Source of the DNA: a virus
Taxonomy: Duplodnaviria; Caudoviricetes
Virus record (IMG/VR): IMGVR_UViG_3300044846_004207
Span: 1 to 54,330 of that record
Direction: 5' to 3' (one strand)
Length of the DNA: 54,330 nucleotides
In this document: positions 1 through 54,330 of the stretch, one piece after another
Layout of the letters: every line of letters starts with the position of its first letter
Numbering within the stretch: the first letter of the stretch is position 1
Program-made: the position numbers and the translations under genes
Notes under the pieces: model-generated
Databases searched by the model: none
Told to the model about the DNA's origin: nothing
The model's input: the letters and a program-made list of their open reading frames with translations, nothing else

Positions 1-44
1 AAAGTAACAAAAGATAGAGCTGAACTTTATAAAACTTTAGTAAA

Positions 45-773
45 ATGATAAACATACCAATAACTAAAATTTTATTCTTGGATATTGAAACCGTTGGTGG
101 TTGCCCTGATTACGATTCTTGTGAAAGATTCAACCCCCAACTTGCAAAACAATATGATAACTATTTTGATTGGTTTCTAAAAAGATTTCCTGAAGACGAT
201 TACGTCACTTATAATTTGGAGGAGGAAATGCAAAAAAAGAGAGACGTTTATTCCAAACGATCGGCACTTGTTCCTGAATTTGCAAAAATTGTTTGTGTAT
301 CAATGGCTTTTGTTATGGAAAATGGTGAAATTAAAAAACAAACATTTTCAGGAGATGATGAAAAAGAACTTTTACTCCAAGTAAGAAATCTTCTTGATAG
401 ATGTCATAAGTTAGATTTTTATCTTTGTGGACACAATCTTAAAAACTTTGATATCCCGATGATGGCAAAAAGAATGATAATAAACGGAATTATGCCGAGT
501 AAGATACTTCCAGATTACAACACTAAACCTTGGGAAGTAAAAGCAATCGACACTAAAGAAGTTTGGCAGTATGGTTCTTATTCATCAATAGGTTCACTTG
601 ATTTGTTATGTTCTTGTTTAGATATCCCGACACCTAAAGATGGTGAAGTGAATGGTGGTATGGTTCACGAAGCATATTGGGGTCATAGTCGGTTAAGTGA
701 GATTGCAGAATATTGCGAAAAAGATGTGGAAGTATTAATTGAAACAATAAAAAAATTAAAAAATTTAATTTAA
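45..773 (+). CDS. Stand-alone PolB-related 3'-5' exonuclease (DEDDy)
   Basis: ExoI LDIET, ExoII GHNLKNFDIP, ExoIII YCEKDV motifs. Confidence 0.85.
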   Translation: MINIPITKILFLDIETVGGCPDYDSCERFNPQLAKQYDNYFDWFLKRFPEDDYVTYNLEEEMQKKRDVYSKRSALVPEFAKIVCVSMAFVMENGEIKKQTFSGDDEKELLLQVRNLLDRCHKLDFYLCGHNLKNFDIPMMAKRMIINGIMPSKILPDYNTKPWEVKAIDTKEVWQYGSYSSIGSLDLLCSCLDIPTPKDGEVNGGMVHEAYWGHSRLSEIAEYCEKDVEVLIETIKKLKNLI

Positions 774-775
774 AA

Positions 776-1378
776 ATGGAACAAAATTTAAATGAAATCA
801 GACAAAATCTTAAACTTATTAAAGATTTACAACAAAATATGAATGATTTTGATATGACAAACCCCGAATCAATATTTGAATCTTTAGGTTTGGATGAAAA
901 TGAATTTGCAAATATTTTTGAAGAGACAATTGGAAGTCAAAAAATTGATTTAAATTTTATTAATAATTCTGAATCAAAAAACCCAAGTTATGAGCATTTA
1001 TCAGATTCAGGTTTTGATTTAAGATCATCAGAAGAAATTTGGGTTCAAGCAAATGATAGAAAGTTAATTCCAACAGGATTAATATTGGATATTCCAGAAG
1101 GTTACGAAATTCAAGTTAGATCAAAAAGTGGGTTAGCATTAAAACAAGGATTGATGGTTTTAAACTCACCTGGCACTGTTGATAGTGGTTATTTAGGTGA
1201 GATTGGTGTAATTTTATTTAATACCACAAACGACAGAATTAAAATAGAAAAAGGACAAAAAATTGCACAAGCGGTTTTATGTCCAGTAATTTCAGGTAAA
1301 TGGGTTAATTTGGTACAGGTTACTCACATCAATGAAAAAGATAGAAACAATAACGGATTTGGAAGTACTGGATTATGA
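776..1378 (+). CDS. dut: Trimeric dUTPase with ~55 aa acidic N-terminal extension
   Basis: SGFDL, RSKSGL, GTVDSGYLGEI, KIAQ, RNNNGFGSTG motifs. Confidence 0.95.
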   Translation: MEQNLNEIRQNLKLIKDLQQNMNDFDMTNPESIFESLGLDENEFANIFEETIGSQKIDLNFINNSESKNPSYEHLSDSGFDLRSSEEIWVQANDRKLIPTGLILDIPEGYEIQVRSKSGLALKQGLMVLNSPGTVDSGYLGEIGVILFNTTNDRIKIEKGQKIAQAVLCPVISGKWVNLVQVTHINEKDRNNNGFGSTGL

Positions 1379-3012
1379 TAACAATTGGATTTTCAACAAG
1401 AAAAATAGATAACAACTTTGTTGATATGTTAAAGAAAACTTCAGGGGTACCTAACACTGAAGTTATTCCATTTGAAAATAACGGAGAGTATTCTTTAACT
1501 GAGGTTTATAATAAGATTTTAAATCAATCGTCAAACAATGTTGTTATTTTGTGTCACGATGATATATACTTTGATTCAAAAAATTGGGGACAAAAGATAT
1601 TAAATCATTTTAAAAGAAAAAACGATTACGGTATCTTAGGTTTGGCAGGTACAACTCATTTACCTAAGTCAGCCAAATGGTGGGAAGATTTTTCAAAAAT
1701 GAAAGGTATTGTCAACCACGAGAACAAAGGTAAAAAATGGGAATCCAAATATTCACCAAGCAAGGGAAATATTTTGGACGACGTGGTATTAGTAGATGGT
1801 TTATTTATTGTTGTCAATAAAAATAATATAATTCATAATTTTAACGAAGAGGTAAAAGGTTTTCATTTTTATGATGTAGATTTTTCTTTTAGAAATTTTA
1901 TGTCTAATGTTAAGATTGGTGTTATGTATGATGTTAGAGTAACACATAAATCGGTTGGGCAAACAAATGAACAGTGGGAAAAGAATAGAGAAGTATTTTC
2001 TAAAAAATATGAGGATGTTTTACCAGTTAAAGTTAAAAAAAATTTAACAATAGATTCACCATTAAAAGTACTACTTTCTTGTTTATTCTTTAAAAATTTT
2101 ACAGGTTCAGAAATGTATGTATACGAATTGGCAAAAGGATTAAAAAAATTAAATTGTGATGTTACCGTTTTATCTGACATCGATGGACAACTTTCAAAGT
2201 TAGCAAAACAACAAGGAATCAAAGTTTTATCATTTAACGAGGCACCCGGATTTAAAATGGGTGACGGTAAATGGGGATTTAACACTCCACAAGGCACACA
2301 AGTATCACAACCTAATGTGATGTATAAAGTAGGTGAGGTTAATTTTGATATAATCCATACCCAACATACACCAGTAACAAATCAAATATGTCAAATGTAT
2401 CCGAACATTGATAAATTATCGACAATACATTCTGAGGTAATTGAATTAGAAAATCCGGTGTTGAATGAATCAATAAAAAAATATATTTGTATCAGACCTG
2501 AAATACAAAATCACATAACAACAAATTTTAATATTGAAAAAGAAAAAACAGAAGTAATTTATAACCCAATTGATTGTGAAAGATTTAACACAAAAAACAC
2601 AAAAGATAATGGATATGTTTTATTTGTTGGGACAATCGATTACTTAAGAGAAAACACAATAAAAGATCTTGTTGAATATACTAAAACCATTGGTAAAGAA
2701 TTGTTTTTGGTAGGGGAGAATAAATCAAATTATTTAAATGATATTTTGATAAACAGTCACGTAAAATATTATAACTCAACAAATAAAGTTGAGGAGTTTG
2801 TAAAAAATTGTAGTGAGACGGCAGGGATATTACTTGGTAGAACTACTATTGAAGGGTGGTTGTGTGGTAAACCAGGTTGGATTTATAATGTTGATGAATC
2901 AGGTTATATTATGACCAAAGAAAAACACGGAGTACCTGAAGATGTTAGTAAGTTCAATTCTTTAGAAATTGCAAAAAAAATAAAAGAAGAATACATAAAA
3001 ATATTAGAATGA
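1375..3012 (+). CDS. Two-domain glycosyltransferase (N-terminal GT2-like, C-terminal GT4/GT-B-like)
   Basis: HDD and FHFYDVD in N-terminal half; TGSEMYVYELAKGL, VIYNPID and EGWLCGKP in C-terminal half. Confidence 0.8.
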   Translation: MITIGFSTRKIDNNFVDMLKKTSGVPNTEVIPFENNGEYSLTEVYNKILNQSSNNVVILCHDDIYFDSKNWGQKILNHFKRKNDYGILGLAGTTHLPKSAKWWEDFSKMKGIVNHENKGKKWESKYSPSKGNILDDVVLVDGLFIVVNKNNIIHNFNEEVKGFHFYDVDFSFRNFMSNVKIGVMYDVRVTHKSVGQTNEQWEKNREVFSKKYEDVLPVKVKKNLTIDSPLKVLLSCLFFKNFTGSEMYVYELAKGLKKLNCDVTVLSDIDGQLSKLAKQQGIKVLSFNEAPGFKMGDGKWGFNTPQGTQVSQPNVMYKVGEVNFDIIHTQHTPVTNQICQMYPNIDKLSTIHSEVIELENPVLNESIKKYICIRPEIQNHITTNFNIEKEKTEVIYNPIDCERFNTKNTKDNGYVLFVGTIDYLRENTIKDLVEYTKTIGKELFLVGENKSNYLNDILINSHVKYYNSTNKVEEFVKNCSETAGILLGRTTIEGWLCGKPGWIYNVDESGYIMTKEKHGVPEDVSKFNSLEIAKKIKEEYIKILE

Positions 3013-3740
3013 TAAAAATTGTAAGTTGTTTTTGGAATGCTGAGGACTACATTGAAAAATGTATTAAATCTGTATTAAATCAAAGTTTTACTGATTTTAA
3101 AATGTATCTTATTGATGATGTATCGACAGACGACACAAAACAAATTATCAAAGAATTAATAAAAAATGATGATAGATTTATTTTAATTGAAAACACGGAT
3201 AAAAAATTTAAATTAAAAAATTTAGATGATTTGTTAATGAATGAAGATGAGTTTCAAGACGAAGATATTGTTGTCGAATTAGACGGTGATGATTGGTTAT
3301 ATGACTCAAATGTTTTAACTTTAATTAATGAAAAATACACAAACAATAAAGATTTGTGGATTACAAATGGAAGTTTTGTTTATTCTTCGGGAGGGTTTGG
3401 GTTTTCTTCAAAAGTTAACACTTCGACAATAAGGACTGATACATTTTTTTTCTCTCACTTAAGAACTTGGAAAACACATTTATGGAGAAATATTGAGGAG
3501 GAATCTTTTATGGATGTTAATGGTGAGTACTTCAAATCGGGGGGTGACGTAGCATATTGTTTTCCTATGGTTGAAATGGCTGGTGAAAAACATTATGAAT
3601 ACATACCAAACATTTTATATGTTTACAACGAACAAAACCCAAGAAACGACCATAAATCAGGAAGTGGTTCTGGTAGTCCACACGAACAAGTAAGATGTTC
3701 CAATATTATTAGAAACATGCCAAAATATAAAACACTTTAA
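3009..3740 (+). CDS. Glycosyltransferase family 2
   Basis: NAEDYIEKCIKSVLNQ, IDDVSTD, LDGDDW. Confidence 0.9.
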   Translation: MIKIVSCFWNAEDYIEKCIKSVLNQSFTDFKMYLIDDVSTDDTKQIIKELIKNDDRFILIENTDKKFKLKNLDDLLMNEDEFQDEDIVVELDGDDWLYDSNVLTLINEKYTNNKDLWITNGSFVYSSGGFGFSSKVNTSTIRTDTFFFSHLRTWKTHLWRNIEEESFMDVNGEYFKSGGDVAYCFPMVEMAGEKHYEYIPNILYVYNEQNPRNDHKSGSGSGSPHEQVRCSNIIRNMPKYKTL

Positions 3741-3743
3741 AAA

Positions 3744-4556
3744 ATGTTTATCACATCACATTTAATGGGTGGTTTGGGTAATCAAATGTTCCAAATGTCA
3801 AAAGCTTTATCCGAAGGTTTTGAAAACAATATTGATGTAAAATTTAAACTTGAGTCTTACATACCAATGGAGGGAAACCAACCCTCTAAGTATAAAAGTA
3901 ATATTTTTAGAAATATAAAATTTGAGGATTACAAAGAAAATACTTTACAAATTTCAGAACCGAGTTGGTCATATAATGAACTGAATGTTTTTTATTACAC
4001 ACCTGTAAAATATTACGGATACTTCCAAAGTAGTAAAAACTTTAAATCTCAAGGAAAAAAAATTAAAGAAATTTTTTCACCAACAGATGATTTTATTGAT
4101 AAAATAAAAAATTTATACCCAAATATTTTTGAAAAAAATTCAGTTTCTATACACGTAAGAAGAGGTGATTACTTAAGTATTTCTAATATTCTACCAATAA
4201 TTGATAAATCATATATAGATGAAAGTTTAAAACAATTGGGTGAATACTCTAATATATTTATTTTTTCAAACGATAAGGTTTGGTGTAAAGAAAATCTAAA
4301 TTACCCTAACTCTACTGTTGTTGAAAATCTTGAAGATTATGAGGAACTGTGGGCAATTAGTTTGTGTAATCATAATATTATGTCTAACTCTTCATTTTCT
4401 TGGTGGGGTTCATATCTTAATAAAAATGATAATAAAAAAGTTTTTGTCCCGTCAATATGGTTTGGTGCAAATGGTGAAAAAAATTATCAGGACATATATG
4501 AAAAAGAATGGATAAAAATAAATGTAAATTTTAAAAATGGAAAACTTATTTACTAA
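3744..4556 (+). CDS. Alpha-1,2-fucosyltransferase-like (GT11)
   Basis: GGLGNQMFQ, GYFQS, HVRRGDY, NSSFSWW. Confidence 0.92.
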   Translation: MFITSHLMGGLGNQMFQMSKALSEGFENNIDVKFKLESYIPMEGNQPSKYKSNIFRNIKFEDYKENTLQISEPSWSYNELNVFYYTPVKYYGYFQSSKNFKSQGKKIKEIFSPTDDFIDKIKNLYPNIFEKNSVSIHVRRGDYLSISNILPIIDKSYIDESLKQLGEYSNIFIFSNDKVWCKENLNYPNSTVVENLEDYEELWAISLCNHNIMSNSSFSWWGSYLNKNDNKKVFVPSIWFGANGEKNYQDIYEKEWIKINVNFKNGKLIY

Positions 4557-5307
4557 AACATCAATTTCTGATGATGAAAAATTTAAAAAAATTTGTGAAG
4601 AATCAAGTAAAAATGAAAATTTATTTCAAAACTTTAAACGAAACCCTACGTTTACGGAAATATTAGAACATACCACATACGATCAAGGTTTAATGTATAT
4701 TGGTGAAATAGAAAAAAACCCTAAAATTGACTTGGAATTAATTGAAAAATTTAAAACTAATGACATTCAAGGTAACCCTTTTGTTTACGAATATAAGGAA
4801 CCATACGGATTAATATCACCGTCAACGTTAAGATATATTAAAATTTTAAATGATTTAATAAATCTTTTTGGTGATTTGACAAATTATTCTATAGTTGAAA
4901 TTGGTGTGGGTTACGGGGGACAATCCAAAATAATACAAGATCAATTTGAGGTTAAAGAATATAATTATATTGATTTACCCGAAGTATTGAACTTAACAAA
5001 AAAATATTTAGAAATTTTCAATTTTGAAAATTTAAACTTTTTAGATTTTAAAACCTTACCAAATAAAAAATATGATTTAATAATTTCAAATTACGCAATT
5101 ACTGAATGTTCCAAAGAAATACAAGACATTTATATCGAAAAAATTATTAATAATTCTAAACATTGTTACATTATAGGTAATGATATAGGTACCCATTTCA
5201 ATTTAAAAAATTACAATAAAAATGATTGGTTTGAGATATTACCTAAATCTAAATTTTTAGAAGAGTCTCCAAAAACTCATCAAAATAATTATCTTTTATA
5301 TTTTTAA
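4537..5307 (+). CDS. Putative sugar O-methyltransferase (class I SAM)
   Basis: VEIGVGYGG SAM-binding motif, IDLPE, DLIISNYAITE. Confidence 0.75.
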   Translation: MENLFTKTSISDDEKFKKICEESSKNENLFQNFKRNPTFTEILEHTTYDQGLMYIGEIEKNPKIDLELIEKFKTNDIQGNPFVYEYKEPYGLISPSTLRYIKILNDLINLFGDLTNYSIVEIGVGYGGQSKIIQDQFEVKEYNYIDLPEVLNLTKKYLEIFNFENLNFLDFKTLPNKKYDLIISNYAITECSKEIQDIYIEKIINNSKHCYIIGNDIGTHFNLKNYNKNDWFEILPKSKFLEESPKTHQNNYLLYF

Positions 5308-5310
5308 TTT

Positions 5311-6108
5311 ATGCTAAAATTTAATATGTTGAGTAGTGTATTTGAACACAACGGTTCATCTACAGTCAACCAAAAACCGTCTTTTTTTGAATGGGATTTT
5401 AAAAATAAAACGGGGGATATTGATTTTTATATTGATGGGGACATTCACAAGGCAATTTTAGAACGGAATAATGGTAGAAAAAAAATATTATGGACTTTAG
5501 AATCTCCTCATTTTAATAATGGTGTTTTTGATTATATAAAAAACAATTTAAACGTTGTTTTGGAAGTTTTTGAATTTATTTTTACTTATAACGAAGAATT
5601 TTTAAAGATTGATAAAAAATTCAACTTTGTACCCGCAATGGGTTCTTGGGTTAAAAATCCTCAACTAAAAAATAAAACAAAATTGATATCTATGGTAACT
5701 TCAAATAAAACCATTACTCCACAACAAAAGTACAGAGTCGATTTTGCAAATAGTAATAAAAATAAAATAGATATTTACGGTAGAGGATTCAAAGAAATTT
5801 TAAATAAAGAAGAAGGTTTAGAAGACTATATGTTTTCTGTGTGTATTGAAAATGCAACAACAGATACGTACTTTACTGAAAAAATATTGGACTGTTTTGC
5901 TTTAGGAACAATACCAATATACAAGGGTTCTAAAAATATTATTAATCATTTCGATGTCGGTGGAATTTTATTTTTAGATGACGTAGATTTGAAAGATATC
6001 AGTGAAAATTTATATATTTCTAAATATGAACATATTAAAAATAATTTTAATAAAGTAAAAAATTTAATTATTCCGGAGGACATCATATATAAAATAATAA
6101 AAAAATAA
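5311..6108 (+). CDS. Alpha-1,3/4-fucosyltransferase-like (GT10)
   Basis: YMFSVCIEN...YFTEKILDCFALGTIPIYKG matches the GT10 motif. Confidence 0.85.
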   Translation: MLKFNMLSSVFEHNGSSTVNQKPSFFEWDFKNKTGDIDFYIDGDIHKAILERNNGRKKILWTLESPHFNNGVFDYIKNNLNVVLEVFEFIFTYNEEFLKIDKKFNFVPAMGSWVKNPQLKNKTKLISMVTSNKTITPQQKYRVDFANSNKNKIDIYGRGFKEILNKEEGLEDYMFSVCIENATTDTYFTEKILDCFALGTIPIYKGSKNIINHFDVGGILFLDDVDLKDISENLYISKYEHIKNNFNKVKNLIIPEDIIYKIIKK

Positions 6109-6720
6109 ATGACAACAACTATAATAGCTAATTATTATAACTCAAAAGAGTTTTTAGATTTAACTAGTTCATTAGAAGATGATATTAATGTGATTATATA
6201 TAATAAATCAAGCGAAAATCTAACATCATTAAAGGATAATCACATAGTGATTAATAGTGAAAATATTGGTAGAGAGGGACACACTTATCTAACATATATA
6301 ATTGAAAATTACGAAAAATTATCAGATGTAAATGTTTTTATACAGGATGATTTTTATAACCACTTATTTAATATAGATTATTTTAAAAATAATTTTAATA
6401 ACAATAAAAATAACGATTTTTATCAATTCCCATGCTCTTGGAGAAAGGGATCAGAAGCTATACCATTTTCAAGAACAATTGTAGATGGGTATTTAGATTT
6501 AGGGTTTTTTAAGAATAATGACATTAAAAAATTTGCTGAGTTATTTAAGGTTGAGTTACCGCATGTTTACACTACTGAAACATGTGCGCATTTTTTAGTT
6601 TCTAGAAATAGAATATTAAGACATAATAAAGAAAAATATAAAAAAATTCTAGAATGGTTATTAAGTAACGAAATTAATGGTTATTTACTAGAACACACTT
6701 GGAAAATTTTATTTATGTAA
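6109..6720 (+). CDS. DUF3431-like protein (probable glycosyltransferase-related)
   Basis: NIGREGHTYLTYIIENY, F-x-Q-D-D, LEHTW. Confidence 0.7.
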   Translation: MTTTIIANYYNSKEFLDLTSSLEDDINVIIYNKSSENLTSLKDNHIVINSENIGREGHTYLTYIIENYEKLSDVNVFIQDDFYNHLFNIDYFKNNFNNNKNNDFYQFPCSWRKGSEAIPFSRTIVDGYLDLGFFKNNDIKKFAELFKVELPHVYTTETCAHFLVSRNRILRHNKEKYKKILEWLLSNEINGYLLEHTWKILFM

Positions 6721-6721
6721 T

Positions 6722-7813
6722 ATGTATGATTATCTAATAGTTGGGAGTGGTTTATATGGTGCTGTTTTTGCACACGAAATGAACAAAATAGGTAAAAAAT
6801 GTTTAGTTATCGAAAAAAGAAACCATATTGGTGGAAATTGTTTTACTGAAAAAAGAGATGGAATTAATATACATATGTATGGCGCACATATCTTTCATAC
6901 AAATGATTTAGAAATATGGAATTGGATAAATCAATTTACTGAATTTAATAATTATCAACACACCTTAAAAGTAAAATATGACGATAAATTATACTCATTT
7001 CCAATTAATTTATTAACGATGTATCAATTATTTGGTGTTATGTCACCAGAAGAAACCAAAAATAAACTTAATGAGTTAAAAATAAAAAATAAAAATAACG
7101 AAAATTTAGAAAATTGGGTTTTATCACAAGTTGGTAAAGAGATATATGAAATTTTCATAAAAGGATATACAACAAAACAGTGGAATAAAAATCCAATTGA
7201 TTTACCATCTTCAATAATAAAAAGAATACCTATAAGATTTAATTTTAATGATAATTATTTTTCAGATAAATATCAAGGAATACCAATTGATGGGTATACA
7301 AAAATTTTTGAAAAAATTTTTAATGGTATAGAAGTTAGAACAAATGTTGACTATTTTAAAAATAAAGAATATTTTGATTCTATATCAAAAACAATTGTTT
7401 TTACTGGTAAAATTGATGAGTTTTTTGATTATAAATTTGGTAGACTAGAATATAGGTCTTTGTTTTTTGAACATGAGAAATTATATATTGAAGATTTTCA
7501 AGGATGTTCAGTTATTAATTACACAGACATTAAAATTCCATACACTAGAATTTGTGAACACAAACATTTTGAAAACTCAAAATCTAATGTTACTTGGATA
7601 ACAAAAGAATACCCTAAAGATTATGTAGAATCAGACATACCCTATTATCCAATAAATGATGATAAGAATAATAAAATTTATCAAAAATACAAAGAATTAT
7701 CCAAATCATACCCAAATGTTATTTTTGGAGGTAGATTATCGGAATATAAATATTATGACATGCACCAAGTTATTGGTTCAGCGTTAAAAAAAGTAAAAAA
7801 CATAAAAAACTAA
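6722..7813 (+). CDS. glf: UDP-galactopyranose mutase
   Basis: GSGLYG FAD motif, HIGGNC, YGAHIFHT, GRLSEYKYYDMHQ. Confidence 0.97.
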   Translation: MYDYLIVGSGLYGAVFAHEMNKIGKKCLVIEKRNHIGGNCFTEKRDGINIHMYGAHIFHTNDLEIWNWINQFTEFNNYQHTLKVKYDDKLYSFPINLLTMYQLFGVMSPEETKNKLNELKIKNKNNENLENWVLSQVGKEIYEIFIKGYTTKQWNKNPIDLPSSIIKRIPIRFNFNDNYFSDKYQGIPIDGYTKIFEKIFNGIEVRTNVDYFKNKEYFDSISKTIVFTGKIDEFFDYKFGRLEYRSLFFEHEKLYIEDFQGCSVINYTDIKIPYTRICEHKHFENSKSNVTWITKEYPKDYVESDIPYYPINDDKNNKIYQKYKELSKSYPNVIFGGRLSEYKYYDMHQVIGSALKKVKNIKN

Positions 7814-8523
7814 TGAAAAAATATTTGGTAAACTATTCAGACAAAACACACAAAAATTCACAAATAGAAAATACAAATTCCGCATTATCTATTGGTGGGT
7901 TTGATAACGTATTTTCATTTAATTTACAGGATTTAGGAGATGAATTTATTTTTCAAAATAAAAATATAATGTCTCAACCAAGAGGTGCTGGTTATTGGAT
8001 GTGGAAGCCATTTGTAATTAAAAAAGCTTTAGAATTAATAAATGATAATGATATTCTAATGTATTCGGATTCTGGTATTTCATTTATAAAAAATATTGAT
8101 GAAATAGTTACTATTATGGATAACACAGATGAAAAATTATTGTTATTTGAGTTAGACGATATTCATCCAAATAAAAGGTGGACAAAACGTGATTGTTTTG
8201 TTTTAATGGGTTTGGATAACGAACCATATCTATCTCAGAATCAATTATTGGCTAGTTATATTTTGATGCGAAAAAACAAGTTTGTGATTAAATTCATTGA
8301 TGAATGGTTACATTATGCAAAAGACTACAGAGTAATTACAGATTCATCAAACGAATGTGGTTTACCTAACTATTTAGAATTTGTTGATCATAGACACGAT
8401 CAAAGTATTTTAAGCCTATTAGGTCGAAAGTATAAAATTAAAAACATCCCAGATGTTAGTCAATATGGGATTGGTAGGATGATTACGGGTCAAGTTTTTA
8501 ACCATCATAGAAATAGGAGTTAA
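7813..8523 (+). CDS. Putative glycosyltransferase-like protein
   Basis: RGAGYWMWKP, YSDSG, HRHDQSILS motifs; glycan cluster context. Confidence 0.6.
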   Translation: MKKYLVNYSDKTHKNSQIENTNSALSIGGFDNVFSFNLQDLGDEFIFQNKNIMSQPRGAGYWMWKPFVIKKALELINDNDILMYSDSGISFIKNIDEIVTIMDNTDEKLLLFELDDIHPNKRWTKRDCFVLMGLDNEPYLSQNQLLASYILMRKNKFVIKFIDEWLHYAKDYRVITDSSNECGLPNYLEFVDHRHDQSILSLLGRKYKIKNIPDVSQYGIGRMITGQVFNHHRNRS

Positions 8524-8524
8524 T

Positions 8525-9247
8525 ATGAAAATTAAATATGCAATTATGGGTTCAAATATGAACCCACTATATTATGACTTTTGGCCGATAATATCTAAGA
8601 CGTGGAAAGAAGTTTTTGATATTACGCCGGTTTTAGGTTTAATATGTGATGAAAATTCTGACATTATACAAGACAGTTATGGTTTAATTAAAAAATTTAA
8701 ATCTATTGATGGTATTGATGATGGGTTACAATCACAAATAGTAAGATTTTATTTACCTACATTATTAGATGACATTTCAATTACGTCTGATATTGATATG
8801 GTTCCATTATCAAAAAAATATTTTATTGATTACGTTAATTCTTTTGATGAAAATAAGTTTTATGTTATGACATCTGATAACCCAGAATGTCTTAGAAATC
8901 GTGAGTATCAAATGTGTTACAACATTGCAAAACCACAACTATTTAAAGATGTTTTAAAAATTGAGGAATCATGGGTTGATTTTGTTAATAAGTTAAAAAA
9001 TTTAGGGTTTGGGTGGACTACTGATCAACGTTATTTATATGATATGATAAATGCGTATGTAAACAAAGAAAACATAGTTTTATTGAATAGAGGTTTCAGC
9101 GGTTTCGCACATAATAGAATTGATAGAGCAATATGGCGTTATGATGTTAATGCTGTTAAAAATGGTGATTACATTGATTCGCATTTACTCAGACCGTATC
9201 AAGAACATAAAACAGAGATTAATAATTTAATTAATTTATTATATTAA
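8525..9247 (+). CDS. Putative GT-A fold glycosyltransferase
   Basis: SDID DxD motif, W-x-x-DQ motif, context. Confidence 0.5.
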   Translation: MKIKYAIMGSNMNPLYYDFWPIISKTWKEVFDITPVLGLICDENSDIIQDSYGLIKKFKSIDGIDDGLQSQIVRFYLPTLLDDISITSDIDMVPLSKKYFIDYVNSFDENKFYVMTSDNPECLRNREYQMCYNIAKPQLFKDVLKIEESWVDFVNKLKNLGFGWTTDQRYLYDMINAYVNKENIVLLNRGFSGFAHNRIDRAIWRYDVNAVKNGDYIDSHLLRPYQEHKTEINNLINLLY

Positions 9248-10011
9248 TGGAGCTAATAACTGGAAATAAATTTAAAAGAAGTTGTCATTACTCATATGAT
9301 GAATTTGGTTTTGTTGTACAATCTGAACCAAGAGAGAATGAAATTTTAAAAGTATTTGTTAAAATTGACTACGTTCATAAATTTTTTATGAATCCACCGT
9401 CTATACCTTTTATATTAGTAACCCACAATGGTGACTTACCGGTTGATGGTAATTATTTACAGTATATGGATAATCCAAATTTAATAAAATGGTACGGACA
9501 AAATATTATGGTAATTCACCCAAAATTGCAATCGATACCAATAGGAATTGCAAATGAAAAATGGGATCATGGTAATGAATCGATATTTTTTGATGTTATG
9601 AATCAAAAAATTAAAAAAGAACGATTACTTTACGTTAATTTTGATATTAACACAAACAGAAATGAACGCAATTACTGTATATCAGAATTGAACAAAAAAG
9701 GTTTACAAATGGGCAGTAAGTTACCATTTAAACAATATTTAGAAGAAGTTGCAAAAAGTTATTTTGTCGTTTCACCAAATGGTAATGGTGTAGATTGTCA
9801 TAAAACATGGGAAGCTTTGTATTTAAAAACAATTCCTATCGTAACAAAATCAATTAATGTCGACTATTATAAAAAATTACCTATAATTGTAATAGATAAT
9901 TGGTTAAACTTTGATTTTAACATGTTTAATATTGATTTATATGAAAAAACATGGAAAAATTTTAATATAAATAATTTATGTTTTAAAAAACATGAAAAGT
10001 TAATAAAATAG
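9247..10011 (+). CDS. Exostosin/GT47-like glycosyltransferase
   Basis: SPNGNGVDCHKTWEALYLKTIPIV. Confidence 0.75.
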   Translation: MELITGNKFKRSCHYSYDEFGFVVQSEPRENEILKVFVKIDYVHKFFMNPPSIPFILVTHNGDLPVDGNYLQYMDNPNLIKWYGQNIMVIHPKLQSIPIGIANEKWDHGNESIFFDVMNQKIKKERLLYVNFDINTNRNERNYCISELNKKGLQMGSKLPFKQYLEEVAKSYFVVSPNGNGVDCHKTWEALYLKTIPIVTKSINVDYYKKLPIIVIDNWLNFDFNMFNIDLYEKTWKNFNINNLCFKKHEKLIK

Positions 10012-10017
10012 TGTATA

Positions 10018-10662
10018 ATGATTAATTTGTATTATAATTATTATCGTTCAGATAACGAAAAAAGAATGAAAGAATTAGATTTTTGTTTGCTAAAAACAAT
10101 AGAAAATAAATTTATAGACAATGTTTTTGTAATCATTTCTAAATCTGATTTACTTAACTTTAAATTAGATAATAAAAAAATAACTATTGTTGAAATAGAA
10201 AACAGACCAACGTATAACTTTGTAATCGAATTAATCAATAAAACAACAAATAATGAAGATATAAATGTTATCATAAATTCAGATTGCTTTATTGATGAAT
10301 CAACAACAAATCTAATACAAAAAATAAACATTGATGAAATGTGGTGTATGAACAAATATGACATTATTGACGATTACTTTAATTTAAAATTTCATGGAGA
10401 TTCATCCTCACAAGACTGTTGGATTTTTAAAGGATTTTCAAAAAAAATAGAAAACATAAACTTTAATTTTGGTACGCCTGGTTGTGATAATAGGTTTGCA
10501 CATGAATCTAAATCTGCTGGTTATACTTTAAAAAACCCATCAATAGATATAAAAATATTACATTATCATTTAAGTCAAATAAGAACTTGTCCACATATTG
10601 ATTGGGATAAGCACAGAATAAATGGTGATTATGAATTTGTGACACCAGAAAAAATACTTTGA
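10018..10662 (+). CDS. Putative glycosyltransferase-like protein
   Basis: NSD, SQDCWIF, GTPGCDNR, ILHYH motifs; context. Confidence 0.55.
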   Translation: MINLYYNYYRSDNEKRMKELDFCLLKTIENKFIDNVFVIISKSDLLNFKLDNKKITIVEIENRPTYNFVIELINKTTNNEDINVIINSDCFIDESTTNLIQKINIDEMWCMNKYDIIDDYFNLKFHGDSSSQDCWIFKGFSKKIENINFNFGTPGCDNRFAHESKSAGYTLKNPSIDIKILHYHLSQIRTCPHIDWDKHRINGDYEFVTPEKIL

Positions 10663-10669
10663 AAATAAC

Positions 10670-11314
10670 ATGAAAATTATTACATTTTATTCGGATTCTC
10701 ATTATGAGATGTATAATGATTATTTTTTATCTTCATACAATAAACATTTATCAGAACATAAATTAATAGCAAAAAAAATAGAACAGGTATCTCCAACTGG
10801 AGAATATGAATCTACCGGTTTTGACTATGCTATGCTTGAAAAAATAAATTTAATAATTGAAAATATTGATGTAAATGATGGAACCCCATTTGTTTATTCA
10901 GATTGCGACATACAATTTTTTGGTAATATTGATGTTGATATGGGTGATAACGACATTTTATTTCAAAATGATTTTAATAGTTACTGTGCAGGTTTTTTTA
11001 TTGCTAAACAAAGTAAAAAAGTTTTAGATTTTTTTATTGATGTTAAAGAAAGGTTTATCAAATCTATGAACGGTAAAATACATGATCAAGTTGTTATTAA
11101 TCTTATGTTTTCAGAGGGATATAATAAGATAAAAAAAGACTTATTACCTAATAATAAATTTTGGACGGTTGCTTTTTTAACGAATGGTCATCATTGGAAC
11201 GGACAAGATGTAAACGTTCCAAAAGAAATAGTGATGCATCATGCCAATTTTACTATTGGTATTAAAAATAAACTTAACCTATTGAAATTAGTGAAAGAAA
11301 AAAATGGAAAATAA
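10670..11314 (+). CDS. Nucleotide-diphospho-sugar transferase (GT77-like)
   Basis: SDCD, CAGFF, HDQ, HHAN motifs. Confidence 0.7.
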   Translation: MKIITFYSDSHYEMYNDYFLSSYNKHLSEHKLIAKKIEQVSPTGEYESTGFDYAMLEKINLIIENIDVNDGTPFVYSDCDIQFFGNIDVDMGDNDILFQNDFNSYCAGFFIAKQSKKVLDFFIDVKERFIKSMNGKIHDQVVINLMFSEGYNKIKKDLLPNNKFWTVAFLTNGHHWNGQDVNVPKEIVMHHANFTIGIKNKLNLLKLVKEKNGK

Positions 11315-11831
11315 AATATCTTTAGACACTGAAAGAATGAAAGGTTTTGGAAATTACATTGTTGATAATTTTGAAGTAAACTACTTATTTGGTTTGAATG
11401 ACTTATGTGAAAAATATGTTAAAAAAAATTTTAAGATATTAGAACTTGGTTCAAACGAAGGTGTCAGCGCTAGACTATTTTCTTACTTTGCCGAAAAAGT
11501 TGTTTGTGTAGATTTAAATAAAACTAAATCGATGGATAAAGCAGTATCGAAACATAATAATATCATTTTTTACCATACATCATTTAAAAATTTTTTAGAA
11601 AATGATAAAAATAATGAATACGATTTAATTTACATTGATGGTGATCATGATTTCAAAAATGTAAATGAAGACATAGAATTTTTTAAAAGTAAAGTAAAAA
11701 AGGGTGGATACATATCTGGACACGATTGTAACTCAGAAACACCAGACGTTAGATTAGCAATTGAAACCCATTTTCCAAATGAGGAAATAATCTTGTTTTC
11801 AGATAGCTCTTGGTTAATTAAAATAACATAA
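11304..11831 (+). CDS. Class I SAM-dependent methyltransferase (Methyltransf_24-like)
   Basis: LELGSNEG, DLIYIDGDH, KKGGYISGHD. Confidence 0.85.
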   Translation: MENKISLDTERMKGFGNYIVDNFEVNYLFGLNDLCEKYVKKNFKILELGSNEGVSARLFSYFAEKVVCVDLNKTKSMDKAVSKHNNIIFYHTSFKNFLENDKNNEYDLIYIDGDHDFKNVNEDIEFFKSKVKKGGYISGHDCNSETPDVRLAIETHFPNEEIILFSDSSWLIKIT

Positions 11832-11848
11832 TAATAAAAATAATAAAA

Positions 11849-12418
11849 ATGTACGGAACAGAAAACAAAAAACATTTAGGTGGTTATATAATAAACTTAA
11901 CAGATCATGGAGATCCTAATTCATATTCTACGGAAGTATGGGATTGGATGATTAATAACGGTATAAAATCGATAATAGATGTTGGTTGTGGGGAAGGGCA
12001 TTCAACAAAATATTTTTTAGATAGAGGTGTCGACGCTATAGGGGTAGAAGGGGGTGAAAACGCATATAACAACAGTCCTGTCAAAAATAATTTGGTGTTA
12101 CATGATTACGTTGATGCTCCTTTTATACCAAAAAAAAAATATGATGCAGTTTGGTCTTGTGAATTTGTAGAACATGTTGAAGAAGTTTTTTCTGAAAACT
12201 TTTTAAAAACTTTCGATTTTGCCGATAAAATTTTTATGACACATGCGGTTGTTGGACAAGAAGGGTATCATCATGTAAATTGTCAGAACACAGAATATTG
12301 GATTGAAAAAATAGAAAAAAGAGGTTATAAGTATAACAATGATTTATCTATATATTTAAGAACCTTGACTGATAAAATACATGTGAAAAACACATTATTA
12401 GTGTTTGAAAAAATATGA
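11849..12418 (+). CDS. Class I SAM-dependent methyltransferase
   Basis: IDVGCGEG, EFVEH, GQEGYHHVN. Confidence 0.85.
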   Translation: MYGTENKKHLGGYIINLTDHGDPNSYSTEVWDWMINNGIKSIIDVGCGEGHSTKYFLDRGVDAIGVEGGENAYNNSPVKNNLVLHDYVDAPFIPKKKYDAVWSCEFVEHVEEVFSENFLKTFDFADKIFMTHAVVGQEGYHHVNCQNTEYWIEKIEKRGYKYNNDLSIYLRTLTDKIHVKNTLLVFEKI

Positions 12419-13064
12419 TATGAAATTAGATGATTTTATTAACATAGTAAAACCATTCACTATGACATCAGTTGAAAGAATCACTGGATTATATTATTCG
12501 TTGGAACATATAAGAATAAATAAAATTGAAGGTGATTTTGTAGAATGTGGTGTTTGGAAAGGGGGAAATGTTTTGGGTATATTAGAATATTTAACCAAAC
12601 ACAATATGACAAAAAATAATGTTTGGTTATACGACACCTTTGAAGGTATGACAGCTCCTGAAGATATTGATGTAGACTCAAGTGGTAAAAAGGGTGATAT
12701 TAAATTAGAAGAAGTGTTATGTTATTCTTCATTAAAAGAAGTTAAAAATATTTTATCTGTTTCTAGTTATCCAAAAGATAAAATTAAATTTATAAAAGGA
12801 GATGTTTGTGAAACATTAAAAACAAACGTAAACGTTCCGAAAAATATAAGTTTATTAAGATTAGACACTGATTGGTATAAATCAACAAAAAAAGAGTTAG
12901 AAGTATTATATCCACTATTGTCCTCAAAAGGAGTTCTAATTGTAGATGACTATGGACATTGGAAAGGTTCAAAAATGGCTGTTGACGAATATTTTAATAA
13001 TCTTAATTTGGATGTTGAAATACATAAACTTGACTATACTGGTATTAAAATAATTAAAGATTAA
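12405..13064 (+). CDS. TylF/MycF-family sugar O-methyltransferase (start may be the ATG at 12420)
   Basis: GDFVECGVWKGG, YDTFEG, RLDTDWY, DDYG. Confidence 0.92.
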   Translation: MKKYDMKLDDFINIVKPFTMTSVERITGLYYSLEHIRINKIEGDFVECGVWKGGNVLGILEYLTKHNMTKNNVWLYDTFEGMTAPEDIDVDSSGKKGDIKLEEVLCYSSLKEVKNILSVSSYPKDKIKFIKGDVCETLKTNVNVPKNISLLRLDTDWYKSTKKELEVLYPLLSSKGVLIVDDYGHWKGSKMAVDEYFNNLNLDVEIHKLDYTGIKIIKD

Positions 13065-13071
13065 TAAAATT

Positions 13072-13836
13072 ATGGGTGTAAGTATTGATAATTGGTTTGG
13101 TAGATTAGGTAATAATATTATACAACTAACCTCCGCTTTAAGCTTTTGTGAAAAGAATAAAACTAATTTAACAATACCAAAACATGATGTAATAACAAAA
13201 ACAGAAATAGATTTAAACGGTGAAAACAATTTAACGTACTCAAATTTATTTTGGGGTGATTATGTTTCAGATGATGAAAGACGAAAACTAGCTAAAAAAT
13301 ATATATTACCAATACTTAAACACAAAAACATTAATTTAACAGACAAAGATTTAATAATACATCTTAGGGGTGGTGATATCTTTAGCCATAACCCACCTAA
13401 AAATTATGTGCAAGCCCCCATATCGTATGTTGAAAAAATAATACAAACAGAAAACCCAAAAAATATAATAATAGTTTATGAAGATTTTTCAAACCCAAGT
13501 GTTAATTATCTAATAAATAATTATAAAAATATTGTTTTGGTTAATAATTTAATAGAAGGGATAAGTTATATTTTATCTGCAAAAAAAATAGTTATAACTG
13601 GAGTCGGAACATTTGCTAGAAGTTTGGTAATGTGTTCTAACAATATTGAAAAAGTTTTCGTACCATCTTTTTTAAAAAAAGATAATAATAATGATAACAC
13701 TCTTTATGATTATGATTGTTGTGTTGATTATTCAGATTTAGAAATAATAAAAATTAATATACCAAACTACTTAACAACCAATAGCTGGGAATGGAATAAT
13801 GAAATAAAAAATTTATATGTAACACATAAATTATAA
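13072..13836 (+). CDS. Second, divergent GT11-like fucosyltransferase
   Basis: GRLGNNIIQ, IHLRGGD, GTF motifs. Confidence 0.65.
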   Translation: MGVSIDNWFGRLGNNIIQLTSALSFCEKNKTNLTIPKHDVITKTEIDLNGENNLTYSNLFWGDYVSDDERRKLAKKYILPILKHKNINLTDKDLIIHLRGGDIFSHNPPKNYVQAPISYVEKIIQTENPKNIIIVYEDFSNPSVNYLINNYKNIVLVNNLIEGISYILSAKKIVITGVGTFARSLVMCSNNIEKVFVPSFLKKDNNNDNTLYDYDCCVDYSDLEIIKINIPNYLTTNSWEWNNEIKNLYVTHKL

Positions 13837-13867
13837 TAATTGATAACATTAAATTAAAAAATATATA

Positions 13868-14845
13868 ATGAAAAAAGCACTTATTACAGGAATTAATGGT
13901 CAAGATGGTTCCTACTTAGCCGAATTACTTTTAGATAAGGGATATGAGGTTTGGGGTACAGTAAAAAGAAATTCAGTATCAGAAACACAATCCAATAGAA
14001 TAGATCATTTAAGGGACTTTAATAAAGTAAATTTAGAATACGCCGATTTGACTGATATGGCATCTTTAATTAGAGTACTATCTTTAGTTCAACCAGACGA
14101 AGTGTATAATTTAGCAGCACAATCACACGTAAGAATATCTTTTGATCAACCAATTTATACCGCAAATGCAACAGGATTAGGTACGTTAAATTTATTAGAA
14201 GCAGTTAGGATGGTTTCACCACATTCCAAAATTTATCAAGCATCTTCATCAGAGATGTTTGGTAACAATATTGATATTGACAGTTACCAAAGAGAAACTA
14301 CCCCGATGAACCCTGTTTCTCCTTATGGTTGTGCCAAAGTATTTTCTTACAACATTTGTAAGAATTATAGAAATTCATACGGAATGAAAATTTGGAATGG
14401 TATTCTATTCAATCACGAATCACCAAGAAGAGGGACAAATTTTGTAACTAACAAAGTTGTTAAATCCGCTGTCAGAATCAAGTTAGGGTTACAAGATAAA
14501 CTACATTTAGGAAATCTTGACGCAACAAGAGATTGGGGGCACGCAAAAGATTATGTTAAGGCAATGTGGATGATGCTACAAACAGATACACCTGATGATT
14601 ACGTTTGTGCAACAGGAATATCACATTCGGTTAAAGATTTATGTGAATACACATTTACAAAATTAAATTTAGATTTTAAAGAATTTGTTGTTGTAGATGA
14701 AAAACATTTCAGACCCGAAGAATTACACGATTTAAAAGGTGACTCGTCAAAATTAAAAAATAAATTAGGTTGGATTCCTGAATACACATTTGAATCAATG
14801 TTAGACGAAATGATTCAATATTGGTTAGATTATTATGGAAAGTAA
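13868..14845 (+). CDS. gmd: GDP-mannose 4,6-dehydratase
   Basis: ITGINGQDGSYL, NLAAQSHV, QASSSE, SPYGCAK, FNHESPRRG. Confidence 0.97.
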   Translation: MKKALITGINGQDGSYLAELLLDKGYEVWGTVKRNSVSETQSNRIDHLRDFNKVNLEYADLTDMASLIRVLSLVQPDEVYNLAAQSHVRISFDQPIYTANATGLGTLNLLEAVRMVSPHSKIYQASSSEMFGNNIDIDSYQRETTPMNPVSPYGCAKVFSYNICKNYRNSYGMKIWNGILFNHESPRRGTNFVTNKVVKSAVRIKLGLQDKLHLGNLDATRDWGHAKDYVKAMWMMLQTDTPDDYVCATGISHSVKDLCEYTFTKLNLDFKEFVVVDEKHFRPEELHDLKGDSSKLKNKLGWIPEYTFESMLDEMIQYWLDYYGK

Positions 14846-15746
14846 GGTATTAATCACGGGCGGTAATGGTTTAGTTGGTTCCGAATTTAAAGGAGATATT
14901 TATTTCAAACCTACTTCTAAACAATTTGATTTGATTGATAAAAATCAAACATATAGTTTATTATTAAAAAATTTTGATAGTGTTATACATTGTGCGGCTA
15001 AAGTTGGTGGTATTGGTGGGAATATGAATTTTAAAGGAGAATTCTTTTATGATAATATAATGATGAACACAAATATTATTGAGGGATCAAGATTAACAGG
15101 TGTTAAGAATTTAGTTTGTTTTTTATCCACTTGTATCTTTCCTGATAATGTTGAATACCCGTTAACAGAACCAAAAATTCATTTAGGTCCTCCACATTTT
15201 TCAAATGATGCGTATGCTTACGCCAAAAGAATGGCTGATGTACAAATAAGAGCATATAAAGAGCAGTACGGTTTAAATTATAAATCGGTTATCCCAACTA
15301 ACATATACGGACCAAATGATAACTACAATTTAAAAAACGGACACGTAATACCTTCTTTGATACATAAATGTTACTTAGCAAGAGAAAATAAAACCGACTT
15401 TATTGTGTGGGGTAGCGGTAACCCAATGAGGGAGTTCATTTTTAGTAGAGACGTAGCAAAACTAACGGAATGGGTATTACATAATTACAACGAAAGTGAA
15501 CCAATAATACTATCAACGTCGGATGAAATATCAATAAAAGATGTGGTTGAAGTAATAATAGAGTTAATGAATTTTAAAGGTAACGTAACTTTTGACACCT
15601 CAAAACCTGACGGACAATTCAGAAAACCATCAGATAATTCAAAAATAAAAACATATTTACCTGATTTTAAATTTACATCATTATATGATGGTTTGAAAGA
15701 AACTATTGAATTTTTTGAAACTAACTATAATTTTATAAGAAAATGA
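14835..15746 (+). CDS. fcl: GDP-L-fucose synthase
   Basis: GGNGLVGS, AAKVGGI, LSTCIFP, YAYAKR, PTNIYGPND, WGSG-x-P-x-REF. Confidence 0.95.
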   Translation: MESKVLITGGNGLVGSEFKGDIYFKPTSKQFDLIDKNQTYSLLLKNFDSVIHCAAKVGGIGGNMNFKGEFFYDNIMMNTNIIEGSRLTGVKNLVCFLSTCIFPDNVEYPLTEPKIHLGPPHFSNDAYAYAKRMADVQIRAYKEQYGLNYKSVIPTNIYGPNDNYNLKNGHVIPSLIHKCYLARENKTDFIVWGSGNPMREFIFSRDVAKLTEWVLHNYNESEPIILSTSDEISIKDVVEVIIELMNFKGNVTFDTSKPDGQFRKPSDNSKIKTYLPDFKFTSLYDGLKETIEFFETNYNFIRK

Positions 15747-16168
15747 AAAAATTAGTTGGTATAACTTGTAGTACTTTTGACTTGTTACATTCAGGACACA
15801 TTTTAATGTTAGAAGAATGTAAAAAACATTGTGACTATTTAATATGTGCACTTCAAAACGATCCAACAATAGATAGACAAAACAAAAACAAACCAGTACA
15901 AACTTTAGTCGAAAGATTTATACAATTAGATGCTGTTAAATACGTAGATAAAATAGTCCCTTATAATACAGAATCGGAATTAGAGGAAATATTTAAATCA
16001 TTTGACATAGATGTAAGAGTAATTGGTTTTGATTATTTCAATAAAGATTTTACCGCCAAACAAATTTGTATAGATAGAGGGATTAAAATTGTCTATAACA
16101 AAAGAGATCACAATTATTCTACAACAAATCTTAGAAAAAAAATACATAAAATAGAAAACAAATTATGA
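15743..16168 (+). CDS. Glycerol-3-phosphate cytidylyltransferase-like (TagD-like)
   Basis: TFDLLHSGH HxGH motif, R-x-H-x-YSTT. Confidence 0.85.
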   Translation: MKKLVGITCSTFDLLHSGHILMLEECKKHCDYLICALQNDPTIDRQNKNKPVQTLVERFIQLDAVKYVDKIVPYNTESELEEIFKSFDIDVRVIGFDYFNKDFTAKQICIDRGIKIVYNKRDHNYSTTNLRKKIHKIENKL

Positions 16169-16902
16169 CAAGAAAAAAACCATTACCTCAAAATGAAGAA
16201 AGTGAAGTGAAACCATTTTCAAGAAAGGAATACATTAATTCTGTAATTAAGAAAAAACAAAAAAATAAATTTTTATCTCCTCATCAAGAAGAATATTATA
16301 ACATTTTAAAAGACAGTCAGATTACTATTTGTTCAGGTCCCGCAGGTGTAGGTAAGTCATATATAGCAATGAAAGCTGCTGTTGATTTGTTGATGGACTC
16401 AAGTAATTCGTATGAAAAAATAATTATTGTAAGACCTGCTGTGGAAGCAGAAGAAAAACTTGGTTCTCTTCCTGGAAATTTAGAAGAAAAATTAGACCCT
16501 TACATTTTTCCATCTTATTATCTATTAAATAAAATTATTGGAAAAGATGCTCGTGAAAAATTAAAAGACGCAGAAATTATCGAAGTATTTGCATTGGCAT
16601 ATATGAGAGGAATGAACATTGATAATTCTATTTTAATTTTTGAAGAAGCACAAAACGCAACACCAAATCAGATGAAATTACTATTGACAAGAATTGGTTA
16701 TAATAGTAAATTTTTTATATCTGGAGATTTAGAACAAACTGACAGATATAAGGACAAAAAACAGTCAGGTTTGTACGATGCTCTTCAAAGGTTTCAAAAT
16801 ATTAATGATATTGGTGTTTATGATTTCAGAAACGCTAAAAATGTTAGAAATCCTTTAATTGGTAAAATTCTTGAAAAATACGATGATGAGAATAGGAATT
16901 GA
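16165..16902 (+). CDS. phoH: PhoH-family ATPase
   Basis: GPAGVGKS, RPAVE, LPG, AYMRG, EEAQN, GDLEQ. Confidence 0.95.
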   Translation: MTRKKPLPQNEESEVKPFSRKEYINSVIKKKQKNKFLSPHQEEYYNILKDSQITICSGPAGVGKSYIAMKAAVDLLMDSSNSYEKIIIVRPAVEAEEKLGSLPGNLEEKLDPYIFPSYYLLNKIIGKDAREKLKDAEIIEVFALAYMRGMNIDNSILIFEEAQNATPNQMKLLLTRIGYNSKFFISGDLEQTDRYKDKKQSGLYDALQRFQNINDIGVYDFRNAKNVRNPLIGKILEKYDDENRN

Positions 16903-17536
16903 AGTTAATGGTGTTTTAAGAGATACTATCGGTAAGTTTAAACAATTGTATGAAAAACATATGATTGAAGAAAAAACAGATGATGGTGTGATTTCGTATG
17001 ATATTGATGAGTCAGGAAACACCACGCAAGTTTTACAGGAAGAAAATTTTACTTATGATATAATAAGTGATGTCACAACATTAGATTTGTCAAAACATTT
17101 TAAATTTAAAAACGAAGATGAGTTGTATTCTTTTATGTATGAAGATTTTGCAATGCAAATTTTTGGACATGCGGGTTCTACCGAAACATTTACATTCAAC
17201 GACTTAAACGAGTTTTATTTAAAAAATAGAGACAATTATGAAATTCTTATTGTGTCTGATGAAATTGGTAAATCAAAACCCGCCACGTTATTCTTTCTTT
17301 CAAAATTTGGATGTTTAATTGAAAAGATAAAATTTTACTCAAAATCAACAATTCAAGGTATGTGGGATGAAGTAGACATTTTACTTACAGCAAATCCTGA
17401 TTATATTACAAATAAACCAAAAGAAAAAACTATCGTAAAATTTACGACAGAATACAATAAAAATATCGAAACTGACTATGAAATTGACACATTAAAAGGG
17501 TTCGATGAAATAATACAAAAAATAACATTATGTTAA
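16883..17536 (+). CDS. HAD-fold protein with degenerate catalytic motif (5'-nucleotidase-like); likely start at ATG 16883/16886
   Basis: N-terminal IGIEVNGVLRD resembles the HAD IxIDxDGVLxD motif. Confidence 0.5.
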   Translation: MMRIGIEVNGVLRDTIGKFKQLYEKHMIEEKTDDGVISYDIDESGNTTQVLQEENFTYDIISDVTTLDLSKHFKFKNEDELYSFMYEDFAMQIFGHAGSTETFTFNDLNEFYLKNRDNYEILIVSDEIGKSKPATLFFLSKFGCLIEKIKFYSKSTIQGMWDEVDILLTANPDYITNKPKEKTIVKFTTEYNKNIETDYEIDTLKGFDEIIQKITLC

Positions 17537-17814
17537 AATTTTTAGGAGAAAATTATTATTTAGACATCGATGAAATTGAAAAAAGAGTAAGTTTCGAAGG
17601 TTCATCAATCACTAACGAAAATAGTACTGGTGGTACAGAACAACAAATTAGTGTTACTCGATATGAAATTATCAAAAGTATGATAGACGTTATACTAACA
17701 GAAAGAGAAGATATAGATGAAGGTTTAGGTGCACACGCAGGTAAAGATTTATCTATTCCCTTTAAAATTGCTTTTAATACATTGTTAATAAACCGCATAA
17801 TTATAAATTTATAA
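17530..17814 (+). CDS. Hypothetical protein
   Basis: Coupled ORF in the same operon, normal codon use. Confidence 0.7.
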   Translation: MLKFLGENYYLDIDEIEKRVSFEGSSITNENSTGGTEQQISVTRYEIIKSMIDVILTEREDIDEGLGAHAGKDLSIPFKIAFNTLLINRIIINL

Positions 17815-17819
17815 ATAAA

Positions 17820-18878
17820 ATGGAATTAGAAAAAATTCAAAAAATTGAACAGTCGGTATCAAACTTAGAAAATAAACAATCAAGAATTTATTTTTTAGTT
17901 CAGGATACAAAAGGTAACCCAAAAGCCAGTATAAGACACATTTATGACATCGCTCTTGTTTTAAGAAAACAGGGTTATAACAGTATTATCATGCACGAAA
18001 CAAGTGATTACAAAGGTGTTTCAGAATGGTTAGGAGAAGAATATATGGAACTACCTCATCAAGTTATTGAGGGACAAAACTTACCAATCTCACCTGAAGA
18101 TTTTGTTGTTATTCCTGAAATTTATGGGCACGTAATGGAACAAATTAAAAATCTTCCTTGTGGAAAAATTGTTCTTTGTCAGTCCTATGATTATATGTTA
18201 GAAACATTACCTCCTGGTGTAAGTTGGAGTCAGTATGGGTTTATTAAATGTATTACAACTTCAGAGTTTCAAAAAAAATACATTAATGAAATTATGAGAA
18301 ATGTGAGTATTGATGTTTTACCAATAAATATTCCTGACACATTTAGTAAAAAATCAAACCCATCAAAACCAATTATTGCAATTCACACAAGAGATCAAAG
18401 GGATACCGCAAAAATAATTAAAACTTTTTATCTTAAATACCCACAGTTTAGATGGATAACTTTTAGAGATATGAGAGGTATTACACAAAAAGATTTTGCA
18501 AACTTTTTAAAAGATTCTTTTGTGTCTGTTTGGGTTGATAATGAATCGGCGTTTGGTACTTTTCCTTTAGAATCTATGATAAGTGGGACACCTGTAATTG
18601 GAAAAATTCCTAACTTGAAACCTGATTGGATGTCAGAAAATAATGGTGTATGGACATATCAATTTAATGAAATTGTAGATATACTTTCTACATTTACTCA
18701 AAATTGGCTTGAAGATAACATTTCTGAAAATTTATATGAAGAAATGGGTAATACCGCAAAAGAGTTTCAGAATAGAGAATTATATGAAAATAATATTGTT
18801 AGTTTGTTTGAGTCATATTTCACAAAAAGATTGGAGTTATTTTCAGAACAATTAGAAAAAATAAAAGTATCACAATAA
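17820..18878 (+). CDS. GT-B fold (GT4-like) glycosyltransferase
   Basis: VIPE and ESAFGTFPLESMISGTPVIG. Confidence 0.75.
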   Translation: MELEKIQKIEQSVSNLENKQSRIYFLVQDTKGNPKASIRHIYDIALVLRKQGYNSIIMHETSDYKGVSEWLGEEYMELPHQVIEGQNLPISPEDFVVIPEIYGHVMEQIKNLPCGKIVLCQSYDYMLETLPPGVSWSQYGFIKCITTSEFQKKYINEIMRNVSIDVLPINIPDTFSKKSNPSKPIIAIHTRDQRDTAKIIKTFYLKYPQFRWITFRDMRGITQKDFANFLKDSFVSVWVDNESAFGTFPLESMISGTPVIGKIPNLKPDWMSENNGVWTYQFNEIVDILSTFTQNWLEDNISENLYEEMGNTAKEFQNRELYENNIVSLFESYFTKRLELFSEQLEKIKVSQ

Positions 18879-18886
18879 AAAATATT

Positions 18887-19696
18887 ATGGAAATGAATAA
18901 GTTTAATGTATCGGTAATTTTACCTATAAGTTCATCAAGTGTTAGAGATTTTGACTCACTTTTTGAAAGATGTATAAAATCAATTAAAAATCAAGTTGTT
19001 GAAGTTAATGAACTAATAATTGTACATTCTCAAGATGAAACTTTGAAAACAAAAATTAACTCTTTTGACTATGAGAATTTAAATGTTGTAAAAATAAAAA
19101 ATACAGGAGATATAGATTTCTCATCTCAAGTTAATTTAGGGGTTAAAAATGCAACCAGTAAATGGGTATCTGTTTTAGAATTTGACGACGAATACTCATC
19201 GATTTGGTTTAAAAACGTTAAACGTTTTGAAGAATCATATTCAGATGTCGATGTATTTTTACCTTTAGTTGTTGATACTGATGATAAGGGAGTTTTTGCT
19301 GGATTTACAAATGAAGCGACTTTTGCTGTAAGTATTAATTCTGAAATGGGTTATTTAACAAATGATTTATTACTTACTTACCAAAATTTTCAAACAAGTG
19401 GGATGGTAATTAAAAAATCATCGTATGAAAACAACGGAGGATTTAAACCATCAATTAAATTAACATTTGTTTACGAATTTCTTTTAAGGTTAACGTATAA
19501 TTCTGTAAAAATAATGACTATCCCAAGAATTGGTTACAAACACACAAATATGAGAGAAGGTTCTATTTTTTGGAATTATAAATTTAGTGATGAAAAAATT
19601 TCAGATGATGAGGTTACCTTTTGGTTGGAAACCGCAAAAAAAGAATATTTCTTTACGTCGGATAGAAATATAAAATTTGAACCTCAAGTGTCTTAA
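18887..19696 (+). CDS. Glycosyltransferase family 2
   Basis: VSVILP, CIKSIKNQ, NLGVKNA, EFDDEY. Confidence 0.8.
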   Translation: MEMNKFNVSVILPISSSSVRDFDSLFERCIKSIKNQVVEVNELIIVHSQDETLKTKINSFDYENLNVVKIKNTGDIDFSSQVNLGVKNATSKWVSVLEFDDEYSSIWFKNVKRFEESYSDVDVFLPLVVDTDDKGVFAGFTNEATFAVSINSEMGYLTNDLLLTYQNFQTSGMVIKKSSYENNGGFKPSIKLTFVYEFLLRLTYNSVKIMTIPRIGYKHTNMREGSIFWNYKFSDEKISDDEVTFWLETAKKEYFFTSDRNIKFEPQVS

Positions 19697-20442
19697 TGTT
19701 TGTATCTGGTGAAAATGAAACGATTAATATTGAATTAAAAAAGACGAATAAAGTAAAAAAAAATAATTACTTTGATGTTCGTGAAGAGCAGGCAGTGAAA
19801 GATTACATTTTATCTGACTCTCGTGAAGAAAAAGAATTTATCTATAACACATATCTTCGAGAACCATTGAACAAGATGATTGAATCAATTATTCGAAGAT
19901 ATAAGTTATATAGGAAAGATATGAATTTTGATGATAATCATTCTGATACTCATTCCTTTCTTATGACAAAAGTCGATAAATTTAAACCCGCTAAGAATAA
20001 AAAGGCATATTCTTATTTTGGTACTATTTGTAAAAATTATCTTATGGGGCAAATCCAAAAAGAACAAAAAGATACAAATAGAAAAATTTCTTACGAGGAT
20101 ATTTCATCGGCGTTAGAAAATCGTCCTGATATGATTTATTATTTGGAATTTGAAAAAATTGATGCCGAAAAAATAATTGATAAGTTTTTGGATGATTTAA
20201 GAATTTATGTTCGTAACAAAATAGACAACGAGAATGAACTGAAATTGGGTCACGCTTTAATAGAACTTTTTGATAACTACGGTAATATTTTTATAGGAAA
20301 CGATAATAACAAATTCAATAAAAATATTGTTTTATTGTCACTAAGAGAAATGACGAATTTAAACACAAAAGAAATTAGAATATATCTTAAAAAATACAAA
20401 ACACTTTATTTAGATACTCTTAAAAGAATTCATAATTCATAA
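19696..20442 (+). CDS. Phage late-transcription sigma factor (T4 gp55-like)
   Basis: N-terminal NYFD and region-2-like KFKPAKNKKAYSYFGTICKN; precedes structural genes. Confidence 0.65.
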   Translation: MFVSGENETINIELKKTNKVKKNNYFDVREEQAVKDYILSDSREEKEFIYNTYLREPLNKMIESIIRRYKLYRKDMNFDDNHSDTHSFLMTKVDKFKPAKNKKAYSYFGTICKNYLMGQIQKEQKDTNRKISYEDISSALENRPDMIYYLEFEKIDAEKIIDKFLDDLRIYVRNKIDNENELKLGHALIELFDNYGNIFIGNDNNKFNKNIVLLSLREMTNLNTKEIRIYLKKYKTLYLDTLKRIHNS

Positions 20443-20455
20443 ATGATAAAATAAA

Positions 20456-20462
20456 TATTTAT
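20456..20462 (+). promoter_or_regulatory. Putative late promoter TATTTAT
   Basis: Recurrent motif, 4 nt upstream of ATG 20467. Confidence 0.5.
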
Positions 20463-20466
20463 TATT

Positions 20467-20838
20467 ATGAACAGAGCAAGAAAAAAAGAAATAACACTCA
20501 ACAAAGATTCGGTATTGAGTTTAATGCAAGAAATTTATAATGAACTTGTAGAACAAAGAGCAACCGCTTTAAGAATACAAAATAAGATGTTATCGCTTCT
20601 TAAAGATCCCGAAGATATGACAGTAATCGGTCCGGTTATTAAGGAACAACAAAAAATCATTAATGATACCATTGAAAAAAAATTAACTCTTTCTAAGTTA
20701 CAATCCACAATTTGGGAAAAAAGTAATAGTAGTAAAGAAGAATCTTTTACTTTAAGTGATTTTGATGACGATATGTTACAAAATTTAATCAAAAAAGATG
20801 TAGATAAAAATAACGATGAAAAATATACTTTAGATTAA
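20467..20838 (+). CDS. Hypothetical coiled-coil protein
   Basis: ORF with heptad-like segments; preceded by the late motif. Confidence 0.7.
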   Translation: MNRARKKEITLNKDSVLSLMQEIYNELVEQRATALRIQNKMLSLLKDPEDMTVIGPVIKEQQKIINDTIEKKLTLSKLQSTIWEKSNSSKEESFTLSDFDDDMLQNLIKKDVDKNNDEKYTLD

Positions 20839-20840
20839 TT

Positions 20841-22778
20841 ATGTCTACTAGAAAAAAATATGACGACGCTAAAAGTAAGGTAGATTCGTATAAAACCGTT
20901 AGAGATCAAAAAAGAAAAGAACTCGAAGAGAGAAGAAATGCAACAAAAGAAAATTTTAATCAGAAAAAACAAGACGCAGTAAAACAAATTAATGATTTTA
21001 AAAAAAATGCAAAAAACAAGGTAAATGAAATTAAATCCCAAGTTAAAAACCAATTAGAAGAGTTATTGGATTTATATAAACAAATTTTACCTTCAGGTGG
21101 CGGTAACAACGGATTGTCTACAATTGGTAAATTATTTTTAGAGGCTTGTGAAAACACTAAAAATAGAATGTTAGAAATACTGGTGGAAGAGATAGTTTCT
21201 ACCCTTGGGTGTTCTGAAGAACAAAATTTTCAAGCAGACATACCAATTTATATAAAAGTTAGTCAAATAGATTTATTTAAAATATTAAAAGAAGGACCTG
21301 AAGGGGAATTTGCAAAATTTTACTACGAAAAGAAAGAAACCCCAAATGGAACTTTACCGTATTCTATGAATCGGGAATTATATAAAAGACTTCAATCACC
21401 TTTGTCTTTTGTTCAAGAATATGGATCCAAATATATTGGAGCATCAGGTAACGGTTTATTTAATATACGGTATGTTGATCAATATACCGATAGTAATGGT
21501 GTAGTACAATATGGAGACTTTTATGAAGTTATAGTCTCATCACAACCTAACGGTAATATATCAATAACAAATTTTCTTTTTGATTACTTTGAAAGTATTC
21601 AATTATTTGATATAGAGGACATTGCTGCGAATTTATTAAATTACCTTTTAGGTTCATTAAGTTTTGGGATGGGTACCTCAAAAGCGGATTTAACTGATCT
21701 TGAAAAATTCTTTAAAATTATTATGAGAATTATGGGACTTTGTTTCGATCCAACAAAAAAAATAGACGTAGCAGGAACCGCAAAATTACCTGAATTTGAT
21801 ATTATTGATGATGATTTTTTTGAGGTTACAAACCAAGAATTAAGACAAATTGAATATAGTGTTGATTTAACCGTAAATGGACTTGTTGAGTTTGAGGATT
21901 GTGGGGATGTGACTTTACCAATAAACCCTCAAGCAACTGTAAATATTTTGGATGAAATAATTACAGAGGTAAATTTACCAAATAAAATTAAAAAATTATT
22001 TAACGGATTAAGTGACACCGCTAATGATCCTAATTGGCAAAATTTAATATCCCCTCAAGTTGATATTAATGCAAATCTTATATTGAACTTAATTAAAAGT
22101 TTACCAATGATTCTTGTAAAAATAATTTTATCACCTAAAGTAATGTTAGGTTTTTTAGTGATGTTAAAATCAATAGCAAGTAATTTTGATTTGAATTATG
22201 AAAACTTAGAAGAATTTTTAAAAAATTTCAAAAAATTTGCTGTTAATTTTTCAAGAAGAATTTTTGCAATTTTTATTGAGGAAATATTTGAGATAATCAA
22301 AAGAGAGATAAAAATATTAGTAGAAAGTTTACTATTAGACATCATCCAAGAAGCCAAAAATAAAAGGATTCAGATGTATTCTACAATTATATACATATTA
22401 CAACAACTTGTCCAAGCATTTATTGATTTTAGAAGTTGTAAAAGTGTTATTGATGAAATTCTAAAACTATTGAATTTAGGATTAAGTCAACTTAATTTAG
22501 GGTTACCTTTATTTATTTTAGCCGCTTCTGATTTATTAGGTGGGGTTTCAGATACTAGGGCGTTTGCAAACGTAATTGAAAACATGCAAAGGGCAGGGTT
22601 ACCTACCGGAGACAATGGTGATGGTTCACCAAACAGAATGAACGCAGCAATGTTTGGAATGATTAAAGGACAAAATAAAGAACAGGCTGAAAATGGAAAA
22701 ACAGAAATTTATATACCACCATTAGCGGTTGCTGGAGGGTTTACAAAACCAACAAAAGGAAAAGGAAAATCATATTAA
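20841..22778 (+). CDS. Hypothetical, probable virion/baseplate-region protein
   Basis: 645 aa ORF with charged coiled-coil N-terminus, upstream of spike-like gene. Confidence 0.55.
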   Translation: MSTRKKYDDAKSKVDSYKTVRDQKRKELEERRNATKENFNQKKQDAVKQINDFKKNAKNKVNEIKSQVKNQLEELLDLYKQILPSGGGNNGLSTIGKLFLEACENTKNRMLEILVEEIVSTLGCSEEQNFQADIPIYIKVSQIDLFKILKEGPEGEFAKFYYEKKETPNGTLPYSMNRELYKRLQSPLSFVQEYGSKYIGASGNGLFNIRYVDQYTDSNGVVQYGDFYEVIVSSQPNGNISITNFLFDYFESIQLFDIEDIAANLLNYLLGSLSFGMGTSKADLTDLEKFFKIIMRIMGLCFDPTKKIDVAGTAKLPEFDIIDDDFFEVTNQELRQIEYSVDLTVNGLVEFEDCGDVTLPINPQATVNILDEIITEVNLPNKIKKLFNGLSDTANDPNWQNLISPQVDINANLILNLIKSLPMILVKIILSPKVMLGFLVMLKSIASNFDLNYENLEEFLKNFKKFAVNFSRRIFAIFIEEIFEIIKREIKILVESLLLDIIQEAKNKRIQMYSTIIYILQQLVQAFIDFRSCKSVIDEILKLLNLGLSQLNLGLPLFILAASDLLGGVSDTRAFANVIENMQRAGLPTGDNGDGSPNRMNAAMFGMIKGQNKEQAENGKTEIYIPPLAVAGGFTKPTKGKGKSY

Positions 22779-22780
22779 TT

Positions 22781-22984
22781 ATGAAATCAGATAAAGTATT
22801 AGAAATATTAAAAGATTATAAAAATGCATCTAATAAAGAAATAATGGATGTTATGAATTTTTTAATTGAGGATTTTGAAAAAACAAAGGATTTAATTATA
22901 AAACTAACACACCATTTAGATTCAACAGAAAATAGTTATAATAAATTATTAGACGAGTATAAAAAAAGAATAGATAATGCCTAA
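22781..22984 (+). CDS. Hypothetical protein
   Basis: Coupled small helical ORF. Confidence 0.65.
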   Translation: MKSDKVLEILKDYKNASNKEIMDVMNFLIEDFEKTKDLIIKLTHHLDSTENSYNKLLDEYKKRIDNA

Positions 22985-24557
22985 AGAAAAAAGACCAACA
23001 GTAGAAGATTTTCCGTTTGACATAACCCAAAACTTTTTTTTTGGTCAATGTTTGGATTATAATGATCCATTAATGTTGGGTAGGATTCGTGCGGTTTCTA
23101 TTGTTGACAATTACGAACAAAGAGAAAAATCTGCACAGGGGTTCGACCCAAACGGTTCATTTGAAACAAACGGTCCTTGGTCTGAAAAAGATCCATTTAT
23201 TTTTTTACCTTACTTACCTTACTTTATTAATCAAGTTCCACAACCAAAAGAAATGTGTCTTTTATTTTATTTTGATAGAAGAAACCGTTCTGGTAGGAAT
23301 AAATTTTATATGGTTGCCCCGTTTTCTTCTCCTTTAACTATTAAGTTTGAAGATTACCAATCCGCAAGAACGAGGTTGGATTTTGGTAGACAAAATTCAT
23401 CGGTAAGTTTTCCACCAATAAAAAATGGTGATGGACAATATAAAAACCCGTTACAAAATAAAGGGGTATTTGTTGAACCGGCAGACATATCAATTAATGG
23501 TAGAGATAGTGCCGATATTATTTTAAAAAATAATGAGTTATTATTAAGGGCAGGTAAACACTTACCTTTTGAACGTGGACAAATACCTGCAGCAAACGAT
23601 AATAGGGCATTTATACAGTTAACTAATTATGATAAAATGACAGTTAACGGTGAAACTAAAGAATACCGAAGATTAACAAAAGAAAATCGTAAAATAAAAT
23701 ACCTTGTAGAATATTACTGTCTTAATCCTGAAACTCAGTTTGAAGTTTTTACTGGTGGTGTCTTAATTTATGAGGTTCCTGATAATCCATTTTCTAATGA
23801 AACACAAATTGGATTTTTTGGTTACGGAACAAACTATACAGGAGAAACAAATTTAATTTATCAAAAACAAATTAATTCAGTTAGTGGTGTCACTAATTTT
23901 GCAAAAGAAATAAACGACGTTTTAGTAAATTTTAAAGACACGCCAAATTTAATAACTTCAGTCCCTAACGGACAACAATTTCCTTTTTACTATAGACCTG
24001 ATTCCAATTTTAGAAAAACGTTAACTGATGTTACAGGAAATATAGATTTAGTAAAATTAAGTAATTTAACAAGAATAAAAGAATCGGTTAGGATGTCTGC
24101 AACCGAAAACACTATGGGTTATAATTTTATTCTTAATAAGAAAATGGATCCGAATATTCCAATAGAGGCAGTAGATGAATCGGTAACAGAAAAAATTACA
24201 GAAAACATTGATAACTCGGTTGGTATTATTGGGGCTAATCAAATATTTTTACTTTCCCATCAAACAAATATTGAGGGTAAACCACCAGGTGTTGATTTGA
24301 AAAACAGTGTTTACGGAATTGAATATCCACAAGTTGTTGATAACATTGAGCCAAGTACGTCCCCAATGGTTAGAGGTGATGAGCTTATGGATTTATTACA
24401 ATTAATTGTTGAATTCCTTGTGACTCACGATCACCCATACCCGATGCTACCTCCAACACCGGTGTCTCTATCATCCAATATTTCAACACAACAAGTATTA
24501 ACTAAACTACAAGAAGCTTACGAAAAAGTATTAAACAAAAATATTCGAATCAATTAA
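22977..24557 (+). CDS. Baseplate central spike/hub protein (gp5/gpV-like)
   Basis: N-terminal DPLMLGRIR OB-fold motif; C-terminal VRGDEL...THDHP HxH apex motif. Confidence 0.65.
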   Translation: MPKEKRPTVEDFPFDITQNFFFGQCLDYNDPLMLGRIRAVSIVDNYEQREKSAQGFDPNGSFETNGPWSEKDPFIFLPYLPYFINQVPQPKEMCLLFYFDRRNRSGRNKFYMVAPFSSPLTIKFEDYQSARTRLDFGRQNSSVSFPPIKNGDGQYKNPLQNKGVFVEPADISINGRDSADIILKNNELLLRAGKHLPFERGQIPAANDNRAFIQLTNYDKMTVNGETKEYRRLTKENRKIKYLVEYYCLNPETQFEVFTGGVLIYEVPDNPFSNETQIGFFGYGTNYTGETNLIYQKQINSVSGVTNFAKEINDVLVNFKDTPNLITSVPNGQQFPFYYRPDSNFRKTLTDVTGNIDLVKLSNLTRIKESVRMSATENTMGYNFILNKKMDPNIPIEAVDESVTEKITENIDNSVGIIGANQIFLLSHQTNIEGKPPGVDLKNSVYGIEYPQVVDNIEPSTSPMVRGDELMDLLQLIVEFLVTHDHPYPMLPPTPVSLSSNISTQQVLTKLQEAYEKVLNKNIRIN

Positions 24558-24558
24558 G

Positions 24559-24566
24559 TATTTATA
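24559..24566 (+). promoter_or_regulatory. Putative late promoter TATTTATA
   Basis: Recurrent motif upstream of ATG 24579. Confidence 0.55.
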
Positions 24567-24578
24567 TATAAAAAACAA

Positions 24579-26060
24579 ATGTCTATATATAAATCTTATT
24601 TTGATAAGTCGGATACTATACTTTATAATTCATATACCAATACCTCAAGAAACCCAATTGTTGAGTTGTTTTTTGGTAGATTGGACAATATCGGTATTCC
24701 TTTTGGTTTTAGTAGGTATATCTTTGATTTAGATTTAACCAAACTTACAAATCTATATAATGAAGGTGTAATCTCAACTGGGTGTACAGGGTTTAATGGA
24801 ATATCCCACACTTTAAGAATGACAAATACTTCGTTTTTTGATGGGGATTTATTAAATGATAAAACATCTCAAGGAAGAAGAAGAGCAACATCATTTGATT
24901 TAGTATTGTATAGAATACCAAAAACTTCAGGTACAACAGGTGACACTCAAGTTTGGGATAGTGGTGTAGGATATGATTATTACGATTATAAAATAAATCC
25001 ATATAACGACAAATCTTATTCGGATAGACCTGTCAATTGGTTTCAAACAACAACTATTAGTAATTGGTCGTTACCTGGAATATATGATAATACAAACTCA
25101 CAAGTAGAAACAGGTTTGAATTTTAGTGGGTTAACTATCATAGATACCCAACATTTTGAATTTGGTAATGAAGATATCGAGTTTGATATGACAGACGAAA
25201 TAAACGGGATATTACAGGGTACAATAACTGGAGTAACAGGATGGGGTATTTCATATTACCCACAAGTTGAAAACATATCAGGACTTACTGAAAACTATTC
25301 CGTAGGGTTCTTTTCCCCTAATACACAAACATTTTATGAACCATTTTTAGAGACAAATTACGACGATTTAATTATTGATAATAGAACCACGTTTTACGCT
25401 GGAAATAATAACAATTTATACTTATTTGTTTATGAAAATGGAAATCCAGTAAATCTTGACTCACCTCCATTAGTTGATATCCAAGATATGGATGGGACTT
25501 ACATTTCAGGTTTTATTAATTTACCATCTTGTCTTGTAACAAAAGGGGTTTATAAAGTAAATGTTAATAATTTAACAGGAGTAACAACTCCTTGTTTATA
25601 TTATGACATATGGAAAAATTTGTCAATTAACGGAACATCATTAAGTAATCAAGAAAATGAATTTGTATTGTTAGCAAAAAATGGAAACATAAAAATTGGT
25701 AGTACAACAGAAACACCAAAACTTTATGGGTTTGACTTTTTTGGTATTAAACAAAACGAAAAAATATTAAACACAGATGTTAGAAAAGTTAACGTCATAA
25801 TAAAACAAGCATACACTTCAAGTCAACCATTATTCAATGTCGAAGCCTATTATAGAATTTATGTTAGAGAAGGGGCTAATACCGAAGTTCAAGTTCAAGA
25901 TTGGACAAGAATAAATCAAACTGTAGATGGGTATTATTTCATTTTTGATACAACAGATAAATTACCAAATGAATATTTTATAGACATTAAAGTTAATAGT
26001 GATAGAAACATTGACACATATAAACGAGAATTACAATTCCAAATAGTTAATAAAAAATAA
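24579..26060 (+). CDS. Probable virion structural protein
   Basis: Beta-rich, Thr/Gly-rich; late motif upstream; structural context. Confidence 0.55.
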   Translation: MSIYKSYFDKSDTILYNSYTNTSRNPIVELFFGRLDNIGIPFGFSRYIFDLDLTKLTNLYNEGVISTGCTGFNGISHTLRMTNTSFFDGDLLNDKTSQGRRRATSFDLVLYRIPKTSGTTGDTQVWDSGVGYDYYDYKINPYNDKSYSDRPVNWFQTTTISNWSLPGIYDNTNSQVETGLNFSGLTIIDTQHFEFGNEDIEFDMTDEINGILQGTITGVTGWGISYYPQVENISGLTENYSVGFFSPNTQTFYEPFLETNYDDLIIDNRTTFYAGNNNNLYLFVYENGNPVNLDSPPLVDIQDMDGTYISGFINLPSCLVTKGVYKVNVNNLTGVTTPCLYYDIWKNLSINGTSLSNQENEFVLLAKNGNIKIGSTTETPKLYGFDFFGIKQNEKILNTDVRKVNVIIKQAYTSSQPLFNVEAYYRIYVREGANTEVQVQDWTRINQTVDGYYFIFDTTDKLPNEYFIDIKVNSDRNIDTYKRELQFQIVNKK

Positions 26061-28078
26061 TGGCAAATTTTATTAAATTACAAGCATCGGTTTGTTGTAC
26101 TGAAGAGGTAGTACAATTTGTTGTTGACGATATAACTAGTGCAATAACAACAGGAAATACGTACTATTTCACCGTTGGGGAAAACCGTTACTGTGCAACC
26201 GTTGATGCAATTCAAGCCGGTGAAGGTCCAGCAAGGGCAACTTTTACTGGAGATTACACATCTTGTGAAGAGTGTTTAAGTGGAATAACAACTGCTGTAC
26301 AAGTTACAGAATGTGTAAGAGGGGAAAGTTATTTTATTGATATTGCAACATTTACAACATTACCAACAATTGGTGATGTTTATTATATGACAATAACTTT
26401 AGACGATACTATCATAACGAGTTGTTTTACCATTAGATGTTTTGTAACACCAAGAGATGGTGAGAGAATCTTAAGTTTAACATCTATTAGTGATTCATAT
26501 ACTGGATGTACCGAATGTTTAGTAAATAATTTTACAATATATCAAGTTAATACTTGTTTAGAACCCTTTACCGCCTATTATATTGAATTTCCTTCTGGTT
26601 TTGATTATAGCAACTATGTTGTGACTTTTATTGATAGTTTTGGTGATATACAATGTGGTATTACCGATACCGTCCAAGAGACTGAAGCAACAGGGACATT
26701 AATTTCTATTTTAGGTACAAATTTTGATGTTTCTTGTGAAGAATGTTTAGCAATTAGTAATGAAAAAAGAATTATAACAAATTGTTTAACAGGAGGGACT
26801 GAAGTTGTTTGGGGTTCTGTATTTTATGAAGGCGCTGAAGTCACAAATTTATCAACAAATACAGGTTGTTTTGAGGTAGGCGATTTAACTGAATCTGCAG
26901 TTACAATTAATACCTTTTTAGATTATAACCCACAACCTGATTGTCAAGAATGTATTCAGTGTGACGGCGTAGATTATTATTATTCGAGTTGTACAGAAAA
27001 CGGACCAATTGCAAACATAAGTTACGACGCAGGTTCAGAATTATTGGATGGTGAATATTTCCTTACAGGAACCACAGACGGTAATGGTGTTGGTGCATTT
27101 TTTAATGTAGTCGTTGATGGTGGTAGTATTTTAAATATTAGTTTTGGTAGTGGTATTGGTTATCAAGTAGATGATACGATATCAATAAGTTCACCTCCTT
27201 TTGGTGGTTCTGATCCATTTGTAATAACTATTACTGATGTAACATTAACTGGTATTGTTAGATCGTACCAATATGTGAATAATGCAGTTGGAAAAACGTT
27301 TTTTGTACCTCAATTAAATTCGTGTGTTGAGATTACATTAGTTGCAAACCCATCAGACGCATTACCAAATTATTATTTATATAGTTTTGATGTTTTTGAT
27401 AATTGTCCGCAGTGTGAATCAGAAGCTGATAATTTTTATATATGGAAAACAAGGGAATGTGGTACTGGTTTAAACTATATTGTTGTTTTGGATAGCAATT
27501 CTTTCACAACAGGAGACTATGTTAAAGTAAAGAGAGGGACAATTGATTTTCAGTGTCATGAATTAATATCACCATATGATTTTATAACTGATCGTAATTT
27601 GAATTCTTATATTTCAAATACAACATCCCCTTTTAGTGATTGTGAAACTTGTAATATCGGAACTTTGATTGGTGCATCCATTGTTAAATGTGGTGGTGGA
27701 GGACAACAGTTTGTTAATATTCCAATTGATATATGGAATATAATGGCATATACAGACAGTCAATTAGTGTTTGTAACTCAAAATTATGGACAATGTTATA
27801 TTTTATTAAATAGTTGTCCATTAGAACCTAATTACACGACAATAACACCCGTATCAACATATTATAACTGTATTCAATGTGTTTTTGATAACACAAGATT
27901 TCCAAGAAGTGCAAATACAGAAACTTTAATATGTGTTGTTTGTTGTGATTGTGGTTCTACAGGAAGCACAATAACCCAAGTGGCTCCACCACACCCAGTA
28001 TATACCGATCAATATGGTACTGATGTAACACAAATGAATATGGTTGTACTTGGTGGTCCAAAAGGATTGAATAATTAA
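26060..28078 (+). CDS. Cys-rich repeat protein, probable virion fibre/surface protein
   Basis: Repeated C..C..CxxC units (CEEC, CTEC, CEEC, CQEC, CPQC, CETC, CIQC) and terminal CVVCCDC. Confidence 0.65.
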   Translation: MANFIKLQASVCCTEEVVQFVVDDITSAITTGNTYYFTVGENRYCATVDAIQAGEGPARATFTGDYTSCEECLSGITTAVQVTECVRGESYFIDIATFTTLPTIGDVYYMTITLDDTIITSCFTIRCFVTPRDGERILSLTSISDSYTGCTECLVNNFTIYQVNTCLEPFTAYYIEFPSGFDYSNYVVTFIDSFGDIQCGITDTVQETEATGTLISILGTNFDVSCEECLAISNEKRIITNCLTGGTEVVWGSVFYEGAEVTNLSTNTGCFEVGDLTESAVTINTFLDYNPQPDCQECIQCDGVDYYYSSCTENGPIANISYDAGSELLDGEYFLTGTTDGNGVGAFFNVVVDGGSILNISFGSGIGYQVDDTISISSPPFGGSDPFVITITDVTLTGIVRSYQYVNNAVGKTFFVPQLNSCVEITLVANPSDALPNYYLYSFDVFDNCPQCESEADNFYIWKTRECGTGLNYIVVLDSNSFTTGDYVKVKRGTIDFQCHELISPYDFITDRNLNSYISNTTSPFSDCETCNIGTLIGASIVKCGGGGQQFVNIPIDIWNIMAYTDSQLVFVTQNYGQCYILLNSCPLEPNYTTITPVSTYYNCIQCVFDNTRFPRSANTETLICVVCCDCGSTGSTITQVAPPHPVYTDQYGTDVTQMNMVVLGGPKGLNN

Positions 28079-28088
28079 AACATAATGA

Positions 28089-28096
28089 TATTTATA
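28089..28096 (+). promoter_or_regulatory. Putative late promoter TATTTATA
   Basis: Recurrent motif upstream of ATG 28110. Confidence 0.55.
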
Positions 28097-28109
28097 TAAA
28101 AAAGAAAAA

Positions 28110-28736
28110 ATGGCAAATTATATTGTAGAAGGTTGTTTAGATGGTTTAGAGTATATTGTATCGGCATCTACAACACTATCACCTCTTGAGGTTATTGATT
28201 TTAACTTTGGCGAAGAACCAGCGATTTGTGGTACAGTTATATCTGAAACTGAACTTGAACCCCTACCGTTATATACTTATTTACATTCTTATACTGATTG
28301 TTGTGATTGTTTTACTGGTGGTACTTTACAATCTTTAGAATTTCAAAACTGTGACGGGACAACTTTTTTATACAGTATAAGTGGTTTTTGTGAAGTTTAT
28401 GGTAGTAACCCAAGAAAAGATGAGGTATTTCAATTTTCTGAAAATGAAGTATTATTTTGTGCTACTTTTATAGAGGGAAAAGATGATATACCTGATGACA
28501 ATAATTATTTTCCTGAAAACGGTCCATTTGTTACTTGTAATGAATGTGAATCAGACATACCAAGATCGGCAAATACCGAAGCAACTGTTTGTGTAATTTG
28601 TTGTGATTGTGGTTCAACTGGTGGTACAATAAATCAAATTACCCCACCTAATCCAGTATGGACTGATGGATATGGTACAGATGTAACACAATTAAATATG
28701 ATTGTTCTTGGTGGACCAACAGGTTTAAATTCTTAA
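28110..28736 (+). CDS. Short Cys-rich paralog of the upstream gene
   Basis: Two Cys repeats plus a near-identical C-terminal PRSANTE...CCDCGSTG...VLGGP domain. Confidence 0.7.
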   Translation: MANYIVEGCLDGLEYIVSASTTLSPLEVIDFNFGEEPAICGTVISETELEPLPLYTYLHSYTDCCDCFTGGTLQSLEFQNCDGTTFLYSISGFCEVYGSNPRKDEVFQFSENEVLFCATFIEGKDDIPDDNNYFPENGPFVTCNECESDIPRSANTEATVCVICCDCGSTGGTINQITPPNPVWTDGYGTDVTQLNMIVLGGPTGLNS

Positions 28737-28740
28737 AATT

Positions 28741-29193
28741 ATGAAAAATATTAATAGTATTATAAAAAAAGTTTTGATGGAAACCCGTCAAGAATCACAA
28801 AGATATATGTTCTTTTCAAATCTTGAACAAATGAAAAGACAATGTGAAACGTTATTAGAAATGGACAAATCTGAAATTGAACAAATATTGGATTATGGGC
28901 ATGATTGGGCACAAGATCATATTGCAGAAGCAAAAAACAATATGGATCAAGTTTTTGATTTTCTAATGAACGAAACGAAAGGTGGTGATATGTCATCTGA
29001 AATGGATATGGAAGATGATGATATGATTGAAGAGGGTAGAAAAAAGAAAAAAAACAAACCAACAAATCCAAGTCTATGGCAACAATCATTATCATGGGCA
29101 AAACAAAGATATGAGGTATGTCCAAGTGCCTATTGTAATGGTGCTGCAGCAAAAAGATACAAATCCAAAGGAGGTAAATGGAGAAAAGGATAA
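28741..29193 (+). CDS. Hypothetical protein, candidate internal head protein
   Basis: IIKKVLME leader, acidic middle, basic C-terminal PSAY...YKSKGGKW module. Confidence 0.6.
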   Translation: MKNINSIIKKVLMETRQESQRYMFFSNLEQMKRQCETLLEMDKSEIEQILDYGHDWAQDHIAEAKNNMDQVFDFLMNETKGGDMSSEMDMEDDDMIEEGRKKKKNKPTNPSLWQQSLSWAKQRYEVCPSAYCNGAAAKRYKSKGGKWRKG

Positions 29194-29218
29194 TAATTCC
29201 TTTTTTTTAAAAAAACTT

Positions 29219-29248
29219 TTTGGTAATTAGATAATTTTATTATCTTTG
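29219..29248 (+). promoter_or_regulatory. Bacteroidota primary-sigma promoter
   Basis: TTTG (29219) - 18 nt - TATCTTTG (29241). Confidence 0.7.
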
Positions 29249-29269
29249 TTCTTTATCAAACAACCATAT

Positions 29270-29548
29270 ATGAAGAACAAAAAAATTTATGTGTTAAGAA
29301 CAGGAGGACTTTCCAAGATTGATAACAGGTTTCATTTTCACGATATTGAAGTTTTTTCTTCAAATAAAAAAATTAACGATGAAATCAAAAAAAGAATCGA
29401 CATTAATAAGGGTACAAATGTCAGATATGATGAAGGATTTTGTGGTTATGGAACATACCAAAACACTTTGATTACTTACGATTCAATAGATATTGATGAA
29501 AATCCAATAACAATCAGATATGAATTATTAGAAAAAAAGTTAAATTAA
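29270..29548 (+). CDS. Hypothetical protein (ATG at 29270 preferred)
   Basis: ORF downstream of a host-type promoter. Confidence 0.65.
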   Translation: MKNKKIYVLRTGGLSKIDNRFHFHDIEVFSSNKKINDEIKKRIDINKGTNVRYDEGFCGYGTYQNTLITYDSIDIDENPITIRYELLEKKLN

Positions 29549-30267
29549 AGAATAGATAAAATACTTTTTACAAGAAAATCAACGGACTCATTTTGAGTTT
29601 TTTTCTTTTTTGGTTTGTATGAAACCATTATTGGTTTTTGTCCCTTTCCTGTTTGAGTATCTTTTTTCTCGGCTCTTCTTTTTTGTTGACATGCAGCTCT
29701 TTTTTGTGCTGCCGTCATATTTCTTGCAACATTCACCGCTCTACATTTAGGATAACCCTTCGATTCACCTTCAGGTCTACCACATGGTGGATGTCCACCA
29801 CCTTCCTTTTTTCTGCAAATATTAACCCAAGGACCTTGTGGTTGTTTAGAACCTTTTCCTTTCTTTTTTGTTCCAAACCAAACTGCCAAATCTTCATTTA
29901 AATTAATACTATCTAACTCAACCCATTCTTTTAGTGGTACAAAATTTTTATTTTTTCCTGGCGTTGCATTTATAATTCCTCCGTCATCATCACTAAATGT
30001 TTTATGAGTCTTATTATATTTAGAAATTTTACGTGCCTTTGATTCCATTTTTTTAATGTTTTTTTTACCAGTATCTAATGTACCATCATAACTATCATAT
30101 TCTAATTCGGCATTGAAAAAATCAGAAACTTTGGTGCTAAATGGTGCAGTTTCAGTTTTGTTCCATTCAATCTCGCCCATAGTTAAAGGTCCGTTATATG
30201 ATCCAGCGTATCTATTAGAATTTGCTTCTTTAATGATTGTCCTTACAATATTTTTTATATTTAACAT
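29545..30267 (-). CDS. Hypothetical protein with DUF5872-like basic C-terminal domain, candidate internal head protein
   Basis: EDLAVWF...PWVNI...PCGR...YPKCR; IVRTIIKE leader; late motif at 30282-30289. Confidence 0.55.
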   Translation of the reverse strand: MLNIKNIVRTIIKEANSNRYAGSYNGPLTMGEIEWNKTETAPFSTKVSDFFNAELEYDSYDGTLDTGKKNIKKMESKARKISKYNKTHKTFSDDDGGIINATPGKNKNFVPLKEWVELDSINLNEDLAVWFGTKKKGKGSKQPQGPWVNICRKKEGGGHPPCGRPEGESKGYPKCRAVNVARNMTAAQKRAACQQKRRAEKKDTQTGKGQKPIMVSYKPKKKKTQNESVDFLVKSILSIL

Positions 30268-30301
30268 ATAAACTGTTTATATATAAATATATTATAACTT
30301 C

Positions 30302-31387
30302 TTATTTAAATACTTTTTTCATTGTACCATCGTCATAAATTATAACATAAATTTCATTTGACGAAAAATCATTAACTTCTTGTCCCATCATATTAATAAT
30401 TTTTATTATTTTTTTTTGATTTAAGGAATTATCTATTGATACAACATTGAAGTATTCTTTTTCACCATTAAAATCTGTTTGATACAATCTATAATAGTTT
30501 ATTTCACCTCTTTTAAATGTTTTATCAGTGTATGAATAGTTTAATACTTCTTGTGAATTACCAGCACCCCCCATATTTGTTATGGTTTCCCAATAACTAC
30601 CATCAATAGAACGTTCAAGTGTAAAATAATTGTTATCTTTTTCAGATGCGGTAGCCCAATATAATAAATTAATCCCATCATTTTCTGTCCCATCAAAGAA
30701 AATAAGTTCTATTGGTAATGGGATTATTTCAATAAGTTCAATATTATCAATCCACCATTCTTCACCTGAGGCATTTACTCTACATAAAATATCTATGGCA
30801 ACTTGTGATATATTTGTTGGGAGATTAAGTGTGATTGTGGAAGGTCCTGTAGTAGTTACCCCCGCAGGTGCTTGATAAACGTCACCCGTTGGTGCGACTG
30901 AATTAGTAAAACTTCCATTTGCTGTGTGGGTGATTGTTCCTGTTGCGGTATAATCCCATCTTGCGTTATTATTACCTGTGATTCTTAATTCGGAAATATA
31001 ATTAACCCCCCCATTTGTAGAAACTTGAACATCGACAATATCAGCAACATCTACCCCCCTTGTTGTTGCGGTTGAATTTGAAAATGTGTATGAAGCCAAA
31101 CGAAATTTAAGTTGGTATTGTCTGTTTATGTTTAAACCCGTTACATTTGGTAACGAATACCAATCTTGTTCATTACCCGATGTTCCCGAACCTGAACCAT
31201 ATATTACAGCACTAAGTGTTGGTGAAACAGATGCGTTATTAAACCAACCTGCCGTCACCGCTGGTGTCCACCATCCGGCAGATAAGTATACGGATGATGA
31301 AGTTTCCATATTATCAAACTGAATAACTGTTTGACTTATTAGTATATTTGATACTAAAACAAATAACGTAATTAATAAATTTTTCAT
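30302..31387 (-). CDS. Secreted protein with signal peptide, PLPIEL Ig-like domain and T9SS type A-like C-terminal sorting domain
   Basis: MKNLLITLFVLVSNILIS|Q; PLPIELIFF...WATASE...FTLERS-DG...YYRL-QTDFNG; IINMMGQEV...YDDGTMKKVFK. Confidence 0.75.
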   Translation of the reverse strand: MKNLLITLFVLVSNILISQTVIQFDNMETSSSVYLSAGWWTPAVTAGWFNNASVSPTLSAVIYGSGSGTSGNEQDWYSLPNVTGLNINRQYQLKFRLASYTFSNSTATTRGVDVADIVDVQVSTNGGVNYISELRITGNNNARWDYTATGTITHTANGSFTNSVAPTGDVYQAPAGVTTTGPSTITLNLPTNISQVAIDILCRVNASGEEWWIDNIELIEIIPLPIELIFFDGTENDGINLLYWATASEKDNNYFTLERSIDGSYWETITNMGGAGNSQEVLNYSYTDKTFKRGEINYYRLYQTDFNGEKEYFNVVSIDNSLNQKKIIKIINMMGQEVNDFSSNEIYVIIYDDGTMKKVFK

Positions 31388-31486
31388 ATGATTTCTTTTT
31401 AAATAATTATATGAAACATTTTATTTTTTTAAAACAGATTTAATTGATATTTTATCAAATAATAGTTTTACACGAATATAATGGGG

Positions 31487-32176
31487 TTAATTTAAAATTT
31501 TATTTGACTTACGGATGTTCTCATCTCCCCATAATGGCTGGAGGTTTTCTAATGACCAACATTTATTAAACCCCTCGTCACCTATTTCTTTAATATCAAA
31601 TGATGAAATTGGGATGATGTGATCTACGTGCCATTCCCCATAATTATCCCAAGTAATATCTCCTGTAAATTTGTTTTCTAAATGTTCTATTAATTGTTCG
31701 GGAGTATAATTTAGTATCTCAAAATAGTGTCCGTTTTTTTGAATGTTTCTTTCTTTTAATACTTGATAAATTGCAGTTCTGAAATTGTTGATTAACTTGT
31801 ATATTGGATCGTTTGCTTTACGAGTTTTTTCGTAATTTCTTTTGGTTTCTCTAATTTTATCTATATTTTTTTCACGGTATTCTTTCATATATTCTTTACG
31901 GTGTTCTTTATTTTGTTCGTACCATTTATCGTAATTTTTTCTTTTACGTTCTTTAGTTTGTGGTTTTAATTCATATTTTTTCATTGCAATTTTCCTACCA
32001 CCAATATTTCTCCTACCAGAATTACCCATAACAATACCATTGTCTTTTAATATACGAATTATTGTTGGTTTACTTAAACCCGTTTTTATAGATATTGTAT
32101 GGGATCCAAGTAAATCTTCATTGTACCATTTTAATATATCGGTTAATTCTTCTTGTGTAGGAATATATTTCTTCAT
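31487..32176 (-). CDS. HNH endonuclease with N-terminal HTH, probable free-standing homing endonuclease
   Basis: YGEWHVDHIIP...NLQPLW..ENIRKSNK; lies directly downstream of the capsid gene. Confidence 0.8.
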   Translation of the reverse strand: MKKYIPTQEELTDILKWYNEDLLGSHTISIKTGLSKPTIIRILKDNGIVMGNSGRRNIGGRKIAMKKYELKPQTKERKRKNYDKWYEQNKEHRKEYMKEYREKNIDKIRETKRNYEKTRKANDPIYKLINNFRTAIYQVLKERNIQKNGHYFEILNYTPEQLIEHLENKFTGDITWDNYGEWHVDHIIPISSFDIKEIGDEGFNKCWSLENLQPLWGDENIRKSNKILN

Positions 32177-32230
32177 ATAGTATAAATATATTACATTTTA
32201 CCAAAAAATCAATTGTTAACTTTATTGTAT

Positions 32231-32258
32231 AAAAAAAGGGACAATTTCTTGTCCCTTT
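32231..32258 (-). terminator. Intrinsic terminator after major capsid gene
   Basis: aaagggacaa-tttc-ttgtcccttt perfect stem with U-tract on the minus strand. Confidence 0.85.
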
Positions 32259-32281
32259 AAGGTGTTATTTAAGGTTTTTGA

Positions 32282-34096
32282 TTATCTCAATTCTCTTAAA
32301 TCAAATGTACGAACACCATCAACTGTAATTCGGCCGTAGAACCTGTTATTTACCATCTTCTTAGCGTATCTTGTCATAATACCTTTGATTGGTGTAAAGT
32401 TAAATGGATTGTACATTGTAGGTGTCAATTGTAGAGGTACATACGGTGCGTAAACGTACCCAGTATCCAACAATGATGTTCCTTTATGTCCAATTAGGAT
32501 TTGGTTTGGTGGGAAGTATGGGTCACGGTACACTTGGTAACGTCCTGCCAATGTTCCAACTCTTTCAATACCCATATTGTACTGATCTTGCTCAGGAGAT
32601 GCGTTAGATACGTGGAAGTATTCTAAATCATCAAAGATTGCAGAAACTTCAGAAGATACAACAATCCAGTTAGCTCCACCTCTCAATGTAGATTTGTGGA
32701 TTTGTGCTGACAATTGGTTGATTGCTGTAATCAAAGTTTGATTCCAATCTTTTTGAGTGTATGATGTTGTTTGAGAAATTCTTCTCCATCCGTTGTAATC
32801 CCAACGTAGGTTCCATGCTGCTCCTTTTCTCAAGTCACGTAGAATTTCACGGTCGATTTCTGCTGCCACTTGCTCAGAAAGTAAAGCTGTCAATTCAGCT
32901 TCAGCATCGATGTTGTGGAATGCAGAAACGTCTTGTGCTAATTCAGGAGACCATTGAGCTCTTAGTTTTCTTTCAGTTACAGAAACAGTTACTGATTCTA
33001 AATCAAAAGAAACCTCACCAATTTTGTCTTCGAATTCAAGTTCAGCATATCTTCTATACACAACAGTAAATGCCGATCCAGAAGTTACAGCTGAAAGAGT
33101 TGCTCCTGTGTAACCATCTAAAGATGTTGCATTACAGTCAGCACATACAGGACAAGAAAGATCAACTTCTAAAAAGATACAACCATTTTGGTCACAAACA
33201 TCATCATAAGATCCACCATTTCCTGACGCAGGGAACGTAGCTTGTGTTTGAGTATATGTAGGTTGTACAATTCCTTTACCATAAATTTGAGTAACAACTC
33301 TAAACAAAAGTGGTCCAGAACCTACAGAACAAGGGGATGTTGCAGAAACACCTAAACCTGTACTTTTAGCTACTTTCAAGTCAGAAAGGAACGCTTCAGT
33401 ATCAATTTCGTTACCATCAGGTCCGATTAATTTACCTACACCAGCATTTGCAAAACCACATACTTTGATGATTACTTTTCTAACACCTGTTGTTTCATAA
33501 TCAGTTTCGTTTGGTACTAATGTACCGTTACTCCAAGAAACAGTAGTAACTTCAGGAGCAGTAACTGCTGTCCATTGTCCTTTTGAATAATCAAAAAGTC
33601 CTGGTGGATCTAAAGCCGCCTCAGCACCTTCGTAGAATAAATCGTAAAGATTTTTTGCGTAAGCATTTGCATCGTTGTAACCACTATTTGTGTCTGTACT
33701 TGAACCAGGAGCTCCAATTGGTGCAAAGTGAGAACCACCATTAGCAGTTGCTCCGTTATAACCTTGGATTTTAGGTACAAAGTAGAACAATTTACCGATA
33801 GGTAAGTTCATTGCTTGTACAGAAACGATGTCGTTTGCCAACAATTTAGAGAATACACGTCTTACGATAGGGAAAACTACAGTTTCGAAAGAACCTGAGC
33901 TATCAGTTGACGCAGCTTCGTTAATTAGGTGAGATGCTTGGTTTTCATATAATTGTGCCATATTCTCTTTAATGTGACCTTTAAGTCCATCTAGGAATCC
34001 TAATCTATCCCATTTGTTAATTGTATCTTCTTTGATAACTTTAAGGTGCTTAAGACCGATGTTACCAACAAGACCTGATTCTAATAATGCTCCCAT
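32282..34096 (-). CDS. Major capsid protein (T4 gp23-like)
   Basis: VSVQAM, RKLRAQWSPELAQD, EAELTALLSEQVAAEIDREI, YAPYVPL, GIMTRYA. Confidence 0.95.
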   Translation of the reverse strand: MGALLESGLVGNIGLKHLKVIKEDTINKWDRLGFLDGLKGHIKENMAQLYENQASHLINEAASTDSSGSFETVVFPIVRRVFSKLLANDIVSVQAMNLPIGKLFYFVPKIQGYNGATANGGSHFAPIGAPGSSTDTNSGYNDANAYAKNLYDLFYEGAEAALDPPGLFDYSKGQWTAVTAPEVTTVSWSNGTLVPNETDYETTGVRKVIIKVCGFANAGVGKLIGPDGNEIDTEAFLSDLKVAKSTGLGVSATSPCSVGSGPLLFRVVTQIYGKGIVQPTYTQTQATFPASGNGGSYDDVCDQNGCIFLEVDLSCPVCADCNATSLDGYTGATLSAVTSGSAFTVVYRRYAELEFEDKIGEVSFDLESVTVSVTERKLRAQWSPELAQDVSAFHNIDAEAELTALLSEQVAAEIDREILRDLRKGAAWNLRWDYNGWRRISQTTSYTQKDWNQTLITAINQLSAQIHKSTLRGGANWIVVSSEVSAIFDDLEYFHVSNASPEQDQYNMGIERVGTLAGRYQVYRDPYFPPNQILIGHKGTSLLDTGYVYAPYVPLQLTPTMYNPFNFTPIKGIMTRYAKKMVNNRFYGRITVDGVRTFDLRELR

Positions 34097-34129
34097 TTTT
34101 TATTTTTTTAATTTGAGTTTATTTATTGT

Positions 34130-35767
34130 TTATTTTATTTTTCCCATTAAATCCTTCATTCTCAAGAATTGTGGATTTTCATAAGTTTTATTTTCAATTA
34201 GATTAGTAGAGGAACCATTAGAAGGTGTTTGAACAACTCTTCTTTCAATTGATTCTTTAATTGTATTGGTAGAACCTTTACCGTCTAATTCTGTTTTGAT
34301 TGTTTTGTATAAAGATTTTGATTCTTTCAAAGTATCAACTTCGTCAAATCTTCTAAGAATGTTAATCTTTTCTTGTTTAGTTGTTGAATGTTCTGTGAAC
34401 AATCTTGTAGAGTATGCTAAATTGGAATTGAATACAGCAACTTCATTTAATTTGTTTCTGAAGAAATCTAAAGCCTTTTTGTACTCTTCATTTTTTTCTC
34501 TCAACAAATTAACTTCTTGTTGTACAGATTCAGTATGAACTCCATTTTCTCCGTAAACAAGATTTCTGTTTGGTGTAATACCTTTTCTTAAACCTCTACC
34601 TCTTTTGGAACCTTTTCCGTAAGTTCTTGCGGCTTCGTTGTGTTCTGCTTCCATTTCATCAACTTCATCAAGTTCTTTGTCTTCCATTTCGGTAACTCCG
34701 TGTTTAATTTTAGGGTAATTGAATTTAGGTCCTTTTCTTTTGTTTTTGTCACCTAATTTCATTTCATCTTTGAAACCTTTATTGTTTACTTCCATTTTAG
34801 AGAAAGTTTTCATTGGTTTACCGAAACCAAGTCCGATAGCTCTAAATGATTCCATTACAGAATCTAAAACATCTTGATCGATTTCATAAACATTTTCTTC
34901 TTGCTCTTCTTTGTCCATATCCCAACCTTCGAATTCTTCTTCTTCATTGTACATACCTTCGAATTCTTCTTCTTCATTGTACATACCTTCGAATTCTTCT
35001 TCTTCATTGTACATACCTTCGAATTCATCTTCTTCATTGTACATACCTTCGAATTCATCTTCTTCGTTGTACATATCTTCGAATTCATCTTCTTCATTGT
35101 ACATACCTTCGAATTCATCTTCTTCGTTGTACATATCTTCTTCGTCCATATACATTTCTAAATTGTCCGACTCATCAACTTCTAACTCATATATTACATT
35201 TTCTGCCATTTGAGCTTGTTCGTTATCTTCGAAAGTGTCGTCAGCATCACTAATTAGATATTCAGCATCTGTATCGTTATCTTTCAAATGAATATAATCA
35301 TTATCCTTTTTAACAATGATACCGTCTTCATCACCCATCGCTTTGAATACTTTCAAAATTTCTTCAGGAGTTGCAGTTGTCATATCTAATGGTGGCATTT
35401 CGTCACCTTCTTCATTATCACCCATCATCATAGGTTCTTCTAGGTCTAATGTATCGCCTACATTTTCATCGCCTTGCGGCTCATCGAATTTTTCTACTGC
35501 CGAAAAATCAACCTCATCTTCTCCTTCAGGTTCAAAATCCATCTCTGCATCAGCATCAATTTCTTCTTCTCCTTCAGGTTCTTCTGGTGCATCTTGTTCA
35601 CGTAGATTTTTTTTGTAACCACCTAATGATTCTTTTACTAACTCACTGATTTCTTCCTTCATTGTAGAAGCAAGTATTCCTTTTGCGTTTTCATTGATAG
35701 CATCTTCAAGGTTTTTTATTTGTAATAAAGCCTCTTCAACTACCGATTTATTTTCATTTATTCCCAT
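34130..35767 (-). CDS. Prohead core/scaffold protein
   Basis: Highly acidic, coiled-coil C-terminus, lies between protease and capsid genes. Confidence 0.75.
   Translation of the reverse strand: MGINENKSVVEEALLQIKNLEDAINENAKGILASTMKEEISELVKESLGGYKKNLREQDAPEEPEGEEEIDADAEMDFEPEGEDEVDFSAVEKFDEPQGDENVGDTLDLEEPMMMGDNEEGDEMPPLDMTTATPEEILKVFKAMGDEDGIIVKKDNDYIHLKDNDTDAEYLISDADDTFEDNEQAQMAENVIYELEVDESDNLEMYMDEEDMYNEEDEFEGMYNEEDEFEDMYNEEDEFEGMYNEEDEFEGMYNEEEEFEGMYNEEEEFEGMYNEEEEFEGWDMDKEEQEENVYEIDQDVLDSVMESFRAIGLGFGKPMKTFSKMEVNNKGFKDEMKLGDKNKRKGPKFNYPKIKHGVTEMEDKELDEVDEMEAEHNEAARTYGKGSKRGRGLRKGITPNRNLVYGENGVHTESVQQEVNLLREKNEEYKKALDFFRNKLNEVAVFNSNLAYSTRLFTEHSTTKQEKINILRRFDEVDTLKESKSLYKTIKTELDGKGSTNTIKESIERRVVQTPSNGSSTNLIENKTYENPQFLRMKDLMGKIK
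34926..35135. repeat. Seven tandem 30-bp coding repeats (MYNEED/EEFEG) in scaffold gene
   Basis: Unit ccttcgaattc(t/a)tcttcttc(a/g)ttgtacata repeated head-to-tail. Confidence 0.95.
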
Positions 35768-35872
35768 TTTAAATGCAATACGTTATGCGTTTATTTACCA
35801 AATAAATATGTACAATGTTGAAAAAAATCGTTATCGAATGTATTTTATCTGAAAAAAATTAATTTTTGGCAT

Positions 35873-35901
35873 AAAAAAAGGATGAACATTTGTCCATCCT
35901 T
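35873..35901 (-). terminator. Intrinsic terminator after DUF4494-like gene
   Basis: aaggatgaaca-tt-tgtccatcctt stem (one mismatch) with A-tract on the + strand. Confidence 0.65.
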
Positions 35902-35921
35902 ATCAATTTTTAAGTTTTTAG

Positions 35922-36131
35922 TTATTCGATTACCTCGTCAATTTTACTTTCAACAATCGCCGTAATCCTCCAATCCATAGTATAAGATTCATAAGCCTTT
36001 GTTACTTTTGCTTCTACATCTGTTGGTGAATACCCTCTAACTAATTTTTCTTCTTTAATCTTTTTTACCTTCCCTGTGTTTTCGTCTACCATATCTGTGG
36101 TAACTCTTGCTACAAAATATTTTTCATCCAT
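35922..36131 (-). CDS. DUF4494-like small protein
   Basis: YFVARV...GKVKKIKEEKLV...SPTDVEAKV resembles the Bacteroidota DUF4494 N-terminal domain. Confidence 0.6.
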   Translation of the reverse strand: MDEKYFVARVTTDMVDENTGKVKKIKEEKLVRGYSPTDVEAKVTKAYESYTMDWRITAIVESKIDEVIE

Positions 36132-36137
36132 AATTAA

Positions 36138-36842
36138 TTATTTTCCTAAATAATCGGATAATCTTTTCATTAAGTCAACAGAACCTTGTAAAGGATTAGT
36201 CACGTTATTTTCGTGTTCAGTAAGTTTTTCTTCGTATTTAGGTCTATCTTCTTTATTTAAATAAAGATATGCACCAGGAGTAGAAGGGGATGATACTAAG
36301 TCAAAACATATTAGTTCAAAATCTTCTTGCACTTCATTTTGTTCTCCTTTTTTAACAAGTGAACCAACCCCACGAGAAGACACCCCCATAGTAACACCTT
36401 GTCTCATCATATTTGCAGCAATATCCCCTTTGGATGATACAATTCCTCTTTCGTGAAAACCAGGTGTGGTTAATAATTTAATTTTACCCATTAAAACATT
36501 ATCTTCCCACCATACATCAGTAATCAAATGTGCAACTCTATCTAAATCAATTAAAGATGAATCGGGGTGATTTAACTCGGATATAGACATACCCCGATTA
36601 ATCATTTCTTTATATTTTTCAGCTTCTCGTTTTAATATTTTTTCAGGGTAAATTCTTCCATTTCTGTTTGGAACTCCATACTTTTGAAGTGTTGCGTAAA
36701 AAACAAATGGTTTAGAGTAATCTAATTGACCATAAGATTCGTTTATTGTTTTGTTATTTCTAACATCATTTAAACTAATCAAACCTGCGTCATGCTCAAT
36801 TAATATCCCCTTACCAATATCATTGGGTCCTAATATTCTCAT
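36138..36842 (-). CDS. Prohead protease (T4 gp21-like)
   Basis: NRNGRIYP, ELNHP, GVSSRGVGS, FDLVSSPSTPGA. Confidence 0.93.
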   Translation of the reverse strand: MRILGPNDIGKGILIEHDAGLISLNDVRNNKTINESYGQLDYSKPFVFYATLQKYGVPNRNGRIYPEKILKREAEKYKEMINRGMSISELNHPDSSLIDLDRVAHLITDVWWEDNVLMGKIKLLTTPGFHERGIVSSKGDIAANMMRQGVTMGVSSRGVGSLVKKGEQNEVQEDFELICFDLVSSPSTPGAYLYLNKEDRPKYEEKLTEHENNVTNPLQGSVDLMKRLSDYLGK

Positions 36843-36863
36843 AATACTTTTTAAGTATAAATA

Positions 36864-37313
36864 TTATATACCAACGAATTCTTTTGTTTTTGTTTTACTT
36901 AATGTGAAGTATTTGGAGTTTTTTAGTTCATCAATGTAGATTGATTGTGCGATTTTTTTAATTTTACTTCTCAAAATTAAGGATTTAAAATCATAATCGT
37001 TGTTATGAACAAAAAGGGTTATTTCTAAATTTAAAAAACTTTTTTTGTTTTTTTGTATACCACTTGTTCTTAAATCTAAATCAACAATTTGTTTTCTTTC
37101 AAATGTGTTTGTTTCTACTACCTCTAATAAATTATGTAATATCTGTCTTTTAATTTGCCCTGTTATTTTAGTCCAATTTGTGTAATCATCATTTGGTTCA
37201 ATCCAAGTTTGTATTACGATGTATAAAGATTTAAAATCTTTGGAGTCGACTGTCCCGTAATAACATTTAGCATCATCAAAAATGTTTAATTTTGATGTTT
37301 TTCCTTTTTTCAT
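36864..37313 (-). CDS. Hypothetical protein
   Basis: Intact ORF in the head module. Confidence 0.7.
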   Translation of the reverse strand: MKKGKTSKLNIFDDAKCYYGTVDSKDFKSLYIVIQTWIEPNDDYTNWTKITGQIKRQILHNLLEVVETNTFERKQIVDLDLRTSGIQKNKKSFLNLEITLFVHNNDYDFKSLILRSKIKKIAQSIYIDELKNSKYFTLSKTKTKEFVGI

Positions 37314-37421
37314 TTTTCATAACTTAACCGTTTATTATTTTAGTTAAATATAAAAAAATATTTATGATATGTCAAAATTTAAAAAAATCCTTTATATTTA
37401 TACAGGAAACGACAAAAAATT

Positions 37422-37604
37422 ATGATTATAGTAGAAGTTAAGAATTCAAACTCAATTGAAAGTGCACTTAAAACCTATAAATTCAAAGTTTACAAAACAA
37501 AACAGAATGAAATTTTGAGAAATAGGCAAGAGTATGTGAAACCATCGGTAAAAAAAAGATCTGAAAAGAACAAAGCGATTCACATTCAGAAATTAAAAAA
37601 GTAG
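37422..37604 (+). CDS. rpsU: Phage-encoded 30S ribosomal protein bS21
   Basis: IESALKTYK-K, LRNRQEYVKPSVKKR match the bS21 signature; 60 aa, basic. Confidence 0.92.
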   Translation: MIIVEVKNSNSIESALKTYKFKVYKTKQNEILRNRQEYVKPSVKKRSEKNKAIHIQKLKK

Positions 37605-37844
37605 TTACTTACTTTTTTTATCCTTATTACCAAAGATTCTTTCAGTCGAAGTTAATCCCAAAGTACCAAAGGCAAGTAAACCTACAGTTTCAACTAGTAT
37701 ATCTGATGGTGCATAATCACCATGCGAAAAAGAATTCGCTAAAAGTGTTACGTTTAAGAATAATACACAGATTAAACCAGATAATCTTTTTGATGATATA
37801 CTACCTGATTCATCGCTCAATAATTTAATGAAAAAATTTTTCAT
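37605..37844 (-). CDS. Small two-TM membrane protein (holin-like)
   Basis: SSKR followed by two hydrophobic helices and a basic C-terminus. Confidence 0.55.
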   Translation of the reverse strand: MKNFFIKLLSDESGSISSKRLSGLICVLFLNVTLLANSFSHGDYAPSDILVETVGLLAFGTLGLTSTERIFGNKDKKSK

Positions 37845-38575
37845 AGTCCCGCATTTAAATTTTTAAGTTTATATAAATTGTAATGATCATATTTAGATTC
37901 TTGAATTTTTTTAATTGTATTATTTACAGCATTATTTAATTCAACATCCTTTGATTCATTAAGGTTTGATTTAAGTTTTGATATTGCTTCTTTCTTTAAT
38001 AAGTCCATTTCTTTTTTTATTTCAGAAGAAGAAAGAGAAACGATAGAATTTAATTCCTTTTTTTCTTGTTCTGATAAAGTTGCAAAATGGTTATTTAAAG
38101 TAGAATTTGCAATTTTTAACATCGAGGTTAAAGGTACATTAAAATTCGTGGTTGGTTTTTTAACTTCCTTTACACCTTCAGTAAGAGTACTTTTAATTTT
38201 TCTTTTAGACTCAAGTACAGACTCAAGATTTTTGATATTATTATTATAAATCATAACATCAATATCTTTATAATCGTTGTTATTTTTCTTTACAATATTA
38301 TTAATCCAATTATTTGTTTTTGAAATTGTTTCATCATTATTTTCTATCAAAATTTGAGCGTATTCTATTGATTCATTAATATAATCGTCAGCAATATCTG
38401 AAGGTAAATTTTTATTTGTAGATAAATCGTCGTATATATAATATAATTCAGATAAATCTTTATTTTCCAAAACCATTTTTTTGAACTGACTCATAAATGT
38501 TTTGAAATGTGGTTTACCATACATCTCTACAGACGCTTTTTCTATTTTTGATTTAATATTTCCAAAAGTATTCAT
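37841..38575 (-). CDS. Hypothetical head-module protein
   Basis: Helical ORF downstream of portal; late motif at 38588-38594. Confidence 0.65.
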   Translation of the reverse strand: MNTFGNIKSKIEKASVEMYGKPHFKTFMSQFKKMVLENKDLSELYYIYDDLSTNKNLPSDIADDYINESIEYAQILIENNDETISKTNNWINNIVKKNNNDYKDIDVMIYNNNIKNLESVLESKRKIKSTLTEGVKEVKKPTTNFNVPLTSMLKIANSTLNNHFATLSEQEKKELNSIVSLSSSEIKKEMDLLKKEAISKLKSNLNESKDVELNNAVNNTIKKIQESKYDHYNLYKLKNLNAGL

Positions 38576-38595
38576 ACTGTTTTTACAATAAATAT

Positions 38596-40413
38596 TTACT
38601 TATCTATTAAATCGTTAAGTTTTTGATTAATTTCTACAAGAGAATTTTTTCCTTTTGATAAATCCATAGTGTTATTACCATAAAAAAGGGTTTCTTCTAA
38701 GATTAAATCTAACCCATCTTTTACAAATCCTTCAGGTGCCAAACCAGCTTCACCTCCCGGAGGTGGTGCTCCACCTGGTTCAGGTTCAGATCCTCCCGGA
38801 GGTGGTGCTCCACCCATATCACCTCCACCGGCACCACCTTCTGCAGGTGCTCCGCCAGCTTCATCATCCTTTTTACCGTATAAATTATCGATATTATCAA
38901 ATAACCCTGTTTTAGTAATAACTTCTGCAGTTTTACCAAGTTCAGCAGAAACCGCCCTTTCAATTCTTTGTTGTTGTAAGTCAAGTCTTATTTCTTCATC
39001 TGAGAAACCAAGTATGTGTTTCTTAGCCCAAGAAGCAGAAACAGGAGCAACAGTATCAGCAATCGGTGTAACAGCATCTTTATATAATGTAATTTTTTCT
39101 TTCCAAACCTCAACACCAAGTAAATCAGCCTGTTTAGATGGGTTATGTAATCCTAAACTGAAATTAGTAAGTTCGTCCTCGAATCCTAAAAGAAATAAGT
39201 GAATTATTGCAATTTTGTTTAATTCGGAAAGCATAGATTTTTGAATCCTATTGATTGTTCTAGCAAATCTAATATCTAAAAGAGAAAGGTTTTTTCCATC
39301 ACCAACAGCCTCCTCAAAACCTAAATATGCCTTTGGTACTCTTAATGCCGTTACAAGTTTCTTTTGGATATATTCAATATCTGCAATTTCCGCTAAGTTT
39401 GTACCTCCAGGTAAAGTTTCTATTGGGTTGGTTTGTGCTGGGTCTCTAACAGGGATAAAGAAATCTTGATCGACAGCAAGTTGGTTATATCTTAAATCGA
39501 CGTTTCCTGTTTTTGGATCGGCAATCTGGTCTCTTTTAAATTTATTTGCAACTCTTTGTACATATGGATCAACATCTTTATCATCCATATTACCAACAAA
39601 CACTTTAAATACTCTTCTTTCAGGTGCTCTTGAAACACGATAAATTAACATAGCATCTTCAGATAATAAAAGTTGTTTCCATATTCTTCTTGCTTTTTCT
39701 AACATAGAAGTACCATAAGGTAATTTTCTATCATCACCTAAAATTCTAAAGTGTCCAACTTCCCAAAGATTAAATTCCATATTCTTTTCTTTCCACACGA
39801 ACTTTAATGCATCGTTCTCCATTTCTTGGGAATACTTATCGGGTTGAAATCTCATCCCTTTTTCTAACCTTTCAATTTGTATATTTGGTAATTGTTGGCA
39901 ACCAACTACCCCTTTTTCGGGATCTAATTTTAGATAAACAAAATTGTCACCAAATTTACAAGTGTTTCTTGTCCACATCGGTAAATTGGTATTAATGTCC
40001 AATCTTGTTACAAATAAGTCAGTTAATACAGATTTGATTCTTTTTGATTCTGAATAAACTTTTAAAATGTCTCCGTCTTTATCGGGAGTAGTAGATTCTT
40101 CGGCATAAACATCAAGTGCTGCTGAAATTTCAGGAGTATATTCCATAGATTCGTAATCATAGTATGAAGCCATTCTTGTTGGTTCATAATAGACAGCTTG
40201 TTGATATAAATTGGATTCAACCTTTTGCCATTGTTTACCCAAATATACAGTTTGTTGTGCTTGAAGTTTTTCAACTTCATATTCTTTTTTGTCTGTAGTT
40301 TTAAGTAATTCTTTTTTATCGAATTTGAATACGGGGGATTGTTGATCTAAAGTTGCACTCGGTCCAAATGCTTTACTCAACCTTTGCCATATTGTATATT
40401 TATCTTGTGCCAT
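38596..40413 (-). CDS. Portal protein (T4 gp20-like)
   Basis: PEISAALD, LSEDAMLIYRVSRAPERRVF, DFFIPVR, IETLPGG, ALRVPK. Confidence 0.95.
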   Translation of the reverse strand: MAQDKYTIWQRLSKAFGPSATLDQQSPVFKFDKKELLKTTDKKEYEVEKLQAQQTVYLGKQWQKVESNLYQQAVYYEPTRMASYYDYESMEYTPEISAALDVYAEESTTPDKDGDILKVYSESKRIKSVLTDLFVTRLDINTNLPMWTRNTCKFGDNFVYLKLDPEKGVVGCQQLPNIQIERLEKGMRFQPDKYSQEMENDALKFVWKEKNMEFNLWEVGHFRILGDDRKLPYGTSMLEKARRIWKQLLLSEDAMLIYRVSRAPERRVFKVFVGNMDDKDVDPYVQRVANKFKRDQIADPKTGNVDLRYNQLAVDQDFFIPVRDPAQTNPIETLPGGTNLAEIADIEYIQKKLVTALRVPKAYLGFEEAVGDGKNLSLLDIRFARTINRIQKSMLSELNKIAIIHLFLLGFEDELTNFSLGLHNPSKQADLLGVEVWKEKITLYKDAVTPIADTVAPVSASWAKKHILGFSDEEIRLDLQQQRIERAVSAELGKTAEVITKTGLFDNIDNLYGKKDDEAGGAPAEGGAGGGDMGGAPPPGGSEPEPGGAPPPGGEAGLAPEGFVKDGLDLILEETLFYGNNTMDLSKGKNSLVEINQKLNDLIDK

Positions 40414-40456
40414 TGTTATATTTTTTTATTAAAAATTAAATAGGTTTGTCTATAAA

Positions 40457-42232
40457 CTAAACCCTTTTACTACCGAATAACCATAAATAGTTTTCATAGT
40501 CACTTTTAGTCGGTCCACTTTTAGGGTAATTATTCAACCCATAAACATCTACAGGTATTCCGGGATTAAAACTTCTTGTCGGATCTGAATGAACTTTTGT
40601 TTCAACTTGCCAAGATTCTAACATTGCTTTTGTTTGTTCTGTAACCTTTTCTAACTGTGCAAATGATGTTTCAGCAACATAAATTGCCATAGCAAGAGCC
40701 ATAATTAAATCATCGTGTTGTCCTTTTTGGTGGTCAGGTCTACCATTAATGTACACAAATGTGTTTAATTCATTAAACAACCTTTGGGACTTCACACTAA
40801 AGTTATGTCTTAATGCTTCCTCAAAAGATGCTACTATTTGTACCCTTTTACTGTTAAAGTTAATTCCTGGTATTTTTTCTTGTGCTTTAGGATTCCACTT
40901 CCATTTATCTGCAGGGTTAACCCCATCAACATATAAATTTTTATATCCAAGTTCTTGTAGTTTTCTTGAAGTCGCAACACCCATTCCGCCTGTAATATCA
41001 GTAACAATAAGTGCGTTATACATCGTCCCCCATTTATAAGCGATTTCTGCAACAACATCAGGTGGTACTTTTGCTATGTATTCTAAAACTTGTTCTCTTT
41101 CCTCAAAATCGATGATAATAAATGTCGTAAAATCTTCACTGTCTCCTCTTGAAACGTCCATACCAAGTATATATCTGTGTCCTTGTACCGGTTCTTTCCA
41201 CTGCCAAAGAACTCCACCCATAAATTTATTTTCAGGTTCTCTAATATGGTTCTCTTTAATTTTTTTCATTGTTTCAGGTGGTATTACGTTATCCCCTGAA
41301 CCAAGAAAGTTACATTCTAATTCCTGTGAAATTTTTCTTTTATCAAACTTTAGTTTTTTTGCCATAGCCTCAAACCAAGAACTATATGCTTTGTACCCGT
41401 TTTCAACCTTTTCTTTTATCTCTTGAAAATTTCTATCTGAAACTTTAATATTACTATAGTCAATTGTTATTTCATCATCTTTATAATCAGAACGATTTAA
41501 CATATAGTGGACAATATCATCACATTTTATAAGTTTTAAATCTTTAGAATACCTTGGATCTCTAAACCAATACATTTCAGTGATTCTAAAGTCATTCATT
41601 CCTTTTATTGCCTGACTATAAATCGAATAATATATAGGGTCGAATCCGTTAGGTGTTGATATTACAATAACTTTACCTCCCGTTGAGAGGGATGCCATAC
41701 ACGCCGACCAAAAATCCTCATCAGCGTCAATATATGCTGCTTCATCAAAAATTAGAATTGTTGGTGTATATCCACGAAGTGCATCTTTAGATGTTGCAAC
41801 TGCCTTAACCTCACACCCGTTTGTTAATTTAAAATGTCTTTGTGAATTTTTTTCATTTGAAAATGTCACGCCTAACCATTTCGGCCACTGATCAACAAAT
41901 GCCCTTACTTTATTTGCCATTTCGACAGCAGTATCAAGTTTGTTTGCAATTATTAGGATTTTTTCGGGCTTTTCTTTACGGGCAAATACCAATCTTTTAG
42001 ATGCCCAAGCAGATGTTACAGTAGATACTCCCGCTTGTCGATATTTAAGTGCGATATTTTCTTCACACTCATCATAATCTTTAACTAAAGTTACTTGATC
42101 GTTAAAAAGTTCTAACGGAACATATTTTGATTGTGTGTTATCGTAAGTTTGTAAATATGTTTTTAGTGCGTAAGGTGTATCTCTGACGCATTTCGCATAT
42201 TCTAATAGTGCTTGTTCTTTCGATAACGCCAT
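40457..42232 (-). CDS. Terminase large subunit (T4 gp17-like)
   Basis: KYRQAGVST, IFDEAA, ISTPNG, QELECNF, GMDVSRG, HDDLIMA. Confidence 0.95.
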   Translation of the reverse strand: MALSKEQALLEYAKCVRDTPYALKTYLQTYDNTQSKYVPLELFNDQVTLVKDYDECEENIALKYRQAGVSTVTSAWASKRLVFARKEKPEKILIIANKLDTAVEMANKVRAFVDQWPKWLGVTFSNEKNSQRHFKLTNGCEVKAVATSKDALRGYTPTILIFDEAAYIDADEDFWSACMASLSTGGKVIVISTPNGFDPIYYSIYSQAIKGMNDFRITEMYWFRDPRYSKDLKLIKCDDIVHYMLNRSDYKDDEITIDYSNIKVSDRNFQEIKEKVENGYKAYSSWFEAMAKKLKFDKRKISQELECNFLGSGDNVIPPETMKKIKENHIREPENKFMGGVLWQWKEPVQGHRYILGMDVSRGDSEDFTTFIIIDFEEREQVLEYIAKVPPDVVAEIAYKWGTMYNALIVTDITGGMGVATSRKLQELGYKNLYVDGVNPADKWKWNPKAQEKIPGINFNSKRVQIVASFEEALRHNFSVKSQRLFNELNTFVYINGRPDHQKGQHDDLIMALAMAIYVAETSFAQLEKVTEQTKAMLESWQVETKVHSDPTRSFNPGIPVDVYGLNNYPKSGPTKSDYENYLWLFGSKRV

Positions 42233-42236
42233 TCAT

Positions 42237-42761
42237 TTAGTTTTTTCTTTTAATCATTTTAATTAACTCACCTTTAGTCGTATGTGGAGGTAAATGTTTT
42301 TCTAAAAGTTTAAGAATTCCTTCCTCAAGTTTTTTTACTTCGTTAGTTTCTGTTTTCTTTTTTGGTAAACCTTTATGTTTGGTTGATGCAAAATCTTCTA
42401 AATCTTTTTCTGACATTTTTTTTGCCATATCTTGCACCTTTTTTGAAACTTTAGATTTAGGTGTGTCACCTCTTTTTACTGAAAGAGCTAAACCCATAAT
42501 TTTTTGTTGTTGTTTAGAAACCGCTTTTTCTGTCATTTCACCTTCTTCCATTTCTTCTTCGTATGTGACAAATGGTTTTTTTTCTGATTTAGCTTTGGTA
42601 ATTGCATCAGTATCTGCTTTAGGTATATTCAGAACACCTGTTGATTGTTCAACAACTCTTTTATATAAAGCATTTAATTGTTTCCCATCCAATTTTTCCA
42701 AGGTACTAATTGAAAATCCTTCATAAAGAAGTTTAGCCAATTTAGGATTCATATGTTTCAT
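42237..42761 (-). CDS. DUF3008-like domain protein
   Basis: AVSKQQQK-MG-AL-VKRG...MSEKDLEDFASTKHKGLP. Confidence 0.65.
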   Translation of the reverse strand: MKHMNPKLAKLLYEGFSISTLEKLDGKQLNALYKRVVEQSTGVLNIPKADTDAITKAKSEKKPFVTYEEEMEEGEMTEKAVSKQQQKIMGLALSVKRGDTPKSKVSKKVQDMAKKMSEKDLEDFASTKHKGLPKKKTETNEVKKLEEGILKLLEKHLPPHTTKGELIKMIKRKN

Positions 42762-43161
42762 CTTGCACTAAAGTTTTTTCCCATTTTAATACGATATCTC
42801 GTTCATATAATTTGTTTTCAATTTCTTTTTCAGTTTCACCAAAATTGAAAACCAATCTTTTTTTCTTTTTTATTAATATTTCGTCACTATCCGATCTTTC
42901 CCACCCAAGAGCAATTACACCATCAACTGAATCATACACACCAAAGAAATCAGAATTCTGTATAAGATTTAATTCTATTAATGAATTTTTCAAAGTTCCA
43001 ACTCTTTTAATAAACTGAATTTCAGGTGGTTGTGGTTTTCCTGAAGCAGGTTCCGAATCCCAATCTTCACCCCAAACATCGTCCAAGTCAGAAAAGATAA
43101 ATTCATATATATTATCACCTTTATAATTTGGACCCAATTCATTTATATAAATCAATCTCAT
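42742..43161 (-). CDS. Hypothetical protein
   Basis: Coupled intact ORF. Confidence 0.7.
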   Translation of the reverse strand: MRLIYINELGPNYKGDNIYEFIFSDLDDVWGEDWDSEPASGKPQPPEIQFIKRVGTLKNSLIELNLIQNSDFFGVYDSVDGVIALGWERSDSDEILIKKKKRLVFNFGETEKEIENKLYERDIVLKWEKTLVQDETYES

Positions 43162-44519
43162 ATAATATCTCCGTTTGGTGTTACTTTTACTTGTTTACCG
43201 TTAATCGTAAAAACTAAATTTTTCTTATTTGTTAAACCAATGATTTTTGCGTTTGTATTTTCTTCCAACAAATAAAAAGCACTTAATCTTTGATTTTTTG
43301 TTTCACTTAATCTGTGAATTTCATTCTTTGTTTCAATTTTGTTAATTTTTTCTTTCAAAAATTGTTTCTTCTTTTTATTTTCTAAAATAGTTTTTTCACT
43401 TGGTTTAATATCAAAATATTTAGAAAGTACTTTTTCCACTTTAGATTCACTATAGATAGAATCTGTCATATAACCATAAGTTTCTTTTGGTTCTGACATC
43501 ATAGGTTCTTCAGTTGACATTGGTTCTTCTCCACCCAAATCAAATTCATCTTCTGAACCTAAGTCAAGTTCACCTGGACCTTCAGCACCGTAATCATCCG
43601 ATTCTTCGAATTTTGAAAGAATGTCTTCTTTATCATCCTCATCAAGATTTTCTAAATCAATTGCCGATAATATTGAATTTACAACATATTTTATATCTTG
43701 AGAATCCATACCTTTTTCTTTATCGTAAGCTCTGATTTTTTGTCCTAATTTTCCTGTAAGTTTTTGTATTGTTTTTAATGCGTAAGGCTCACCTGTTTCA
43801 TCGGATTCTCCACCCATTGGTGGTTCTCCCCCCATATCTTCTTCTCCCCCCATCGGTGGTGCTTCAGATCCCATATCTTCAGGTGGTAACCCCATACCTT
43901 CTTCACCTCCCATTGGTGGTGCTTCTGCTCCCATATCACCTCCTTCTGCTGGTGGGGCACCCATATCTCCCCCTTCCATTGGTGGTGGTACGCTTGCTCC
44001 CATATCTGCAGGTGGTGGAGGTGTACCCATATCAGCAGGTGGTGCCCCTGCTCCCATATCAGCAGGTGGTGGTGCACTTGCTCCCATATCAGCGGGTGGT
44101 GGAGGTGTTTCTACTGAAGGTTCAGTTACGGGTTTACTTTTTTTTTTAGTTCTGAGAACAAATCTTTGTTCTCCGATTAATGGAATCTCATTCTCGTTTT
44201 CGTGAATACGATTTAATTCACCAGCCAACAAGTTTAATTTTTTCATCGCCTCTGAATAAGATCTAAAATATTTTCTATGTCTAATAGAATCAGTATAATC
44301 TAAATTAGATTCATTAATTCCTTGTTTAATTATATATCCCAATCTTTCTTTTACAATACCATAGGTATTTCCATCAGCCAATTTGATAGTATAATTTAAT
44401 GTTGATAGTTCATTAATTTCTTGTTTAGGTGTTTCATTATATCTTGCAATTTCAAGGATACGTTTAATTTTATCCATACCTTGTAATTTTTCACTACCTA
44501 GTGGTTTTAAATCCGCCAT
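43158..44519 (-). CDS. Hypothetical protein with central Pro/Gly/Met-rich low-complexity repeats
   Basis: PPPADMG / PPMGGE repeats; late motif at 44563-44570. Confidence 0.7.
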   Translation of the reverse strand: MADLKPLGSEKLQGMDKIKRILEIARYNETPKQEINELSTLNYTIKLADGNTYGIVKERLGYIIKQGINESNLDYTDSIRHRKYFRSYSEAMKKLNLLAGELNRIHENENEIPLIGEQRFVLRTKKKSKPVTEPSVETPPPPADMGASAPPPADMGAGAPPADMGTPPPPADMGASVPPPMEGGDMGAPPAEGGDMGAEAPPMGGEEGMGLPPEDMGSEAPPMGGEEDMGGEPPMGGESDETGEPYALKTIQKLTGKLGQKIRAYDKEKGMDSQDIKYVVNSILSAIDLENLDEDDKEDILSKFEESDDYGAEGPGELDLGSEDEFDLGGEEPMSTEEPMMSEPKETYGYMTDSIYSESKVEKVLSKYFDIKPSEKTILENKKKKQFLKEKINKIETKNEIHRLSETKNQRLSAFYLLEENTNAKIIGLTNKKNLVFTINGKQVKVTPNGDII

Positions 44520-44594
44520 TGTTAAATGTTTTTAATGTTTAATTATTTTAAAAAACTTTTTATATAAATATATTGTTATTTAGTAATTTACTTT

Positions 44595-45368
44595 TTATTC
44601 GTAATTTTCTTGTTCTAAAGATAATCTTTTGTCTGTTATTTTGTTTTTGAAGTTTTCAAGTTTTTCAATATAACCATTTCTTCTTAAGAATTTAAAAACT
44701 AAATTCTCGTATGAAAACTCTCCTTCTTTTTTCAAACCGCACGTTCTATATTTTCTAAGTTTTTCACGATATTTTTTAACTAACTTTACTGCTTCAGGTA
44801 AAGATTTACTTTCAGCGTCATCTAAAGCTCCGTCAATTATGTCCATCCATTGTTCCGCCTTCTGTTTGATTTTTTTCTCGTTAACAACAAACTCTTCTTT
44901 TTTTGGAAATTTTACCCATTCATTTTCCATTAATGAATAAACTCCAGAACTTTCATTTTTTTCATTTAAATCTTGAACGTATACTTCTACTTCATAACCT
45001 TTAATGATAATGTCGTGTGCGGCGTTAAAAACGGTTTTTTTCAATCTAAATAATTCTTCATATAACTCTTTGTCTTCTTCAGCATCATCAAAGTCGTATA
45101 CAATATGTAAATCAAAGTCAGAAAACTCACTCCAATTGTATCCAACAAGAGAACCTACAAGAATTATATCTTGAACAAAAAAATCAACATCAAGATAATC
45201 GATAAATAATTCAGCAATTTTTAAAAGTCTACTTTTTATTTCTGACTTTAATTCGGGGTTTTGTCCTTCAGAATCTCCCGTATTTTTTTCTTTAGTTAAA
45301 TTCCATATATCTGGATTTAACTCGTCCTGTAAATAAAAACTGTTTATTATTTTTTTTGTGTCTGCCAT
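44595..45368 (-). CDS. Pol-beta-superfamily nucleotidyltransferase (start MADTKK at 45368)
   Basis: GSLVGYNWSEFSDFDLH (GS...DxD) and EVYVQD. Confidence 0.75.
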   Translation of the reverse strand: MADTKKIINSFYLQDELNPDIWNLTKEKNTGDSEGQNPELKSEIKSRLLKIAELFIDYLDVDFFVQDIILVGSLVGYNWSEFSDFDLHIVYDFDDAEEDKELYEELFRLKKTVFNAAHDIIIKGYEVEVYVQDLNEKNESSGVYSLMENEWVKFPKKEEFVVNEKKIKQKAEQWMDIIDGALDDAESKSLPEAVKLVKKYREKLRKYRTCGLKKEGEFSYENLVFKFLRRNGYIEKLENFKNKITDKRLSLEQENYE

Positions 45369-45390
45369 AAATATAAATACTCTAATTGGT

Positions 45391-45639
45391 TCAATTTTCC
45401 AATTTTTTATACTTATACTTTTTAGATATATCAGAATTAAAAAATTTACCCTGTGACTCAGACAATCTAAACCTAGCATAAACATTATGAGGAACATCTT
45501 CATATTCATATTTTACACCATTTTTAAATTCAGAAATTAATTTTTTTGTTTCTACATCATATTCTGTTCTAACAAGATTTGATGAGTTAATTTCACAAAT
45601 TATTTTTGTGTCGTGGATTGTTGTTCTTGTAATTGCCAT
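45391..45639 (-). CDS. KTSC-domain protein
   Basis: SSNL...YD...FKNG..YEY..VP...SESQGKFFN. Confidence 0.9.
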   Translation of the reverse strand: MAITRTTIHDTKIICEINSSNLVRTEYDVETKKLISEFKNGVKYEYEDVPHNVYARFRLSESQGKFFNSDISKKYKYKKLEN

Positions 45640-45746
45640 ATTTTTAGTTTTTTACATTTAATGTAACTATAATTTTATAGATTATAAATATTTGGACACC
45701 TACTAAAGAGTACAACAAAATTTTTTTGAAAAAAATATGAGTAAAA

Positions 45747-45778
45747 TTTGGCAGATTGTAATATTTTGTATAAGTTTG
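45747..45778 (+). promoter_or_regulatory. Bacteroidota primary-sigma promoter
   Basis: TTTG (45747) - 20 nt - TAAGTTTG (45771). Confidence 0.75.
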
Positions 45779-45813
45779 TGTTATAGTAATAAACCCTTAA
45801 AAAAATAAAAGTT

Positions 45814-46257
45814 ATGAAAAATTTGATTTTGTCTTTAGTAATGTCAGTAGTAAGTTTGGTTTCTTTTTCACAAGTAATTGAAATTGAATTCAGTAAGTTC
45901 ACTCTTTTTAATACAGGTATGTTAAGAGGGTATGATAATGTAATTGATTCCACGAATTATGTGGCGGTTGATAAAGATATGGTAGGTAAAAATAAGTATG
46001 TATTTGACTTGGATAATAAAACTGCAAAAAGATACTTCAATGGATTACTTGCTGAGAGTACTGATATTCTTACCTTCACAAAAAAAGGAAGTACTGTAGT
46101 TCTTACGATGAATGATAAAGAAACGTCTACTGGTAAAACTGTTGTTAGTACTGTTCATTTAAACACTAACAAGAACGATAAAACTAAACCTCACTACTTA
46201 ATGTACTTTATCAGTACTGTAACAAATACAACTAATGGTACGATTGTGTACAATTAA
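45814..46257 (+). CDS. Exported beta-rich protein with Sec signal peptide
   Basis: MKNLILSLVMSVVSLVSFS|Q. Confidence 0.75.
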   Translation: MKNLILSLVMSVVSLVSFSQVIEIEFSKFTLFNTGMLRGYDNVIDSTNYVAVDKDMVGKNKYVFDLDNKTAKRYFNGLLAESTDILTFTKKGSTVVLTMNDKETSTGKTVVSTVHLNTNKNDKTKPHYLMYFISTVTNTTNGTIVYN

Positions 46258-46284
46258 AAAAAAACCTCCAATCGGAGGTTTTTT
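46256..46284. terminator. Bidirectional intrinsic terminator
   Basis: A-tract cctcc-aatc-ggagg T-tract between convergent genes. Confidence 0.85.
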
Positions 46285-46287
46285 AAT

Positions 46288-46794
46288 TTATTTAACTTTA
46301 ACAGAAGAACAATACTTAGATGTCATATCAGCAATCGCCCCTTTATTAGGATAAGTTCCACCGTACATTGATTGACTCATCCAATTTTTAGCACTATTGG
46401 TGTCAAAGTTTGATTCCCTACCAGTTGACTTAAAATTAATATCAGTATATGTGTCATAAGAACCACCAGTTGCTCGTCCCATAGTACCCGTATTACAATC
46501 ATAAACCATAGATGCATATGTGTCAGGTTTCCCATCCATTGCAATACGAATTCCTAATTTACCTGGTTGTACAACCATATTACCTTTATTGTCTTTAAGT
46601 TTTTGTGGGTATGCTTGAACCTTAAATTTTACATCTGCTCCTGATGCATAATTTGCTGAATATTCTCTATTTTCTATACCAATTATGCTTGTGTAAAATT
46701 CCGGAGTCATAGTTGTTGTTTCAGTTTTTTCACTGATAACTCTTTTTATAATTCTTGTTAAATCTGATTCTGTTAATCTTATAATTCTTTTCAT
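46288..46794 (-). CDS. LTESDL-leader protein, copy 4
   Basis: MKRIIRLTESDLTRIIKRVISEKTETTTMTPE leader. Confidence 0.85.
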   Translation of the reverse strand: MKRIIRLTESDLTRIIKRVISEKTETTTMTPEFYTSIIGIENREYSANYASGADVKFKVQAYPQKLKDNKGNMVVQPGKLGIRIAMDGKPDTYASMVYDCNTGTMGRATGGSYDTYTDINFKSTGRESNFDTNSAKNWMSQSMYGGTYPNKGAIADMTSKYCSSVKVK

Positions 46795-46817
46795 ATAGTT
46801 TTTTATTTTATTTTATT

Positions 46818-47321
46818 TTATACCTTTGAGCAATAATTAGATGTCATATCAGCAATTGCCCCTTGATTTTTAAATAATCCTTCTGCATTATGAAGAGTGT
46901 TTTGTAAAATTTGTTTTCCCATCGCATGATCATAATTACTTTCTCTTCCGACACCTATAATATTTAAATCACTATAATCATCACCAATATATCCCATACT
47001 TCTAGTGAATGTTCCATTTTTACAATCATAAATTGTGCGTCCATAAGTGTTAGGTTTACCTGGCAATTCTATTGTAATATACAGTTTACCTGGTTGTCTA
47101 ACTGACTCCCCTTTATTGTTTTTAACGTAATAACCTGATGGTGTAACTTTAAACATAACATTCTTTTTTGATTTATCAAAAGCCTGTAATTCTTTACCAC
47201 CTATTCCATTTATTTTAGTATAACTTTCTGGAGTCATAGTTGTTGTTTCAGTTTTTTCACTGATAACTCTTTTTATAATTCGAGTTAAATCCGATTCTGT
47301 AAGTCTTATTATTCTTTTCAT
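46818..47321 (-). CDS. LTESDL-leader protein, copy 3
   Basis: Same 32-aa leader; body homologous to copies 2 and 4. Confidence 0.85.
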   Translation of the reverse strand: MKRIIRLTESDLTRIIKRVISEKTETTTMTPESYTKINGIGGKELQAFDKSKKNVMFKVTPSGYYVKNNKGESVRQPGKLYITIELPGKPNTYGRTIYDCKNGTFTRSMGYIGDDYSDLNIIGVGRESNYDHAMGKQILQNTLHNAEGLFKNQGAIADMTSNYCSKV

Positions 47322-47341
47322 AGTTTTTTTATTTTTTTTAT

Positions 47342-47839
47342 TTATACTGATTTACAATATTTAGATATCATTGTTGCAATAGTACCTTTTACAGGATACG
47401 TACCACCCTTCAAACTTTGGTTCAATAAGGATATTGCTCGTTCTGTGTCGTATTTAGCCTCCCATCCACCAATTGAAAAAATATAATTACTGTAATTATT
47501 ATCCAAACTACCTTGTGCATAACTCATAATATTTTTTTTACAATCATATGTCATAAGAGCTTTGGTATTAAGTTTACCATCCATCTTTACTTCTATACCC
47601 AACTTGCCAGGGTCAGCCACCATATTACCTTTGTCGTCTTTTATTTTAGGTTTGTATGGTGTAATTGTAAATGTCACGGGATTACCTGATTTATCTGTTC
47701 CTGAAATGGTTCTGTCACCAACACCCCTAAATTCAGTTACTGTTTCCGGAGTCATAGTTGTTGTTTCAGTTTTTTCACTGATAACTCTTTTTATAATTCT
47801 TGTTAAATCTGATTCAGTTAATCTTATTATTCTTTTCAT
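47342..47839 (-). CDS. LTESDL-leader protein, copy 2
   Basis: Same 32-aa leader; PGKL, YDC, YC conserved. Confidence 0.85.
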   Translation of the reverse strand: MKRIIRLTESDLTRIIKRVISEKTETTTMTPETVTEFRGVGDRTISGTDKSGNPVTFTITPYKPKIKDDKGNMVADPGKLGIEVKMDGKLNTKALMTYDCKKNIMSYAQGSLDNNYSNYIFSIGGWEAKYDTERAISLLNQSLKGGTYPVKGTIATMISKYCKSV

Positions 47840-47856
47840 AATTTTTATTTTTATTT

Positions 47857-48363
47857 TTATTTTGCAGGAGTACTAGGTATTGCTGATTGTAAATTTTTAA
47901 CCCAATCCAAAACTTTAAATGATTTACTAGCACTTGAAATAAGCCCACCAGGTACTTTAGAACCATAATTATCAAAATTTGATTTAAAATAGCTAGCAAC
48001 ATTATTGTATGTTGCTTCAGTATTGAGGGGTTGTTCGGCACCTCCAACATCTATAATAGCACTTGGTTTAAGTATTTCAAGGTTTTGTCCTGATACTGCA
48101 TCCTTGAAAACGTTAAAGGTACATCTAACAGCACTATTAGCAGCAACAACTTTATAATGGTTATTTTTAGGAAAAAATGTAACCGACTCTACTACCAAGT
48201 TCCCATCATTAGGAAAAGTACAATCATACGATTTTCCATTAACTGTTATTTTTAAAGGTATTGTTTGTCCTGGGGTTAATACTGTCGTTTCCACTTTTTC
48301 ACTAATAACTCTTTTTATAATTCGAGTTAAATCTGATTCTGTTAACCTTATAATTCTTTTCAT
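47857..48363 (-). CDS. LTESDL-leader protein, copy 1 (dissimilar body)
   Basis: Same 23-aa leader; late motif at 48381-48388. Confidence 0.85.
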   Translation of the reverse strand: MKRIIRLTESDLTRIIKRVISEKVETTVLTPGQTIPLKITVNGKSYDCTFPNDGNLVVESVTFFPKNNHYKVVAANSAVRCTFNVFKDAVSGQNLEILKPSAIIDVGGAEQPLNTEATYNNVASYFKSNFDNYGSKVPGGLISSASKSFKVLDWVKNLQSAIPSTPAK

Positions 48364-48479
48364 AATTTTTTTATTTACAATATAAATATGTGTTATTTAT
48401 AAAAAAATTCTAAAGACGTATAAAAAATAAGAATTGATTAATTTTTTAATATCAATTACAATTAAAAAAAAGAAAAAAT

Positions 48480-50528
48480 ATGATTGATTCAGCAGACAGT
48501 AACGAAAAATCAAAAAACAAATCTCAGTCAAACAACTCAACAAAAACACCCGTTTTGGATAATTTTTCTAGAGATTTAATAAAATTAGCAGAGGAAGGAA
48601 AATTAGATCCGATTGTTGGTAGAGAAAATGAAATTAATAGAATTGCACAAATTTTATCAAGAAGAAAAAAGAACAATCCAATTGTTCTTGGTGAACCAGG
48701 ATGTGGAAAAACGGCAATTATAGAAGGACTTGCAAAAAAAATATTTGAAGGTGATTGTCCACAAATATTATCAAATAAACGTATTGTTTCATTGGATATG
48801 ACTTCTGTTGTTGCGGGCACAAAATACAGAGGACAATTTGAAGAAAGAATGAAGGTAATAATGGAAGAACTTTACGCAAATCCTGACATTATTATTTTTA
48901 TCGATGAAATACATACTATGATTGGCGCAGGAAACGCATCAGGTACAATGGATGCGTCAAATATCTTTAAACCAGCACTTTCAAGAGGAGAATTACAATG
49001 TATTGGAGCAACAACTTTAGAGGAGTATAGAAAAAATATCGAAAAGGATGGTGCCCTTGAAAGAAGGTTTCAAAAGGTAATGGTTGACCCATCAACAAAA
49101 GAAGAAACACTTGAGATATTAACAAATTCCAAAGAAAGGTATGAGGATTATCATAAAGTAAAATATAGTGATGAAATCTTAAATCTGTGTGTTGAGTTAG
49201 CAGATAGATATATTACAGATAGGGAATTCCCCGATAAGGCTTTTGATATTATTGATGAGGTGGGTGCAAGATCTCAAGTAGAAATTAAACTTCCTGAAAT
49301 TATTGAAGATTTAAAAAAACAGGCAGAAGAAATTAAGAAAGAAAAAATTCGTGTTATCAATAGTCAAAAATACGAAGAAGCGGCAAACTTAAGAGATAAA
49401 GAAAGAAAAATATTAATTGAGTTAGAAAAAGAAAAGGAAGAGTTTGAAAAAACCAGGAATTTATTCAAAAGAGATGTAACAGAAGATATTGTATATGATG
49501 TTGTATCCCTTATGACAAAAATTCCAATAAATAAAATTTCCACAGATGAGTCTGAACAATTAAAAACATTAAAAGAGGTTCTTAATAAAAAAGTTATCGG
49601 ACAAGATGATGCGGTTTCAAAAATTGCAAGAGCGATTCAAAGAAACAAAGTCGGTTTAAATGATCCAAAAAAACCAATTTTTAGTGGATTACTTATTGGT
49701 AATTCAGGTGTTGGTAAAACGGAACTTGCAAAACAATTAGCAAAACATATGTTCAATACAGAGGATGCTCTTATAAGGTTAGATATGAGTGAATTTTCTG
49801 ACAAAATTTCAACATCTAAATTAACGGGAACATCTCCAGGTTATGTTGGTTATGATGACGGTTCACCATTTTTAAATAAAATTAAAAACAAACCGTACTC
49901 AGTTATTTTACTTGATGAAATAGAAAAAGCACATCCTGAAATTTTTAACGTGTTTTTACAAATGCTAGATGAAGGGTTTTTAACAGATGGACACGGAAGA
50001 AAAATTAATTTTAAAAATTGTATAATTTTAATGACATCTAATGTTGGTACAAGAGCAGTACAGCAATTTGGTACTGGTGTTGGATTTTCTACTTCAACAA
50101 AAATAGAACAAAAAGAAGAAGAAATTAAATCAGTTTTAGAAAAAGAACTTTTCAAAAGATTTGTACCTGAGTTTATTAATAGATTTGATGATATTGTATA
50201 CTTTAAAGATTTGGATGAAGATGATTTAATGAAAATTATTGATTTGGAACTTGAAAAAGTTTATGAAAGAGTTAGAAAAATTGAATTTGATGTTGAAGTG
50301 GATGAATCATTAAAGAAACATATAATATCAATTGGAACTGATACTAGGTTTGGTGCAAGGATTCTAAAAAGAACTGTACAAAAATGGGTAGACGATTTTA
50401 TAACAGATAAAATTTTATCGGATAACCCTGAAAAAGGTAGTAAATTTATTTTATCTTATAATCAAAAAACCGATAAAACCGATATTAAGATTAAAAAACC
50501 AACAAAAAGAAAAATAAAAACAGAATAG
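48480..50528 (+). CDS. ClpC-like AAA+ unfoldase lacking the N-terminal Clp repeat domain
   Basis: GEPGCGKT and GNSGVGKT Walker A motifs, FIDEIH and LDEIEKAH Walker B motifs, UVR-type YEEAANLRD, GVGF loop. Confidence 0.9.
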   Translation: MIDSADSNEKSKNKSQSNNSTKTPVLDNFSRDLIKLAEEGKLDPIVGRENEINRIAQILSRRKKNNPIVLGEPGCGKTAIIEGLAKKIFEGDCPQILSNKRIVSLDMTSVVAGTKYRGQFEERMKVIMEELYANPDIIIFIDEIHTMIGAGNASGTMDASNIFKPALSRGELQCIGATTLEEYRKNIEKDGALERRFQKVMVDPSTKEETLEILTNSKERYEDYHKVKYSDEILNLCVELADRYITDREFPDKAFDIIDEVGARSQVEIKLPEIIEDLKKQAEEIKKEKIRVINSQKYEEAANLRDKERKILIELEKEKEEFEKTRNLFKRDVTEDIVYDVVSLMTKIPINKISTDESEQLKTLKEVLNKKVIGQDDAVSKIARAIQRNKVGLNDPKKPIFSGLLIGNSGVGKTELAKQLAKHMFNTEDALIRLDMSEFSDKISTSKLTGTSPGYVGYDDGSPFLNKIKNKPYSVILLDEIEKAHPEIFNVFLQMLDEGFLTDGHGRKINFKNCIILMTSNVGTRAVQQFGTGVGFSTSTKIEQKEEEIKSVLEKELFKRFVPEFINRFDDIVYFKDLDEDDLMKIIDLELEKVYERVRKIEFDVEVDESLKKHIISIGTDTRFGARILKRTVQKWVDDFITDKILSDNPEKGSKFILSYNQKTDKTDIKIKKPTKRKIKTE

Positions 50529-50529
50529 T

Positions 50530-50560
50530 TTTGTTGTTAGTAAATTTTTATATATATTTG
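50530..50560 (+). promoter_or_regulatory. Bacteroidota primary-sigma promoter
   Basis: TTTG (50530) - 19 nt - TATATTTG (50553). Confidence 0.7.
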
Positions 50561-50574
50561 TAAGAAATATAACT

Positions 50575-51414
50575 GTGAAAAATTTAGAAAAATTCAAAGA
50601 ACTCCTTGCCGTACCTTCAAAGACATATCAAGAAGAAGATATGGTGGAGTATCTTTGTGACGAACTCGATACCATACCAAACGTTTCATACTACCGAGAT
50701 GAAATGATGAACATATATGTAACAAAGGGTGAATTAGAAGAAGGTGAATACTACCCAATGTTTATTGCCCATACGGACACCGTACATAATAAGGTAGATA
50801 AAATCATCGTTAAAGAAGAAAATTTAGTAAGACCCAACACTTTTGGAAAAACTTTTGACGACAAGAAAGTCCCATCTTTGAAAGCTTATTTAGAAGATGG
50901 GACACCTACAGGTATTGGTGGTGATGATAAATGTGGTATTTTTATTTGTTTGGAACTTTTAAAAAGTTTAGATAAAGTAAAGGTTGGTTTATTTGTTTCA
51001 GAAGAAACGGGGTGTCACGGTTCTTCAAAATGTGACGAATCGTTTTTACAAGATGTTGGTTATATTACCCAATATGATGCTCCAGGAAACCATTTAATTT
51101 CTGAAATTTGTTCGGGTGTTCGTTTATTTGATCGAGATAGTGAGTTTTTTGAAAAAACAATTAAAGTAATTGAGAATGGTTTTGGAAATGAAATGTTAAT
51201 TCAGTCACATCCATATACAGATGTTTCACAATTAAAAAAGAAAATTGATGTTTCTTGTATTAATATGTCCTGTGGATATTATAATATGCACTCAAAACAA
51301 GAATTCGTATCAATTGAAGATGTTGAAAAGGCAATAAATGTTGGAAAACTAATGGTTGAAAATCTTGGTTACAAAAAATATAAGTTTGATTATAAACCTA
51401 TTGTTTATAGATAA
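50575..51414 (+). CDS. M20/M28/M42-clan zinc peptidase
   Basis: AHTDTV, GGDDKCG, SEETG, YD, GYYNMHS metal ligands. Confidence 0.85.
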   Translation: MKNLEKFKELLAVPSKTYQEEDMVEYLCDELDTIPNVSYYRDEMMNIYVTKGELEEGEYYPMFIAHTDTVHNKVDKIIVKEENLVRPNTFGKTFDDKKVPSLKAYLEDGTPTGIGGDDKCGIFICLELLKSLDKVKVGLFVSEETGCHGSSKCDESFLQDVGYITQYDAPGNHLISEICSGVRLFDRDSEFFEKTIKVIENGFGNEMLIQSHPYTDVSQLKKKIDVSCINMSCGYYNMHSKQEFVSIEDVEKAINVGKLMVENLGYKKYKFDYKPIVYR

Positions 51415-51420
51415 TATAAA

Positions 51421-52575
51421 TTAAAGAACAGAGTCGGATAAGAATCTCAAAAAGTGTTCTCTAAATTCTTTTGGGTTCCACAAGGATTGTTGATATAATA
51501 AGTTATATAATGAGTCTATATCGGTAATACCTTTTTTTACATTCATATCCCAAGTTGTGTTTGATATAAGATATGTTACTTTTAAAGTATCCTTATCAAC
51601 ATCTTTGATTTGTATTTTGTATTTCCCATCTTTAGTAGGAATCCATATACCAAACCCCCCAAGTTTTAAAACTTTATCTATTGTCTCTAAATATTTTTTA
51701 CTATAGGTATCATCTTCAAGTAACGTTTCATATAATTTTTCTAAAACACTTGTAACTTCAGAGTCAAATACGTTATTAAAAGATTCTTGATTCCAATAAT
51801 TATACATCATTTCGTAGTAATTAGGTAAATGACTTACTTTTGTTTTTTTAATTCCTTCAAATAATAAATCTAATAAATTATCTTCAGGTGCACCAAATCT
51901 TGCAAACAGTAACATAGCATCACCCCATGCAAGTTCATATTTCCAAAAACAATATCTTTGTGAATACCTTTGAATTCCAATTTCACGTAATGAATCACAA
52001 TAAGTTTTTTCTATTGCTTTTTTAATTTCATCTTCACATGCCTCAGTATTTCCGTCAACATATGCGGATTCAATATCATCTCTTACATTTGGGAAACTTT
52101 CTAAAAAATTTGCAATTTCTTTATCTAACACTTCACCTTTTTTCTCACTATTAATTAAACTATAAAGTCTTGGTGAAACAATTTTAAATATTTTAGATAA
52201 AATTTCGTAATGTTCTTTTTTAAATGATCCCGTAATATAACCCTCTCCCCAATCTTCACTCGCCCTATCCCAATATTCATTTCTATAATCATAGTTTCCA
52301 CTATACATATATTCATAATTCATAGCATCGTACTCACCATCACTATATTCTGTACCATAATCATCAGGAAAAAAGAATTGAAGATATTCTTTTAAACCAT
52401 CAAAAGTAAAAACTAAACCATCTTGAGTTACTTCTATAATATTTGAAAAATCATCTCCATTTGAGTTATAAAACCCAACCTCCCCGTATGGTAATTTTTT
52501 CTTATTAATTAAAAGTATTTTTTTAAAATCAGTTAATTCTTCTTCTTGTTCAAGAATATATCTTTTTCTTCTCAT
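51421..52575 (-). CDS. Hypothetical acidic protein
   Basis: 384 aa ORF; late motif at 52579-52586; YILE leader. Confidence 0.7.
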   Translation of the reverse strand: MRRKRYILEQEEELTDFKKILLINKKKLPYGEVGFYNSNGDDFSNIIEVTQDGLVFTFDGLKEYLQFFFPDDYGTEYSDGEYDAMNYEYMYSGNYDYRNEYWDRASEDWGEGYITGSFKKEHYEILSKIFKIVSPRLYSLINSEKKGEVLDKEIANFLESFPNVRDDIESAYVDGNTEACEDEIKKAIEKTYCDSLREIGIQRYSQRYCFWKYELAWGDAMLLFARFGAPEDNLLDLLFEGIKKTKVSHLPNYYEMMYNYWNQESFNNVFDSEVTSVLEKLYETLLEDDTYSKKYLETIDKVLKLGGFGIWIPTKDGKYKIQIKDVDKDTLKVTYLISNTTWDMNVKKGITDIDSLYNLLYQQSLWNPKEFREHFLRFLSDSVL

Positions 52576-52587
52576 ATTTATAAATAT

Positions 52588-52619
52588 ATTGTTTAAATCA
52601 AATATTTGTTTTATATTTG
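52588..52619 (+). promoter_or_regulatory. Bacteroidota-type promoter for tmRNA
   Basis: ATTG - 20 nt - TATATTTG (52612). Confidence 0.65.
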
Positions 52620-52652
52620 TATAAGTTCTTTGAAAATAAAATTACGATATAG

Positions 52653-53047
52653 GGGCCTATATTGGAATTGACGGGCATTGGTTGAATAAAAGGAGCATGT
52701 CGGGACTGAATTAATCTCGTTAAAAACTGATTCACAATACAATTGGCAATGTGCTAAACAACCTTGAGACTTTGGGACTAATCTCAACTCAAGAAGTAAC
52801 TGTAGCTTAAGAAGTTTACGGATACGCGAGCCGGTTCACATACGCTCAGGAACAGGAGTGACTAAGGTGTGGTTTCTACCCGAAAAGAAACAAAACGGGT
52901 ATGGTTCCCCGAAAGAACTGTCACCGTTTTTTGATCGGTGTGAAAAATCAAATATTTTGGGGTATTAGAAAATACCAACCTAAGCATGTAGTCGTCTTTT
53001 AAACAAGATGAGCCGGACGAGGGAGTCGGAGCCCTCTAGGTCCACCA
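52653..53047 (+). ncRNA. ssrA: tmRNA
   Basis: Acceptor stem GGGCCTA/TAGGTCC with G3-U70 and ACCA end; T-stem GAGGG/CCCTC; pseudoknot cggga/tctcg + tgaatta/tgattca; gcatg helix; tag ORF 52745-52810. Confidence 0.92.
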
Positions 53048-53050
53048 ATT

Positions 53051-53083
53051 AAAAAAACCTCACCATTTATTTGGTGGGGTTTT
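53051..53083 (+). terminator. Intrinsic terminator after tmRNA
   Basis: aaaacctcacca-tttatt-tggtggggtttt followed by T-rich run. Confidence 0.8.
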
Positions 53084-53101
53084 ATTTTTTTATTATATTT
53101 G
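53070..53101 (+). promoter_or_regulatory. Bacteroidota primary-sigma promoter overlapping the tmRNA terminator
   Basis: TTTG (53070) - 20 nt - TATATTTG (53094), 4 nt before ATG 53106. Confidence 0.65.
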
Positions 53102-53105
53102 TGAT

Positions 53106-53603
53106 ATGCAAACATTTCTTCCGTATTCAGATTTCAGATTATCATTAGAATCCCTTGACAATAAGCGTCTTGGAAAACAACGTGTTGAATCTTATCAAAT
53201 AATTTCAGCAATTACAGGTAGATTAAGAAAAGATGGAAAACCATACAAAGGTTGGTTAAACCACCCTTGTTCAGTTATGTGGAGACCTTATGTGAATGCA
53301 CTTAAACAATATTACAACGATTCCATTGATGTATGGAAATCTCGTGGTTTTAAAAACACAATGGAATATGAGATAATTGAAGGTGATTTTATTTTACCTG
53401 AATGGTTGGGAATGGAAGAATTCCATTCCTCTCATAGAGCAAACCTTTTAAAAAAAGATTCTGAATATTATACAAAAAAAGGATGGACTGAAAATCCTGA
53501 TGACCCATACGTGTGGTTGGATGAATCAAAAAAATGGTATAAACAAATGGTTGGGAGTAAAGAAAGAATTTACTTTGTGCCTAATCAGACAATTGTGGTT
53601 TGA
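53106..53603 (+). CDS. Pyrimidine-dimer DNA glycosylase / DenV-like (MSMEG_6728 family)
   Basis: MQTFLPY, LDNKRLGKQRVE, W-NHP---MW, HSSHRANLL-KD. Confidence 0.85.
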   Translation: MQTFLPYSDFRLSLESLDNKRLGKQRVESYQIISAITGRLRKDGKPYKGWLNHPCSVMWRPYVNALKQYYNDSIDVWKSRGFKNTMEYEIIEGDFILPEWLGMEEFHSSHRANLLKKDSEYYTKKGWTENPDDPYVWLDESKKWYKQMVGSKERIYFVPNQTIVV

Positions 53604-53659
53604 TTAAAAGAGTAATGTTCTCCGACAAATGATGGTATTGGAAAATTTATTGGCATATC

Positions 53660-54330
53660 TTATAAATAATATAATATTTCAGCGGTTCCCAAAAATGTCG
53701 CTGAGTTGCTTAGTGGTGTTATACATACCCACATTTCGTCAAGTGTTCCGTTAACATTAGAACCAACCCTAATTTGATTATCATCCACTTTAATTGTTGT
53801 AAGTGCGGATGTTCCTGATTCACCAATTAATGATGTCATAATGTGTCCTGGTGATGTTATTGTTGTTGTAACAGTCCCGTTATATACCGAGTATTGAAAT
53901 GGTGAATTTGGTATGTCAGTCCAACTTGGAGTTGCAGATAATGTAGGGTTATATTCAATGGTTACTAAGTAATTATCATTTGAGGTGTTTAAAATGGATA
54001 AACTACTATATTGTGATGTCACTGATTTATAACTTTCTTTAAGCCTATAACCAATATACGGATATTTTGTACCTGAAGTTCCTAAATCTGCGGTTGTTGA
54101 GTTTATAACACCAATGGTTGAATAAAGTCCATTTAATGATCCTTCGGTTGATACTTGACTACATAACATATCAAAGTATCCTGAACCAACACCTACTTGT
54201 CTTATTTCGTACCTTATTGGTTGATTTGGTGATGACATATAAACGGTAGGTATATTGTTTGCTGCGGTATAATCTAAAAAATAAAATGTCTGTCCCGATA
54301 ATACCATTCCAAATCTCATTCTACCAACAC
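53660..54330 (-). CDS. Partial probable virion structural protein (5' end lies beyond the window)
   Basis: Frame open to the window edge (..VGRMRFG..), beta/Thr/Ser-rich. Confidence 0.55.
   Translation of the reverse strand, partial: VGRMRFGMVLSGQTFYFLDYTAANNIPTVYMSSPNQPIRYEIRQVGVGSGYFDMLCSQVSTEGSLNGLYSTIGVINSTTADLGTSGTKYPYIGYRLKESYKSVTSQYSSLSILNTSNDNYLVTIEYNPTLSATPSWTDIPNSPFQYSVYNGTVTTTITSPGHIMTSLIGESGTSALTTIKVDDNQIRVGSNVNGTLDEMWVCITPLSNSATFLGTAEILYYL

Follow-up and report, generated by a model that had tools for sequence, protein, structure and literature searches.

Why would a tailed phage carry, among its head genes, a gene whose product appears to be built for export by the secretion machinery of its host? 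The question is raised by an open reading frame in a 54,330-nucleotide viral sequence (IMG/VR record IMGVR_UViG_3300044846_004207, Caudoviricetes), the whole of which is referred to here as the window. An initial annotation had described the product as a cargo protein with the architecture typical of type A substrates of the Bacteroidota type IX secretion system (T9SS), possibly captured from a host. The analysis presented here leads to a modified answer. Judging by its sequence, the protein is probably exported from the infected cell's cytoplasm, and with moderate confidence we favour a reading in which it would be sent out of an infected Bacteroidota cell via the T9SS, with a shortened C-terminal tail serving as sorting signal. 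The reading frame and its parts are as follows.

30302-31387, minus strand: target open reading frame, 361 amino acids, ATG start, frame intact over 361 codons
31331..31387, minus strand: signal peptide, residues 1-19, with Lys2 in the n-region, a hydrophobic core of about 14 residues and I-S before Gln19
30725..31330, minus strand: passenger jelly-roll, residues 20-221, of the CBM / MAM / cleaved-adhesin kind, putatively glycan- or surface-binding
30428..30724, minus strand: FN3-like 'pre-CTD' module, residues 222-320, carrying PLP.EL / W.TASE / ERS.DG / YYRL.Q.D
30410..30427, minus strand: linker, residues 321-326, variable (mean pairwise identity 0.16 versus 0.39-0.43 in the flanking parts)
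30305..30409, minus strand: short tail, residues 327-361, a shortened type A C-terminal domain (CTD)

The conservation of the target protein goes far beyond chance, since it has 715 homologues at E<=1e-3 and shares at least a part of its length with 55,712 cluster representatives. The proposed Sec signal peptide followed by Gln is borne out by the aligned homologues: a hydrophobic N-terminus is present in 24 of 25, the remaining one being N-terminally truncated, and the segment varies in sequence but keeps its hydrophobic property. The Gln19-Thr20 pair that follows the hydrophobic core is at least 90% conserved, and the AF2 model places a helix at residues 2-15, followed by a dip in pLDDT. The Q-rule of Bacteroidota, as outlined by Bochtler et al. 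(2018, PMC5837995), places a Gln directly behind the point where signal peptidase I cuts; the target protein has this Gln at +1, and cleavage would fall just before Gln19. By a heuristic measure, signal-peptide-like N-termini are found in 88 of 107 unique short-tail reading frames versus 42 of 796 control frames, and nearly all signal peptides listed for the other short-tail frames end in S/A/G-Q. A second protein of the window, encoded at 45814-46257 (+), has a signal peptide that also ends in S-Q.

The passenger was described as beta-rich from the outset, and the AF2 model agrees (mean pLDDT 92.7). In VIA-align comparisons, it superposes on the CBM61 structure 2xom_A (Z 13.2, rmsd 2.6, 136 aligned), on the K1 cleaved adhesin of the P. 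gingivalis Lys-gingipain Kgp (4itc_A; Z 12.5, rmsd 3.2, 145 aligned) and on MAM domains (Z 11.7-12.1), and the Atlas leads are choice-of-anchor J, Cleaved_Adhesin and MAM with scores of 0.85-0.89. It shares its jelly-roll fold with Cleaved_Adhesin (PF07675), choice-of-anchor J and MAM domains, which are binding domains of surface proteins, some of them T9SS cargo. At the level of sequence, however, identity to Cleaved_Adhesin and MAM structures is only 12-14% in the structural alignments, and the passenger matches none of the Pfam or NCBIfam families, Cleaved_Adhesin, choice-of-anchor J and MAM included, even at E<=1. Relatives of the passenger are present in 18 of 301 sampled Flavobacteriales genomes; a pattern search with the full-length family alignment in genome contigs returned 60 pattern matches, none of which was confirmed. 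Outside the cell, a domain of this kind may bind a glycan or a surface component.

The PLP.EL / W.TASE / ERS.DG / YYRL.Q.D module is likewise present as first described, and five of its residues (W244, E249, Y298, D305 and G308) are invariant across 60 sequences. Residues 223-324 adopt an FN3 fold, matching FN3 domains with Z 10-11.5 and rmsd 2.1-3.0; these include 4u49_A (Z 11.5, rmsd 2.1, 83 aligned), and Ihog and fibronectin FN3 also match. The Pfam fn3 HMM does not match the target protein. In 68 of 79 complete Bacteroidota genome hits, the module directly precedes a full CTD, 172-199 residues from the C-terminus, and NF038113, a model of a T9SS-dependent M36 peptidase, overlaps the last third of the module plus the CTD. 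The module is an FN3-like domain that normally lies just before the CTD, the sorting domain is separate, and only the tail of the target protein is CTD-derived.

It is in this tail that the target departs from known type A cargo (TIGR04183 / PF18962), examples of which are RgpB and HBP35 of P. gingivalis and RemA and AmyB of F. johnsoniae. Like these, it starts with a Sec signal peptide followed by Gln at +1 and continues with a passenger and an Ig-type domain ahead of the C-terminal part; its tail shows motifs B, D and E of the type A C-terminus, among them the Lys close to the end. Retained are motif B (N332..G335-Q336..V338), the motif D region (Y351-x-D353-G354) and motif E (K358); the names follow the parts of PMC10202324 ('Type A CTD') and PMC11285876 (2.1-2.3) that define them, and their mapping onto the tail is ours. 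Motif A, with its YPNP strands, motif C and the middle segment are missing, leaving about 35 residues and three strands in place of the 70-100 residues and seven strands of a type A CTD. The AF2 strands span residues 327-332, 346-351 and 356-360, and two confident models show three strands after the FN3 domain where a seven-strand Ig-like beta-sandwich CTD is absent.

The short tail is nevertheless well conserved, with a pairwise value of 0.39 versus 0.41-0.43 for the other domains. Across 25 aligned relatives, G335, Y351, D353 and G354 are invariant, and K358 is kept in 23 and replaced by Arg in the other two. At residue 345, the motif D Gly position, Gly is found in 24 of the 25 relatives and in 98% of 111 unique short tails; Glu is unique to the window allele among the aligned relatives. 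A comparison of the tail with the full CTD by hhalign gave P=4e-5 and a probability of 70% with an 18-residue gap, the tail aligns with the same motifs in 68 full CTDs, and a comparison of consensus sequences agrees. By these alignments, the tail derives from the type A CTD by deletion.

Such a derivative falls below the detection of curated models. TIGR04183 (cut-off 23 bits), PF18962 (27 bits) and other T9SS models gave no match at E<=1, either to the whole protein or to residues 222-361, and no solved CTD was among the fold matches of the full model (Foldseek and VIA-align) or the C-terminal model (Foldseek), although these lists are filled by jelly-roll and FN3 domains and, with the tail never folded alone, are silent on its fold. 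Because the TIGR04183 / Por_Secre_tail check suggested by the initial annotation was negative and the fold searches returned no solved CTD, the architecture is not the typical type A one that had been claimed, but a shortened variant.

The origin of the protein is evident from its relatives. Eight proteins with the N-domain and FN3 module of the target end in TIGR04183 at 25.8-53.4 bits, above the cut-off of 23 (P0123, P0135, P0137, P0147, P0150, P0151, P0168 and P0215), and a ninth, P0270, scores 18.1 bits, under the cut-off. Among them, P0123 is 53% identical to the target over residues 1-321; P0215 is WP_160619856.1, a chromosomal protein of Hymenobacter busanensis encoded on a 4.8 Mb contig and named a T9SS type A sorting domain protein; and P0135 is encoded at 100% identity on the viral loci L066, L068 and L069. 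The N-domain relatives with full CTDs numbered P0126 to P0153 come from anonymous metagenome contigs and hence count as neither phage nor cell. The chromosomal short-tail protein L089/L310 has homologues in four other Flavobacteriales genomes that share its passenger and FN3 module and carry a full CTD. By these homologies, the target protein descends from Bacteroidota T9SS type A cargo.

The FN3-plus-short-tail unit extends well beyond this family. It forms the extreme C-terminus of proteins of 140-1885 residues. On viral contigs it terminates many proteins that have a signal peptide, and on Flavobacteriales chromosomes a minority of proteins; its best 80 genome hits are all titled Bacteroidota, apart from one titled only 'bacterium'. 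The 103 unique viral passengers fall into 16 clusters, and the passengers of the unit are typical of T9SS cargo (GBD_T9SS_assoc, Ig_7, PKD, GEVED, subtilase). In its distribution, the unit behaves like a sorting signal. A module-only recount of tail types in viral loci gave 105 of 106, a figure biased to short tails in that the loci had been collected by short-tail queries; the recount misses the divergent modules of L062, L066 and L068-L070.

A phage-specific short tail was also considered and ruled out by ten short-tail genes in cellular assemblies, where they sit among housekeeping genes (MurB, DEAD-box helicase, DAHP synthase, MnmA, TonB receptor). None of 10 bacterial short tails was matched by T9SS sorting models at E<=1, versus 21 of 22 long-form controls that passed, and short and long forms coexist in one genome. 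In INPHARED, no cultured phage encodes the target protein, and only four records of uncultured huge phages match part of its C-terminal region. No description of a shortened type A CTD or of an FN3-plus-tail unit was found in the literature searched.

Host machinery that could read such a tail is at hand. PorV was detected above the cut-off in 4/4 genomes encoding short-tail proteins, and a complex model of the PorV of a Fluviicola MAG with its own short-tail unit scored 0.83, versus 0.04 for the best of three controls. Of 80 solved complexes, 58 attain the mark applied to this score, as do 2 of 110 mismatched pairs; these counts are only approximate for a model built, like this one, on our own alignments. 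The three runs share at least 74% of contacts, the pLDDT of the partner is at least 80, and its confident contacts all lie in residues 109-137 of 138, i.e. in the tail, with the motif B stretch in the centre. The modelled pair is a bacterial cognate one, with the phage protein outside the model, and its pass may reflect likeness to solved PorV-CTD complexes. Overall, the link to T9SS type A cargo drawn in the initial annotation is sustained by the full-CTD homologues, the retained CTD motifs and this model of a bacterial short tail.

The route that we envisage would begin, to judge from the sequence and its conservation, with Sec export and cleavage by signal peptidase I, and continue with folding in the periplasm into a lectin- or adhesin-like jelly-roll, an FN3 domain and a three-strand tail, a fold predicted with high confidence; the host T9SS, with PorV as carrier and SprA as translocon, would then recognise the tail and deliver the protein to the cell surface or the medium. 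Recognition of the tail is the weakest link. If it fails, the protein would be exported by Sec and not handled by the T9SS, the tail being a structural remnant, and it would reside in the periplasm or at the inner face of the outer membrane, or be freed at lysis, and act there, for instance by binding peptidoglycan or envelope glycans. We consider this unlikely, though it deserves serious weight: every T9SS sorting model fails, a three-strand tail replaces the seven-strand sandwich, and Glu345 takes the place of a conserved Gly. In the structural account of PMC10994853, moreover, the translocon buries about 40% of an entire CTD in a pocket whose size and shape suit it, so that a half-size tail domain may not be held, and the A719R mutant of P. 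gingivalis described in PMC11285876 was not secreted, showing that CTD integrity mattered. On the other hand, the tail matches the folded domains in conservation and keeps exactly the motifs concerned with secretion and PorV contact; mutation or ablation of the motif B Gly or C-terminal Lys elements blocked secretion in P. gingivalis, as reported in PMC11285876, and a near-invariant CTD Lys contacts PorV in the structures of PMC10994853. In addition, the unit ends many unrelated signal-peptide proteins in the manner of a sorting signal, homologous proteins swap the tail with a full CTD, and the bacterial PorV model separates cognate from control partners, with the caveat that it uses our own alignments and may echo solved complexes.

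Export through the T9SS, the reading favoured here, invites a broader and more tentative proposal, to which we would give somewhat less than even credence: the FN3 domain and the 'B-D-E' tail of about 35 residues might together form a distinct, working minimal T9SS sorting signal missed by current models, with one type A sheet leaning on FN3. The signal would be a minority form in the chromosomes of freshwater Flavobacteriales and dominant in their large T4-like phages, which would push a diverse and rapidly changing set of at least 16 kinds of passenger through the host T9SS in the course of infection. If the short tail works, the minimal natural T9SS signal would be about half of that in family models and solved structures. 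This would fit the old and puzzling result for HBP35, in which 22 residues reportedly suffice. Inventories of T9SS cargo would then undercount bacterial and viral proteins alike, and abundant phages of lake Bacteroidota would reshape infected cells at their surface, or the space around them, by means of variable secreted binding proteins, with a bearing on superinfection exclusion, particle attachment and carbon flow. As to the purpose of the target protein, plausible guesses are receptor masking, which could serve superinfection exclusion or shield progeny from debris, and adhesion.

In the genomic neighbourhood of the gene, the features next to it are:

31487..32176, minus strand: HNH / endonuclease VII-like homing endonuclease gene (phrog_1035, 9.6e-18), between the major capsid protein gene and the target
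32235..32258, minus strand: intrinsic-terminator-like hairpin, a 10-pair stem followed by a T run, just after the major capsid protein gene
32282..34096, minus strand: T4-type major capsid protein (MCP) gene (PF07068 Gp23, 4e-73)

The MCP gene identifies the element as a T4-like phage, and portal, terminase and prohead protease genes are also near the target. The order of MCP gene, optional HNH gene and target is repeated in 23 independent viral loci, and runs of lake-water DNA contain up to 0.79 of the words sampled from window positions 29500-34100; together these rule out a chimeric assembly, which had been named as a concern. An HNH gene is present in 8 of the 23 syntenic loci; L030, with a target region that is 99.6% identical to the window, has none. 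From this pattern, the HNH gene is an independent insertion, a neighbour outside the target unit. The terminator-like hairpin lies upstream of the HNH gene and the target and is a lead only; the region as a whole has no more terminator-like sites than shuffled sequences do, and sigma-70-like sites number 22 versus 22.7 in shuffles, with Bacteroidota and T4-late promoter types outside the scan.

Proximity to the capsid gene raises the prospect of a virion component, either a Hoc-like decoration or an adhesin of Ig/FN3-type domains, with a hydrophobic N-terminus that is no working signal peptide. In 23 loci the MCP gene immediately precedes the target gene, the combination of FN3 and jelly-roll recalls many phage decoration proteins, and T4 Hoc and other Ig-FN3 decoration proteins resemble the target in having a capsid-gene neighbour, a similar size and beta-sandwich modules. 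We nevertheless hold it to be improbable. The flanks of 55 of 78 loci yielded no MCP gene, the target gene is convergent with it in L043 and L044, and in the window the terminator-like hairpin follows it. The family and unrelated short-tail proteins alike conserve a signal peptide followed by Gln at +1; Hoc is not known to have a signal peptide or a T9SS-related tail. Finally, the target protein matches no PHROG structural family, and its closest relatives are cellular secreted proteins.

A position near head genes is also shared with phage T9SS cargo as such, since de Jonge et al. (2019, PMC6949934) noted open reading frames with T9SS domains next to the head module of gut phage clusters, an observation compatible with a virion role too. 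In the 'Cryophage' described by Bellas et al. (2020, PMC7468147), T9SS-tagged cargo is among the most variable and exchanged phage genes. Judged from the main texts of these articles, the cargo in both cases has a recognisable type A sorting domain and enzyme, PA14 or BACON passengers, whereas the target combines a non-enzymatic jelly-roll passenger with a shortened tag. Phage T9SS cargo is therefore already known from Bellas et al. (2020), and the shortened tag is the new element here.

The suggestion of a captured host gene beside a homing endonuclease holds in part. The ultimate origin of the target gene is, by its relatives, cellular, but the distribution across loci makes it an established gene of a large uncultured phage group and not a recent capture in the window, and the HNH gene accompanies it in a minority of syntenic loci. 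The target is 37-99% identical beside MCPs that are 76-80% identical, and one allele has been swapped between backbones. By these comparisons, the gene is a fast-diverging, horizontally exchanged cassette of a large, uncultured group of T4-like freshwater phages, passed between phage backbones.

The window allele could still be a decaying one, a cargo gene damaged by deletions and then by Gly345Glu and left without current function. This seems very improbable to us. It would account for a Glu345 unique among the 25 aligned relatives, and the target is uncovered by RNA contigs: in four freshwater metatranscriptomes (X15-X18), contigs span 32272-34100, the MCP gene, and nothing at 30302-31387. 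This absence is no evidence of silence, because contigs drop rare or divergent sequence. Against decay, the reading frame is intact over all 361 codons, and the short-tail form is conserved and abundant as a class. Moreover, a copy of the first 194 codons and the upstream region, 99.6% identical, is found in a different phage backbone, which implies that the allele has spread recently.

The gene under study lies in a low-GC region (about 30%) of an IMG/VR virus record whose completeness is estimated by CheckV at 16%.

30302-31387, minus strand: target ORF, intact, 361 codons
32282-34096, minus strand: Gp23-type major capsid protein (MCP; PF07068, 4e-73)

Its neighbours (the Gp23-type MCP, prohead protease, portal and large terminase) identify a T4-like phage, whose nearest cultured capsid relatives are Microcystis phage Mel-JY01 and Flavobacterium phage immuto at 42-43% identity. 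Up to 0.79 of the words sampled from 29500-34100 are present in DNA runs labelled lake-water metagenome. The MCP is long (604 aa) and matches Gp23 in two stretches, with a big middle part unmatched; RNA contigs from related phages lack 63-448 bases inside 33037-33777 of its gene, and these gaps suggest a variable insertion in the capsid protein. The adjoining scaffold-like acidic protein (34130-35767, minus strand) repeats a 10-residue acidic sequence about seven times in tandem, which gives rise to spurious repeat ORFs on both strands.

Homologues of the target number 715 (E<=1e-3), and the best 120 listed are all unnamed proteins of 335-390 aa on contigs of up to 277 kb; none was found in cultured phages. 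Across 25 aligned members a hydrophobic, sequence-variable N-terminus precedes a nearly invariant Gln19-Thr20. The AlphaFold 2 model, built with a 60-row alignment (mean pLDDT 92.7), consists of a helix (2-15), a beta-rich domain (20-221), a beta-sandwich (227-319) and three last strands. In a VIA-align search of 48,161 chains, residues 19-221 resemble CBM61 (Z 13.2), the cleaved-adhesin domain Kgp K1 (Z 12.5) and MAM domains (Z about 12), while residues 223-324 resemble FN3 domains (Z 10-11.5); Foldseek and atlas leads agree with both placements. Because of its CBM61, cleaved-adhesin and MAM matches, the passenger is a putative non-enzymatic, binding-type jelly-roll. The initial annotation had described an ORF with signal peptide, module and short tail, and this observation holds: the frame is intact and the features are conserved in aligned homologues.

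That annotation had also read the protein as type IX secretion system (T9SS) cargo and proposed the TIGR04183/Por_Secre_tail HMM as a check, which is negative for the target even at E<=1 and with residues 222-361 alone. No family was returned for the whole protein by Pfam (PF18962 and PF13585 included) or NCBIfam (TIGR04183, TIGR04131 and NF033708) at E<=1, by PHROGs at E<=0.01, or for residues 222-361 scanned separately.

The C-terminal 140 residues of the target are a travelling unit of FN3-like module and short tail. A profile-free exhaustive search with the target gave 55,712 cluster representatives (E<=1e-3). In the 150 listed, residues ~221-361 correspond to the very C-terminal end of proteins that measure 140-1885 aa (e.g. 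P0188, P0200, P0224 and P0236). Ahead of the unit, Pfam places passengers typical of T9SS cargo (GBD_T9SS_assoc, Ig_7 'CHU_C associated', PKD, GEVED, Gly_rich_2 and subtilase), and it finds no type A C-terminal sorting domain (CTD) in these proteins. TIGR04183 scored above cut-off in 8 of 48 representatives scanned, exactly those with about 70 further residues after the N-domain or module. Scanned against 185,579 species genomes, the unit was confirmed in at least 591 places, the best 80 of which are all titled Bacteroidota save one titled only 'bacterium'. Counted from the first residue of the module to the end of the protein, lengths are bimodal: 68 of 79 complete cases measure 172-199 aa and 10 measure 135-147 aa, the remaining case is 166 aa, and one more ORF runs off its contig. 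TIGR04183 follows the module directly, above cut-off, in 21 of 22 long bacterial forms tested, whereas T9SS models matched none of 10 short bacterial forms, nor the target. As the lengths are bimodal and TIGR04183 follows the module in long forms only, the module is an FN3-like 'pre-CTD' domain and the short tail replaces the CTD.

Several viral loci (L160-L168, L074-L077, L059-L060) carry two different module-bearing ORFs apiece, one of those at L060 ending in a full YPNP-type CTD; one phage can therefore encode several such proteins, with both tail types. A Fluviicola MAG has six short-tail genes, five of them consecutive (G001 contig C58, about 33-48 kb; L235, L239, L244, L254 and L258), a chromosomal array within about 15 kb encoding paralogous putative cargo of 574-1425 aa.

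Mizgalska et al. (2024, PMC11285876) describe the CTD as built of one sheet of four strands (b4-b3-b6-b7) and one of three (b5-b2-b1), and show by mutation that secretion requires the Gly-bearing b3-b4 loop as well as the C-terminal strand. A review (PMC10202324) names CTD motifs A-E, states that the 22 C-terminal residues of HBP35 (motifs D and E) are enough for secretion of GFP, and mentions an AlphaFold model placing motifs B, D and E on PorV loops. According to Lauber et al. (2024, PMC10994853), a near-invariant Lys close to the C-terminal end touches PorV, and a pocket buries about 40% of a whole CTD. The short tail aligns with the central 'D/N..G-K/Q.V' strand-loop of the CTD and its last two strands; it has neither the opening YPNP strands nor a stretch of about 20 residues in the middle. 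When profiles of 111 unique short tails and of 68 full CTDs were compared, the match had P=4e-5 and a probability of 70%, with an 18-residue gap. Judged from these alignments, the short tail would retain motifs B (N332, G335, Q336, V338), D and E (K358), without A and C.

Eight target-family members of 392-429 aa (P0123, P0135, P0137, P0147, P0150, P0151, P0168 and P0215) end in TIGR04183 at 25.8-53.4 bits, a ninth (P0270) reaches 18.1 bits, under the cut-off, and seven members of 344-363 aa gave no TIGR04183 match. P0123 is 53% identical to the target over residues 1-321, and P0215 is a Hymenobacter busanensis chromosomal protein named by NCBI as a T9SS type A sorting domain protein. Three viral loci (L066, L068 and L069) encode P0135 at 100% identity, and L070 and L062 have relatives of it; neighbours at L068 match phage endolysin families, and no capsid or terminase gene was found within 8 kb there. 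For a chromosomal short-tail protein (L089/L310), whose gene is flanked by murB and that of a DEAD-box helicase, four further Flavobacteriales genomes encode homologues with the same passenger and FN3 module, but a full CTD. Since families of genuine cargo hold both kinds of member, the short tail is a deletion derivative that arose or was exchanged within them.

Several observations count for a continuing signal role. The short tail (mean pairwise identity 0.39) is conserved to the same degree as the folded domains (0.43 and 0.41), compared with 0.16 for the linker ahead of it, and has an invariant Y-x-D-G turn of its own. Of 107 unique short-tail ORFs from viral loci, 88 have signal-peptide-like N-termini, versus 42 of 796 control ORFs, nearly all those listed ending in S/A/G-Q, and the passengers fall into 16 clusters. 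PorV scored over cut-off in 4 of 4 scanned genomes with short-tail genes. A complex model of the Fluviicola-MAG PorV with its own short-tail unit, a bacterial pair, scored 0.83 against 0.04 for the best of three controls; among solved complexes 58 of 80 attain the mark, and among mismatched pairs 2 of 110, counts that are only rough here because custom alignments served as input. Runs agree in at least 74% of contacts, partner pLDDT is at least 80, and every confident contact on the partner falls within its tail (residues 109-137 of 138), with motif B at the centre, although this pass may reflect likeness to solved PorV-CTD complexes.

Against a signal role, the short tail matches no T9SS model and lacks the seven-strand fold, and the translocon pocket described in PMC10994853 is sized for a full CTD; export independent of T9SS is a less likely, if serious, alternative. 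The target allele alone has Glu345, the motif-D Gly being present in 24 of 25 relatives, and a dead allele is highly improbable for this intact frame. On balance we lean towards export by Sec and carriage by T9SS. Cargo ancestry, from the TIGR04183-ended relatives, and a probable T9SS route thus survive from the earlier reading, but its typical type A architecture does not, given a shortened tail without a model match. T9SS cargo in phages is a known kind, being already in print; the novelty lies in the shortened tail that the models miss, in how abundant it is in phages and in its occurrence on some Flavobacteriales chromosomes.

Of 78 related viral loci, 23 have the target gene after the MCP gene, and no MCP was found within the flanks of 55; in L043 and L044 the two genes are convergent. 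That the exported-looking product is a virion protein seems improbable. An HNH/endonuclease VII gene separates MCP and target in just 8 of those 23 loci and so represents a separate insertion; the suggestion that a homing endonuclease explains the presence of the target is wrong. Target identity ranges from 37 to 99% beside MCPs of 76-80% identity. Over the target region and some 90 bp upstream, locus L030 and the window share 99.6% DNA identity, while the adjoining scaffold and MCP genes reach only 75-81% and L030 has no HNH gene; the target cassette has therefore moved recently between phage backbones. Matching exchange behaviour is described for the T9SS-tagged genes of 'Cryophage' (PMC7468147).

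Two adjoining Cys-rich proteins of 672 and 208 aa (26060-28736, plus strand), without a family match, have a conserved stretch of about 60 residues in common at the C-terminus, and syntenic loci keep them beside the target. About 15 kb of glycan-biosynthesis genes (1375-16168, plus strand) encode glycosyltransferases (GT2, GT4, GT10, GT11 and others), UDP-galactopyranose mutase, GDP-mannose 4,6-dehydratase with epimerase/reductase, three methyltransferases and a cytidylyltransferase; the block could serve phage remodelling of host or virion glycans and might be related to the lectin-like, probably secreted target protein. A second small protein (45814-46257, plus strand; 147 aa), without family match, has a signal peptide ending in ..S-F-S-Q, a Q-rule-type export signal. 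Four tandem paralogues of 165-168 aa (46288-48363, minus strand), likewise without family matches, are identical over their first ~23 residues (31 in three of them) and diverged in the remainder. The phage also encodes a ClpB/Hsp104-like double AAA+ chaperone (48480-50528, plus strand; PF07724 at 1.2e-55) and a DenV-type pyrimidine-dimer glycosylase (53106-53603).

Follow-up and report, generated by a model that had tools for sequence, protein, structure and literature searches.

Phage-encoded tmRNAs have been described in cluster C mycobacteriophages and Bacillus phage G (PMC4131195), in huge phages (PMC7162821), in Cellulophaga phage Calle (PMC8776804), and in Melnitz-like marine phages (PMC9004378). 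Phage G encodes its tmRNA and ClpXP at separate loci (PMC12484599). On their own, both tmRNAs and Clp genes are thus familiar from phages. Here, we describe a phage locus in which a tmRNA gene stands beside genes for a Clp unfoldase and a peptidase, on a 54,330-nucleotide stretch of DNA (the window; IMG/VR record IMGVR_UViG_3300044846_004207).

The window is a fragment, ∼16%, of the genome of a T4-like, bS21-encoding jumbo phage (∼300 kb) from a lake, associated with Bacteroidota. Its GC content is ∼33%, and sugar and glycosyltransferase genes are present along with the Clp ATPase. Because the phage has its own bS21, it invests in translation more generally. Judged by the published descriptions, the window resembles bS21-encoding jumbo phages of freshwater Bacteroidetes (PMC9723584) and moraphages (PMC12619734) in bS21 placement, GC content, and gene content, including a Clp ATPase. 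The 16 families that Chen et al. give as common to bS21 phages include a “chaperone ATPase” (PMC9723584), and the core VOGs of moraphages include an ATPase resembling ClpA as well as a putative peptidase (PMC12619734); in the main texts of both papers, neither a tmRNA nor the cluster is mentioned. A promoter motif of the Bacteroidota type, TANNTTTG, shows no enrichment in the window, with 108 copies versus 104 expected. Single copies upstream of the tmRNA, peptidase, and glycosylase genes were rejected as promoter evidence.

An initial annotation had placed a full tmRNA, a ClpC-like ATPase, and a zinc peptidase on the plus strand within 4.6 kb. All three genes are there (Table 1), but that gene list missed orf384, which lies on the minus strand between the peptidase and the tmRNA.

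Table 1. Features of the tmRNA-ClpC-peptidase locus and the bS21 gene in the window
Feature	Position	Strand	Evidence or remark
bS21	37422-37604	opposite strand	Inside TerL-portal-protease-capsid region; Pfam, 40.3 bits
ClpC-type double-ring AAA+ unfoldase, 682 aa	48480-50528	+	Pfam AAA, AAA_lid_9, AAA_2, ClpB_D2-small
ClpC D1 motifs	Walker A, residue 71; pore loop KYRG, residue 115
ClpC UVR-type M-domain motif YEEAANLRD	residue 298
ClpC D2 motifs	Walker A, residue 407; pore loop GYVG, residue 454
ClpC ClpP-docking-type loop GVGF	residue 533
Lid-less MH-clan (M20/M42-like) metallo-exopeptidase, 279 aa, GTG start	50575-51414	+	Pfam, PHROG, fold
orf384, conserved fast-evolving protein, 384 aa	51421-52575	-	Same slot in relatives
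Motif GTTCTTTGAAAATA	52625-52638	+	Kept just upstream of tmRNA 5' end in relatives
One-piece tmRNA	52653-53047	+	Rfam RF00023, 75.4 bits, E 1.5e-27
Tag reading frame	52745-52810	+	Resume codon GGC, 21 codons (GNVLNNLETLGLISTQEVTVA), stop TAA
Intrinsic terminator of tmRNA gene	53054-53083	+	12-bp stem, then T run

The tmRNA match covers the full Rfam model (positions 1 to 374) and lies well above the RF00023 gathering score of 47 bits. The silence of ARAGORN, which did not detect a tmRNA in the window even at lowered thresholds, was rejected as evidence against the gene. The miss is most likely explained by a T-loop of 8 bases (AGTCGGAG) instead of the standard 7. Of 31 distinct relatives, 13 share the 8-base loop with the window, and in the remaining 18 the loop reads TTCGAnn. 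Across this phage group, ARAGORN detects 18 of 84 tmRNA genes. Since standard detection misses most of them, surveys of large phages probably underestimate how many tmRNAs phages carry. The acceptor is tRNA-Ala-like, with a 7-bp stem, a G3:U70 pair, an A discriminator, and an encoded CCA. Its stem is fully paired (7/7) both in the window and in each of the 31 distinct relatives, with compensatory changes among six variants that all have G:U as the third pair; the CCA end is encoded in 22 of the 31. The 5-bp T-stem, which occurs in 12 variants across the 31 relatives, is also fully paired (5/5) and shows compensatory changes.

Synonymous changes across relatives prove the tag reading frame: pairwise codon differences are 410 synonymous and 448 nonsynonymous in frame, whereas the two shifted frames give 140/718 and 0/854. 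The length of 21 codons is kept in 31 of 32 distinct tmRNAs, and the sequence is strongly conserved, above all at the C-terminal EVTVA. Thus, the tag is under purifying, coding-type selection. The tag family is present in 85 of 160 sources. Upstream of the gene, GTTCTTTGAAAATA is a candidate promoter element; in the window, it stands 14 bases farther from the mature tmRNA 5' end. The terminator downstream is the sole terminator-like site on the plus strand within positions 48000 to 53700. With a minus-strand ORF between the peptidase and the tmRNA, the latter forms a separate transcription unit.

Residues 8 to 670 of the unfoldase align to residues 145 to 806 of Staphylococcus aureus ClpC (6em9; 679 bits), the S. 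aureus M-domain without a break. Because the alignment begins at S. aureus residue 145, the N-domain is absent; the match to PHROG 4871 (E 7.6e-222) spans profile positions 158 to 761 of 764. Alignment to PDB structures and motif searches are in agreement with the initial annotation, which had described an ATPase lacking the N-domain but carrying a UVR motif and a GVGF loop. Clp_N (PF02861) was found nowhere in the window or in four relatives (0/5 records), nor in any of the top 120 database relatives of the protein, all of which are 671 to 701 aa long, and 64 of 67 distinct relatives have just 20 to 27 residues ahead of D1. The N-domain of ClpC mediates adaptor and phospho-arginine control. 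With this domain missing and no separate Clp_N gene, such control cannot apply to the phage protein.

The remaining functional elements are kept. Walker motifs are intact or conservatively changed in 63 of the 67 distinct sequences, and in the other four the D1 Walker A is split by an intein. Both pore loops and the UVR-type middle-domain motif [YF]ExAAxLRD are invariant (67/67 each), and the ClpP-docking-type loop reads GVGF in 63 sequences and GIGF in 4. ClpB-type disaggregases are not known to have this loop. In one scan of genome contigs, a ClpC from a Bacilli MAG matched the phage protein at 44% identity.

The peptidase scores 29.9 bits against Pfam M42 and 25.3 bits against M20, above the respective cut-offs of 23.2 and 24.6, and matches PHROG 4191 (E 1e-39). 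Its AF2 model (pLDDT 90.4) is matched by Foldseek to PepT (3gb0, E 1.8e-12), TET1 (2wyr; TET E 2.4e-12), and the DapE catalytic domain. Neither the M20 lid/dimerization domain nor the PDZ-like domain of M42 TET peptidases is found in the 279-aa protein, compared to 330 to 410 aa in the matched structures; TM-scores normalized to the targets are 0.47 to 0.56, reaching 0.62 to 0.63 for isolated DapE catalytic domains. Across 39 sequences, eight residues (H66, D68, D117, D118, E143, E144, D168, and H239) do not vary, and we take them to be candidate metal ligands and the catalytic Glu. A C-terminal tail of ∼70 aa carried by close relatives is missing from the window peptidase. From their sequences, the tmRNA, ClpC, and peptidase all look functional.

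The fourth member of the block, orf384, is transcribed away from the tmRNA. It occupies the same slot in relatives at 19 to 49% identity, with diverged forms in two loci (L091 and L177). It has no match in Pfam or PHROG. Against its model (AF2, pLDDT 87.2), neither PDB nor BFVD yielded a fold match with E ≤ 0.001, and the ESM Atlas gave nothing usable. We considered orf384 as a hidden SmpB or adaptor; with a confident model and no fold match, it was rejected as SmpB. The ORFs between the tmRNA and the downstream glycosylase in relatives were also rejected as SmpB because they are variable cargo.

The window encodes no ClpP, SmpB, or ClpX, and searches upheld the initial claim for the first two. 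Among related records, three of them 96 to 100% complete, ClpP is absent from 10/10 and SmpB from 37/37; as a positive control, the SmpB search detected a phage-encoded SmpB in 3 of 6 records from other phages. With neither protein encoded by the phage, host partners are needed, which supports the proposed borrowing, and we infer that the phage uses host SmpB and host ClpP.

ClpC, peptidase, and tmRNA genes occur together in 56/56 informative loci, i.e., related loci with enough flank (43 distinct), and linkage extends to deep relatives with ∼56 to 65% ClpC identity. The possibility that the genes are unlinked in relatives, which would have spoken against the initial proposal, is thus not borne out. 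Two loci (L089 and L090) that seemed to have ClpC and peptidase without a tmRNA were rejected as exceptions, as the tmRNA is there, split by a group I intron. Cargo of ∼0.4 to 5.1 kb, some of it on the opposite strand, lies between ClpC and peptidase in relatives, and most deep relatives carry the peptidase gene in the opposite orientation. Linkage maintained across such inversions and insertions exceeds what simple drift predicts. On the other hand, the block directly adjoins the structural (portal-terminase-capsid) module in all relatives, and deep relatives preserve the order of portal, terminase, and four more upstream genes just as well; the synteny is therefore not specific to the block. 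Elsewhere, the parts occur separately in other phages. The peptidase family is found in 89 phage records, of which 6 of 10 tested lack a tmRNA, and three phages of 480 to 640 kb have ClpC without a peptidase within 12 kb or a nearby tmRNA. We conclude that the cluster is conserved and real; its coupling into a single pathway is plausible.

The reading we favor, with a probability of roughly 45%, is an auxiliary island whose parts act in parallel, each on a host partner, rather than as a closed tag-reading circuit. Its own tmRNA terminator, the minus-strand gene ahead of the tmRNA, the cargo insertions, and the peptidase inversion all favor parallel action. The island would border the head-packaging module in a jumbo phage that is T4-like, of the bS21 type, and associated with freshwater Bacteroidota. 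Host AlaRS would charge the tmRNA and host SmpB would deliver it, and the tmRNA may free ribosomes stalled on mRNAs broken or cleaved during infection and add a 21-residue tag specific to the phage family. ClpC would be an unfoldase released from N-domain-based adaptor control, most likely docking on host ClpP through the GVGF loop, and the lid-less M20/M42-type exopeptidase may trim short peptides to amino acids. Jointly, they could maintain translation capacity and amino acid supply in the infected cell. The genes would most likely be neighbors by descent and shared timing. We infer the physiological role and what the enzymes act on.

A dedicated, phage-private pathway of tagging and degradation seems to us rather unlikely, yet it accounts for several observations. 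The tag would be poorly read by host ClpXP and read instead by the ClpC pore loops; ClpC would then feed the chains to host ClpP, and the exopeptidase would break the products down to amino acids. Every informative locus (56/56) keeps the three genes linked, the tag is conserved, nonstandard, and ends in TVA, and ClpC keeps a ClpP-docking-type loop in a phage without ClpP. Strong conservation of the tag implies a specific reader, for which the adjacent, adaptor-free unfoldase is an obvious candidate. In Escherichia coli, ClpA that lacks the N-domain is still able to degrade ssrA-tagged proteins, a precedent suggesting that a class I unfoldase lacking this domain can read a C-terminal tag directly. 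Tagging and degradation for amino acid recycling has also been proposed for another phage tmRNA (PMC9004378). However, it is gene neighborhood that points to ClpC as the reader, and covariation between tag and pore loops is uninformative because the loops do not vary. The synteny is common to the neighboring structural genes, and the genes form separate transcription units with cargo inserted between them. Moreover, the long tag of the calleviruses ends in EVAVGV, and phi38:1, the one callevirus tested, has no ClpC-type ATPase; long tags thus do not require ClpC. We therefore doubt that Bacteroidota jumbo phages write a private 21-residue degron through host SmpB that is read by ClpC with host ClpP and finished off by the exopeptidase. 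If they did, the phage, not the host, would decide which proteins get recycled during infection, and a leaner version with tmRNA and peptidase would exist in Cellulophaga podophages.

These podophages, the calleviruses, carry a long-tag tmRNA ∼1.3 kb from a member of the same peptidase family, a proximity that hints at a functional tie between the two. In phages of Flavobacteriia, the tmRNA and peptidase could then be the functional pair, with the peptidase acting on trans-translation products, for instance by trimming or degrading fragments that carry the tag or peptides that are released, and with ClpC a jumbo-phage add-on. The genes are 1.2 to 1.3 kb apart in two unrelated phage families with Bacteroidota hosts (1,238 bases in the window; ∼1,300, on the same strand, in phi38:1 and Calle_1), and the callevirus peptidases are the closest homologs among cultured phages (33 to 36% identity). 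We nevertheless regard a pair as improbable. The arrangement is known from two lineages only, and the intervening genes differ: orf384 here, whereas calleviruses have genes for a phosphoribosyltransferase and for a hypothetical protein, and no relative of orf384 follows their peptidase gene (hhalign probability, 0.1%). In LR756504, tmRNA and peptidase are 131 kb apart; peptidase-bearing phages from outside the Bacteroidota lack the tmRNA in 6/6 tested; and the exopeptidase fold offers no obvious means of tag reading.

Finally, the position of the block directly beside the structural module in all relatives and the “chaperone ATPase” among the bS21-phage families of Chen et al. (PMC9723584) would fit a ClpC acting as a ClpP-independent assembly or remodeling chaperone in virion morphogenesis, with a peptidase that processes virion or host envelope proteins and an unrelated tmRNA, but a G(V/I)GF loop kept in 67/67 sequences would be needless for such a chaperone, and we consider this very unlikely.

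With the parallel-acting island as the preferred reading, the locus can be set against known systems. A one-piece tmRNA, an alanine-identity acceptor, and an internal tag are shared with bacterial trans-translation and Clp proteolysis (tmRNA-SmpB; ClpXP/ClpAP), as is a Clp/Hsp100 unfoldase with a ClpP-docking-type loop, here encoded near the tmRNA. Unlike the bacterial system, the phage cluster lacks SmpB, ClpP, and ClpX, its tag has 21 residues and ends in TVA, and its unfoldase is a ClpC type without an N-domain. With Firmicutes ClpC (S. aureus 6em8/6em9; Bacillus subtilis 3j3s), the phage protein shares D1, the UVR-type M-domain, and D2, along with the Walker motifs, both pore loops, and a ClpP-docking-type loop, and F436 of S. 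aureus ClpC aligns to a Y, also aromatic; in contrast, the whole N-domain (∼144 residues) is missing. The lineage thus offers a conserved tag under purifying selection together with a ClpC that naturally lacks the N-domain and has to do without the adaptor control exerted through it. Cellulophaga phages phi38:1 and Calle, from an unrelated phage family with a long-tag tmRNA near the same type of peptidase, are cultured and tractable, making the question of who reads a phage tag testable. Known phage tmRNAs are likewise complete genes in lytic phage genomes, and the phage G tag, AKLNITNNELQVA, likewise ends in VA (PMC12484599). Some huge phages encode their own SmpB, unlike the present group (37 related records). 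What sets this group apart from known phage tmRNAs is that, here, the gene is fixed beside ClpC and the peptidase across the whole phage group.

A ClpC-type ATPase, an M20/M42-type peptidase and a tmRNA form a real, intact and conserved cluster in the window. All three lie where the initial annotation placed them, but it overlooked a 384-aa gene (orf384) that separates the peptidase from the tmRNA. The window, at 54,330 bases the entire virus record and 16% complete according to CheckV, is a piece of a T4-like jumbo phage genome; related records that are 96-100% complete run to 292-304 kb. Its gene layout matches that of the bS21 phages of freshwater Bacteroidetes (genomes of 293-331 kb, GC 31-33.7%) as described in the available part of Chen et al. 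(PMC9723584), including the position of bS21 inside the head module on the other strand.

Features of the window, with position, strand and supporting match
Feature	Position	Strand	Remarks
Glycosyltransferase and sugar-nucleotide genes	1-16 kb		long run
gp23-type capsid protein, gp20-type portal, gp21-type prohead protease, large terminase	32-42 kb	minus	
Ribosomal protein bS21	37422-37604	+	opposite to surrounding head genes; Pfam PF01165, 40.3 bits
ClpC-type ATPase	48480-50528	+	residue 8 onward aligns to S. aureus ClpC from residue 145, 679 bits
Metallopeptidase	50575-51414	+	marginal Pfam matches to M42 and M20
orf384 (384 aa)	51421-52575	minus	between peptidase and tmRNA
tmRNA	52653-53047	+	Rfam 75.4 bits; gathering score 47
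Strong terminator	53054-53083		3' of tmRNA
Pyrimidine-dimer DNA glycosylase	53106-53603	+	Pfam Pyr_excise, E 3.6e-20

Three further regions of the window stand out. A plus-strand gene cluster of the phage at 1375-15746 (glycosyltransferases, UDP-galactopyranose mutase, GDP-mannose 4,6-dehydratase, epimerase) encodes glycan synthesis. A minus-strand gene (34130-35767), situated between those for capsid and prohead protease, encodes a very acidic 545-aa protein with ~7 tandem MYNEE(D/E)EFEG repeats; it has no match in a Pfam search and may be a scaffold or part of the prohead core. At 46288-48363 (minus strand) lie four paralogues in tandem, each 165-168 aa long, that share near-identical first 25 residues (MKRIIRLTESDLTRIIKRVISEK) and are otherwise unrelated; the same leader is also found on cargo genes of relatives.

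The tmRNA is not detected by an ARAGORN search of the window; the program recovers only 18 of 84 related tmRNA genes and, in 12 of these 18, calls a shorter same-frame tag or another tag. When the window tmRNA is aligned with those of related loci (32 distinct sequences in all), the tag frame that starts at GGC (52745) has 21 open codons in all but one. Pairwise codon differences in this frame are 410 synonymous versus 448 nonsynonymous, compared with 140/718 and 0/854 in the shifted frames, and since the first 13 codons too vary synonymously, translation follows the long frame. In the window the tag reads GNVLNNLETLGLISTQEVTVA; the family consensus is roughly G-[ND]-V-L-x-[NK]-[LM]-[ES]-x-[LVI]-G-L-[ILV]-x-x-x-[EQD]-V-[TSA]-V-A (85 of the 160 sources examined). 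The tRNA-like domain is well supported by a comparison of 31 distinct genes, from which row L091 was left out: the six acceptor-stem variants form every pair, with a G:U as the third pair in each, and all twelve T-stem variants are completely paired. The T-loop has 8 bases in 13 of these genes, the window's included, and the usual 7 in the remaining 18. T-loop type, acceptor type and pseudoknot regions are shuffled among phages whose ClpC proteins are 85-90% identical, indicating that the gene is a mosaic. The distance from tmRNA to glycosylase is 59 bases in the window, and close relatives carry 0.3-3.8 kb of variable cargo there; deep relatives (ClpC <70% identical to that of the window) instead have tRNA arrays 5-8 kb downstream of the tmRNA. 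In two related loci, part of the tmRNA 3' end (77-83 bases) occurs a second time, at L027:17011-17093 (90% identical) and L044:15296-15372. These second copies lie 0.5-2.3 kb downstream of the gene, flank variable cargo genes, and look like the scar of an insertion or allele swap at the tmRNA 3' end.

To follow the cluster across relatives, we used a protein-based IMG/VR scan (148 candidates, 110 confirmed, the best 80 of the 110 taken as related loci) and a DNA pattern built from the tmRNA, which added 79 loci, 39 with the tmRNA family of the window and the others chance matches. Upstream sequence of 6.5 kb or more is present in 56 of the 84 loci with a tmRNA, and every one of these 56 carries ClpC on the same strand as the tmRNA, together with the peptidase, so the linkage that the initial annotation asked about is kept wherever a locus is informative. 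These loci represent 43 distinct sequences, six of them deep; overall, the trio is present in fifteen deep loci. Related loci in which tmRNA was not detected stop too soon to judge, and one (L088) ends in the first bases of the gene. The exceptions, L089 and L090, were considered as cases of ClpC and peptidase without tmRNA and rejected: both have the tmRNA (L089:12510-13097; tag, GKTFAKMAALGLTREAVVVAA), which the Rfam model misses because a group I intron interrupts the T-loop (RF00028, 72.5 bits; L090 is arranged alike). A clostridial tmRNA is known with an intron at the same position.

The alignment of the window ClpC to S. aureus ClpC is unbroken across D1, a UVR-type M-domain and D2, and its start implies that the ~144-residue N-domain is absent, as first proposed together with retention of the UVR domain; no Clp_N domain was found elsewhere in five records (the window and four relatives). 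Both pore loops are invariant in 67 of 67 distinct ClpC sequences, which deprives a test of covariation between tag and pore loops of power. In some relatives (L074:9995-12529; L071-L073, L075, L077, L078, L084, L085), a break within the Walker A motif of D1 (GEPG / CGKT) divides the ClpC gene into two ORFs. Of these, the first stops 24 residues past the Cys that opens an intein-like block, and the second begins ~133 residues ahead of a ...VVSHN/C junction. The arrangement suggests a mini-intein that is atypically split and has a very short N-piece, much as in the AceL-TerL type; a Pfam search gave no intein domain match in these genes.

The expectation that host partners are borrowed agrees with gene content: ClpP was absent from 10 of 10 related records and SmpB from 37 of 37, each set including three near-complete records (96-100%). 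For SmpB the negative result is meaningful because the same search detects phage SmpB in three megaphage records. We infer that the cluster would rely on host SmpB and ClpP.

We favor, with a probability of roughly 45%, a reading in which tmRNA, ClpC and peptidase would work in parallel in ribosome rescue and protein turnover. The closed tag-and-degrade circuit originally proposed for the three draws on their linkage and appears doubtful. Portal, terminase and four further genes upstream of ClpC are equally collinear in deep relatives, and the block lies on the margin of a core that is generally fixed. Operon-like constraint is absent within it: many relatives carry ~0.4 kb to 5.1 kb of cargo between ClpC and peptidase, some of it on the opposite strand, most deep relatives have the peptidase gene in reverse orientation, and the tmRNA has its own terminator. 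Collinear neighbors and separate units both weaken the step from linkage to pathway. The components also occur apart: in three 480-640-kb phages, no peptidase lies closer than 12 kb to ClpC (48-57% identity) and tmRNA is absent or distant. Two phages of 630-640 kb, LR745206.1 and LR756502.1 (L001, L002), carry a GOLLD RNA (275-287 bits) together with tRNAs in the region 2-6 kb upstream of ClpC and encode SmpB (167-177 bits); no tmRNA reaches the Rfam cutoff, and a divergent or intron-bearing one may be hidden there.

A functional pair of tmRNA and peptidase seems still less likely, even if Callevirus, podophages of Cellulophaga, hints at such a tie. They have the nearest peptidases among cultured phages (33-36% identity), and in phi38:1 and Calle_1 (73 kb) the peptidase is preceded at a distance of ~1.3 kb by a same-strand tmRNA, which Rfam scores at 87.6 and 86.6 bits, respectively. 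The phi38:1 record (NC_021796.1) has no tmRNA entry; the full gene lies at 26803-27164, where two small hypothetical proteins, gp041 and gp042, are annotated. Calle tmRNA is already in print (PMC8776804), the available text of which does not mention its closeness to the peptidase. The peptidase family is present in 89 phage records, and against a pair, six of ten peptidase-bearing phages tested (VP93, PP16, EF1, Jenst, Tsamsa, Nate) gave no tmRNA. The tag of phi38:1 and Calle_1 has 30 residues (GNNTNAVNAQIEANMEAVNAILNLEVAVGV); SmpB was found in neither phage and an AAA_2-type ATPase was not found in phi38:1, which shows that a long nonstandard tag is possible without phage ClpC and argues against the closed circuit as well. 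That ClpC serves as a ClpP-independent chaperone is improbable.

Parallel action remains our preferred reading, and its parts have known counterparts. The peptidase model (pLDDT, 90.4) resembles the catalytic domains of PepT, TET aminopeptidases and DapE (best E 1.8e-12), although it lacks their lid or oligomerization domain. According to the portions of the literature available, tmRNAs are known from cluster C mycobacteriophages and phage G (PMC4131195) and from 402 of 18,146 phage genomes, where the tag was speculated to serve amino acid recycling (PMC9004378); some huge phages have both tmRNA and SmpB (PMC7162821), and phage G combines the tag AKLNITNNELQVA with ClpXP at another place in its genome (PMC12484599). 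The bS21-phage paper names a “Clp protease” and a “chaperone ATPase” (PMC9723584), and moraphage core VOGs include a ClpA-like ATPase and a putative peptidase (PMC12619734); the word tmRNA is absent from the main texts of both, whose supplements may list tmRNAs. Our literature search found no prior description of the cluster or of the window tag. Set beside these systems, the block is a variation on already known kinds and is open to experiment.
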